Shown here in pieces: positions 1 through 64,000 of a stretch of DNA of 64,000 nt; position 1 is the stretch's first letter, and each line of letters starts with the position of its first letter. The DNA lies in assembly GCA_038087875.1 (NCBI GenBank), contig CM075991.1:14262001-14326000 (forward strand), read 5' to 3'. Below the pieces are notes generated by a model. That model made no database searches. It worked only from the letters and a program-made list of their open reading frames with translations, and was not told the DNA's origin. The DNA is from Malacoraja senta (lineage: Eukaryota). The position numbers and the translations under genes are program-made.

Positions 1-520
1 AGGAAGGACATTCTTGCTATTGAGGCAGTGCAGCGTAGGTTTACAAGGTTAATTCCCGGGATGGCGGGACTGTCATATGCTGAGAGAATGGAGCGGCTGG
101 GCTTGTACACTCTGGAGTTTAGAAGGATGAGAGGGCATCTTATTGAAACATATAAGATTGTTAAGGGTTTGGACACGCTAGAGGCAGGAAACATGTTCCT
201 GATGTTGGGGGAGTCCAGAACCAGGGGCCACAGTTTAAGAATAAGGGGTAAGCCATTTTGAACGGAGACGAGGAAACACTTTTTCTCACAGAGAGTTGTG
301 AATCTGTGGAATTCTCTGCCTCAGAGGGCGGTGGAGGCGGGTTCTCTGGATGCTTTCAAGAGAGAGCTAGATTGGGCTCTTAAAAATAGCGGAGTCAGAG
401 GATAAGGGGAGAAGGCAGGAACGGGGTACTGATTGGGGATGATCAGCCATGATCACATTGAATGGCGGTGCTGGCTCGAAGGGCCGAATGGCCTACTCCT
501 GCACCTATTGTCTATTGTCT
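1..520 (+). mobile_element. CR1-clade LINE 3' fragment
   Basis: Encodes CR1 ORF2 C-terminus (QRRFTRLIPGM...ESRTRGHSLRI), followed by the CR1 3' UTR and an ATTGTCT repeat tail. Confidence 0.9.
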
Positions 521-972
521 TACCTGCCTGCACATGATCCATATCCTTCCACTCCCTGCCTATCCATGTGCCTATCCAAAAGTCTCTTGTACGCCACTAT
601 CGTATCTGCCTCCTCCACCACCACCCCTGGCTGCTCGCTCCATCCTCTGTGTGAAAGAACGTAACACGCACATCTCCTTTAAATTTGCCCCAGCCACGGG
701 AGGTAGTTGGGGCAGGTAACGGCGTTTAGACAGGTGCATGGATAGGAAAGGTTTAAGCTCTGGGTCAAATGGCGGCATGTGGGACCAGTGTATGTTGGTC
801 GGCATTGGCAGGTTGGGCCGAAGGGCCTGTTTCCACGCTGTTTGACTCTAGGACTCTCACCTTAAACCAACGCCCACCGGTATTTGGCATGACCATCCTG
901 GGGGAGAAAGGCTCTGACTGTCTACCCTGTCTGTGCCACTCACTGTTGTATGTATGGGTGCCTTGCCCTCAT

Positions 973-1376
<404 letters not shown>

Positions 1377-1413
1377 TAAGTAGAGGTGTCTGTCTGACCT
1401 GCCGGGGGTAAGG

Positions 1414-1539
1414 ATGGGGGGGGACGGTGTGGGGTAGGGGGGGTGAGGTGTGGGGTGGGGTGGGGTGGGGGGTGGGGTGGGGTGGGGGGGGCGGGGTGGG
1501 GTGGGGGCGGTGTGGGGTGGGGGGGGTGGGGGGGGAGGG
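1414..1539 (+). repeat. G-rich (GGGGT-like) low-complexity tract
   Basis: Many consecutive G3-G9 runs in an FGFR1 intron. Confidence 0.85.
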
Positions 1540-1598
1540 CGTACTACCCGCGTGCCCTGTCTCTCTGCAAAAAGAGAACCCAAGAACATAGATTTAAT

Positions 1599-1822
1599 GA
1601 GTACGGAGTTTGTACGTTCTCCCTGTGACCCCGTGGGTTTTCTCCGGGTGCTCTGGTTTCCTCCCACACTCCAAAGACGTGCAGGATTGTAGCATAATTG
1701 GCTTGGTGTAAATGTAAAAATTGTCCCTGGTGTGTGTAGGATAGTGTTAATGAGCAGGATCGCTGGTCGGTGTGGACTCGGTGGGCTGAAGGGCCTGTTT
1801 CCGCGCTGTATCTCTAATCTAA
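1599..1822 (+). mobile_element. HE1/V-SINE, 5'-truncated
   Basis: Matches core and tail of the 973-1280 copy. Confidence 0.8.
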
Positions 1823-2003
1823 AGTACAGATTGCCTGGCTCAGCGGGGTGTGTGTGTGTGTGGGGGGAATCGCCTGCTCTCCCCTGGGGCCAGGGGTCAG
1901 GAGCCAGTGAGGTAGTGGAGTAACAGCAGGCCAGGCAGCATCTCTGGAGAACATGGATAGGTGACGTTTCTTCACTGCTCTTCCACCTCCTGTGGTTTGT
2001 TGA

Positions 2004-2147
<144 letters not shown>

Positions 2148-2169
2148 TGAGTACATAACCGCTATTGCT

Positions 2170-2820
2170 ATTGCTTGCTATTGAGGGAGTGCAGCGTAGG
2201 TTTACAAGGTTAATTCCCGGGATGGCGGGACTGTCATATGCTGAGAGAATGGAGCAGCTGGGCTTGTACACTCTGGAGTTTAGAAGGATGGGAGGGAATC
2301 TCATTGAAACATATAAGATTGTTAAGGGTTTGGACACGCTGGAGGCAGGAAACATGTTCCCGATGTTGGGGGAGTCCAGAAACAGGGGCCACAGTTTAAG
2401 AATAAGGAGTAAGCCATTTAGAACGGAGACGAGGAAACACTTTTTCTCACAGAGAAACATAGAAAATAGGTGCAGGAGGAGGCCATTCGGCCCTTCAAGC
2501 CAGCACCGCCATTCATTGTGATCATGGCTGATCGTCCCCTATCAATAACCCGTGCCTGCCTTCTCCCCATATCCCTTGCCCTATACAATTGCATAGAGTG
2601 GTGAGTCTGTGGAATTCTCTGCCTCAGAGGGCAGTGGAGGCAGGTTCTCTGGATGCTTTGAAGAGAGAGCTGGATAGGGCTCTTAAAAATAGCGGAGTCG
2701 GGATATGGGGAGAAGGCAGGAACGGGGTACTGATTGGGGATGATCAGCCATGATCACATTGAATGGCAGTGCTGGCTCGAAGGGTCGAATGGCCTATTCC
2801 TGCACCTATTGTTTATTGTA
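2170..2820 (+). mobile_element. CR1 3' fragment with an antisense CR1 tail inserted at ~2452-2580
   Basis: Nearly identical to 1-520; interrupted by a reverse-complement CR1 3' UTR. Confidence 0.85.
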
Positions 2821-3009
2821 AATAATTGATTAAATCAAAAAAAACGGGGACAGAACCGTGTGCAGTATGTGGGGGGGGGGGGGGACGAGGACAGAACCAG
2901 CAATGGAGGAGAGAGAGAGGAAGAGCGCTTGAGCAGGGAGTGGGGGGGGGGGGGGGGTTGCTTCTTTCCCTTAACTCCACCCATCACACTTGAGTTTGAG
3001 TTTCAGGTA

Positions 3010-3708
3010 CAGTGTGTTCATCTGTCCCGTTAGCCCATCGGCTGATTGCTTTTACCACATTCATTGCCAGAAGATCTATTTTATTTAAATGGAAAGACTC
3101 TAATCCGCCGTCCACACTCTATTGGTACACTGAAACGATATCATGTTTAAATTTAGAAACAATTAGGAGTGACATTGTTCAACCCTTGGTTAAATTTGAT
3201 AGGACTTGGGGAAGATTTATTCAACATTTTCATACGACATAAATTGTCCCCTCTCCAACTGTGTTAATCATTATTTTAACTTTATACGGTGGAACGGACT
3301 TGACGACAAACAGGGACTTAAATTGTTGAAACTCTTTGCAGCCCAGATTCTGGTTGGCTTTCTCCTTTAGTTTAGGGCGGTTTCGTTTTTTTCATGTTTT
3401 CTCTTTTTTTCTTTTTTTTTCTTTTCATCTTTTCATTTTTATACATATAAGTTCTCTTTTAAACACTTAACTATATTTACATAGAGACCGGGAGGTCTAT
3501 ATTCAATGTGTATTTTGACACTGGACTAATTTATTTTGACACTGGACTAATTTTGACACTGGACTAATATTTAGGTTATACCTGCCATTAATGTAATCCT
3601 GATCCCTATGTATCAATATCACTGTTATGTTTATCATTATATTTTTGTTGTCTTGTTTTTGCTTTGGGAAAAAAACGAATAAAAAGATTTTAAAAGAAAG
3701 AAAGAAAG
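3010..3708 (+). mobile_element. L1-clade LINE 3' fragment
   Basis: ORF 3012-3242 resembles fish L1 ORF2 C-terminus (IARRSILFKWK..PPS...W...FDRTW); T-rich 3' UTR, AATAAA ~3678, (GAAA)n tail. Confidence 0.75.
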
Positions 3709-3886
3709 CGGAGTCAGGGGATACGGGGAGAAGGGGGTACTAATTGGGGATGATCAGCCATGATCACATTGAATAGCTCGAAGGGCCAAATGGCCTATTC
3801 CTGCACCTATTGTCTATTGTAAATAATTGATAAAATTACAAAAAACTGGGACAGAACCTGAAGCGAGCCCCTCTCCTCCCACCCAG

Positions 3887-3992
3887 GTACATGACGATGA
3901 GAGACTGTTGGCACGTCATGCCTTCGCAGCGCCCCACCTTCAAGCAGCTGGTCGAAGACTTGGATCGAATCTTAGCCATTACCTCGAATCAG
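3887..3992 (+). CDS. FGFR1: FGFR1 penultimate coding exon (106 bp)
   Basis: acccag|(L)[35 protein letters not shown]|gtgagt. Confidence 0.97.
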
Positions 3993-4019
3993 GTGAGTCC
4001 ACCACGTGTGCAGCTTTAA

Positions 4020-4376
4020 AAAAAAATTGTATCAAAAATAATTTATTTCATTACTATCGCGATACAAAACAAAAGTCTTGACCCGAAACGTCACCTATTT
4101 CCTTCGCTCCATAGATGCTGCCTCACCCGTTGAATTTCTCCAGCATTTTTGTCTACCTTCCATATTGCAAAATCACCAAATTATTCACACACCAAATTTC
4201 CAACCAATGTTACTACCCTCTCGAGTACCACCCGGGCGCCGGAAAACCCCGGAAAAGGGGCAAGCATCCGGCTCAGGCAAATCTCGCTTCCCCCGGCGCC
4301 ATGACTCGTGGATGGCCAGCTTGGCCAGGCCTAGGAGCAACCCAACCAGGACATCTTCGGCCCTGCCCGATCCCTA
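4020..4376 (-). mobile_element. Tx1/L1-like LINE 3' end, with a Penelope-tail fragment at ~4075-4160
   Basis: Minus strand reads GRAEDVLVGLLLGLAKLAIHES..CLPLFRG..RARVVLER, homologous to the 15046-16270 copy. Confidence 0.65.
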
Positions 4377-4834
4377 GATCCCAACACCAGTCCTCCCTCC
4401 GGCTCGCTGACAGCAGAGCCACTCCTGCCCCCTACGGACCCTTGGTGGAGTGGTGGTGCTCCTTGCCCCCCGGACCCCGGCTACAAGGACGCTCTACTGG
4501 CCTCTACCACGTGTGCAGCTTCGGAAAGAGGCGGGAGAGAGCCCATTGTCTCACACAAATCGGCCGCCCATTTTGGGAACAGCTCCATCCAAGACCGCAA
4601 GAAATTCCAGAGAGTTGTGGACGCAGCCCAGACCGTCACACAAACCAATCTCCCTTCCACTGACTCCATCTACACCTCACGCTGCCTCGGCAAGGCCAGC
4701 AGCATCATCAAGGACCCAAAATGCAGGGAATGGAGGAATATGGGTCCTATACAGGCAGAGGCCAGTAGTTTAACTTGGCTTCATGTTCGGCACGGACATA
4801 GTGGGCTGAAGGGCCTGTTCCTGTGCTGTGCTAT

Positions 4835-5143
4835 GTTTAGTTTAGTTTTGAGATACAGCGCGGAAATGGGCCCTCTGGTCCACTGGGTCCGCGCCAACCA
4901 GCGATCCCCGCACATTAACACTATCCTAGGGACAAATGTTACATTTTTACATCTACCAAGCCAATTAAGCTACAAAGCTGTACCTCTTTGGAGTGTGGGA
5001 GGAAACCGGAGATCTCGGGGAAAACCCACGCAGGTCACGGGAAGAACGTACAAACTCCGTACAGACAGCACCCGTAGTCGGGATCGAACCAGGGTCTCTG
5101 GTGCTGAAAGCGCTGTAAGGCAGCAACTCTACCGCGCCACCGT
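4835..5143 (-). mobile_element. HE1/V-SINE
   Basis: Reverse complement of the 973-1280 family, head to tail. Confidence 0.85.
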
Positions 5144-5539
5144 GCTGTTCAATGTGAAGGCAACAAACCTGGGCAGGTGGTGGGGTGAGAGGGGGGGGGG
5201 GGGGGGGAAAGGTGTTCAAGGCCTGAGAGACTTCAAGGGACATCTGCCCCCTGTATCCAGCTCACCGCTCTCAGTCACTGACACTGCAGCAAGGGACATT
5301 TCCATTTGCATTTCCCGGTTTCTCAAACTAATATTTGGGAAAGGGGAAGGGTTTTTTCTTTCTGTCTCATGAACAGTTGCAGAGAGGAATCCAAGTGGAT
5401 TAACTGTGCGTCTGTGAGATGAGAGAGTGAAACGGCACTGGTTAGGAACTGTTCCGAGGTTGCTGGTCTCAGCCAAACCACTTCAGAAAGCCCAGCGGAG
5501 GTTCCTGGCTAGTCAGAGGCTTAGTCTGCAGAGTTAATT

Positions 5540-5695
5540 CATGTTGATGTCTCGTTTTCACACCTTACCCACCCATATCTCCGTATCTCCCTCTCCACCC
5601 CCTCCTCCTCCACCAGACTCAGTCTGAAGAGGGGACTCGACCCGAAACGTCGCCCGTTCCTTCTCTCCAGAGATGCTGCCTGTCCCACTGAGCCA
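5540..5695 (+). mobile_element. Penelope-derived terminal module with hammerhead-like core (5624-5651)
   Basis: CTGAAGA-G-GGGACTCGACCC-GAAACGTC followed by the family's CTCCAGAGATGCTGCC tail. Confidence 0.7.
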
Positions 5696-5951
5696 CTGGA
5701 GATCTTTCTTCCCTGCTGTTGTGGGGTAGACTGAGACTGGCTCCCCACCCTACCCCCTCCCCAAATCTTTGGACATCCCCAATCCATTCCACTCGTCACT
5801 TTAATTTCATGTTTCATGTGTTTTGTGTGTTTATGACTTTTGGTGGATCGATTTCCCTCCTGGGATAAATAACGTTCCATGGTATCGTTGCTCCAGCGTT
5901 TTGCCTGCCTCTTTAAGTCACCATTTTGTTTTGTCTGCTCCGGTCCTGCAG

Positions 5952-6128
5952 GAATACCTGGACCTGTCGGTGTCTCTGGACCAGTATTCCCCCAACTTCC
6001 CGGACACCCGCAGTTCCACCTGCTCTTCCGGGGAGGACTCCGTCTTCTCCCACGACCCGCTGCCGGAGGAGCCGTGCCTCCCCAAGTGTCCGGGCCGCGC
6101 CAACGGTGGGCTGAAGAGGAAGCATTAA
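5952..6128 (+). CDS. FGFR1: FGFR1 last coding exon
   Basis: ctgcag|[62 protein letters not shown]1-type tail with the EYLDL PLC-gamma docking Tyr. Confidence 0.97.
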
Positions 6129-8320
6129 AGAGGCACGCCGTCTTTGTGCGCTGCAGCAGAGCCGACCCACCTCACCCCTCACCCCTCACCCCTCACCCCT
6201 CCCCTTCCCCGACAACATTCCATGGAGCCAGTCCACCTCGATGGACGGAATCGACCACATCTCCCTGCGGCTCCACGCCTCCAGCGCCTCCTCTGTTGGG
6301 AGGCCGCCATGTTTCTTGCCCGCTCGCCATCTACGGCTCAATCATCTCGTACAAAAGACGGATGAGCCTTTCCTTCCGAGCGAGAGAGAGAGAGAGAGAG
6401 GCGTCGATCAGAAACCTCCCAGTCCCCAACAACTGGAGACGCTGCCGTGCAACCGACCAGTGGAGAAGACGGGTGCTTTGCTAGTCCACGTGATCTCGCC
6501 CCCCACCCCCCCCTCCTCTCTCCTCCTCCTCTCCTCCCCTTCCCCTGCCATTAACACAACCTGTCGACCACAGGAGGCTGCTCCGCGGATAAGATGTTCG
6601 CCCCTTGCTGTGGGGGGGGGGGGGGGCAGAGGGGAGATGGGGGAGACAGTCCTTCCCCTTGGGGCAGGTGGGTATCTGACACCGTGTCCCCCGCCCAATG
6701 GGGCTGGCATGGTGGGGTTGGCAGCGCTGAGCTCAGCCTCCATGCCCGGGAGGCAATGCCAGAGTGCAGGGTGAATGAGAGAGAGAGAGAGCCTTGTAAA
6801 TATGGCCAAATATGTATAAATATAAATATATTTACATGAACTGTTTTTCCTTTTGTAAAGTTAACACGGTAGTTGCTGGGGCGATGGCGGTGAGGGTTGG
6901 CGTGTGGTGGGGGGGAGGGGGAGGGGGGGTTGTGTCGTGCGTCTCGTCCACCCCAGGGAGTGTCTGTCCGTGCGGTGAGGAGGGGTGGGGGGGTCTCATC
7001 TTGCTCCCCCCCCCATGCTGAATATTGGGCTGGCAGCGTAGTGTGTGGGGAGGGGGGAGGGGGTTGATGGACAGGTGGGGGTGACGGACCAGAGGAGTGG
7101 GGGGGGGTGACAAAATAGTGGGGCAGGGGGCGGCAGTTGATGCGGGGGGGGTAAGGGACAGGTTCTGGGGGGTGAGTCATGGTATCATCAGACCATGGGG
7201 GGGGGGAGGGTGTCATGGTACCAGTCCCGGGGATGAGGGGGGGTCATCAGTGCACTGGTGGGCAGGGTGGGTTTCACACCCGTACCCAGGGTGGCACTAG
7301 CTGGGGGTGTCTGGGTTCACCTACAGTCCCCTTGCCGTGGGCTGCCACTTCCCCGGCCCACCCCCCACACCACCGTCACAGTGAGTGTGTGTGTGTGAGA
7401 GTGTGATCATCTGGGTGTGTGTATAAATGTGTGTGTGTGTGTGTGAGTGATAGTCTGAGGGTGAGTGTGTGTGTGTGTGTGTGTGAGTGAGTGTGTGTGT
7501 GTGAGTGATCATCTGGGTGTGTGTATAAATGTGTGTGCGTGTGTGAGAATGTGAGTAATAGTCTGAGGGTGTGTGTGAGTGAGTGTGAGAGTGTGTAATA
7601 GTCTGGGTGTAAGTGTGTGTGAGTGTGATAGTCTGGGTGTAAGTGTGTGAGAGTGTGTATGAGCGTGTGATAGTCTGGGTGTGTGAGTGTGATAGTCTGG
7701 GTGTGTGTATAAATGTGTGTGTGCGTGTGAATACAGAGGCTGCCAACTTCACTCAGACTGGAGCGAACAGCGGAAAGAATTTGTCCAAGTTCATAAGTGA
7801 TAGGAGCAGAATTAGGCCATTCGGCCCATCGAGTCTACTCCGCCATCCAATCACGGCTGATCTATATTGCCCTCTAAACTCCATTATGTGGCCTTCTCAC
7901 CATAACCCCTGAACCGGTCTTAAGGGTTCCAATGTTTCCAGTGTGGCTGATGTGTATCCACGGGCGGGGTGAGTTGCCAGGGGTGACCTGTGTTGGGCAG
8001 GGTGGGTGGGCCCAGTGCGGTGAGGTGACCTGTGTTGGGCAGGGTGGGTGGGTTGGCCGGGTGTGATGAGAGGGAGCTGGCTGTGTATCCATGCATGGAC
8101 ATTTGCTCACACGTGGATTCACAGTGACTGGTACATTGAGGCTGTCCGCTGCCCCTGGCCAGGCTGCCCACTACAGAAAACCAATCGCCTAATTTATTGT
8201 TGTTCTGTTTAATTAAAAAGTGAAACTTTTGTTTTCCGTTTTATAAATGTTTACACGTTGACCTGTAGTTATTCCATATTTAGCCTTTTATGATTAAATT
8301 CCTTTTTAACAATTTATCTG
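6129..8320 (+). other. FGFR1: Probable FGFR1 3' UTR
   Basis: Follows the stop codon; ATTAAA at 8212-8217 and 8293-8298 with downstream U/GU-rich sequence; exact end unknown. Confidence 0.5.
7381..7730. repeat. GT-rich degenerate minisatellite
   Basis: Repeating GATAGTCTGGGTGTGT-type units among (GT)/(GA) dinucleotides. Confidence 0.85.
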
Positions 8321-8359
8321 CCTTTTTGATTTACCTGTTTTGTTGGATTCTACGATACA

Positions 8360-9022
8360 ATTCGCTTGGATAGTTTACACCAAAGATCCTATAGCGGAGC
8401 AAGATAGACCACTCCTGCTAAATGCAATGGGTTGACGTGTAGTACGCAACGGAGTGGAACGTGGGCCTTTTTTACATCCATTTCCGTAACCGGACCCGAC
8501 CCGACTCGCAGTGTAATCAACGTTGCGGGGGAACAGTTTGTGTTAATAAATTAAAATTCTGAAAATGAGGAGAAGATTTTTCCCAAATAACTTTTATTTT
8601 TACGAGGATGTTTCCGTAACCGGCTTCCGTCTCCGCGCTAGTATCCTATGGGATCTTTGGTGCGGAGACGGAAGCCGGTTACGGAAATGGGGCCTTAAAT
8701 GACCCATGAATCTGCCCATGACCGTACTACGTCTTTTTCGTCGAGTGGACTATCTTGCTCGCTATAGGATCTTTGGTTTACACGCCAGCGGTATAAACAT
8801 TGACCTCCAATTTCAGATAATCCTTGCTTTCTCCCTCCTTCCCCTCCCCTTCCCAGCTCTCCCACAAGCCCGCTGTCTCCACCTCTTCCTTTCTTTTTCC
8901 CGCCCCCCTACCCTACCCCCACATCAGTCTGAAGAAGGGTCTCGACCCGAAACGTGGCCTATTCCTTCACTCCATAGATGCTGCCTCACCCGCTGAGTTA
9001 CTCCAGTATTTTTGTCTACCTT
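8360..9022 (+). mobile_element. Penelope-like 3' remnant interrupted by a hAT MITE
   Basis: End of GIY-YIG-type ORF (LHASGINID) followed by terminal module with hammerhead-like core at 8929-8956 (cleavage base mutated to G). Confidence 0.65.
8381..8775. mobile_element. hAT-type MITE (395 bp)
   Basis: TIRs CAAAGATCCTATAGCG(G)AGCAAGATAG; 8-bp TSD GTTTACAC at 8373-8380 and 8776-8783. Confidence 0.85.
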
Positions 9023-9461
9023 AGATACGATACGATAGAACTTGATCCACCAACAGTCATAAAACAGAAAATGCATGAAATTAAAGTGACGAGTGGAAAG
9101 GATTGTGGATGTACAAAAATTGGGTGGGGAGTGGGGAGGGGGAGAGTCAGTCTACCCCACGACAGAAGGGGGAGGTACAGTTTAATAGCCACTGGGTTCT
9201 GAGCTAACCCTTCACATTCCTCTGCCTCTCGCGGACTTCGTGGGTCCCCTGAATGAAGCTGAGACCCTGTACGCCTGTCCTTGGGTCCGTACCCAAGAGT
9301 TAAGAGCGATTCGTAGTCGTATGTACTGGTAATTCATCAATTAAACCAGTCCAAAAGTCTTTTAAATGCCACTGTGGCCACTGCCTCCACCACCAATCCT
9401 GGCATCAAGTGCCAGGCACTCACCACCCACACTTACAGAGTGGAGAAAGTGATGCCGTTAT

Positions 9462-9730
9462 GTTTAATCTAGAGATACGGCGTGGAAACAGGCCCTTCGG
9501 CCCATCTAGTCTGTGCCAACCAGCGATCCTACACACACTGGGGACAATTTACAATCTTTACCAAAGCCAATTAACCTACAAACCTGTCTTTGGAGTGTGG
9601 GAAGAAACCGGAGCACCCGGAGAAAGCCCACACAGCCACGGGGAGGACGTACAAACTCCGTACAGGCAGCAGCCGTCGTCAGGATCGAACCCGGGTCACT
9701 GGCGCTGTGAGGCAGCAACTGTACCGCTGC
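9462..9730 (-). mobile_element. HE1/V-SINE
   Basis: Reverse complement of SINE core and tail. Confidence 0.8.
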
Positions 9731-10374
9731 CTCGCCCCAGAGAGGCGTCGAGGACTGGTTGAAGTTCCAAATAAGACGGAAGTCAAGGGTTCAATGGTCA
9801 ACGCAACAACACAAGAAATAAAGAGTCAAGCATGTGTAATATTGTCATGTGTCCCAGATAGAACAATGGGATTCTTCCTTGTGGCAGCACAACACAATAT
9901 GTAAACATAGTACACTGTAAACTAGGTCATAACCGAGAACAATAAGTTCAGTGTGTACTATACTGTACACATAATCACAAATACACATTTATATATATAT
10001 ATATATACACGCACACATACGTACACACAATAATAATGCATACAATATTCCACAATACAATAAATGACAGACACAAAATGCTGGAGTAACTCAGCAGGTC
10101 AGGCAGCATTCTTATCCTCCAGTCTGAAGAAGGGTCTCGAACCGAAGTGGCGCCTATTCCTTCTCTCCATAGATGCTGCCTCACCCTCTGAGTTCCTCCA
10201 GCATTTTTGTCTACCTTTTTTCTCCAGAGACGCTGCCTGATCCGCTGAGTTAGTCCAGTATTTTGTGTCTATCTTTGGTTCAAATCAATAGTCAATAATG
10301 CTTTATTCATTTTTTCGTATATTACACATGCGGGCGCTGCTATCTTGGCACCATTATCCAATTCCTAAGCAGTC

Positions 10375-11570
10375 GGCCAGCAGCATCATCAAGGACCAGT
10401 CTCACCCCTGGCCACTCCCTCTTCTCCCCTCTCCCATCAGGCAAGAGGTACAGAAGTGTGAAAACGCACACCTCCAGATTCAGTGACAGTTTCTTCCCAG
10501 CTGTTATCAGGCAACTGAACCATCCTACACTGGGGAGGGGTTCTGACTTCCCATCTACCTCATTGAAGACCCTTGGACTATCTTTAATCGGACTTCACTG
10601 GACCTTATCTTGCAGTAAACATTAAAGTAAAAAGTCAAGTCACGTATCCTTTATTGTCATTCAGACTTTTCAGTCTGAACGAAATTTCGTGCCTTGCAGT
10701 CATAACATAGAATAAAACGACAAAACACACACTTAACACAGATTTCACATCCACCACAGTGAGTCCACCAAGTCCTCCTCACTGTGATGGAAGGCAAAAG
10801 TCTTAAAGTCCTTGTATCTTCCCTCCTTGTTCTCCCTCTGCGTTGAGGCGATCCAGGCTTCGGATGTTGTGACCCGGCCAGGTGATGGTAAGTCCCGCGG
10901 CTGAATCCGAGCTCTGCGAACGGGCCGGTTCAAACTCCGCGGCCTGGGGCGGACGAAGCTGCCGCCCTCCAGTCCAGCGGTCGAAGCTGTTCTTGCGGGA
11001 GCTCCGGAAAATAGGTCACCAACCTGGGACCTGTGAGCTCCCGACGATGTCGTCCTACTGGGTCCGCGGCAGAACCTCCGAAGTCGGGTCGCCGCCGCCG
11101 CCGCCGCAACGCCACCACAGCCCCGAAGTCGGGTCACCGCCGCCACAACGCCACCACAGCCCCGAAGTCGGCCAGCCTCACATTGCTAAGTCCTGGCTGG
11201 CTCTGCCTCCGGAGCCTCGAGGTCGGCCCCAGTTGGAGGCCGCCAGCTCCGCCATTAGGCCTCAGCACAGACGGAGACGGAGACGGGGGATAACACAAGA
11301 AAAGGTCGCATCCCCCCGAAGGAAGAGACTAAGAACATGTTTCTCCCACACATACACAACCTAAATAAACTGAAACAGGACAACAACAACAACAAAAAAG
11401 ACAAACGGACTGCAGGCGAGCCGCCATCTATGGTGGTGGCGCATTATTCCATTCATCCTGTTTCTGTACACTGTACAGGTTGATTGTAATCGTGTTTCGC
11501 CGTTTTGCTGACTGGTTAGCAGGCAAGAATAAACGTATTTCACTGGACCTCGGTACACGTAACAATAATA
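10375..11570 (+). mobile_element. Rex/Babar-like LINE 3' fragment split by the insertion at 10625-11441
   Basis: SIIKDQSHP-type C-terminus plus TTTCACTG..CCTCGGTACACGT tail; related fragments at ~13652-13885, 17143-17500, 21905-22115 and 29015-29270 on -. Confidence 0.6.
10625..11441 (-). mobile_element. Unclassified GC-rich non-coding interspersed repeat, copy 1
   Basis: CATTA duplication at 10620-10624 and 11442-11446; minus-strand ACAATAAA plus (GACTT)n tail; shares a hairpin and layout with 25515-26210 and 38500-39420. Confidence 0.6.
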
Positions 11571-11687
11571 GACGTTCTGCAACCTCCTGAAGTCTCGGGT
11601 GTTGGAATGAGCGATGCAGACCATTCAACAACCAGTGGCCTCCAACGTACACCTGCTACATTTCCATCTGGAACCCCCTCACTCACA

Positions 11688-11995
11688 ATCTCTTGCCCAG
11701 AGTAGGGGAATCGAGGACATGGGCTCAAGATGAAGGTGAAAAGATTTAATAGGAATCTGAGGGATAACTTTTTCACACAAAGGGTGGTGGGTGTGTGGAA
11801 CAAGGTGCCAGAGGAGGTAGTTGAGGCTGAGACTATCCCAATGTTTCAGAAACAGTTAGACAGGTACATGGATAGGATAGGTTTGGAGGGATATGGACCA
11901 AATGCTGGCAGGTGGGACAAGTGTAGCTGGGACTTGTTGGCAGGTGTGGGCAAGTTGGGCCAAAGGGCCTGTATCCACGCTGTATCACTCTAGGA
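11688..11995 (+). mobile_element. CR1 3' fragment of the subfamily sharing the SINE tail (HER1-like)
   Basis: RFNRNLRDNFFTQRVVGVWN; 3' end GGGCC.AAGGGCCTGT shared with the SINEs; similar pieces at ~26290-26680, 28740-29000, 29750-30040 and 32270-32605. Confidence 0.75.
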
Positions 11996-12216
11996 CTCTC
12001 AACAGCCTTGGGTTTCCAAGGAGGAAGCTGTTCCCAACAGGGAATGGTCCAAGGATCAGGTGAGGCAGTCTCAGTGACGGCACTGGGGCCGAAGACAACA
12101 TTCTCCATGGAACAGAAAACAGACACAGCTGGAGTAACTCAGTGGGACAAGAAGCATCTCTGGAGAGAAGGAATGGGTGATGTTTTGGGTCGAGAACCCT
12201 TTTCTCCATGGAACCA

Positions 12217-12524
12217 TTAGTTTAGAGATACAGCGCAGAAACAGGCCCTTCGCCCCACCGGGTCCGTGCCAGCCAGCGATCCCCGCACACTAACACTATC
12301 CTACACACATTCGGGACAATTTTTACATTCACAAAGCCAATTAACCTGCAAACCTGTACGTCTTTGGAATGTGGGAGGAAACTGAAGATCTCGGAGAAAA
12401 CCCACGCAGGTCACAGGGGAGAACGTACAAACTCTGTACAGATGGCACCCGTGGTCGGGATCGAACCCCGGATCTCTGGTGCTGTAAGCGCTGTAAAGCA
12501 GCGACTCGCCCGCTGCGCCACCGT
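12217..12524 (-). mobile_element. HE1/V-SINE
   Basis: Full-length reverse-complement copy. Confidence 0.85.
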
Positions 12525-12738
12525 GACCACTTGAGCTGGAATCGCCCCCTTCCACGGATTGCTCGTGCAATGAAGGAGGAACATTTTGCTGGGTTGTTGT
12601 AGGGGACTGGAACTGATGGACTAGGTTTAGCTATATTGTGGTCACAAGTAGCGAGGTACAGTGAAAAGCTTCGTTTCTATCAGCATGCTATCCAACAGAT
12701 CCCATGTACCTGGCATGAATACCAGCAGGTCAAATCAA

Positions 12739-13048
12739 GTGGCACAGCGGGTTGAGCAGCTGCCTCACAGCGCCAGAGACCCAGGTTCAATCCTGACCTC
12801 GGGTGCTGCCGGTGTGGAGTTTGCACATTCTCCCTGTGACCTCGTGGGTTTTCTCCAGGTGCTCCGGTTTCCTCCCACATCCCAAAGACATGCAGGTTTG
12901 TGGGTTAATTGGCCCTCTGTAAATTGCCCCTAGTGTGTAGGGAGTGGATGAGGAAGTGGGATAGCGTAGAACTAGTGTGAGCGGGTGATCGATGTTTGGC
13001 GTGGGTGGGCCGAAGGGCCTGTTTCCTTGCTGTATCTCTAAACTAATC
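12739..13048 (+). mobile_element. HE1/V-SINE, divergent subfamily
   Basis: tRNA-like head, V core, CR1-like tail. Confidence 0.8.
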
Positions 13049-14496
13049 TTAACAAGTACAATAGATAGATCAAAGGGGAAGATACAGAGTGCAGAAGATA
13101 GATCTCAGCATTGTAGCGCACTAGTCCCAGAGACAAAGTCCAATGTCCACAATGGGGTAGAGGTGAATCGGACAGCAGCCTAGCTTATGGAAGGACCGTT
13201 CAGAAGCCTGACAACTTCTGTGTGTGTGGAGTTTGCACGTTCTCCCTGTGACCACGTGGGTTTCCTCCGGGTGCTCTGGTTTCCTCCCACATCCCAAAGA
13301 CGTGCGGGTTTGTAGGTTACTTACCTACAGGTGTGGGTTGGAAAAGCAGGAAGAGTGGGTCACACGAGGAGTTGTTGGGAATGTGAAAGGGAAAATGGGA
13401 TTTTGACACAGCGGGAAAAAGAGCCCATTTCCAACAAATGATAAAGAAGGAACTGCAGATGCTGGAAAATCGAAGGTAGACAAAAGTGCTGGAGAAACGT
13501 TGCCTATTTCCTTCGCTCCATAGATGCTGCTGCACCCGCTGAGTTTCTCCAGCACTTTTTGTCCATCAAATGTTAGTTTAGTTTAGTTAAAACCGTTTGA
13601 TTTCTGAACCAGGATCACACCCACAACCTCACCACGTGCCAGTGGAGTTGCGTTTAGTTTAGTGTCACGTGTACCGAGGTACAGTGAAAAGCTTTTGTTG
13701 CATACTATCCTGACAGCGGAAAGACAATAGATGATCACAATCGAGCTGTCGACAGTGTGCTGATACATGATGAAGGGAAATAGGTGGATAACGTTTGGTG
13801 CAAGATAAAGTCCAGTAACGTCTGACCAAAGATAGTCCGAGAGTCTCCAATTAGGTACATCGCAGCTCAGGACCTCTCTAGTTGTGGTCAGTTCCCACTG
13901 GGGAAGGGGTCAGGTCACGGACCAGAGGAATTAGGGTGTTGGCGAAGGAAGAGAAAGTGGCCGGAAGACCAGTGAGTTCAGGGGTTGAGTGGTTGGGGTC
14001 AGGAACATGGAGCTGGGGGGATCAGTGGGTATAGATTCTACACGAGCTTTCAACAGTGGAGGCCAAGTCACTGGATGGATTTAAGAGAGAGTTAGATAGA
14101 GCTCTAGGGGCTAGTGGAGTCAAGGGATATGGGGAGAAGGCAGGCACGGGTTATTGATTGGGGACGATCAGCCATGATCACAATGAATGGCGGTGCTGGC
14201 TCGAAGGGCCGGATGGCCTCTTCCTGCACCTATTTTCTATGTTTCTATAACAGGGAGTTGGATGAACAATAATCCAGCCCGCTGAATTAGTGCGGGTGTC
14301 AAATATTACGGGGAGAAGGCAGGAGAATGGGGTTAGGAGGGAGAGATAGATCAGCCATGATTGAATGGCGTAGAAGACTTGATGGGCTGAATGGCCTAAT
14401 TCTGCTCCTATCCCCGATGAACATGAACCCCTCCCGATGAGATGTGGGACTGGCCGGGGCGACGTTTATCTCAGCCCGTTCACCGCATGTTGTGGC

Positions 14497-15025
14497 CACG
14501 GTGGTGCAGCGGTAGAGTTGCTGCCTTATCGGCCTGTCCCACTCTGGTGATTTTTTGGGCGACTACAGGCGACTGCCGCAAAATCTTCAACATGTTTGAA
14601 AAATATTCGGCGAAAGTGGCGACAATGTTTGCCATCGTAGGTTGTCACAGATTGTCGCCAGGAGTCGTGGGTGAATTCCATTAAAATTAGTCCCTGGCTT
14701 TCGCCTAATGAGTCACCTAAGTGGGACGGGCCTTTACAGCGCTTGCAGTGCCTGAGGTTCGATCCTGACTACGGGTGCTGTCTGTACGGAGTTTGTACGT
14801 TCTCCCCGTGACCTGCGTGGGTTTTCTCCGAGATCTTCGGTTTCCTCCCACACTCCAAAGACGTACAGGTTTGTAGGTTAATTGGCTCGGTGTAAATGTA
14901 CATTGTCCCTAGTGGGTGTAGGATAGAGTTAGCATGCGGGGATCGCTGGTCGGCGCGGACCCGGTGGGCCGAAGGGCCTGTTTGGGCGGCATGTTGTATC
15001 ACTCTCTAAACTAAACTAAACTAAA
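14497..15025 (+). mobile_element. HE1/V-SINE interrupted by a MITE
   Basis: The SINE head resumes exactly after the MITE (GCC|TTA...TTA|CAGCGC). Confidence 0.8.
14529..14733. mobile_element. PIF/Harbinger-type MITE
   Basis: TIRs GGCCTGTCCCACT / AGTGGGACGGGCC; TTA TSD at 14526-14528 and 14734-14736. Confidence 0.75.
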
Positions 15026-15045
15026 TCAGCGCTACCTCCACTCAC

Positions 15046-16270
15046 TTTTTTTTAAAATTATACAAATACTTTTATTGAGAATAACAAACACAAACATACA
15101 AAAGGGGAACACGATCAAAACTGCCTTTGTGGCAGTTTACAAACCAGCAGTCATCAATTTTAAAATAACGTCATCCTCATCAGTTATACACTTGGCCTCC
15201 CGCGGCAACCAGCTTTCACGGAAGGCCTCCAGAGTCCCCGTGGACACTGCGTGTATGTTCCCTCTCCAGGGACACGCGGGCACGGCCGATTAGGAAATGG
15301 GGAGATGCAGCGAGACCTGGGTGTCATGGTACACCAGTCATTGAAAGTAGGCATGCAGGTGCAGCAGGCAGTGAAGAAAGCGAATGGTATGTTGGCTTTC
15401 ATAGCAAGAGGATTTGTGTATAGGAGCAGGGAGGTTCTACTGCAGTTGTACAGGGTCTTGGTGAGACCACACCTGGAGTATTGTGTACAGTTTTGGTCTC
15501 CAAATCTGAGGAAGGACATTATAGCCATAGAGGGAGTGCAGAGAAGGTTCACCAGACTGATTCCTGGGATGTCAGGACTTTCATATGAAGAAAGATTGGA
15601 TAGACTTGGCTTATACTCGCTAGAATTTAGGAGATTGAGAGGGGACCTTATAGAAACGTACAAAATTCTTATGGGGTTGGACAGGCTAGATGCAGGAAGA
15701 TTGTTCCCGATGTTCGGGAAGTCCAGGACAAGGGGTCACAGCTTAAGGATAAGGGGGAAATCCTTTAAGACCGAGATGAGGAAAAACTTTTTCACACAGA
15801 GAGTGGTGAATCTCTGGAACTCTCTGCCACAGAGGGTAGTTGAGGCCAGTTCATTGGCTATATTTAAGAGGGAGTTAGATGTGGCCCTTGTGGCTAAGGG
15901 GATCAGGGGTTATGGAGAGAAGGCAGGAACGGGATACTGAGTTGGATGATCAGCCATGATCATATTGAATGGCGGTGCAGGCTCGAAGGGCCGAATGGCC
16001 TACTCCTGCACCTATTTTCTATGTATCTATGTATCTATGGCCCGGAAAAGGGGCAGGCAGCCAACCCCAGTGCGGCTGTTGACTACCCGCTGCCTGGCCC
16101 CGCGAACGGCCATCTTGGCCAGGCCCAGGAGCAGACCAACAGGGATATCCCTCCCTCCCGACCCTCCCCCCTCTGTAGCGGGTGCCCAAATATCAGGAGC
16201 GTGGGGCTAACATGCTGCCCAAACTTGAGGAGCAGCCCCTTCAGATACAGGGGCAGCAACCTCTCCCTCC
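15046..16270 (-). mobile_element. Tx1/L1-like LINE 3' fragment split by CR1
   Basis: YLKGLLLKF..SPTLLIFGHP..CLPLFR on the right continues as RARVSLERE..VSTGTLEAFRESW on the left; poly(A) signal and T-run at ~15046-15076. Confidence 0.7.
15284..16039 (+). mobile_element. Young CR1 3' fragment
   Basis: Intact ORF2 C-terminus, near-identical to 20861-21615; (TATCTATG)n tail. Confidence 0.92.
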
Positions 16271-18513
16271 ACTGGCTGGCAGCCACACTGTGAACGAGCT
16301 GACTCGCGGGCGTCTATATTTACGACGGCATTCATCATGTTTACTGGTTGCTTTCCCTGATGCTTTAGCCGTTCTGCCGGGTTACCCAGAGGCTAATTAC
16401 AGACAATAATGCAACACACTAGAGTGCGGAACTATTCTTCCAGTGGAAAGTGCCTTCACTGCAAGTTTACATCTTATTTACAACCAAACGAGCCCTCAAA
16501 ATCAATTGCACCAGCTGCCACGGGCTCCTTAACCTTGTCCCAGACCACCTTTTTGTTCTTAAAATAATCTTTCAGTTTAAAATCAATGTGTGTATTTTGT
16601 TTCCCTGTCATTGTGAAAGGTTAACCTTGAGAACCGTTGATCTTCTGATGGAGAGACACAAAATGCTGGAGTAACTCAGCGGGACAGGCAGCATCTCTGG
16701 AGAAAAGCAATGGGTGACGTTTTGGGTCAAGACCCTTCATCAGGAGTCTGAAGAAGGGTCTAGCCCCGAAACGCCCCCCAATTCATAGAAACATAGAAAC
16801 AAAGAAAGTAGGTGCAGGAGTAGGCCATTCGGCCCTTCGAGCCAACGCCGCCATTCAATATGATCATAGCAGATCGTCCAAAATAAGTACCCCGTTCCTG
16901 CTTTCTCCCCATATCCCATGATTCCCTGAGCCCATTGGCTTCTCTCCAGAGATGCTGCCTATCCTGCTGAGTTACTCCAGCATTTTGTGTCTATTTTCGG
17001 TGTAAACCAGCATCTGCAGTTCCTTCCTATGCATTATTTTGTTTAGTTAAATTTAGTTTAGAGATACAGCGCGGAAACAGGCCCTTCGGCCCACCGAGTC
17101 CGCACCGACCAGCGATCCCCGCACACTTACACTATCCTACGCGTTTATTGTCACGTGTATCGAGGTACAGTGAAACGCCTTTGTTACGTGCTATCCACTC
17201 AGCAGAAAGAATATACATGATTACAATCGAGCCGTCCACAGTGTACAGATACAGGATAAAGGGAATAATGTTTAGTGCAAGATAAAGTCCAGAAAAGTCA
17301 GATCAAAGATAGTCCGAGGATCTCTTTTGAGGTGGATGGGAGGTCAGGACCGCTCTCTAGTTTATGAGAGGATGGTTCAGTTGCCTGATAACAGCTGGGA
17401 AGAAACTGCCCCTGAATCTGGAGGTGTGCGTTTTCACACTTCTGTACCCCTTGCCTGATGGGAGAGGGGAGAAGAGGGAGTGACCGGGGGTGAGACTCGT
17501 GCAGGACCAATCACATTGAATGGCGGTGCTGGCTCGAAGGGCCGAATGGCCTACTCTTGCACCTATTGTCTATTGACCACACCTGTGACATCGGCCAGAT
17601 CAGTCGATGCCAGGACTTGGTTCTAAGAACATAGAACAGTACAGCACGAGAACAGGCCCTTCGGCCCACAATGTCTGTGCCGAACATGATGCCAAGACCC
17701 ATATCCATCTATTCCCTGCATATCCATAAGTCTCGTAGACGCCACGATCATATCTGCCTCCACCACCACCCCTGGCAGGTGTTACAGAACTCATTATAGC
17801 AAGTCTCAAGTATATTGTCACCGAGGTGAGGTTATGCAGGGTGGTTCTGGAGTCTGATCGTTGATGGGCTGAAGCTGTTCTTGAACCAGGAGGTACTCTG
17901 ACCTTCTCCTGTACCTTCTGTTGCGACAGTACAGAATTAGATAGATTTAGCTCTTGGGGCTGGGGGAATCAAGGGATATGGGGAGAAAGCAGGAACGGGG
18001 TACTGATTGGGGATGATCAGCCATGATCATGTTGAATGGCGGTGCTGGCTCGAAGGGCCAAATGGCCTACTCCTGCAACTATTGTCTATTGTCTATTGTC
18101 TATTTCGTATGTCTGTATGGTAATTCACAAATCACTGTACTTTAGTCAGTACATGAGACAATGAAAGTCCTTTGAAACCTTTGAAAACAACAGATCATCA
18201 GAAAGTCAATTCAAGATGAGTATTGTCTTCCCAGCTGTCCAACTCTGCATTAGAGACTGTATTTACAGCCTTGTTCAGACATTCCTAATGGCGTTATTGA
18301 TGGCTGTAATTCTCGATGAAGTGAAAGCACTTCAATTACTGCTGGGAAGGCACGCAAGCCCGAGACACCTACACTTGCCCTTGTGACAGAGGTGTGTGCA
18401 GTACCAAGACGCACTGAGCACCAGTAAAACATGGACAATCCACGCCAAGTACAGGGGCAAGTGGTTAGAGTGTTGCTGCAGGTTTCAGCAAGGAGATAGC
18501 AAAAGGAGCAGGA

Positions 18514-21500
18514 ATACTGGGCTGTAAGCTGCACAAGCGGAATATAAGGGGCTGTTCCTCCAATTTGCGATTAGCTTCACTCTGACAGTGGAGGAGGCCC
18601 AGGACAGAAAGGTCAGTGTGGGAATGGGAAGGGAAATCCAGGGCAAAAATCAAAAAGGGCCACTTTTCAACATAATTGTATAAGGGGTAAGAGCGTTGTA
18701 AAAACAAGCCTGAAGGCTTTGTGTCTCAATGCAAGGAGCATTCGTAATAAGGTGGATGAGTTGAACGTGCAGATAGCAATTAATGATTATGATATAGTTG
18801 GGATCACGGAGACATGGCTCCAGGGTGACCAAGGCTAGGAGCTGAACATCCAGGGATATTCAATATTCAGGAGGGATAGAGAGAAAGGAAAAGGAGGTGG
18901 GGTAGCGTTGCTGGTTAGAGAGGAGATTAACGCAGTGGAAAGGAAGGACATTAGCTTGGAGGATGTGGAATCGGTATGGGTAGAGCTGCGAAACACTAAG
19001 GGGCAGAAAACGCTGGTGGGTGTTGTGTACAGGCCACCTAGCAGTAGTAGTGAAGTTGGGGATGGCATCAAACAGGAAATTAGAAATGCGTGCAACAAAG
19101 GCAAAACAGTTATAATGGGTGACTTCAATCCACATATAGATTGGGTGAATCAAATTGGCAGGGGTGCTGAGGAAGAGGATTTCTTGGAATGTATGCGGGA
19201 TAGTTATCTAAACCAACATGTAGAGGAACCAACGAGAGAGCAGGCTATTCTAGACTGGGTATTGAGTAATGAGGAAGGGTTAGTTAGCAGTCTTGTTGTG
19301 CGTGCCCCCTTGGGCAAGAGTGACCATAATATGGTTGAGTTCTTCATTAGGATGGAGAGTGACATTGTTAATTCAGAAACAACAGTCTTGAACTTAAAGA
19401 AAGGTAACTTTGAGGGTATGAGACGTGAATTGGCCAAGATTGACTGGCAATTAGTTCTAAAAGGGTTGACGGTGGATATGCAATGGAAGGCATTTAAAGA
19501 CTGCATGGATGAACTACAAAAATTGTTCATCCCAGTTTGGCAAAAGAATAAATCAGGGAAGGTAGTGCATCCGTGGATAACAAGGGAAATCAGGGATAGT
19601 ATCAAAGCTAAAGATGATGCGTACAAATTAGCCAGAAAAAGCAGCATACCAGAGGACTGGGAGAAATTCAGAGACCAGCAGAGGAGGACAAAGGGCTTAA
19701 TTAGGAAAGGGAAAATAGATTATGAAAGGAAACTGGCAGGGAACATAAAAACTGACTGCTAAAGTTTTTATAGATATGTGAAGAGAAAGAGATTAGTTAA
19801 AACAAATGCAGGTCCCTTGCAGTCAGAAACAGTTGAATTGATCATGGGGAACAAGGATATGGCGGACCAATTGAATAACTACTTTGGTTCCGTCTTCACT
19901 AAGGAAGACATAAATAATCTGCCGGAAATAGCAGGGGGCCGCGGGTCAAAGGAGATGGAGGAACTGATTGAAATCCAGGTTAGTCGGGAAGAGGTGTTGG
20001 GTAAATTGAATGTATTAAAGGCCGATAAATCACCAGGGCCAGATAGGCTGCATCCCAGAGTACTTAAGAAAGTAGCTCCAGAAATAGTGGATGCATTAGT
20101 GATAATTTTTCAAAACTCTTTAGATTCTGGAGTAGTTCCTGAGGATTGGAGGGTAGCAAACGTAACCCCACTTTTTAAGAAGGGAGGGAGAGAGAAAACG
20201 GGGAATTATAGACCAGTTAGTCTAACATCGGTAGTGGGGAAACTGCTAGAGTCAGTTATTAAAGATGGGATAGCAGCACATTTGGAAAGTGGTGAAATCA
20301 TTGGACAAACTCAGCATAGATTTACGAAAGGTAAATCCTGTCTGACGAATCTTATAGAATTTTTCGAGGATGTAACGAGTAGAGTGGATAGGGGAGAACC
20401 AGTGGATGTGTTGTATCTGGACTTTCAGAAGGCTTTCGACAAGGTACCACATAAGAGATTAGGATACAAACTTAAATCATACGGTATTCGGGGTTCAGTA
20501 TTGATGTGGATAGAGAACTGGCTGGCAAACAGGAAGCAAAGAGTAGGAGTAAACGGGTCCTTTTCACAATGGCAGGCAGTGACTAGTGGGGTACCGCAAG
20601 GCTCAGTGCTGGGACCCCAGCTATTTACAATTTATATTAATGAACTGGATGAGGGAATTGAAAGCAACATCTCCAAGTTTGCGGATGACACTAAGCTGGG
20701 GGGCAGTGTTAGCTGTGAGGAGGATGCTAGGAGACTGCAAGGTGACTTGGATAGGCTGGGTGAGTGGGCAAATGTTTGGCAGATGCAGTATAATGTGGAT
20801 AAATGTGAGGTTATCCACTTTGGTGGCAAAAACGGGAAGGCAGACTATTATCTAAATGGTGGCCGATTAGGAAATGGGGAGATGCAGCGAGACCTGGGTG
20901 TCATGGTACACCAGTCATTGAAAGTAGGCATGCAGGTGCAGCAGGCAGTGAAGAAAGCGAATGGTATGTTGGCTTTCATAGCAAGAGGATTTGAGTATAG
21001 GAGCAGGGAGGTTCTATTGCAGTTGTACAGGGTCTTGGTGAGACCACACCTGGAGTATTACGTACAGTTTTGGTCTCCAAATCTGAGGAAGGACATTATA
21101 GCCATAGAGGGAGTGCAGAGAAGGTTCACCAGACTGATTCCTGGGATGTCAGGACTTTCATATGAAGAAAGACTGGATAGACTTGGCTTATACTCGCTAG
21201 AATTTAGGAGATTGAGAGGGGATCTTATAGAAACGTACAAAATTCTTATGGGGTTGGACAGGCTAGATGCAGGAAGATTGTTCCCGATGTTGGGGAAGTC
21301 CAGGACAAGGGGTCACAGCTTAAGGATAAGGGGGAAATCCTTTAAGACCGAGATGAGGAAAAACTTTTTCACACAGAGAGTGGTGAATCTCTGGAACTCT
21401 CTGCCACAGAGGGTAGTTGAGGCCAGTTCATTGGCTATATTTAAGAGGGAGTTAGATGTGGCCCTTGTGGCTAAGGGGATCAGGGGGTATGGAGAGAAGG

Positions 21501-21735
21501 CAGGTACGGGATACTGAGTTGGATGATCAGCCATGATCATATTGAATGGCGGTGCAGGCTCGAAGGGCCGAATGGCCTACTCCTGCACCTATTTTCTATG
21601 TATCTATGTATCTATGAAATGTTTGGCAACCGGGAGATCAGGTAGGTCCAGGCGGGCTGAGCAAAGGTGTTCAGCGAGACGATCGCCCAGTCTATGTTTG
21701 GTCTCACCGATGTATATGAGTCCACATCTTGACCA
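18514..21735 (-). pseudogene. Penelope-like GIY-YIG endonuclease remnant (18514-18637 plus 21616-21735) split by CR1
   Basis: RCGLIYIGETKHRLGDRLAEH...VAKHF joins PSHSHTDLSVLGLLHCQSEANRKLEEQPLIFRL. Confidence 0.8.
18638..21615 (+). mobile_element. CR1 LINE, near-complete ORF2 (APE endonuclease + RT), 5'-truncated
   Basis: One reading frame 18638-21517 with [25 protein letters not shown] and FADD; in-frame stops TAG 18836 and TAA 19760. Confidence 0.95.
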
Positions 21736-21797
21736 ACCGATCAATCGATCCATCAATCGATCAACCAATCACTCAACCGATCAATCAATGAATCAAT
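21735..21797. repeat. (ATCA/ATCG)n tetranucleotide repeat
   Basis: Direct reading. Confidence 0.75.
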
Positions 21798-22936
21798 GAG
21801 AAGTGAGCAGCCTCCTGTGCAGCAACCCAGAGGGTTGAGGGTGCCATGTTCCACTGTGTGTGTGGGTGCTGTGGGAGCAGTGAGTGGACCAGGGGGTGGG
21901 GACATATCCAGTCAGCGTGATTACAATCGAGTGTACAGATACAGGATAAAGGGAAAGACATTTAGTGAAGATAAAGTCTAGTAAAGTCCAATTAAAGATA
22001 GACCGAGGGTCTCCAATGGGGTAGGTGGGAGCGCTCTCAGGATAGGACGGTTCAGTTGCCTGATAACAGCTGGGAAGGAACTGTCCATGAATCTGGAGGT
22101 GTCAGTTTTCACACTCTGGTTGGGGTGGGGTGGGGAAACGGGGGGAATATTTAAAATTGCAGACTTCAATGTTGATACCTATGTCCCCAGGATCCATTCA
22201 TCACTGCCAGGCTTTGGACCACCATCATCTCTTTTCCAATATTCTCCCAAGTCTGAAGAAGGGTCCCGACCTGAAACGTCACCCATCCATGTTCTCCGGA
22301 GATGCTGCCTGACTCCCTGAGTTACTCCAGTACTTTGTGTCTTTATTTTTTGTAAAGTAGCACCTGCAGTTCATTGTTTCTCCATCCATCACTTGCCAGG
22401 TCTCGCCCTGCCCCCACCTCCCGAGGGTCTCGATCCCAAAACGTCACCCGTTCCTTCTCTCCAGAGTTGCTGCCTGACTCGCTGAGTTACTCCAGTGCTT
22501 TGTGTCTTACCTTCGGTTTAAACCAGCATCTGCAGTTCCTTCCGACACAGGAGGAGCCGCAGCACTGGATACGTGAAGCTGGGCATGAATAAAGTCTGAA
22601 GCAGATCAAGATAAATGAGTCTGTGCCACCAGGACATTAACGTGCAGAAAGAGATGTCCTCAGGGTGACACATTCCTGTGACACATAGAACAGATTTCTC
22701 TCCTGGCCCGACTCCCAGGGCAGCAGGAAGCACTCCGTCCCAATCACAAGCGCTGCCAGTGGAGCAGGGCCACAGAGGAAGCCCCTCAGTCCAGCATGGA
22801 TGTACAAGATTACGCAGCACTGCCTTTAAAGTAACAACAGCACGGTGGCTCAGCTGGTAGAGCCGCTACCTCACAGCGCCTGGGACCCCGGTTCAATCCT
22901 CAGCTCAGGTGCTGTCTGTGTGGAATTGGCATGTGG

Positions 22937-23180
22937 TGTGTGTGTGTGTGCGTGTGTGCGTGTGTGTGTGTGTGCGTGTGTGCGTGTGTGCGTGTGTGCG
23001 TGTGTGCGTGTGTGCGTGTGTGCGTGTGTGCGTGTGTGCGTGTGTGCGTGTGTGCGTGTGTGCGTGCGTGCGTGCGTGTGTGTGTGCGTGGGTGTGCGTG
23101 GGTGTGCGTGCGCGTGCGTGCATGTGCGTGCATGTGTGTGTGCGTGTGTGCATGTGTGTGCGTGTGTGCGTGTATGTGTA
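22937..23180. repeat. (GT/GC)n compound microsatellite
   Basis: Alternating purine-pyrimidine tract. Confidence 0.95.
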
Positions 23181-24287
23181 CATACCCCCAGTGTTGGCCA
23201 CCACTATGCCACAGCACGGTGAAGGCCAGGCCCAGGGATCGGTGGCCATAGAGATGTCGCTGCGTGTGAGGTGTGACAGAGCAGCCTGATGATGCAGCAC
23301 CACTGCAGCTGCAGATTGGCAGCACAAATCATCCTGATATCATTACTTCATAAACTGGTGTTGGGCGCAGTGCATAAGTGGGAGAAATATGAGTCAGACG
23401 CACTTGCAAACAAATTCTCCTGACATCTGATAAATGCATGGAGGCTGTAAGTCACCCTGGGGACACACAATTTCATTCACTGACGGAGTTAATGGATGGC
23501 CCCGCTCGATCACTGTCCACTAGAAAGGCATAGAGTGGAAGGTGGACACAAAATGCTGGAGTAACTCAACGGGACAGGCAGCATCTCTGGAGAGAAGGAA
23601 TGGGTCACATTCGGGTCGAGACCCTTCTTCAGTCTGAAGGCAGAGATCAGTCTTGATTGAATGGCGGAGTAGACCCGATGGGCCGAATGGCCTAATTCTA
23701 CCCCTATGAGCTTGTCTGGACAAGGGGGGAGGGGGAACGAGCTGCCGGAGGAGGTAGTTGAGGCAGGGACTATCGCAACGTTTAAGAAGCATTTAGACAG
23801 CAACATGAATAGGAAAGGTACACAAAAATGCTGGAGAAACTCAGCGGGTGCAGCAGCATCTATGGAGCGAAGGAAATAGGTAACGTTTCGGGCCGAAACC
23901 CTTCTTCAGACTGGGAATAGGAAAGGCCTGGATAGAGAGAATGTGGAGAGGATGTTTCCACTAGTGGGAGAGTCTAGGACCAGAGGCCACAGCCTCAGAA
24001 GAAAAGGACATACATTTAGAAAGTTATATGAGGAGGATGGTGAATCTGTGGAATTCATTGCCACAGACGTCGGTGGAGGCCAAGTCAATGGATATTTTTA
24101 AAGCGGCGATAGATAGATTTTTGATCTACTTGTGTCAGAGAGAATGGGGTTGAGAGGGAGAGATAGATCAGCCATGATTGAATGGCGGAGGAGACTTGAT
24201 GGGCTGAATGGCCTAATTCTGCTCCTATAACTGATGAACATGAAAGGTTTGGAGGGATATGGGCCATCTACACTGGTCCCACCTGCC

Positions 24288-24765
<478 letters not shown>

Positions 24766-25514
24766 TAGAGGTGAATCTGACAGTGCCCGAGCTTATGGAA
24801 GGACCATTCAGATCCTGATAACAGAGGGGAAGAAAGTGTTGATTTGCTTAAAGAGCAGTGGGCGTGTGGTGGGCTGAAGGGCCTGTTTCTAAGTGTATGG
24901 AGGAACTGCAGCTGCTGGTTTACAACCAAGTAAGACACAAAATGCTGGAGTAACTCAGCGGGTCAGGCAGCGTCTCTGGAGAGAAGGAATGGGTGACGTT
25001 TTGGGTCGAGACCCTTCTTCTGAATGATAAATGATGGAAGCAGGTTGGAAGTCCTTGCCCAGCCACGTGTAGCACCATCCCCACCTGGTGGGGGAGGCTT
25101 GTAGTGTAGGCTGATGGTCGAAGCTCTGCTGGACTCTGGGGGAGTTCATGGAAGCCCACCTAGTGATCCAGCAGACGTGGGCTGCTTCATGGGCACCCGC
25201 TGGTCAGAGCGGATCATGCGGGTCCGAGGTCGGATCACGCCATCTCATGCGTTTCCTCCCTCCTTCCCTCCCTCCAGAGGCTGGAGAACAGCGAAGTGTC
25301 AGTGTTGTGACCCTTAGCCCAACAAAGTCCCAACAACAACTAGGCTGGCCCCACAGCGGACTCTGAACCAGGAAGCTGTGGGGTTTTGCCTGGCTCTGTC
25401 ACAGGAGCGGTGAATCTCTGCTCGATCCAGAACTACTGCTTGAACTTGAACTTTTCAACCATCACCACTCTGCCAGAGATCTTCATTGTACCTGTATCTC
25501 ACCGTGCTTCATAG

Positions 25515-26210
25515 TTCAAGGTTTCAAGGTCAGTTTATTGTCACATGTACCAGTTAAGATACAGTGAAACGTGAGTGACCATACAGCAAAACTAAGAGAA
25601 AAGCAACAAGATAAACAACAACATAAGAGTTAACATAAACATCCACCACAGTGGATTCCACATTCCTCACTGTGATGGAAGGCAATAAAGTTCAATCTTC
25701 TTCTTCTTTGTTCTCCTGCGGTCGGGGCAGTCAAACCATCCGCAGTCGGGGCGATCAAAGCCCCCGCAGCCGAAGATCGAAACTCCCGCGTCGGGGCGGT
25801 TGTAACTTACTCATGAAGCTCCCGAGTCGGCCCCTTCTTACCAGAGACCACGGGCTTCACGATGTTAAAGTCCACAGGCCCCATGGTCGGAGCTTCGATC
25901 CCCGGCAAAGTGATTGCAAGCTCTGCGATGTTAAAGTCCCGCAGACTCCCGCAGCTTGGAGCGCCGGGCCGGTCTCCAGGAAAGGCCGCCAACTCCACGA
26001 TGTTAGGCCGCAGCGGGGACGGAGATACGATACGGAAAAAAATCACATCTCCGTCGAGGTGAGAGATTGAAAAAAGTTCCCCCCTCACCCTCCCCCCCCC
26101 ACATAAAACAAACCAAGGAACACTAAAACATACTTTTTAACACATACCAAAAATAACAAAAAGAAGAAATGACAGACAGACTGTTGCCGAGGCAGCCCCT
26201 GCTGGTGGGT
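25515..26210 (-). mobile_element. Unclassified GC-rich repeat, copy 2
   Basis: Same hairpin (25642-25679), minus-strand ACAATAAA tail and pyrimidine-rich 5' part as 10625-11441. Confidence 0.55.
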
Positions 26211-27176
26211 ACTGCAATAAACTTGAGTGGTTTAAGGTGAGAGGGGAAAGGTTTGATAGGAACCTGAGGGGCAACTTTATCACACAGATGGTCATAGAGT
26301 GATACAGTATGGAATCAGGCCCTTTGGCCCAACTTACCCACACTGGCCAACATGTCCCAGCTACACTCGTCCCACCTGCCTGCGTTTGGTCCATATCCCT
26401 CCAAACCTGTCCTATCCATGTACCTGTCTAACTGTTTCTTAAACATTGGGATAGTCCCAGCCTCAACTACCTCCTCTGGCAGCTCGTTCCATACGCCCAC
26501 CACCCTTTATGTGAAAAAGTTACCCCTCAGATTCCTATAAAATCTTTTCCCTTTCACCTTAAACCTACAGTATGTCCTCTGGTCCTCGGTTCCCCTACTC
26601 TGGGCAAGAGACTCAGTGCATCTACCCGATCTATTCTTCTCATGATTTAATACACCTGTATAAGATCCCCCCTCATCCCCCTGTGGTGGTGGACATGTGG
26701 AACGAGCTGCTTGAGGAGATAAAAGACACAAAGTGTTGACGATGTCACAGTGAATGCCATCAGCTGTAGCTCCCTGCAACACGGGAGCAGCTTGAGGGAA
26801 GGGTCTGGGCTAAAGGGTATTTATCTTCATACCCACCCCTCCACACCACCCTCCCCACCTCCCCCAATGGTGCCACGCCCCCTGTTAACTCACAAGCAAC
26901 TGTTGATTGGCTGCCATGCACAGCACCTTCACCAGAACAAACAAACAAACACAGACTTATCCCCCTGGGCAGAGTATTCTAAACTAGAGTGTGTACCCGC
27001 CCGCCACCCACCCACTCCCACGGCAGTCCCCCCACACCTGGTCGCCATTGTCTTCCCCTCCCCCCCTCACGCTCATCGACCATTGATCAGGGGTCGATCG
27101 CGAGGCATTGCCCCCCCCCCACTCTGCCATCGAGGCTCCCTCGGCACTCGCGGATAAACATGGAAAGGCCTTTCTC

Positions 27177-27880
27177 GAGAGACCAAACGTAGACTCGCTG
27201 AACACCTCCGCTCAGTCCGCCTTGGCCTACGCGATCTCCCGGTTGCCAATCATTTCAACTCCCCCTCCCATTCCCACACTGACCTTTCTGTCCTGGGCCT
27301 CCTCCATTGTCAGAGTGAGGCCCAGTGCAAATTGGAGGAACAGCACCTCATATTTCACTTGGGCAGCTTACACCCCAGCGGTATGAACATTGACTTCTCT
27401 AACTTCAAGTAACCCTTGCTTTCCCTCTCTCTCCATCCCCTCCCCCATCCTAGTCGTCATACTAGTGTCACCGTCGTCGAGTCGCGTTCCATTGTTTGTA
27501 TAACTCGTTGTCACCTGGAGGTCAGCCAACAATGGACCATTGTGGGCTCCACCTTTCCTTGACTACGGGTGCTTGTCCGTACGGAGTTTGTACGTTCTAC
27601 CCATGACCTGCGTGGGTTTTCTCCGAGATCTTCGGTTTTCTCCCACACCCCAAAGACGTACAGGTCTGTAGGTGGATTGGCTTCGGTCAAATTGTAAATT
27701 GTCCCTAGTGCGTGTAGGATGGTGTTAGTGTGCGGGATCGCTTTCCTAGTACCATCCATATCTCTTGTTCCTCTCTCCGCTGACTCTCAGTCTGAAGAAG
27801 GGTCTCGACCCCGAAACGTCACCTGTTCCTTTACCCGAGAGATGCTGCCTGACCCGCTGAGTTACTCCAGCACTTTGTGT
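27177..27880 (+). mobile_element. Penelope-like element 3' part: GIY-YIG remnant, terminal module, hammerhead-like core at 27792-27820; SINE piece inserted at ~27560-27740
   Basis: ETKRRL..EHLRS..VANHFNSPSHSHTDLSVLGLLHCQSE..KLEEQHLIF, then the terminal module on the same strand. Confidence 0.8.
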
Positions 27881-27952
27881 CTGTCCTGGCTGTAACCTGA
27901 TTGTACACCACTTTGTGTAGTTACCCCTGGCTCTCGGGGATTCTACAACTAA

Positions 27953-28269
27953 AACCCCTGTCCCACGGTACGAGTTCATTCCAAGAGCTCTCCCGAGTTT
28001 GCCCTGATTCGAACTCGGAGATTTACGGTAATGGCCACTCATCGGTACTCGGGGCTCTCGTGGACATTTTTCCTCATGTTGGAAAATCTTCCCGAGTCTT
28101 CCCGAGTACCTGCCGTTAGCGAGTCTTCCCGAGTACCTGCCGTTAGCGTTACGAGACGTCCCCGAGCTCGTACGTACCCGCTACGTTCATTCTCCGTGCT
28201 TACCACGAGTTTGATTTTTTTTAAACTCGGGAGAGCTCTTGGAATGAACTCGTACTGTGGGACAGGGCT
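27953..28269. mobile_element. PIF/Harbinger-type MITE
   Basis: ~45-bp TIRs CCCTGTCCCACGGTACGAGTTCATTCCAAGAGCTCTCCCGAGTTT; same family as 34152-35129; TSD not clean. Confidence 0.75.
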
Positions 28270-30207
28270 ATTCCTCTCTGTGTGGAAAGCAGATGCCATC
28301 CCCTTGGTGAACTGACCATGACTGAGTTTGATGAATAACACTGCTCTGGATTTGTTTTGTGTGGCTATAGTCTCCAGGGGGCTGTAGCCAGGGTTTAATG
28401 ACTCCCCCTCTGCTATGGGCAGGCCCGGCTCTTGTTGTGTTAACTGCCTGCAGTTCCTGTTGGTGCAGATGGCAAAGAGACCAGCAATAACTCTGCGGAA
28501 GTTTAACGCAAATACCTTACATAGATACCTGCCTCCATTCGCCCATCCCAGGCCCAAAGCTGAATAGTTTGCACCACTTTCGAAAGCTGCCAATTCATCA
28601 CCCGCATCTTCGAACCTCTCCCCTTTCTCCCCTCCCCCTGGGGTATATTACTAGGGGAGCCTCTATCGTGACAGAGATTTATCATTTATCATTGCCTACC
28701 CCCATCAGAAAGCATTGAAAGAGACTATTATACAGAGATACAGCGTGGAAACAGGCCCTTCAGCCCAACTTGCCCACGCCGGCCAACATGCCCCATCTAC
28801 ACTAGTCCTACCTGCCTGCGTTTGGCCCATATCCCTCTAAACCTGTCCTATCCATGTACCTGTCTAAATGTTTCTTAAATGTTGCGATACAACATGCCTC
28901 AACTACCTCCTCCGGCAGCTCGTTCCATACACCCACCATCCTTTGTGTAAAAAAGTTACCTCTCAGGTTCCTATTAAATCTTTTCCCCCCTCACCTTAAA
29001 TTCCTTAGCTTAGTTTAGTTTATTATTGTCCCGTGTATCGAGGTAGAGTAAAAAGCTTTTTTTGTTGCGCGCTCTCCAGTCAGCGGAAAAAAGATACGTG
29101 ATCACAACCGAGCCGTCCACAGTGTACAGATACAGGATAACGGGAATAACATTTGGTGCAAGGTCAAGTCCAGTAAAGTCTGATTAAAGATAGACTGAGG
29201 GTCTCCAATGAGGTAGATGGGAGGTCAGGACCACTCTCTCGTTGCGAGGAATGTTCAGTTGCCTGATACGATGGTTCAGCCCGTCATACCATGCTAGCCC
29301 GTTCTCAGTCTGAAGTCCTGCAGCTTGTGGCGTTTCAACACACTGGGGAAGCCACAGTGTCCACAGGCAGTCTGGGCAACCCTGCACGTCTCCAAAGACC
29401 CCTACTAATTCCTAGAATGCCTATAAATGGGGGGCTGCCGAGAAGAAAGGGGACCCAGTGTGGGGGGGGAGGGGTGAAGAATGGGTGTGAACTTTGTGCA
29501 ACGTTGTCTTTGTGACGACTCTTGTGTGCCCTTTGTCTGCAAAAACCAACAATGTCACTGCACCCAGCTAGGTACGTGAAAATCGAGTATCATCATCTAA
29601 TGCACAGTAGAAAAGGTCCTAGCGGATGGGAATATTTATCTCTTTTGACTTTTACCTGCATCTCCTCTGTAGCTGTAACAGTGAACCGCTAGCACATGAG
29701 ATTCTGCCCTCCATACATTCATCTTTGCACTCTTTTACCCATAGGAGGGACATCAAGAACCAGAGGGACATAGGTTTAAAATGAGGGCAGTGGAGGGAAG
29801 AGGGGGGGGGGGGGGAGGGAAAGATTTAATAGGAACGTGAGAGGCAACATTTTTGCCGACGGAGGTAGTCGAGGCAAGTACTATCACAAATTTTAAGAAA
29901 CATTTGAACAGGTACATGGATAGGACAGGTTTAGAGGGATATGGACCAAACGCAGGCAGGTGGGACTAGTGTAGATGAGGCATGTTGGTTGGCATGGCCG
30001 AGTTGGGCCGAAGGGCCTGTTTCCACGCTGGGTTACTCTATGACAGTACCTGTTGGTACGTGTGGAGGGCTGGGTTTTACTCATGTATGGGATGGTTTGC
30101 CTGGATAACATGCAAAGCTAAAGTGTTCACTGTTTCTCGACATGGATGATAACAATAAACCAATGCCAATGACGGAGTGGAGAATGGAAATAAGCAAATA
30201 TGAACTT

Positions 30208-31259
30208 TTAATTTTTTTAATTTTTATTTATTAGAAGCAAATGTACAAGAGTAGAACAAACGGCATATAAAATTATACAGTTATTGTACAGCTTCAATTT
30301 TGACTTTTTAGCTTAGAATTAGAAGAAAAGAAAAAGGAGAGAACAAGAAAGAGAAAAAGTGAGATGTGCAAAGATAGGACCCCTAGACGACCAAAGTAAT
30401 GTAGCCAACGAGTGGGTAAAAGAAAGAGAGAAGAGAGAAATAGAAAATAAAAGAACCAAAAGAAAAAGAGAGTTAAAGTGATGATATACCTGCCTCTCCT
30501 CCCTCCCCACCCACCTCACCCAACCCATAGTTGGATTTAAATCCAAAGTTGCGTTGCGCCATACTACCCTTGTAAGAATTCAATGAAGGGTGTCCATGAC
30601 TTGGGGAAAAATGATCTAGTTTTCTGCCAAGACAAGTCTCATATTTTCAAGATGTGGTGTCTCGGACATGTTTATAATCCGCATCTTAAGAGTAGGGACT
30701 GATGTATGTTTCCAAAATGTAAGTATAAGTTTATTCGCCGTTAACAGGCCATAATTAAGGAAATGTCTTTGAAATAGTGATAGCTCAGACCAGGCTTCAG
30801 AAGTACCTAGAGTGATCAGTTACGTGTCCGGATCCAATTTTATTTTTAGTGTTTTAGAAAGAAATTCAAAAATTCCTCTCCAGAAATTATGTAACTTTAT
30901 ACAAGAGGCAAAGGAATGGGTTATAGTTGCTTCCTACAGAAGGCATTTATCGCAAATAGGAGATACATGTTAAAAGATTGTATTCAGTTTAGACTTTGAA
31001 TAATAGAGTCTGTGCAGTATTTTAAATTGTATTAGCGAATGCCTAACGTTAAGAGAACAGTTGTGTATATATAGAACGCTTTCCTCCCATCTGTCTTTTA
31101 AAATTGTTAGGCCAAGCTCATCTTCCCAAGCTCTTCTAATTACTTCTGTCGATGGGGTTTGTATATTTAAAAGGGTATTATATAGGTATAATATTAACTT
31201 GTTTGAGTCCGAGTTTCTATTCATACATTCATCTAGTGTGTCTGGAAACATATATTGAT
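30208..31259 (-). mobile_element. L1-clade LINE, 5'-truncated
   Basis: IQFKILHRLYYS..CDKC ORF2 C-terminus; A-rich tail; 15-bp TSD AGCAAATATGAACTT at 30193-30207 and 31260-31274. Confidence 0.88.
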
Positions 31260-32682
31260 AGCAAATATGAACTTAATGTGTAGAAAGGAACAGCAGATGC
31301 TGGTTTGGACTGAAAATAGACACAACATGCTGGAGTAACTCAGAGGGACAGGCAGCATCTCTGGATAGAAGGAATGGGTGACATTTCGGGTCGAGACCCT
31401 TCTTCAGACTTAAAGCAGGAAAGAGGTTCTTGAACAAACAGCAGAGAGGAGGCAGAGGCGTTAAGTTTAAAACAGTCTAGACATATTAGAAAGTGGTGAA
31501 TATGGCCAATATTAAAACATTTACCAAAGCAACTAAATAGAAGGGAAGGTTTAAGAAGGAACTGCAGATGCTGGAAAATCGAAGGTGGACAAAAATGCTG
31601 GAGAAACTCAGTGGGTGAGGCATCATTCTATATCTATGGAGCGAAGGAAATAGGCAACGTTTCGGGTCGAGATCCTTCTTAGAATAGAAGGGAAGGGCGC
31701 TCTTTTGAGATAGAGATTGTGTCTGGGTTTTCCCAAGTCGAGCTGAGCAGAGGTTCATTTAATGTTCTGAGTGGCCAGATTCCTAATGAACAACGAAGGA
31801 ATGTGGTGTTTTATAAATGAAGAATAAATCTCTTTCAATTCTAGTCACTCACCAGGACTGCAGCTGTTCAAGGTGACTCACCACCACCCCCTTGTGGGCA
31901 AAAGGGGATGGGCAATGAATGCTGGCCAAGTCCACTATTACCACATCTCCAGAAATAAAATGCATGTACTTTTGTTTAAAATAGCTCTGTGGCTTATTAA
32001 TCGGGAAGGAATTTAAGCGTAATATTTTTGACCATTTTTTAAATGGTTGTGATGTTTGATGTGTGTTTGTGGCTTGCTTTAATATTTGAAGTTAATAAAT
32101 AAATAGAGCAACAAGGAACTGCAGATGCCTGTCTATGAAAAAAAGATGCCACAAAGTGCTGGAGTGACTCAGCGGATCAGTCAGCATCTCTGGAGAACAT
32201 GTGTAGGTGACAGTTCGGTACAGACAGTGAAATCAATAGGATGACAATGAAACTAGTACAACGACTAGGGAGGAATATATAGGGTGCATGCACAGAGTCT
32301 CTTGCCCAGAGTAGGGGAATCGAGGACCAGAGGACATAGGTTCAAGGTGAAGGGGAAAAGATTTAATAGGAATCCGAGGGGTAACTTTTTTACACAAGGG
32401 GTGGTGGGTGTATGGAACAAGCTGCCAGAGGCGGTAGTTGCGGCTGGGACTATCCCATCGTTTAACAAACAGTTAGTCAGGTACATGGATAGGACAGGTT
32501 TGGAGGGATATGGACCAAGCGCAGGCAAGTGGGACTGATGGAGCTGGGACATTGTGGGCAAGTTGGGCCGAAGGGCCTGTTTCCACATTGTCTGACTCTA
32601 TGACTAATCATGGCTTATCTATCTCTCCCTCTTAACCCCATTCTCCCGCCTTCTCCCCATCATTCCTGACACTCGTACTAAT

Positions 32683-33705
32683 CTTTGACAATGTCCCCCA
32701 CAAGAGATTAGTGTGCAAAATTAGAGCACATGGTATTGGGGGTAGGGTATTGACATGGATAGAGAACTGGGTGGCAGACAGGAAGCAAAGAGTAGGAATT
32801 AACAAGTCCTTTTCAGAATGGCAGGCAGTGACTAGTGAGGTGTCGCAAGGATAGTCACTAGTGCTGGGACCCGTTATTTACAATATATATTAACGATTTA
32901 GACGAGGGAATTAAATGTAACATCTCCATGTTTGACACAAAGCTGGGTGACAGAGTGAGCTGCGAGGAGGATGCTATGAGGCTGCAGGGTTTCATTTGGA
33001 GAGGTTAGGTTAGTGGGCAGATGCATGGTAGATGCAGTACAATGTGGATAAATGTAAGGTTATCCACTTTGGTGACAAGAACAGGAAGGCAGATTATTAT
33101 CTGAATGGTGTCAGATTAGGAAAAGGAGGTCCAATGGGACCTGGGTGTCCTTGTACATCAGTCACTGAAAGTAAGCATGCAGGTACAGCAGGCAGTGAAG
33201 AAAGCTAATGGCATGTTGGCCTTCATAGCGAGAGGATTTGAGTATATGAGCAAGGAGGTCCTACTGCAGTTGTACAGAGCCCTGGTGAGATCGCACCTGG
33301 AGTATTGTGTGCAGTTTTGGTTTCCTAATTTGAGGAAGGACATTCTTGCTATTGAGGGAGTGCAGCGTAGGTTCACCAGGTTAATTCCCAGGATGGCAGG
33401 ACTGACATATGAGGAAAGAATGGGTCAACTGGGATTTCTTCGCTGGAATTTAGAAGGATGAGAGGGCATCTTATGGAAACATATAAAAATCTTAAGGGGG
33501 GGGGGGGGTAAGAACCAGGGGTCACAGTTTAAGAATAAGGGGTAGGCCATTTAGGACTGAGCTGAACTTTTTCACCCAGAGTTGTGAATCTGTGGAATTC
33601 TCTGCCACTGAAGGCAGAGGAGGCCAATTCGCTGGATGTATACCAGAGAGTTACAATAGATATAGCTCTTAGGGCTAAAGGAATCAAGGGATGTGGGGAG
33701 AAAGC
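32683..33705 (+). mobile_element. Degraded CR1 (RT to 3' region)
   Basis: Homologous to 20430-21500 with stops and indels. Confidence 0.85.
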
Positions 33706-34151
33706 ACAAGTTTTTTTTAGTGTGAAGAAGGGTTCCAACCTGAGATGTCACCTATTCCTCTTCTCCAGAGATGCTGTCTGACCTGCTGAGTTACTCCAGC
33801 TTTTTGTGTCTATCTTTGGTTCAAACCAATATCTGCAGTTCCTTCCCACACCATGTTTTTTGGCTGCTTTTGTGATCACTGCTCACAGTTGCCCTCATGT
33901 GGTCAGTGAACATATAGCAGTATCCTGCAGCAGAGCCGCTGAACCAGAAGGGTCTCGACCCGAAACGTCACCCATTCCTTCTCTCCAGAGATGCTGCCTG
34001 TCCTGCTGAGTTACTCCAGCTTTTTGTGCCTAACTTCGAACCGACACGAGCCCATTTTAGACACAAAGTGCTGGAGTAACTCAGCAGGTCAAGAGGCATC
34101 TCGGGAGAAAAGGAACTAGGTGACGTTTCAGGTCGGAACTCTTCAGACTGA

Positions 34152-35129
34152 AAGCCCTGTCCCACTGTACGAGTTCATTCAAGAGTTCTCCCCGAGTTTG
34201 CCCTGATTCGAACTCAGAGTTTTACGGTAATGGCCGCTCGTAAGTACTCGGGGCTCTCGTGGACATTTTTCAACATGTTGGACGATAGCTAAAATAAAAC
34301 AATTCCTCCAGTTTGATGACCTGGAAAAGATCATCCACACATTCATCTCCTCCCGCCTAGATTACTGCAACTCCCTTTACACTGGCATCAGCCAATCTTC
34401 CCTGTCCCGCCTGCAACTGGTCCAAAACGCCGCAGCGAGACTCCTGACGGGCACCCGAAAAAGGGACCACATCACCCCGATCCTGGCCTCTCTCCACTGG
34501 CTCCCTGTGCGGTTCCGTATAAACTTCAAGATCCTCCTCCATGTCTACAAAGCCCTCAATGGGCTTGCCCCCACCTACATAAAAAGTCTTCTCACCCACC
34601 ACTTCACCTCCAGGCCCCTCTGATCGTCCGACTTGGGGTTGCTGAATATCCCACGGTCTAGGCATAAGCTCAGGGGCGACTGTGCCTTTGCGGTTGCAGC
34701 CCCTAGACTGTGGAACAGCGTCCCCTTTCCCATCAGAGCCACCCCCTCCATCGACTCTTTTAAGTCAAGACTAAAGACTTATCTATACTCCCAAGCCTTT
34801 CCTGACGTCCTCTGAGTGAGGGCTACGTGTATATATGTATGTAGTTTGTTTTGTTGTGCTATTCTTATAACAAATGTAAAGCACTTTGGCCAACGAGAGT
34901 TGTTTTTATAAATGTGCTATATAAATGTGACTTGACTTGATGAAAAATCTTCACGTCTTCCCGAGCTTACCGCGTTTCCCGAGTACCTGCCGTTAGCGTT
35001 ATGAGCCGCTAAGAGACGTCCCGAGCTCCGAGGTACCCGCTACGTACATTCTACGTGCTTACCACGAGTTTGATTTATTTTTAAACTCGGGAGAGCACTT
35101 GAATGAACTCGTACAGTGGGACAGGGCCT
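34152..35129. mobile_element. PIF/Harbinger-type MITE carrying an L2 insertion
   Basis: TIRs AAGCCCTGTCCCACTGTACGAGTTCATTC; flanks TGA/TAA; sits in a minus-strand Penelope module. Confidence 0.8.
34281..34940 (+). mobile_element. L2-clade LINE 3' fragment
   Basis: FISSRLDYCNSL..LQLVQNAAARLLT..HITPILASLHWLP; (GACTT)n tail. Confidence 0.88.
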
Positions 35130-36758
35130 TAAAAGTAGAGGGAGGAAGGCAGGAAAAGGCTAGAACAAAACAGGCAGGCAACAGGTGACTAAGGAAGGGT
35201 GGAGCCCATAATAGCCCATTGTTGGCTGGGTGATAACGAAGGGATACAGGGAACAGTGGAACGGGTACGACGACTAGCGTGGACAGCTTACGATAAGCAG
35301 CATGAACATGGTTTTTTCTAATTTCAAGTAACCCCTGCACTCCCTCTCCCGTTCTCTCCCACCCAAGTAGTCCTACCAGTTCCACTGATTGCATCCCTTC
35401 ACTGTAACCCATCCTTGGTCATCTGTTGCTGGCCCAGTTGTGTTCTGGCCATTTCCTACCTCCAGTCCCCTCTCCCACTTTCAGTCTGAAGGTTTCTAAA
35501 CCAAAACATCACCTATTGATTTTCTCGAGATGCTGCCTGACCTAGTTACTCCAGCACTCTGTGGATTCTTTCTAAACAAGCCAATTTTTCTCCATCAATT
35601 ACCAATTGATATTCTGACCAAATTTGACAGGGACTCCCATGTCCACCATACAAATTGTCCCTCTTCAGCAATAAATGGGCACAATTATTTCACGGTGGTT
35701 GTGTTGAATTGATAGGATCACATGATTTGAATTTAGAGCAAGTCTCATTATGGAACAGTCCACTATGGTTCCTGTCCAAATGTCTTTTTAACATTGTTAT
35801 TGTACCTGCCCCAACCACTTCCTTTGGCAGCTCATTCCATATATCCATCACCTTCCTTGTGAAAAACTTGCCTCCCAATCTTTCCCTTCTCACCTTAAAT
35901 CTATGTCCTCTGGTTATCGATTGTCCAACACCGGGGGAAAAAGACTGCATTCATCCCATCCATGATTTTATACAGCTCTATAAGGTCACCCCTCAGCCTC
36001 CTGCGCTCTAAGGAATAAAGTCCTCGCCTGCCCAACCTCTCCCTGTAGCTCAGGCTCTCGAGTCCTCGAAACATCCTCTTAAACCTTCATTTAGTTTAGA
36101 GATACAGCGCAGAAACGGACCATAATAAAACATTTCCATGGGCAGAGGAATTAAACTGTAATGTTTTATTATTAATGTTTAATGTGTTATTCTTAATTGT
36201 TACTGTATGTCGTGTTGCTACTTGCGAGCGGAGCACCAAGGCAAATTCCTTGTATGTGTACATACTTGGCCAATAAAGTATTCATTCATTCAATAAACCT
36301 ATTCATTCATTCATTCATTCAATGTGAATGTTTTTAATGGGCATTTCAGCAATGGTAAAACTGTTTTTGAACACTTTGAAGAGCTGAAGAGCGAGCAGAA
36401 TGGTGCAATCACAACATCCATGTTGAGCCAACATTTAACAAGTTGTAACATTTCCAATCTAGAACTCAGAAATGGTTGGTATATTATCACTATGATGATC
36501 TACAGTGCCCTCCATAATGTTTGGGACAAAGACCTATCATTTATTTATTTGCCTCTGTACTCCACAATTTGAGATTTGTAATAGAAAAAAAATCACATGT
36601 GGTTAAAGTGCACATTGTCAGATTTTAATAAAGGCCATTTTTATACATTTTGATTTCACCATGTAGAAATTACAGCAGTGTTTATACTTAGTCCCCCCAT
36701 TTCAGGGCACCATAATGTTTGGAACACAGCAATGTCATGTAAATGAAAGTAGTCATGT

Positions 36759-38035
36759 TTAGTATTTTGTTGCATATCCTTTGCATGCAATGACTGCTTG
36801 AAGTCTGTGATTCATGGACATCACCAGTTGCTGGGTGTCTTCTCTGGTGGTGCTCTGCCAGGCCTGTATTGCACCCATCTTTAGCTGATGCTTGTTTTGG
36901 GGGCTAGTCCCCTTCAGTTTTCTCTTCAGCATATAAAAGGCATGCTCAATTGGGTTCAGATCGGGTGATTGACTTGGCCACTCAAGAATTGACCATTGTT
37001 TAGCTTTGAGAAACTCCTTTGTTGCTTTCGCAGTATGTTTTGGATCATTGTCTTGCTGTAGAATAAACCGCTGGCCAATAAGTTTTGAGGCATTTGTTTG
37101 AACTTGAGCAGATAGGATGTGTCTATACACTTCAGAATTCATTATGCTACAATGAAGATAAGTGAGCCAGTACCTTCAGCAGCCATACATGCCCAGGCCA
37201 TAACACCCCCACCACCATATTTCACAGATGTGGCGGTAAGCTTTGGATCTTGGGCAGTTCCTTCTCTCCTCCATACTTTGCTCTTGCCATCACTCCGATA
37301 TGTTCATCTTTGTCTCATCTGTCCACAAGAACTATTTCCAGAACAGTGGATGCTCTTTTAAGTACTCTTAAAGATAATAATGATTAATTTCAGATAGCCC
37401 TTGCTTTCCCTTTCTCTCTCCATCCCCTTCCCCTTCCCAGTTCTCCCACTAGTATTACTGTCTCTGCCTACATTCTATCTTTGTCCCACCCCCTCCATTT
37501 GCATCAGTCTGAAGAAGGGTCTCGACCCGAAACGTCGCCCATTCCTTCTCTGCCTCACCCGCTGAGTTACTCCAGCATTTTGTGTCTACCTTCGATTTAA
37601 ACCAGCATCTGCAGTTCTTTCTTACACTCTTTTAAGTACTTCTTGGCAAACTGTAACCTGTCCATCCTATTTCTGCGGCTAACCAGTGGTTTTGATCTTG
37701 CAGTGTAGCCTCTGTATTTCTGTCCATGAAGTCTTCTGCAGACAGTGGTCAGTGACAAATCCACACCTGGCTCTTGAAGAGTGTTGGACAGTTGTTTGGG
37801 GATTTTTCTTTATTATAGAGAGAATTCTTCTGTCATCAGCTGTGGAAGTCTTTCTTGGCCTACCAGTCCCTTTGCGATTAGTAAACTCGCCAATGCTCTT
37901 GTTCTTCTTAATGATGTTCCAAACAGTTGATTTTGGTAGGCCTAAAGTTTGGCTGATGTCCCTAACAGTTTTATTCTTGTTTCTCAGTCTCATAATGGCT
38001 TCTTTGACTTTCATTGGCACAACTTTGGTCCTCAT
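36759..38035 (-). pseudogene. Tc1 DD34E transposase, disrupted
   Basis: HTH N-terminus with GRPRK; QQDNDPKH...WPSQSPDLNPIE (34 residues between D and E); frameshifts plus insertion at 37367-37626. Confidence 0.9.
37367..37626 (+). mobile_element. Short Penelope-derived insertion with intact hammerhead-like core (37509-37536)
   Basis: 14-bp TSD CTCTTTTAAGTACT at 37353-37366 and 37627-37640. Confidence 0.85.
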
Positions 38036-38499
38036 GTTGATAAACAGCAATAAAAGTTTCCAAAGGTGATGGAAACACTGGAGGAAAGTCTAGGTGCTGA
38101 GAGCTCTCTTATACCTACATTAAGGAGGCAATTAAACACACCTGAGCAATTACAAACACCTGTGAAGCCATGTGTCCCAAACATTATGGTGTCCTGAAAT
38201 GAGGGGACTATGTATAAACACAGCTGTAATTTCTACACGGTGAAACCAAAATGTATAAAAATGGCCTTTATTAATATCTGACAATGTGCACTTTAACCAC
38301 AATTGATTTTTTTTCCAGTACAAATCTCAAATTATGGAGTACAGAGGCAAATAAACCTTCGATTTTCCAGCATCCGCAGTTCCTTCTTTAACAAATAAAT
38401 AAATGATGGGTCTGTCCCAAACATTAAGGAGGGCACTGTATATTATCTAATTTTAAATGTTCTTGAGTTTTAGGAATCATCAGTCAAATATTAACATTT

Positions 38500-39420
38500 C
38501 ATAGTCAATAGTCAGTTTTAATCATCACGTGCACAGTAAAGTGCAGTGAAATGAATTTGCCAGCAGCGGTACAATAAAAAAGAACACACAATACACAATA
38601 CAATTTAACACAAACATCCACCACAGCATTCATTACTGTGGTGGAAGGCACAAAGTTTAGTCAGTCCTCCTCCACTTTCCCCCTGTGGTCGGAACCACAA
38701 ACCTCCGTAGTCGCTGCTGCGGGCGGCCAGATGTACAGACAAGGTAAGTCCCGAATCGGTGCTTCCCTACCGGAGACCGCGGCTTCAGGATGGTGTAGGC
38801 TGCAGGCCGGCGGTCGAAGATCTAAAGTCCCCGCCGCGCCACAGTTAGAAGCACCGCAGACCGCGGCTTCAAAAGATGTTGTAGGCCGCGGGCTGGCGGT
38901 TGGAGCTCTTCTCCAGGGATCCCCGGCAAGGGATCCCGCTCCGGATGTCCCCACCGCCACCGCGGTTAGAAGTAGGCCGCGGGCCGGAGGTCGGGGCTCT
39001 TCTCCTCCGGGGTCCCCAATGAGGGATCCCAGGCTCCAGACGCCACGCCAGCTGGAGCTCCGCAGACCGCAGCTTCAGGCTGCCACGGGCCAGCGATCGG
39101 AGCGCTCTTCTGGCGACACCCGGCGAGGGCTCGCCCTCTCCGCGATGAAAAAGTCTACGCTGCGCCCGCGGCTGAAGCCCCGGGCGCGTCTCCGAGAAAG
39201 GCCGCACCGATCCTCTGTGTTAGGCCGCGAGGAGGAAAAAGTTGCCTCTCCGTGGAGGAGGCGACCAAAGTGGTTTCCCCCTTACCCCGCCACACCACCC
39301 CCCACACAAGACACACCGAGAAACATTAAAAACACACATTGGGATACACTAAAATAACAAAAAAAGTACAAAATGACCAACATGCTGCTGGCAGAGCAGC
39401 CGGCTCGCAGCGCCCCCACC
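38500..39420 (-). mobile_element. Unclassified GC-rich repeat, copy 3
   Basis: Hairpin 38617-38645, CpG-rich body with internal AGACCGCGGCTTCA repeats, same layout as copies 1 and 2. Confidence 0.55.
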
Positions 39421-39619
39421 GACCTGCTTTCTGCAGCTGTGAAGTGGAATATTGTAAAAGCAAAGCAATTATACTTGTGGAATCGAGTGAAGACTGACAT
39501 TGTTGCACAATGCGACTTAGAATGGTGCAACAAGGGTTAAATAAAGTACCTAAAATTAGTGTACACAGCCAGTTGAATTAGCAGGTAAATATTACTAATG
39601 ATTATTTTCAATATTTGTA

Positions 39620-40909
39620 TGTATTTACAAATGCAATTTATTTATCATTGCCAGATAGGAAAACAGCAGGACTAGATTAGAGTTGCCACTTGTATCTTCC
39701 AAAGCCAGGTGGCAGATGGTTCATGTTTACTCACTGGTGCAAACATGCTCATCTCATGCAGGTGAACTGATACAGGCTGTGGGTCTGGTGCAGCGAACCA
39801 GAATGTAATCACTGATTAGGTATGGCTCCACCAATCTATTTACACTCATTTAAAGGCTGTGGATCATAGAGTTAATGTTTTGTTAATAACAAATGAAACC
39901 ATATGTTTCTATTTGCATCAACTTGCTCATTTTGCCCTTGCAACATCACCAGTGTGTTGGCTCATCACCTCTTCGAACAACTCAAAAAAATGATAGACAG
40001 GTTTAAAAAAGAAGGCATGTATTTAGTTATGGATTAATAAAACAGTACATCTCCAAATTGGAAAGGGTGAGACAATTCTTTTTCAACATTTCTACAAACA
40101 AAACAATACCAGATAAGCAAAATTCATGTTCAGCACCCGACAAAATAACTTTAAAATCTTGCATTCTGCGATAAATTGCCTTCCCTGGGCATTGATAATA
40201 CTTGGGGTGTTTGGCAAAGGAACATTTCTGTTTAGAGTGACCTGCTTAGCGGTGCATCTAGCTCGCAGTGCACTCGACCAGCACAGTAGCAATCCCTGTT
40301 AAAAGGCCGCAGTAAGTGCCACATGTTGCCGCCAGTCCCACAGCATGAAGTTTATGTGCTTTCTATTTGCCCTGTTCCCTGCGATAGGTAGCTGCACCAA
40401 GACAATATAAATATGCCAGTTATGTCGTAACAATTAGCAATTTTTAAAAAGAGATCACACTGTATGGTGTGACTTGGGTTTTGTCCGCCCCATTAAAACG
40501 ATACACTGTGTGAATTCATTCACGAGATGTTCCAGAAGGTTCTGTTTATACGCTGTAGTGTGGACTTTCTGTGCATTGTGCAGTTACAGGAGTGGGATTA
40601 TTTAACCTGGTTCCAGTTCCAATAGCCTTATGTCAAGTGAGAAAAATCAATAGCTTACATACACATTATTATTTTATGATTGCTTTGCTTTTTCTCAGGT
40701 TGGACGTGGCGTGAAGATTCTGCTCGGCTGCAGCTTTCGTACACAGGTGGCTGTGTAAGTGATATCTCATGTCTAAACAGCAATGATGCATCAGTCAATG
40801 CGATATCTCCAGCCCATTAATGTCCATTGGTATAGTTAAATTGCTCAACTGGAGAAAAGAGGCCACTCTGCTTTAACAGCATCTCCACGGTGACGAGATC
40901 CTTGCAGCA
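39620..40909 (-). other. LETM2: Probable LETM2 3' UTR
   Basis: Repeat-poor sequence after the stop; minus-strand AATAAA at 39637-39642; end uncertain. Confidence 0.4.
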
Positions 40910-40963
40910 TCACGAGCCGTTTGCAGTGGCCTTGCTTTTCTGGGACTCTTTCATTTCTTGAGT
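40910..40963 (-). CDS. LETM2: LETM2 last coding exon
   Basis: tttgtttccag|TQEMKESQKSKATANGS*; resembles the recalled LETM2 C-terminus (..QNSKASSKGA). Confidence 0.75.
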   Translation of the reverse strand, partial: TQEMKESQKSKATANGS

Positions 40964-41528
40964 CTGGAAACAAACCCAGGGATTTACAAAGACATGAAAC
41001 TTTCCAAAGCACTTTGCAACCAATCAAGACTGTAAGTAGCTGGATGGTGATGAGGGTAAAAGGAGAGCAATTTAAAACATATCTGAATGACCTGGATCAG
41101 GAGCTGCTCAAAAACACCAGCGCATGGACCCAACTTTGGGCTTTTTGTAAATGCCGCCAAAATATGGCCACTCGTGCATTTGTCATCAATGTAAAAATAA
41201 TTTCACTGTGCAATGCACACGTGACAATAAAGCATCACTGTTGGGGAAAATGCTGCATTTTAATTTTAGTTGCAGTTCATAGAGGATAAAGCCAGGAGGA
41301 GGGACAGGGATTGACCTCTGATCTTCCCTTCCCTCCCAAGGCCAAAACACCATCTCACCACCATCTCTGCACTTGCAGTATACACGCCAACCATAGGTTA
41401 TGAACAGCTTTCCTTTTTACAGATGTCCATAAGTTGGAAAACACAAAAAACCACTCAATATCGTGACCATACCTACATATTATAACATTTAAGAGACAGG
41501 TACATGAATAGAGGGTGATGAATGGTTT

Positions 41529-42660
41529 AATAATAATAATAATAATAATAATAATAGATTTTATTTATATAGCGCTTTTCAGGACACAGTCGCTTTACAA
41601 TTGAGAGTCAGGAATAAACAAAACAAAATAGAGCAGTAAGACAGAGGGGAGGGGAACATGGGACTAAGGGTATGCAGAGGTGAAGAGATGGGTCTTGAGG
41701 CGGGACTGGAAGAGATGGGTCTTGAGGCGGGACTGGCTCTGCCTCCAAAAGTGCAGAGGTTTGATTTCGGAGTGGAGAGGAGACCAGCTGATGTGGATCT
41801 GAGGGACCGTGAGGGTTGGTAGGGGGAGAGGAGGTCAATGAGATAAGGGGGGGCCAGGTTGTTGAGGGCTTTGTAGGTGAGGACCAGGATTTTGTAGGTG
41901 ATCCGGTGGGAAATGGGAAGCCAGTGAAGTTCTTTGAGAACTGGGGTGATGTGGTGCCAGGATTTGGTGTGGGTAATGAGTCGAGCGGCTGCATTTTGGA
42001 CCAGTTGGAGTCGGTTGATGCTGCTGGAATTGATTCCAAAAAGAAGAGAGTTACAGTAGTCCAGTCGGGAGGAGATGAAAGCATGGATGAGTCTTTCAGC
42101 AGCGGGGGGTGTGAGAGAGGATCTGAATTTTGCAATGTTGCGGAGGTGAAAAAATGATGTTTTGACAACATGGCGGATGTGAGGCTCAAGGGAGAGGGTT
42201 GAGTCAAGGATCACGCCAAGGTTGCGTGCCTGAGGAGATGGGGAGACAGTGGTGCCGTCGATAGTGAGAGTGGGGTTGTTAATTTTAGTGAGTGTTAATT
42301 TGGAGCCAATGAGGAGAAATTCTGTTTTGCTTCTGTTTAATTTAAGGAAGTTGAGTTGCATTGGCTGATAGGCAGGAGTTGATATGGGAGAGAGGGGGGT
42401 GGTGGGGGGACTTGGTGCTGAGATAGATCTGGGTGTCATCAGCATAGCAGTGGAAGTCCAGGTTGAAGTGACGGAGTATATGACCAAGGGGGAGAATGTA
42501 GATGATGAAGAGGAGGGGACCAAGAACGGAGCCTTGGGGAACGCCTTGAGTGACAGTGGCTGTGGCAGAGGTGTGGTTATGGAGAGAGATGAAGTGGGAT
42601 CGGTTGGAAAGGTAGGAACGGAACCAGCTGAGTGCAGAACCTTCAATGTCAAGGTCCCTA
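41529..42660 (-). mobile_element. L2-clade LINE 3' part
   Basis: [34 protein letters not shown]; (TTA)n tail at 41529-41555. Confidence 0.9.
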
Positions 42661-43235
42661 AGGGTTAGAGGGTTATGGACCAAGCGCGGTGGGATTAGTA
42701 TAGATGGGGCATGTTGGTTGGCGTTGGCAAGTTGGGCCCAAGAGCTTGTTTCCTTGCTGTGTGACTAACTCTGAAATGCTTGTTTCCATTACGCCTTTCT
42801 CCCTGCTTTTTTAGGAAGATATAGTGTGTATATTTTGTCCCTTAGAACTGGCCATAGCAAAGAAACTGCTTAAAGACCACTTTGTAAACAAGTTCAGGGA
42901 CAGATTCAAACAAGTGTGCGAGAAGGTGCCTTGGAATAATGCGCATTTTCAACACATAAATGAACATTTATTTATTGTCTTTCGCTGTCTGGTTACAATG
43001 GTACAGAATCATGATGTTCCATAATGGATTTGTGTTCCAATATAAATTACTCCCATAATATTTATGGGAACTCATTCATATACATGGGGTGTCCTTAAGT
43101 CAGGCGTTCTTAACCTGGGGCACACTTTGCATAAAAGTGTGCGTGCTAATTTTTACTTTTAATTGCTTGCTGCCTAAGATTTGGCAGAATTGGACCTTGC
43201 TTAACATGCTACATGTTGCCCAGACACATTCGTAC

Positions 43236-43349
43236 CTTGATGTTTTCCAGTGTTGCGGCCAGGTCACGAGATCCAGAGCTCGGTGGGGTTGGTTTTTCAG
43301 TGCTCTCTTTGCCTGGTGGCTCTTTGTCCAGGGAAACAGTAATGCCCAG
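43236..43349 (-). CDS. LETM2: LETM2 coding exon 8 (114 bp)
   Basis: atccag|LGITVSLDKEPPGKESTEKPTPPSSGSRDLAATLENIK|gtacga; open, phase 0/0; end resembles recalled ..DLAPQLKGTK. Confidence 0.7.
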
Positions 43350-43671
43350 CTGGATTGTAAAGACCACAGCAGGTAGAAATAATAAAGATCGCTGGTGTAA
43401 TCACATGCTCAATTGTAGCACTCTTCAGTATATAAAGACAATTACTAAATACTACTTTACAATGCCCCCTTTTTCCCTGCGTTTTAGGCAAATGCATTAA
43501 TACTTTCTCCCTTAGAAGTTTCTACAACAGAGAACTTTGTAATAAACTCAGTCAGGTTCAAACAAGGTCAAAATTGCTTATTTATCCTGGCTTCACCTTG
43601 GAATAATGACATATTTTCATACACATTATGTTCTCATCTCATTAATAACTTTATCTGACAATACCAAATCA

Positions 43672-43875
<204 letters not shown>

Positions 43876-45484
43876 TTATTCCCTCTCTTCAGATACATAA
43901 ATCACACAGTGTTGATTAGCAAAAAGCATATTTGCGTTGTTGTACCTCTTTTGGGAATTCTTTCGGAGCAATGAAATCTGATAACATTTTCTGGGATGGG
44001 TTGTTGAAAGGATTACTCAGCTCAATAGCATGACAGATCTCACTGTGTCCAGTCCATGAATGCTGCACCACTTAATAATGAATCCAGCTACTGGCTACAT
44101 TGCCTGCTCTGCTCCATCACCATAATAAGTGGTTAACTCCACATCAGTCCTGCCTTAGTCCCAGCAAAAAAAGAAAATTACCCGCGATCCTACAGGCATC
44201 TCCAAAGCGCATAGAGTATTTTGTTCCAATTTGTGTGGTAGCATTTAAGACAAGGATTTAAACTAGGAAGCAATTTTTTCTCGAAATATCCAATAATCAC
44301 TCAGCTTTGCCCTGTCAGAATGTAAAATAATCAGTGGGTGTCTGAATCTGCGAGAATAATCAGCAGATTCAGAAATTTGGAAGCTGAAATTAATGCTTTT
44401 GATAATAGCATGTGAATCTCCCATCCATTCTCAGAGAAGCAGATGGCACCCATTCTGTTCAAAGTAATGCAATGTGAGATATTCGGTCTCCTCCCACATG
44501 TCAAAGACGCACAGGTTTGTAGGTTAATTGGCTTGGTATAAGTGTATATTGTCCCTGGTGTGTGTAGGATAGTGTGCGGGGGGGGTCTCTGGTCAGTGCG
44601 TACTCGGTGGGCCGAAGGGCACTGTATCTCTAAAACTAAAACTAAATAATTTGAAAGCTGGTCTTCCATCCTTACAGTCAGTCTGCAGGTGGACTGGGAA
44701 GATTGTTTCACTGTCCTCTTTAGTTACCATGCACATCAATACTGTACTCTGTGAAGGATATGTTTATAACCGTCATCAACCAGCATAAAATATATATACT
44801 GTACACTGTCTAGAGGTCTCAAAACAGAGACCAAAGAAAAACAAGAAGGCTTTGCCTTGGATTTTACCCATAGGGCCATGCTCTTGAGGAACCGAGAGAT
44901 TCAGAAGAATGGGGTTCCTAAAAGATCTAAACACTGGAGTAGGTAAGTTACTTTAAATTGGGTTGCTGTGCCCAGGCCATCTCGAGGCCTCTCAGACTTC
45001 AGAAATCTCAAGAGGAAGCCTTTAAGAGCAGGGACTCAAAGGGCAACTTTTTCCACACAGGGTGGTGTGTATATGGATCAAGCTGCCAGAGGAAATGGTA
45101 GACGCAGTTACAATCACCACATTTAAAAGACATGTGAACAGGTACATGGATATGGAGGGATAAGGACCAATGAAAAAGAACAACAGCAGCCAAAGTTGGA
45201 ATGGCATCTGTAAAAGCAATGCCGGGGGTGAGACTGTAAGGATATATGAATCTGGTGTGTTTTCTCCCTACCAGAGTCCCAGGTTTTCACTATAAACCTT
45301 CAGGCCATTACAACTTTGCTAATAATAAATGTTAAGTAGTAGTATGAATGTTTGAAGACAAGAATGTTTGACAGTAGTGTAATATGTCACACAAGGTGTA
45401 TTTTGTACTTGATTCAATGTCAGCAGGTGATCCTTCAACGTAAATGCTGCAGTAATTTCTCAGGTTCTGCTCCATGTTCATCAC

Positions 45485-45604
45485 CTGAGTGAGCTGCTGC
45501 CGCAGTTGCTTTTCCGTCAGTCCCAATGATCTCATACCCCTCGCTCTACATGCTGTCTGCAGTTCCGACACGGTCAAAACTTCACAGCCTTCTTGGGCAA
45601 TCAT
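45485..45604 (-). CDS. LETM2: LETM2 coding exon 6 (120 bp)
   Basis: tgcag|MIAQEGCEVLTVSELQTACRARGMRSLGLTEKQLRQQLTQ|gtgatg. Confidence 0.95.
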
Positions 45605-47685
45605 CTGCAAGTCAGAAACACAATGGCAATTGTTGATAACCAAATGCAAAAAACTCCGTCACTGAATTCTGTTTGGCACAGACATTATGTGCCAAAGTGC
45701 CTATTCCCGCGCTATACTGTTCTATGCCAATACTTTATCTGATACTTTAAAATAAATAGTTTTACCAAAATGGCAAAAAGTCATATACTACATAACGATG
45801 TAAATGCTGGCCATCTACATTGATTCCATTCTCCAGCATTTAGTTGGTCGCCTACAATGCTGTAGCGATTCAAATGCTTGTCCAGATGCTGTGAGAGCAT
45901 CTGCCTCCATCATCCCCTTAGAGGTCTACCTGAAAGAAAATCTCCCTCAAACAATTTCCAAGCCTCTTGCTTCTTACTTTAAATCTATACCTGCTCTTGC
46001 AAGTCTACAAGAATTACACAATGGAAACTCATGTGAAATTACTTTTGCCACCTTTGTAAAACTATTTATTTTTAGGTATCAGAGAAAGTAGCTACATTGG
46101 CATAGAACAGTATAGCACATACCCTTTGGCCCACAATGTCAGGGCCAAATATGATGCCAGGTTAAACTAATCTCCTCTGCCTGCAAGTGATCCATATCCC
46201 TCCATTCTCTACATAACCATGTCTCTATCAAAAAACCTCTTAACTGCCAGTCGTATCTACGTCCACCACCACCCCTGGCAATGTGTTCCAGGCACACACC
46301 ACACAGTGGGTAAAAAAAGTAGTCCCATACACCATCCTTTAAACTTTTCCCCTCTCACCTTAGAGCTCCATCCCTGGGACAAAAAGGTTCAGACTGTCTC
46401 CCCTATCTATGCCTCTCATAAGTTGAAATACTTCCTTTAGTACCATGTTTGTATGGTGAAACAACCTAGAAGTTAATTAGGTATGTTAATCAGTCGCCAG
46501 ATGACACATTTGGTTGTGGGACATCCATTTTAAGACTGAAAATTCAGCTGTGCCTGAGGACTAAGGACCTGGGCATTTCCAAAATGAGGATAGAACTTGT
46601 GTTTAAACAAGGAACTGCAGATGCTGGTTTACAAGCTAAGACACAGAGTGCTAAAATTGCTAATCAGGTCAGGCAGAAACTCAGGAGAACATGTCGATAG
46701 ACGACATTCCGGGTCAAGACCCTTCTTCAGACTGATCCGCCTGAAGGGTCTGTCATCAGTCTAAAGAAAGGTTCCGACTCCAAATGTCACCTATCCCATA
46801 TTCACCAGAGATGCTGCCTGGCCCACTGAGTCTTCTATGTGTCTTCTAGACTGTTTGTGTGCTGGGGCAGAAGGAGTGAAAGCTCTTTAACTATGTTAGC
46901 TGCTTTCCTGAAGCAGTATAATTGGAATCATTGGTGGGGAGTGTGGTTTGTGCGATGGACTGGGCTCCATGCACAAATCTCTGCAATTTCTTGTGATCTT
47001 GGGCAGCACTGTTCCCGAACCAATTTGTGAGGCAACCCGACAGTATGCTTTCCATCACCCAATGCAGGAAGCACAAAGATAGATACAAAGTGCTGGAGTA
47101 ACTCAGCGAGTCGGGCAGCATCTCTGGAGAAAAATGACTGGTGACATTTCGGGTCACCTTCTTCGGACTGAAAGTAGGGGATGGGAACTGAAGAGCTGGA
47201 GCGAGAAAAGACCAGGATCAAACAGGGTGGTGCCTGGTAAGCCCTTTGTTGGCTAGGGAAGGTGTGATCTCAAGAGCGAAACAATGTGGAGAACTGTGGA
47301 ACTGTAAAAGGACAAGGGTGGCAGAATGGGTCAAGGGGGGTGGGAGGGGAGTGCAAGTAGAAGTTACTTAAAATAGGAGAATTCAATGTTCCTGCCGCTG
47401 GGTTGTAAGCTACCCGAGCGGAATTCCAATTTACGTGTGGCCTCACTCTGGTAATGGAGGAAACCCAGGACAGAAATGTCAGTGTGGGAATGGGAAGTAT
47501 ACCATCTGTCCAAGCGCAATGCAATATGGGAAATAGTTACAAATTTCTGGAGTGGTCGATTCAGAAACCATCACAATTATCTCTCACGGATGAGAAAAAG
47601 CCTGACTTTTTCCTAAAGGCTTGGCAGTGGGAAAAAAAGTACTGTGCGATTGAATTTCTAGAAAGACCGGTTAATCTTTTGACTA

Positions 47686-47958
<273 letters not shown>

Positions 47959-48420
47959 TCACAATCCCAGTGTCGTACTTCCCTCATTCCCTTTTATAAA
48001 ATAATGTTTAATTCAATGTGAAAATAAAAGACTGGCACAAGAGAGCAACAGCTCTGCTGGAGGAACTCAGCAAGTCAAGCAGCATCTGTGGAGGGGGAAA
48101 ACAAACTGTCGACATGTTGCATCCAGATGGTGCATCAGCACTTGATGCAGGGTCTCCACCCAAAATGTTACCTGAGTAGTTGAAGTGTTTGTGATAGAAT
48201 ATAGAACATAGGATAGTACAGCACAGGAACAGGCGTTTCAGCCCACAATGCTAAGTTAAACTAACCTCCTCTGCCTGCATGTGATCCATACCTCTCCAGT
48301 CCCTGCATATCCATGTGCTTATCCAGAAATCTTTTAAACACCACGGTCGTATCTGCCTCCACCACCATCCTGGCAGGGAGTTCCAGGTACCCACCAGAAT
48401 TGAGTGACTTTATTTCAGAC

Positions 48421-48700
48421 TTTAGAGATACAGTGCCCTTCAGCCCACCGAAACAGCATCGACCAGCAATCACCCCGTACACTATCACCATCGTACGCGC
48501 TAGGGACAATTTACAATTTTACCAAAGTCAATTAACCTACAAACCTGCAAGTCTTTGGAGTGTGGGAGGAAACCGGAGCACCCGGAGAAAATCCACATGG
48601 TCACAGGGAGAACGTACAAACTCTGTACTGACAGCACCCATAGCCAGGATCGAATCCGGGTCTCTGCCACTGTAAGGCAGCAACTCCACCACTGCACCAT
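48421..48700 (-). mobile_element. HE1/V-SINE
   Basis: Reverse-complement copy; further copies at ~44485-44646 (+), 50197-50480 (+) and 61900-62050 (-). Confidence 0.8.
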
Positions 48701-49017
48701 TGTGGGTTGTTAAAATTGAGATGAGGTGAAATTTCATGAAATAGATAGTGGCAAAATTTTGGAATTCTCTACTCCGGAGAGTGCTGAGAATGCTCTGTAA
48801 TTGAGTTTAATTGTTGAAATCAAGAGAGTTTTGGACCAAAGAAATTAGGGATTTTGTCAATCAAGCAGGAAGGTGAATAGAAGGCAGAGATCATCCAGAA
48901 TCTTATTGAATGGAGGAACAGACTTCAAGGGACATGTGGCATACTACCACTTATATGCTCTCACACTTTTACTAGATATGTAACAATGCGAGATCTGTGT
49001 GAATGGTTGAAGCAAAC

Positions 49018-49155
49018 CTTCTGCAAATAAGAAGAAAACTGTTGGGCAGCTCCTCCACTTTCTGTTTTATTCCATTTGACCATTTCCACAATAGTTTCCT
49101 GGAGAAATTTTGCAATTTCAAGTTTTGCTGCCATGGTCTGCTTCTGTTTTTGTTC
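49018..49155 (-). CDS. LETM2: LETM2 coding exon 4 (138 bp)
   Basis: ttttcag|EQKQKQTMAAKLEIAKFLQETIVEM...FSSYLQK|gtttgc. Confidence 0.94.
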
Positions 49156-49804
49156 CTGAAAAAAAAAACAAATGGCCAAAGCCTCATATTTCATGCAATG
49201 ATATAAATACACATATAGTACATGTCACATGATATGAGCACTCTTATTCAAATGTTCTATGTAAACAGTACAATTATTCGTAATCTCAACAGGACCATGG
49301 CATAGATCTCTTTTTTGACCGTCTGTGAATTCAAGTAATTACAAATATTCTTGAAGTGAAAGAGCCATCACAGTGAAAGACACAAATTGCTGATGTAACT
49401 CAGAGGATCGTGCAGCATCTTTTGAGAACACAGGTAGGTGACACTTTGGGTTGAAACCCTCTTCAGACTGATTCTGGCTGGGGGGGGGGGAGAGGGAGAT
49501 TAGATAGCTAGAAAAGAGTGTTGAAGAGAAAATGCAATCGGAATATGTTGGTGCCAATGCTCAAGTAGCTTTTTTATTTTAATAGTACCTCATGATGACA
49601 GAAAGGATGAAGTGAGCAAGTTCTTCCATTCTAGTTTACCTTCTGACACTATAGAGCTAAAAAGTATTAGCTTCACTATTAATCCAAAAATACCTTTGTT
49701 TAAGCTGGTAGCTCCTCCCGCACTCTGCTTTCCAGACACTCCTTTCTGCCAAACATTCTCACAGACTAACATCTTTCATCTCAGTTAAACATTCCATCAA
49801 ATCA

Positions 49805-50023
<219 letters not shown>

Positions 50024-51247
50024 TTACCTATAGATTCCACTGTACAACCACTACGCTGCAACACCACTGATGTGATGGAACATTAACTATTTTAGTTGTG
50101 GTCTCACTGCTTCAAAAGCCAGTTATATCCATAGCCTCATTAGGCTACGGCTACTGGAGTCTGGAAAGATTAATGGAAATAATCCTTGTTTGAATAGTGG
50201 CACAGCAGTAGAGTTTCAACCTTACAGCACCAGAAACCCAGGTTCGATCCCGAGTACGGGTGCTGTCGGTACGGAGTTTGTACGTTCTCCGTGTGACCCC
50301 GTGGGTTTTCTCCGGTTGCTCCGGTTTCCTCCCACACTCCTAAGACGAGCAGCATTGTAGGTTAGTTGGGTACAGTAAAATTGTAAATTGTCCCTAGTGT
50401 GTAGGATAGTGCTAGTGTACGGGGTTCGCTGGTTGGAGTGGACTCTGTGGGCCGAAGGATATGTTTCCGCTTTCTACCTCTATAAGAGTGGAGGCTGGTA
50501 TCTGGAAAGGAGTTGGCAAGAGCAGGACAAAGATCAGGATTGTGCATACATCTGTTTATCAGTGGTGTAAGAGGAGGGGTGGAGATATATTTAATCCAGA
50601 GTAAATCTATTTTCATATCACAGTACGTTATAGAACAGAACCATCAAGAAACGTCTTTAAAATCAGTTCTATTTTGATTTATTCAACATAAATTATTGAT
50701 AGAAAGCAGTAATAATGAGGAAAAAAAATCAAGTTCTGGAATTACAAGATTACCATTTACTTGACAGTAACATTGAAGAAATTCATGGATCTGTATATAA
50801 GACGGGAGAGAGATGGGGCAGGATGCAGCACACCCAGCTCATAGATACAGAATAATCACTGGTGAGCAACCAGGAAAATCACTGACAAAGTGCTTCCATA
50901 ATACAGCAGGTCAGGCAGCATCTCTGGAAGACATGAAAAGACGTTTCAGGTTGGGAGACTTCTTCAGACCTGATCCAAAGCTTTGCCTATTCATATCGTC
51001 CGATACTGCCCGACCCGCTTACTCTAGCACTTTGCACCTTTTTTATTTGTAAGCCAGCATCTGCAGTCCCTTGTGTCTACAGACCACTGATAGTGTCAAT
51101 GTAGAGCTGGAGTTTGTGCACCAAAAGAGGGGAAAATATGGAAAATTTAAAAAATACTACTCTATTTCAATAATTATTCAAATAAAATTCAATTACAGAT
51201 CATTTATGTTTGGGGAGTTGATCGTAGCGGACGGAGATCCTACATAC

Positions 51248-51683
51248 CCTTCGTCTTTCTCTGCGGCTGAGCTGGAATCCATGCAGTAATCTTGACAGTA
51301 TCCTTGTTGCTATCTTTATGTCGATCCAAAGTAATCGGAATCCATTGTAATAATGTTTCAGTTCATTTACAATTCTTTCTTTCCAGGATTTTTTCACAAC
51401 AGCCTTTTCATTTGTTTGGGAAAGTAAACCTTTTTTTCCAATACTTGGTTTGTCAGTGTGTTTGTGGGCGGCTTGTTTACATTCTTCAAGCCATCGACCT
51501 GACTGGTGGAAGTTACACACAGGTACTAAAGAGGTACAATTATGAGGTAGATTGCAAAAGAGAATAGAAGGAGTCCTCCCAAGTTCTTCAGTTCGGAGAT
51601 TGAATCTGTTTGAATGAAAATCATGGAAATGCAGAACCACCACTGGTCTGCACCAAGTGTTGCGCAGAAAGCAGTTTGCTCCT
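51248..51683 (-). CDS. LETM2: LETM2 coding exon 2 (436 bp)
   Basis: aaacag|..[39 protein letters not shown]|gtatgt; the 1-nt overhang fits the 47-nt first exon. Confidence 0.93.
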
Positions 51684-51814
51684 CTGTTTCAAAACAAAAG
51701 TATTTCAAAATTGAAGATACAACTATAATACATAAAGATAGTTGATTAATTTGAGAACCTAGGCTTTTGTTTACTTTTCTTACAAAAGTGAGGCAGAGTA
51801 AACTAATGCATTGT

Positions 51815-52150
51815 CAAGTCAAGTCACTTTTATTTCTATAGCACATTTAAAAAACAACTCTCGTTGGCCAAAGTGCTTTACATTGGTGGAGGTACTAACG
51901 TTATACAACATTGGTTCATAGATTAAGTACATACATAAATACATACATATAGCCCTCCCTCAGAGGACGTCAAGAAAGGCTTGAGAGTAAAGATGAGTTT
52001 TAAGTCTCGACTTAAAGGAGTCGATGGAGAGGGCAGTTCTGATGGGAAGAGGGATGCTGTTCCACAGTCTAGGAGCTGCAACCGCAAAGGCTCAGTTGCC
52101 CCTGAGCATATGCCTAGACCGCGGGATGTTCAGTAACCCCAAGTCGACAT
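51815..52150 (-). mobile_element. L2 3' end, same family as 34281-34940
   Basis: Reverse complement of 34630-34940 including the (GACTT)n tail. Confidence 0.85.
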
Positions 52151-52449
52151 CTAGTAGGGAGCATAAATCCTGTCGCATTCAACATTTTTGCTTAGAAAAG
52201 GATGCAAACTCAGTGGATGACAGAGTTTTTGATCCGTGACCAATTTGGTTAATCCACGGCAAAGTCGTCAGAAGTTTAGCAGAAATACGCAAGAAAGATA
52301 CAAAAACACTTAATTTTCAGAAAGAATTTTGTTCAACATTGTCTATTGAAACTGCATCCTAATGATAATGACTCCACACATTCACTTACTCAATACATGG
52401 GTGATTGTAATAATTCAAAGTGTCTAACAGAGAATTTTAATATCTTGCA

Positions 52450-54555
52450 TTTTGTTAAATACATCAAGAATCTGTCAATCTCCACTTTAAAAATAGACTT
52501 GGTCTCCATGGCCCTCTGTTGCAATAAATTCCACAGATTCACCACCATCTCCTCCTCATCTCCTTTCTGAAGGTATATTATTTTTCTTCTGAGGCTATGG
52601 CCTCTGGACCCAGACACTCCGACTAGTGGAAAAACCTTCTCCACACCCACTCTATCCAGACCTTTCACTATTGGGAAGTTTCAATTACGTTCCCACTCAT
52701 CCTTTTAAAGTTCTGTGCGTACAGGCCATGTGCAGTCAAAAGCTCAGTATATGTTAACGCAATCATTCCTGGGATCATTCTCATAAACCTCCTCAGGACC
52801 CTTGCTCACAATACTCCAAATGCAGTCTGACCCGTGCCTTATAAAGCCTCAGCATTACATCCCAGTTTTTATATTCTAGTCCTCTCAAAATAAAGCATTT
52901 AGCCTCCTTACTACCGATTCAACTTGAAAATTAACTTTTGGGAATCCTGCACCAGCACTCCCAAGTCCTTTTGCACCTCTGATTTCAGAATTCTCTCCCC
53001 ATTTAGAAAATAGTCAACACCTTTATTCCTACTGCCAAAATGCACGACTCCACACTGTGGTACGCTGTATTCCAACTGCTACTTCTTTGCCCACTGTCCT
53101 AACCTGTCCAAGTCCTTCTGCAGAGTCCCTGCATTCTCTACACTACCTGCTCCTCCACCTACCTTTGTTATCATCTGCAAACTTAGCCACAAAGCCTTCT
53201 GTTCCCTCATCCAAATCATTGCTATACAACGCGAAGAGTAGCGCCCCCGACACTGACCCATGCGGAACTCCGCTAGTCACTGGCAGCCAAACAGTAAAAG
53301 CTCCCTTTATTACCACTCTTTGCCTTCTGTCATCCAGCCAACCTGCTATCCATGCTAGCATCTTCCCTATGATACCTTGGGTTTTCATCTTCTTTAGCAG
53401 CCTCACATGCGCACCTTATCAAAGGCCTTCTGAAAATCCAGGTAAACAATATCCACTGACTCACCTTTGTCTATCTTGCTATTTATTTCCTCAAAGAATT
53501 CCAACAGGTCTGTTCAGCAAGATTCTCCCTTTTAAGTACTCAGAAACCTCATAGTTTATAATGGACTCTAAAATCTTACCAACCACTCAAGACAGGTTAA
53601 CTAGCCTATAGTTTCCACTCTTCTGCTTCGTTCCCTTTTTGAACAGCGGAGTAATATTTACAATTTTCCAATTGTCTGGAACCACCTCTGACTAGTCATT
53701 CTTGAAAGATCACTACTAATGCTTCCACAATCTTTAAAGCCACATCTTTCAGAACTCTGGGGTGCGGTCCAACAAATCCAGGTGAGTTATCCACCTTTAG
53801 ACCTTTCAGCTTGCCAAACAGCTTCTCCTTACTAATAGCCACTCCACCAACTTTCACCGCCTGACTCTCTTGAATTTCAGGCACGTTGTGAGCTACTTCC
53901 ACTATGAAGACTGATGCAAAAAAACCATATTCAATTCAGCCATTTCTTTATTCCACATTATCACTTCTCTAGCATCATTTTCCAGCGGTCCAATGTCCAC
54001 TCTTGCCAGATAGACACAAAAAGCTGGAGTAACTCAGCGGGACAGGCAGCATCTTTGGAGAGGAGGAATAGACAATAGGTGCAGGAGTAGGCCATTCGGC
54101 CCTTTGAGCCAGCACCACGGGTGCTGGTTGACATTTCAGGTTGAGACCCTTCTTCAGACTTTAGAGATGCTACCTGTCCCGCTGAGTTACTCCAGCTTTT
54201 TGTGTCTATCTTCAGCTAAAAACCAGCATCTGCAGTTCCTTCCAACACATTTTATCCACTCTTGCCTCTTCCTTACTCATTTTGTATCTGAAGAAACTTT
54301 TGCTATCCTCTTATATGGACTTTCTGTTGCTTTTTTAAAAGGCTTCACAATCCTCTAGCTTCCCACGCATCTTTGCAATGTTATGTGCCTTCTATTTATG
54401 TTTTATGCTGTTTTCGATTTCCCTTGTCAGCCACGGTCGCCTCATTCTCCCCTTAGAATCTTTCTTCCTCTTTGGAATGAAAAGATGCTGCACCTTCCAA
54501 ATTATTCTCAGAAATTCCTGCCATTGCTGTTCCAAAGCCATTCCTGCTAGGGTCT
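52450..54555 (-). mobile_element. Old degraded CR1
   Basis: GLKVDNSPG..HPRVLK, GVPHGSV, KFADD fragments; many disablements; Penelope module inserted at ~54010-54245. Confidence 0.85.
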
Positions 54556-55521
54556 GAGTCAGCGTGGATATACAAAGGGGAAATCATGCTTGACTAATCT
54601 TCTGGAATTTTTTGATGATTTAACTAAGAAAATGGAAATGGAGAGCCAGTGGGTGTAGTGTACCTGGACTTTCAGAAAGCATTTGATAATAGGAGATTAG
54701 TGGGCAAAATTAGAGCACATGGTAGGATGCTGACATGGATAGAAAACTGGTTGGCAGACAGGAAACAAAGAGTAGGGATTAATGGGTCCCTTTAAGAATG
54801 GCAGGCAGTGACTAGTGGGGTACGGCAAGGCTCGGTGCTGGGACCGCAGCTATTTACAGTATACTTAAATGATCTAGATGAAGGGATCAAAAGTAGCATT
54901 AGCAAATTTGCAGATGACAAAATGCTGGGTGGCAGTGTGGACTGTGAAGAGGATGCTATGAGGATGCAGGGTGACTTGGACAGGTTGGGTGAGTGGGCAG
55001 ATGCATGTCAGATGCAGTTTAATGTATCCATTTTTGTGGCAAAAACAGGAAGGCAGATTATTATCTAAATGGTGTCAAGTCGGGAAAAGGGGAAGTACAA
55101 CGGGATCTGGGGGTCCTTGTTCATCAGTCACTGAACGTAGGCATGCAGGTATAGCAGGCAGTGAAGAAAGCGAATGGCATGTTGGCCTTCATAAGAAGAG
55201 GAGTTGAGTACAGGAGCAAAGAGGTCCTTCTGTAGTTGTACAGGGCCCTAGTGAGATCACACCTGGAGTATTGTGTGCAGTTTTGTCTCCAGATTCTTGC
55301 TATTGAGGGAATGCAGCGTAGGTTCACCAGATTAATTCCCGCGAGGGCTGGACTGTCTTATGTTGATAGAATGGAGCGGCTGGGCTTGTACACTCTGGAA
55401 TTTAGAAGGATGAGGGGGGATCTTATTGAAACATGTAAGATTATTCAGGGTTTGGACACACTAGAGGCAGGAAACATGTTCCCGATGTTGGGGGAGTCCG
55501 GAACCATGGGCCACAGTTTAA

Positions 55522-56655
55522 AACCCCTGTCTCATGGTGCGAGCTGACCCACGAGGTACCCCGAGCTTAAAACAAATTTAAGTCGTGGTAATCACGTACG
55601 ATTAACGTAGCGGGAACGTCGAAACTCGTGGACGCAACTTAGTGACTCTTGGCGCTAACGGCAGGTACCCGTGACACTTGTTAATCTTGGAAAAATTCAA
55701 ACATGTTTAAACTTTTCCACGAGTAAAATGTACTCTTGAGGTTGAAATTTGAAACATTTAAACACGTTGTAAGAACGTAGTGGCCCGTGCGTTTACCTTA
55801 GTGACTCGTGAGTCTACCATGGGAATTCTTTAACTCAGCGGGCAGGCAGCATCTCTGGAGATAAGGAATGGGTGATCGGATGACATTTCCAAATTTAGGG
55901 GGGCGGGGGTGGGAGGAAGGTGGAGGAGAGAGGGTGGAGAGTGGAGGGAGAGGAGGGGGAGACAGATGGGGGTATTTTCCTTCACTGGCGGCGGGTGCCT
56001 GTCACTGAAATAGGCAGGTGAGATTTAACATCCACCTTGTGTGTGTGTCTCTCTCTCTCCCTCCCTCTCACACAGGCTGAGAGACTCTGCCTCTGTGAGT
56101 GTACGTCTCTTTCTCCCTCTCCCACACACAGTAAGACCGAGGTAAGTCCATCTGTTTCCCACATACACAGTAAACTGTGCTTTGCGTGTGTATATACACG
56201 TCTCCCCCCATTTCTCTTTCTCCCCCCCACCTCTCTTTCTCCCCCCCCCACCTCTCTCTTTCTCCCCCCACACACAATAAGCCGATGTATTCTGCTTAGT
56301 CTCTCTTCCCTCCCACACACACACAGGTAGACCGAGGTCCTGTGCGCTCTTTCTCTCTCCCCCAGTCATGCCGAAGTACACCACACTGCCTCTGTGCCTC
56401 GCTCTCTCCCCCTCTCTCCTTCATACAGTCAGAGGTTCACACTGTCTCTGTCTCTCTCTCTCCCCCCTACACACACACAGACTGAGGTACACACTGCCCG
56501 TTGTGTGTGTGTGTCTGCCTCTGTCTCTCTCTCCCACACACAGTTAAAGGTACTCCACGCTGCCTGTGTGTGTGTGTCTCTCTCTCTCTGTCCCACCCCC
56601 CCACACACACAGAGAGTGAGTGAGTGAGTGAGTGAGTGAGTGAGTGAGTGAGTGA

Positions 56656-56724
<69 letters not shown>

Positions 56725-57501
56725 TCTCTCTCTCTCTCTCTCTCTCCCTATCACAGTCAGAGCGAGGCGCATCTGCCTCAGGCAATCAGACAGGACTCCG
56801 GTGGCGGGCTCCATGCACAGCTCCTGCCGGCCGGCTGGGAGCGGCGACGGAGGACAGGGGGAAGTTGGCCACCAGCGGGGCAGTCTCGGCTCTCCATGCA
56901 GTCCGAGTCTCGCTCCCTCTGTCAAATGGGTGAGTTTAACCTGACCCCCCCCAACCTCCCTCCACCTCAACTCACGCCTGGGCACCAAAGCAGCTCAGGA
57001 GGCGAACCCTCAGCTCCGTCTCCCAACAATCTGATGTGCGCATCCGTGCACATTCAAAGATTTCATCTCCAGTCTCCCCGCAGTGTGTAGACCTGGCAGT
57101 AAATTCAATTAAAATATAGCAAACCTCCGCCTGCTGGTCTTCTAACTACGTGATGTGTGTTTCAAACAAATCATCAGTATAACTACTCTGGCAGTGGACG
57201 GTGCGCATTTTCCCTTTGTAGGTCACATCAATAGATGCAGCCTTCAAAGCCGCAGGATGGAGATGTTGCTTATTAAAACAGACCTTCATTGAAGGTTGGC
57301 TCAAGAGTAACTCGGGAAAGGAACTTGTTAACTCGGGAGACGAACTTGGAACATCGCAGAAATGACAGTTAACGGCAAACTTGAGTCATACCCGTGGGAA
57401 CTCGGTTAAACTCTTGATCATACACTTGGAATCTCATGCACAACCACGAGTCTTTCGCTCGGGGTACCTCGTGGGTCAACTCACACCGTGAGACAGGGCT
57501 T
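55522..57501. mobile_element. Non-autonomous PIF/Harbinger-type element (~2 kb)
   Basis: TAA TSD at 55519-55521 and 57502-57504; ~45-bp TIRs AA(C/G)CCCTGTCTCA..GACCCACGAGGTACCCCGAGC. Confidence 0.85.
56616..56746. repeat. (GAGT)n-(GT)n-(CT)n compound microsatellite
   Basis: Direct reading. Confidence 0.95.
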
Positions 57502-59997
57502 TAAGAATAAGGGGTAAGCCATTTAGAATGGAGATGAGGAAAAACTTTTTCACACAGAGAGTTGTGAGTCTGTGGAATTCTCTGCCTCAGAAGGTGGTGG
57601 AGGCCGGTCCTCTGGATGCTTTCAAGAGAGAGTTTGATAGAGCTCTTAAAGATAGCGGAGTCAGGGGACATGGGGATACTGATTGTGAATGATCAGCCAT
57701 GATCACATTGAATGGCAGTGCTGGCTCGAAGGGCCGAATGGCCTACTCCTGCACCTAATGTCTATGGTAACATTCACCACAAAACAGTAAAAACAGTATA
57801 ATTTTCAACTTTCCTTGAGAGAGGTTCTCAAAGATTCTCAGAAAAAGCAAGTCAGGATCAATCATGCAATCTTGTGAATAAGAAATAAGCAGAGCTTAAA
57901 GGCAATGGATACTGGTACAAATGATCTTACTTCAACTAATGGTTAGCATAGCCATCCATCTCTCTCTTACATCAAAGACCAGACATTTAGCTACAGACCT
58001 TCATTTATATTATTAATCTGCTTTTCAAGTGGCTGTATAAATTCACTGCAACAATGGAAAAGATGTAAAATACAGCCAGCCCCCAGGTTACAAAGCACCT
58101 GATTTGCAGAGAGCTGATTTACACAAATTCTCCCATGTCAAAAATAAACAGCTTTGAACAAAAGTCATTCCAACCCACAAAGAACACTGAACTTTTTCCT
58201 CAGTTCTCGGGAAGATAACCCTTACATAACTGTACTCCAGTGATAAAATGTATAGTTATCTGTGGCTGCCTGACAAATAAACATCTTTGAAAATTCTAAG
58301 TTCTACTTGTTTTATGCTTTTGAAATCAAGCAGATTTTATCTCTGTAAAATTAAACCTTAAAACCTTTTTCAATTTTATAAACTTCTATAAAGTCAACTC
58401 TCATCCTCCAACGCTTCAGCAGATACAATCCAAGTTTGTCAAACCTCTCCTCATAGCTAATATTCTCTAAACCATGCAATATCCTGGTAAACCTCTTCTG
58501 CACTCTCTCCAGAGCACCCACATTTCTCTTCTAATGCGGTGGCTAGAACTGCACACAGTACTCATTTGGTCTAACCAAAGTTTTATACAAATGTAAACAC
58601 AAGAGACTGCGGATGCTGGAATTTTGAGAAAAAACAGTGCTGGAGGAACTCAGTAGATCGAACAGCATTTGTGGTGGGAATGGACAGGCAATGTTTCAGG
58701 TCGGGACCTTTCTGCAATCTGAAGAAGGATCCCAACCCGTAAAGCATCTATCCTTTCATAGATGCCTGACCCACTGAGTATCTCCAGCACTTTTGTTTTT
58801 TTTGCTTTTATACAACTGTAACAGGATTTCCCAACGCTTTAATCAGCATCCCAATGATGACGGCAAGATTGCCACATGCCTTATTTACCACCCTATTTAC
58901 TTGTGCAGATGCTTTCACGGAGCTACAGACTTGCTCCACAAAGAGCACTGTACATCAAAGTTCCTAAAAGTCCTACAATTTATTGTATACTTTCCTCTTG
59001 CATTTGACTTCTTAAAGTGCATTTTTACACCTTACACTTTTCCAGGTTAAACTCCTTCTGCCATTTATCTGCCTACATTTCCAATTGCTTTATATCCTGC
59101 TGTATCATGACAGACTTCTCAACCATCCATAACTCCACCAATGTTTGTGTCACCTGCAAACTTACGTATCCGCCCACCTACATTTTCATTCAAATCATTT
59201 ATATATAAAATCGCAAACAACTACGATCCCAGCACAGATTCATGTGGAATACCAGTGGTCGCACTCTTGCACGCTGGAAAGCAAATGGGATAGGGTAATC
59301 AGCTCGATAAATAAAGGGTTGTCTTGTTTACCCTTATTTTCTGATTGAAATTATTTACCTCACTGATTACATCTCATTGGACTCAAGCATATAATCTAAT
59401 ATGACACTAATTGCTATATCGAGGGAGCATTGCATTACGAGATCCCATTTCTCAAATGAAACCTAAAACACAGTTCGTCCTGCCTTCTTAGAAGAAGAGC
59501 ATAAAAAGGCTGACAAACTAAATCAGCAAGTCGTAATAGAAACAAGGAAACACAGATGCTGTTTTATTTTAAAAAGTCTCTCACTTCCTTTGGGACAATA
59601 CTATGTAAAAATCCCTGACAGTTTTCCCACCTTTCCAACAGTGGTTGTTTTTTCAAAGTTCTTTGATAGGTTTTTAAATATTCAGGGGCATCCCAAGAAT
59701 GTGAAGGGCAAAATACCAAGCTGGCATAAATAAGGTGCTAAGAACTGCCTTTGTTTGCTCTCACTAAACATCAAAGCGTTTCTGCTGTAGCCTGTACACG
59801 CCTCTCACACATTCGGTTGCACTGAAGATGAAAATAGCTAAAAATAAAAATATGTTCCCTCTAGAATGAAACCTGTCTGAACCAATAGTCTGAAGTTTAA
59901 TGGTGTAATTCCTTTAACAGTTGAACCATCAAGGATTCTTAAAAGGAAGCATATGTCTGGGGGAAACAAGGATTATTTTCTTTTCTTTTCAAAGAGA

Positions 59998-61495
59998 TCA
60001 GTTAGCCTGATATCGGTAGTGGGGAAGATGCTCGAGTCAACTATTAAGATGTAATAGCAGCGCATTTGGAAAGCAGTGGCAGGATGGATTTATGATGGGG
60101 AAATCATGCTTGACTAATCTGCTAGATGATTTTTTGAGGATGTAACAAATAAAATGGATAATGGAGAGCCAATGGATGTGGTGTATCTGGACATTCAAAA
60201 AGCCTTTGACAATGTTCCACACAAGAGATTAGTGTGCAAAATTAGAGCACATGGTATTGGGGGTAGGATATTGACATGGATAGAGAACTGGTTGGCAGAC
60301 AGGAAGCAAAGAGTAGGAATTAATAGGTCCTTTTTAGAATGGCAGGCAGTGACCAGTGGAGCGCCGCAAGGCTCTGTGCTGGGACCCCAGTTATTTGCAA
60401 TATATATTAACGATTTAGACGAAGGAATTAAATGTAACATCACCAAGTCTGTGGATGATACAAATCTGGGGTGAGCTGCGATGAGGATGCTATGAGGTTG
60501 CAGGGTGACTTGGATAGGTTGGGTGAGTGGGCAGATGCATGGCGGATGCAGTATAATGTGGATAAATGTGAAGTTATCCATTTTGGTGCAAGAACAAGAA
60601 GACAGATTATTATCTGAATTGTGTAAGAAAAAAACTGCAGATGCTGGTTTAAATCAAAGGTAGACACAAACTGCTGGAATAACTAAGCGGGACAGGCAGC
60701 ATCTCTGGATAGAAATAATGGGTGACGCTTTGGGTCAAGACCCTTCTTCAGACTTGTGTCAGATTAGGAAAAGGGAAGGTGCAATGAGACCTAGGTGTCA
60801 TTGTACATCAGTCACTGAAAGTAAGCATGTAGGTACATCAGGCAGTGAAGAAAGCTAATGGCATGTTGGCCTTCATAACGAGAGGATTTGAGTATAGGAG
60901 CAAAGAGGTCCTACTACAGTTGTACAGGGCCCTGATGAGACTGTAACTGGAGTATTGTCTGCAATTTTGGTCTCCTAATTTGGGGAAGGACATTCTTGCT
61001 ATTGAGAGTGCAGCATAGGTTCACCAGATTAATTACCGCGATGAAAGAATATGATGAAAGAATGGATTGATTGGGCTTATATTCACTGGAATTTAGAAGG
61101 ATGAGAGGAGAACTTATAAAAACATATAAAATTCTTAAGGGATTGAACAGGCTAGATGGAGGAAAAATGTTCCCCATGTTGGGGGAGCAGAACGAGCAGT
61201 CACGGTTTAAGAATAAGGAGTAGGCCATTTAGGACTGAGACGAGGAAAAACGTTTTCACCCAAAGAATTGTGAATTTGTGGAATTCTCTGTTATGGAAGG
61301 TAGTGGAGGCTAATTCACTGGATGTATTCAAGAGAGAGGGTAGATATAGCTCTAAGGGCTAACAGAATCAAGGGATTTGGGGAGAAAGCAGGACCAGGGT
61401 ACTAATTCTGAATGATTAGCCATCATCATATTGAATGACAGTACTGGCTCAAAGGGCCGAATGACCTACTCCTGCACCTATTTTCTATGTTTCTT
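59998..61495 (+). mobile_element. Degraded CR1 (RT to tail) with a minus-strand Penelope module at ~60625-60755
   Basis: [23 protein letters not shown]1 3' UTR. Confidence 0.88.
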
Positions 61496-62571
61496 CCTTT
61501 TCAATATTCATTGGTTTGTTTAGGAAAAGGAAACAGCTTCCATGTCAATAAAATTATGGCCTTTGCACAGATTGTTTTCATTGCTATCTTTAATGGAGGA
61601 TCATAAGGTCATAAGGAATAGGAGTAGAATTAGGTCATTCATCCCATCAAGTCCCATTCAATCATGGCTGATCTATCTCTCCCTCCTAACCCCATTCTTC
61701 TGCCTTCTCCCCATGACCTCTGACACCTGTACAAATCAAGAATCTATCTATTTCTGCCTTAAAAATATCCACTGACTTGGCCTCCAAAGCCTTCTGTGGC
61801 AAAGAATTTTCCAAATTCACCACCCTCTGACTAAAGAAATTTCTCCTTCCTAAATCTTCCTAAATAAACATCCTTTAATTCTGCGGCTATGACTTTATAG
61901 TTTAGTTTAGTTTAAAGATACAGCGAAGAAACAGGCCCTTCGGCCCACCAGATCCGTGCTGACCAGTGATCCCTGCACATTAACACTGCCCTATCCCCAC
62001 TAGGGACAATTTTTACATTTACCAAGCCAATCAACCTACAAACCTGTACGCCTCTAGTCCTAGACTCTCCCACGAGTGGAAACATCCAATCACAAATTTT
62101 GACTGCACCATCCTTTAGATTAAAAAAAAACAACTTGTACTATGTCCAGAACTACAGGCACCCAGTGGTCTGAAAAAGAAAATTGCTCGCAGCATGCATC
62201 ATTTATGCACTGTCAGAACTTTATAAATGAGTATTGCTGTACTTTACTCAGCATTGAGAATTCACGACTTCCATCAGTCATTGTATACATTTCCACCAGA
62301 TGAAGGATGAGAATGGAAACAAGACATGCAAAAATGGGTGCATAAAAATGAGAGCCATAATCATATATTTATACATATTAGAATGTATTGCATACTTGAA
62401 CTTTGACAGAAAAAAATGAGCAGTTAAAATTAGCCTGACAAAGAACATGCAATTAGTTTTAAAAACAGCATCATGTGACTAACACAGAATTATAAGAGTG
62501 CATTAGACAAGGTTTCAAATGCAACAGCTCAGTAATATAACTGATCTTAATATGATGGTTGTCCATCTTAC

Positions 62572-62618
62572 CTTGATCTGGCCATAGAGGCGAATAGGGA
62601 ATAGTTGAAATAAGCCAT
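62572..62618 (-). CDS. LETM2: LETM2 first coding exon (47 nt CDS; exon 62572-62623)
   Basis: tttacag|aagacATG MAYFNYSLFASMARS(R)|gtaaga; length and phase match the next exon and the recalled human start MAFYSYNSVLAIARTR. Confidence 0.85.
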
Positions 62619-63476
62619 GTCTTCTGTAAACAGAACATGTGACCCATAAATGATATATTTAGAAAAGATCTATGTGAATTAATTCTAAAATTCAATAGAT
62701 ACACCAATAATAGGTTTAGGCAATATTCTATTTAAGACATTGTTTTAACCTGTACATGGTTAGAAATTTGGTACAATATTTTATTCATTCTAAATATGAA
62801 CCATGACTATAGAAGCAACATATATATTTTATAGTCCTGCTTCTTAAACACAAATTCAGCATAAAAACACATAGCCCAAATGTACAATGAAGTGTATTAT
62901 TATTATTACTGCATAATGCACAAAGAACCACAGAGTTGTAACTTCATCCTGTACAATTAACAGGCACTCGTTATACAGAGTGAAACAAAGTAAGAGTTTC
63001 CTAATAATTCTCTATCACAACCCAGAGATTCACCTGCAGAATCTGCATGAAAGGTAGGACAGAAGTGACGCTATATCAAGTAAATTGTACCTAATATCAT
63101 TAGTAAAGAGCAGAGAAAAAAATTAAAATAGTTAAAACATAATATTTTAAACTCTAAATATTGAAAATCATTGATTAAAAATAGCAAATTAAGAAATTAG
63201 GTTTAAACTTGAATTTGTTATATGGCCAGTATTTGAAAAAAAATAACGTTCAGGAGGGCTGATTCTACAATCAGACAATTGTGGCAAAATTGTATCTCCT
63301 GATGTTAATTCATTACCAATTATTATTAACGCCTGTAACTTCTCCGAATCAGCTATATCAATAATTACTTAAAAATGAAGAAAATTCCTAAATACTTTGC
63401 CTCTGTAAGGCAGTATTCACCCAATTCACCCAAGTGAATTTACAACATTTTGTAGTTCACAATAGCAATGGTATAC

Positions 63477-64000
63477 ACTTCCGGTGGCGCTATGGAGGCT
63501 TGAGTCCAGCGCCAACTAGCTCCGTGCCGAAGAAAATTGAAAACGGGAGAAAATCGGGTCTTACCTGCAGCGATCGCGATCTGAACGGCTGCCTGCCGCG
63601 TGACGTCATCAGGAGCGCGACTTGGACGGTATGTCGTTACAACGTTCCCCCACCCCCCGTGGGACACAAAAAAAAACGCCTAAAGGGAAACCCCCACCGA
63701 TGGAAGAGGAAGGCCCAACTGAGGCCTCAGTTACAATGACTGCCCAGGAAGACCTTCCGAAGAAAACAAAGCAGAAAAAGACTGAAATGGAAGATCTTAA
63801 AGCTTTTCTCGCTGCTGAATTGAAAACCTTTGGAGTGAATTTTAAAGAGGATTTTAAAGAGGAACTTAACTCTTTTAAGGTAGATTTTAAAGCAGAAATG
63901 CTTTCTACCGTTCAAGAAATACTGGAAGTCTGGAAGAGGTCGAGGGAGGAGGAGGTCAAGGAACAGATGGAAGTGCTGGAAGCAAGGCTCGTTTCGGTGG
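63477..64000 (+). mobile_element. Probable L1-type LINE 5' end: CpG-rich 5' UTR plus ORF1 start (ATG 63631, open to window end)
   Basis: Abrupt AT-to-GC switch at ACTTCCGG; open frame MSLQRSPTP...MEDLKAFLAAELK...FKEEL...EQMEVLEARL with coiled-coil character. Confidence 0.6.

What the first reader, a model, noticed from the sequence alone, without database searches (positions are those of the whole stretch)
37509..37536. Minimal hammerhead-ribozyme-like core carried by an abundant Penelope-derived module
Seen: CTGAAGA-A-GGGTC(TC)GACCC-GAA-ACGT-C. This gives the CUGANGA box, a 5-bp helix II, the GAAA box, a palindromic ACGU mini-helix III and a GUC cleavage triplet. Near-intact copies are at 22253-22280 (+), 27792-27820 (+), 5624-5651 (+) and 23882-23909 (-), with more than 10 decayed copies. 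At 27177-27880 the motif lies downstream of a GIY-YIG remnant on the same strand. Known: Penelope-like elements carry minimal type-I hammerheads with palindromic helix III that cleave as dimers. Inference: this genome has a very high-copy, retrozyme-like family. Caveats: helix I looks only 2-3 bp long and there is an extra purine before helix II.
Basis: partly seen in the sequence, partly recalled or inferred. Interest (0 to 1): 0.72.

Follow-up and report, generated by a model that had tools for sequence, protein, structure and literature searches.

The report
Minimal hammerhead in skate Penelope element
The 28 bases are the small, two-copy type of self-cutting RNA motif that Penelope-like jumping genes are known to carry, here scattered as dozens of truncated, mostly dead copies in a skate genome, so the catch is correct but the kind is already described.

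Summary
The motif is real and is a minimal hammerhead (min-HHR) in the pseudo-LTR of a Penelope-like element (PLE), probably Neptune-type, of a skate. The flagged copy is a 260-bp insertion with a 14-bp target-site duplication inside a Tc1 transposon; it runs from the last endonuclease codons through the pLTR and hammerhead to the 'tail'. The window holds 42 fragments (6.6% of it), 6 with an intact core and 2-bp helix I. Head-to-head pairs, one-sided tails and CpG decay mark truncated PLE insertions, not retrozyme arrays. Corrections: helix II is 4 bp plus a tetraloop; there is no monomeric helix III; the extra purine is a published consensus trait. Family-specific points: helix I is only 2 bp, so the published descriptor (3 bp or more) finds 0 copies here, and the bases after the cut site are predicted to out-compete helix II. 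Cleavage is not shown: no covariation excess within the window and no pile-up of RNA ends in three RNA runs of a relative. The class was described in 2014, and this scan has noted it before in other cartilaginous-fish genomes.

The parts
37353..37366 (.). left target-site duplication (14 bp) in the host Tc1 element
   Evidence: identical to 37627-37640
37367..37385 (.). 19-nt filler at the 5' junction, origin unknown
   Evidence: lies between the duplication and the start of PLE similarity
37386..37397 (+). last codons and stop of the PLE endonuclease ORF
   Evidence: aligns with the ORF end at 27400-27412 and with 8809 onward
37398..37506 (+). C/U-rich part of the pseudo-LTR
   Evidence: 76% like 8809-9026, 79% like 27400-27475; pyrimidine fraction 0.7-0.9
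37507..37508 (+). helix I, 5' strand (2 bp only)
   Evidence: pairs with 37537-37538; third pair is a mismatch
37509..37516 (+). CUGANGA box (C3-A9) plus the extra A before helix II
   Evidence: matches the published consensus CUGANGAH
37517..37528 (+). helix II: 4 bp with a CUCG loop, G10.1-C11.1 at its base
   Evidence: 88% of cells paired over 30 copies
37529..37536 (+). GAAA box, self-complementary ACGU (dimer helix III) and C17; predicted cut after 37536
   Evidence: matches the descriptor term gaaannuh; the cut is inferred, not shown
37537..37547 (+). helix I 3' strand and the segment predicted to pair with the 5' core and helix II strand instead (OFF fold)
   Evidence: thermodynamic prediction only
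37548..37589 (+). 3' part of the pLTR, with an 11-nt deletion in this copy; ends near the first cluster of 3' ends
37590..37626 (+). optional 'tail' of about 35 nt, ending at the second cluster of 3' ends
   Evidence: 3' ends cluster at +60..+68 (14 of 42) and +91..+102 (14 of 42) from the cut site
37627..37640 (.). right target-site duplication
27161..27895 (+). longest copy: C-terminal half of the GIY-YIG endonuclease (stop at 27412), pLTR interrupted by another repeat (about 27560-27742), hammerhead core 27792-27820
47073..47498 (-). second ORF-linked copy: endonuclease end, pLTR, decayed core at 47166
8785..9026 (+). copy with ORF end, full pLTR and core (position 17 is G)
35296..35572 (+). 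copy with ORF end, full pLTR and decayed core
5624..5651 (+). intact core, helix II 3 bp, helix I 2 bp
22253..22280 (+). intact core, helix II 4 bp, helix I 2 bp
23882..23909 (-). intact core of a second subfamily (UUCG loop, GUU triplet)
31380..31407 (-). core intact apart from a CpG change at 15.2
54005..54251 (.). example of a head-to-head pair with a tail on one side and a 12-nt word shared by both flanks
21607..21741 (-). separate endonuclease remnant that keeps the YIG motif
   Evidence: 69% identical over 42 aa to P0004, E 4e-18
18516..18632 (-). separate endonuclease remnant

Best explanation
The motif is the minimal type-I hammerhead in the pseudo-LTR of an endonuclease-bearing Penelope-like retrotransposon of a skate, probably of the Neptune type. 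Shown: the anatomy, the position 150-200 nt after the endonuclease stop, and the insertion signatures. Inferred: the element's protein nicks DNA and starts reverse transcription at one of two sites about 62-68 and about 100 nt downstream of the hammerhead cut site, on uncut RNA. It usually stops early, leaving 100-250-bp stubs, often as head-to-head pairs with a tail on one side. Each stub copies the ribozyme passively and then decays. In the source element the ribozyme is probably off as a monomer (no helix III, 2-bp helix I, competing fold) and cuts only weakly, as a dimer of two pLTRs in a tandem transcript and probably with help from the element's protein.
For: Anatomy equals the published consensus except for the third pair of helix I; 7 core matches in the window against a mean of 0.03 in 60 shuffles. 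P0001 is 55-78% identical to 20 longer proteins, the named ones all from cartilaginous fish; among 8 of them scanned, 6 hit GIY-YIG and P0006 passes the cut-off and also hits RT. 10 of the 20 carry the CX2-5CxxC linker that marks Neptune/Nematis (PMC8557442). Host gene LETM2 is 95% identical to the Amblyraja radiata protein in its longest exon. 14-bp duplication around the flagged copy. Eight head-to-head pairs, 6 with a tail on one side only, 1 unclear, 1 uninformative. Two clusters of 3' ends about 35 nt apart, as in the anole element (PMC11167929). 34 of 42 fragments begin upstream of the cut site and only 2 begin within 3 nt after it, one of those being the far half of an interrupted copy. 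An independent set of 121 metagenome loci with the same core: helix I pairs covary (53 of 59 and 52 of 59 distinct arms paired, with A-U, U-A, C-G and G-C types; mean 2.95 bp against 1.22 with shuffled partners), and in 24 of the 28 loci with a PLE protein hit the motif lies 71-226 nt downstream on the same strand. CpG sites in the core decay like others: G12 is changed in 6 of 23 copies.
Against: No cleavage is shown. The published descriptor (helix I of 3 bp or more) finds 0 copies here. No covariation above shuffles in 30 window copies (126-224 of 500 shuffles as high). The hammerhead fold is far from the predicted minimum: 22-41 kcal/mol above the best dimer fold in 7 copies, against a median of 13.9 in 88 metagenome motifs. 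No place where many molecules begin or end in three RNA runs of a relative (threshold a fifth of the depth, so a weak negative). No full ORF lies in the window, the window's own fragment has no Pfam hit, and no RT tree was built, so the clade rests on the linker of homologues. Rfam gives no hammerhead hit at E up to 10.
Confidence: 0.85

Rival explanations
1. Vestigial ribozyme: the motif descends from a PLE hammerhead, but this lineage no longer cuts; the sequence is kept for another role (promoter, protein binding, overlap with the start of the ORF) or by inertia.
For: Helix I is 2 bp in all 6 intact copies, against a median of 4 in 88 relatives. Helix II probability is under 0.07 in 8 of 10 copies. 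No RNA end pile-up. 10 of 15 fragments in LETM2 introns lie in the gene's sense. Hammerhead mutants did not affect insertion in vitro for the anole element (PMC11167929). A downstream block outside the core is about as conserved as the core.
Against: The core is the consensus of about 6,500 loose read ends per run in a relative and is shared by subfamilies that differ around it. Non-CpG core positions differ in 16 of 223 cells against 116 of 711 downstream (inflated, because rows were picked by the core and are related). 2-bp helix I occurs in five published PLE hammerheads. None of the 10 sense copies in LETM2 is a complete hammerhead.
Confidence: 0.3
2. Built-in switch: the bases right after the cut site repeat the 3' strand of helix II and, with the C/U run behind them, lock the RNA in an inactive rod until the PLE protein or a second copy refolds it.
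For: RNAalifold on 18 copies picks this rod over helix II, with 16-17 of 18 copies paired at its four main pairs. Removing the 3' arm raises helix II probability to 0.39-0.99 in 7 of the 8 locked copies. Only 5 of 89 metagenome motifs are as low as 0.05. The anole hammerhead cuts only with its protein (PMC11167929).
Against: Shuffled 3' arms lock the fold as well in 6-33 of 100 trials, so base composition may suffice. Variation in the rod is wobble only, with one double change at one pair. Two of 10 copies are not locked.
Confidence: 0.15
3. One reading: a non-autonomous retrozyme family spreading through circular RNA.
For: Very high density; 0.3-0.5% of reads in a relative lie on a 441-bp stretch with two copies and two other repeat pieces. 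A preprint reports retrozymes in one cartilaginous fish and derives them from pLTRs. Three same-strand neighbours lie 165-275 bp apart.
Against: No array of hammerhead units (the only module repeat is 2 x 57 nt without the core). The neighbours differ in diagnostic bases and look like separate insertions. Copies have ragged 5' ends, tails, inverted partners and duplications, and five join the ORF end. The motif is minimal, whereas retrozymes have canonical hammerheads in tandem units (PMC7229834).
Confidence: 0.04
4. Chance resemblance of a common repeat to a hammerhead.
For: One ancestral match is copied many times, so copy number is no evidence; no Rfam hit; no covariation in the window.
Against: Right place in the right element; the same core with covarying helices sits after PLE endonucleases in unrelated loci; a descriptor match is rare in shuffles.
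Confidence: 0.01

Closest known systems
Minimal hammerheads (min-HHR) in pLTRs of metazoan PLEs (Cervera and De la Pena 2014, PMC4209133); nearest listed motifs: Acropora digitifera Neptune, Culex, Xenopus family 2
   Same: CUGANGAH box, G10.1-C11.1, GAAAC-GU-H without helix III, U-rich 5' flank, position in the pLTR after the endonuclease, mostly solo truncated copies
   Different: Helix I of 2 bp (below the descriptor's 3; as in five listed motifs), helix II at the short end, a predicted competing rod; no cartilaginous fish among the 56 motifs of their Fig. S3; density in this window far above the 4,000-9,000 per genome reported for coelacanth and Xenopus if it holds genome-wide (not tested)
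Poseidon element PAc of Anolis carolinensis (Frangieh et al. 2024, PMC11167929)
   Same: Hammerhead upstream of two internal reverse-transcription start sites that define a tail; uncut RNA as template; no RNA-seq ends at the cut site
   Different: Other clade (homologues here have the Cys linker); starts lie about 62-68 and 100 nt after the cut site; the core here has no AUG; nothing is tested biochemically
Neptune/Nematis-type EN+ PLEs (Craig et al. 2021, PMC8557442; insertion structure also in Arkhipova et al. 2013, PMC3846280)
   Same: C-terminal GIY-YIG, CX2-5CxxC linker in homologues, 5' truncation, inverted partner, 30-40-bp tail on one side, short duplications
   Different: No full ORF in the window; clade not tested by a tree
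Metazoan non-LTR retrozymes (Cervera and De la Pena 2020, PMC7229834; Li et al. 2026, bioRxiv 10.64898/2026.07.22.740005)
   Same: Type-I hammerhead, PLE ancestry proposed, non-coding copies
   Different: No tandem units, no canonical helices or loop contact, no evidence of circles

Membership tests
PLE minimal hammerhead (min-HHR) | CUGANGA box plus one extra nucleotide before helix II | tested here: met
PLE minimal hammerhead (min-HHR) | Helix II of 3-7 bp, loop 3-10 nt, G10.1-C11.1 | tested here: met
   4 bp plus tetraloop; 88% of cells paired in 30 copies
PLE minimal hammerhead (min-HHR) | GAAANNUH with self-complementary 15.1-16.1 and no helix III | tested here: met
PLE minimal hammerhead (min-HHR) | Helix I of 3-7 bp (published search descriptor) | tested here: not met
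   0 window hits at 3 bp or more, 6 at 2 bp. The paper itself counts 2-bp motifs as members (Culex, three Drosophila species, Oikopleura), so this is a search cut-off rather than a class boundary
PLE minimal hammerhead (min-HHR) | Lies in the pLTR downstream of the endonuclease | tested here: met
   155 and 198 nt after the stop, 380 with an inserted repeat;
PLE minimal hammerhead (min-HHR) | Covariation of the helices | tested here: inconclusive
   none above shuffles in the window; clear in 59 distinct arms of related motifs elsewhere
PLE minimal hammerhead (min-HHR) | Self-cleavage after NUH as a dimer or with protein | not testable with these tools
   no end pile-up in 3 RNA runs is a weak negative
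EN+ Penelope-like element | C-terminal GIY-YIG endonuclease joined to RT | tested here: met
   through homologues; the window keeps only endonuclease remnants
EN+ Penelope-like element | 5' truncation, inverted partner, one-sided 30-40-bp tail, target-site duplication | tested here: met
Neptune clade | CX2-5CxxC linker between RT and EN | tested here: inconclusive
   in 10 of 20 homologues; that part is not kept in the window; shared with Nematis
Neptune clade | RT phylogeny | not tested
Non-LTR retrozyme | Head-to-tail units of 150-450 bp, each with a hammerhead | tested here: not met
Non-LTR retrozyme | Canonical type-I hammerhead with 6-bp helix I and loop 1-loop 2 contact | tested here: not met
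Non-LTR retrozyme | Accumulates as circular RNA | not testable with these tools
   the laid runs were oligo-dT or single-cell libraries

The most novel reading that the evidence does not exclude
Skate PLEs carry a hammerhead cut down to a 2-bp helix I and held in a selected OFF rod by the sequence just after the cut site, released only by the element's protein or a second copy. Because the standard descriptor misses it, a very large set of such motifs (on the order of 10^5 intact cores if this window is typical), many of them transcribed, has gone uncounted, and some could cut host RNAs in trans when the element is expressed.
Probability: 0.12. Interest if true: 0.55.

Novelty: new member of a known kind. 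Interest (0 to 1): 0.25.

Why it matters
As it stands it adds a skate family to a class known since 2014. Two practical points remain. The family is invisible to the published descriptor and to Rfam, so hammerhead counts in cartilaginous fish may be too low. And a family this abundant, with several subfamilies, is good material for the open question of what PLE hammerheads do, since genome-wide orientation bias, subfamily covariation and RNA-end mapping would all have power. If the OFF fold is selected, it would give a concrete mechanism for the protein-assisted cleavage seen in the anole element.

Tried and rejected
Rfam scan at E up to 10: 24 weak hits, no hammerhead. No whole genome is held, so there is no genome-wide count or tree. 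Viral contigs: 0 matches. Run search: no RNA holder listed; 20 rows hold part of the stretch, 6 of them half the words or more; not used as evidence on expression. Pfam: no hit for P0001; the protein atlas gave only GIY-YIG leads under 0.9. A second reading frame over the flagged pLTR showed no likeness to P0001. One search had helix I in the wrong columns and is superseded. Helix II lengths were off by one and are superseded; that script stopped after printing the five helix I rows, and its last part was rerun. A hotspot of 5' ends just upstream of the core (18 of 26 copies extend 15 nt or less) is not claimed, because the C/U-rich pLTR differs between subfamilies and may simply not align. 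The 3-10-fold strand bias in single-cell run X21 is not claimed as selection: reads run on into a G/A stretch that could prime oligo-dT. Same-strand neighbours as a retrozyme dimer: rejected, they look like separate insertions. A 5-bp helix II and a monomeric helix III: rejected on steric grounds. Shared words in the flanks of inverted pairs reached 8-12 nt in 3 of 8 pairs; the other five (5-6 nt) are at a level chance could give. Lunse et al. (RNA Biol 14:1499) is not held; I saw only its title and a review's summary, so it may already list cartilaginous-fish motifs. The preprint's supplements are closed, so its cartilaginous-fish families could not be compared.

Full report
Observation. The 28 bases at 37509-37536 read as described. 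The pattern has 12 matches with up to 3 mismatches and none in 100 shuffles. A profile built from 16 copies finds 42 fragments, 22 on the minus and 20 on the plus strand, covering 6.6% of the window; the reversed window gives one 9-bit hit. Of 30 aligned copies, 8 keep all core positions; 6 also keep helix II and a 2-bp helix I: 5624+, 22253+, 27792+, 37509+, 23909- and 31407-. Rfam has no hammerhead hit at E up to 10.

Host and setting. The window holds a LETM2 gene on the minus strand (coding exons 40913-62618), 95% identical in its longest exon to the Amblyraja radiata protein, so the host is a skate or close relative. The flagged copy lies in a Tc1-type transposon (DDE_3 and HTH hits on either side). 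It spans 37367-37626 between two identical 14-bp words. It begins, after 19 nt of filler, with the last codons of an ORF, then a C/U-rich stretch, the hammerhead, a 3' part with an 11-nt deletion, and a tail.

The element. The peptide at 27161-27409 has no Pfam hit of its own. It is 55-78% identical to 20 longer proteins among 72 candidates, the named ones all from skates, rays and sharks. Of 8 of these scanned, 6 hit GIY-YIG weakly; P0006 passes the cut-off and also hits RT. Ten of the 20 have a CX2-5CxxC motif before the endonuclease, which PMC8557442 (12 of 28 passages seen) gives as the mark of Neptune and Nematis. Further endonuclease remnants lie at 18516-18632, 21607-21741 and 47367-47498. 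The core follows the stop by 155 and 198 nt, or 380 where another repeat has inserted. The zebra-shark protein P0009 runs on past the endonuclease and ends in a peptide that matches the hammerhead read in frame, a hint that sharks have the motif at the same place.

Insertion signatures. 3' ends cluster at +60 to +68 (14 of 42) and +91 to +102 (14 of 42; 8 of these at the end of the reference) from the cut site. Eight pairs lie head to head; in 6 the tail is on one side only, 1 is unclear, 1 uninformative (the pair at 58599-58825 judged by eye). Three of the 8 have 8-12-nt words shared by both flanks. These are the marks of PLE insertions in PMC8557442 and PMC3846280 (12 of 16 passages). PMC11167929 (parts 1-2 of 4) showed for an anole element that the tail lies between two internal reverse-transcription starts, that uncut RNA is the main template, that the hammerhead cuts only with the protein, and that no RNA-seq reads end at the cut. 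Here 34 of 42 fragments start upstream of the cut site, so uncut (or re-joined) RNA was copied.

The ribozyme. PMC4209133 (parts 1-2 of 4 and the whole supplement as machine text) gives the consensus CUGANGAH, helix II closed by G-C, GAAAN-palindrome-NUH, and a descriptor with helix I of 3-7 bp. I ran that descriptor. It finds 0 copies at 3 bp, 6 at 2 bp and 7 with no helix I limit, against a mean of 0.03 in 60 shuffles. Helix II is 4 bp with a CUCG or UUCG loop, not 5 bp. ACGU can pair only between two copies. The extra A is part of the consensus. Five of the 56 published motifs also have 2 bp in helix I, and none of the 56 is from a cartilaginous fish.

Conservation. Within the window there is no covariation above shuffles. 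Non-CpG core positions differ from the majority in 16 of 223 cells and downstream positions in 116 of 711 (23 rows); the rows were picked by the core and are related, so this overstates the case, and one downstream block is as constant as the core. CpG sites change in 22-26% of cells, G12 included, which is decay after insertion. The pattern fixes neither helix I nor position 17, yet 119 of 127 have A, C or U at 17, the first two helix I pairs hold in 53 and 52 of 59 distinct arms with swapped pair types, and mean helix I is 2.95 bp against 1.22 with shuffled partners. 28 of 121 loci hit the PLE proteins, and in 24 the motif is 71-226 nt downstream on the same strand. 82 of 121 pass the published descriptor. 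So the core is a true min-HHR in its kin; the pattern came from the window, so this set is not an unbiased sample.

What is particular here. Helix I is 2 bp against a median of 4 in 88 related motifs, and the dimer hammerhead lies 22-41 kcal/mol above the best fold against a median of 13.9. The four bases after the cut site mimic the 3' strand of helix II, and the predicted fold is a rod that buries the core. Helix II probability is under 0.07 in 8 of 10 copies, rises to 0.39-0.99 in 7 of those 8 when the 3' arm is removed, and is under 0.05 in only 5 of 89 related motifs. But shuffled arms do as well in 6-33 of 100 trials, and 2 copies are not locked. This is a lead, not a result.

RNA. On 23500-23940 (two copies and two pieces of other repeats), 65,992 and 69,934 of 12.9 million oligo-dT reads and 53,818 of 17.6 million single-cell reads of coded organism B were laid, and 184,055 contigs of a DNA run of organism D. 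The consensus of about 6,500 loose ends per oligo-dT run is the intact core with GUC. The two commonest changes in the second copy's helix II keep its pairs (40 of 135 differences were shown). No place had many molecules beginning or ending; the threshold is a fifth of the depth and the reads are from another species and many loci, so this excludes only dominant cleavage. In LETM2 introns 10 of 15 fragments lie in the gene's sense, none a complete hammerhead, while all 6 complete ones are among the 27 outside; too few to read either way.

Retrozyme? Retrozymes are tandem units of 150-450 bp with canonical hammerheads (PMC7229834, 12 of 31 passages; bioRxiv 10.64898/2026.07.22.740005, parts 1-3 of 5, which reports them in one cartilaginous fish; its supplements were closed). 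The window has no such array. The copies are stubs of PLE insertions.

Mechanism, with status. Shown: anatomy, place in the pLTR, insertion marks, decay. Inferred from the anole work: nicking, internal priming at two sites, copying of uncut RNA. Inferred from PMC4209133 and the review PMC6765202 (6 passages): weak cleavage as a dimer in tandem transcripts. I put the identity at about 0.95 and real cleavage in the source element at about 0.6; the vestigial reading competes only with the second point.

Novelty. The class is known. Five literature searches showed no paper on hammerheads of skate or shark PLEs; the little-skate genome paper does not use the word Penelope in its main text (6 passages on repeats), and PMC6155905 (4 passages) mentions sharks only for the name. 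Lunse et al. was not available and may cover them. Earlier notes of this scan report the same kind in other cartilaginous-fish genomes; none matched this sequence or genome. If this window were typical of a 2.2-Gb skate genome, there would be over a million fragments and about 2 x 10^5 intact cores; this is an extrapolation from 64 kb. Verdict: new member of a known kind, interest 0.25.

Noticed in passing
window 40913-62618 (-): LETM2 gene, nine coding exons found by similarity to skate and ray proteins
   Followed up: partly
window 36494-38447: Tc1-type transposon with inverted ends, host of the flagged insertion; a second short PLE tail piece lies at 38355-38388
   Followed up: partly
window 18839-21517 (+): LINE with open endonuclease and RT frames (Pfam Exo_endo_phos, RVT_1); 20861-21616 is 98.8% identical to 15284-16039, a recent copy or duplication
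   Followed up: no
window 16650-17033, 46600-46844, 58599-58825: Head-to-head junctions fall at the 5' edge of the core, where the sequence is nearly palindromic; others (13494-13498, 50968-50970) join through 3-5-nt overlaps
   Followed up: partly
window 48055-48173: Older, more diverged pair of the same class with CUGAUG in the core and a different 3' arm
   Followed up: no
window 23530-23915, run X21: Single-cell reads lie 3-10 times more often on the strand opposite to the hammerhead; internal priming at a purine run is the simple explanation
   Followed up: partly
window 23547-23593, runs X23, X24: Several hundred reads show a 66-nt head-to-tail repeat of the module's 3' part that lacks the CUGANGA box; 10164-10276 is a similar 57-nt doubling
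   Followed up: no
P0009 508-518; P0002, P0003, P0005, P0007, P0020: Database gene models of skates, rays and sharks include PLE endonuclease or pLTR pieces fused to other names or domains, probably annotation artefacts
   Followed up: no
L038, L094, L104: Motifs close to the published Acropora digitifera Neptune hammerhead, with 2-3-bp helix I
   Followed up: partly
L008, L013, L020, L025, L039, L053, L083: Variants with a few extra bases after GAAACGU, apparently a short helix III with the cut site shifted
   Followed up: no
window 8611-8687: Near-perfect inverted repeat just upstream of the 8785-9026 copy; 27948-28269 and 34152-34282 belong to another short repeat family beside module copies
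   Followed up: no
window 27560-27742: Repeat inserted in the pLTR of the longest copy; it looks like a V-SINE (name recalled, from no call)
   Followed up: no
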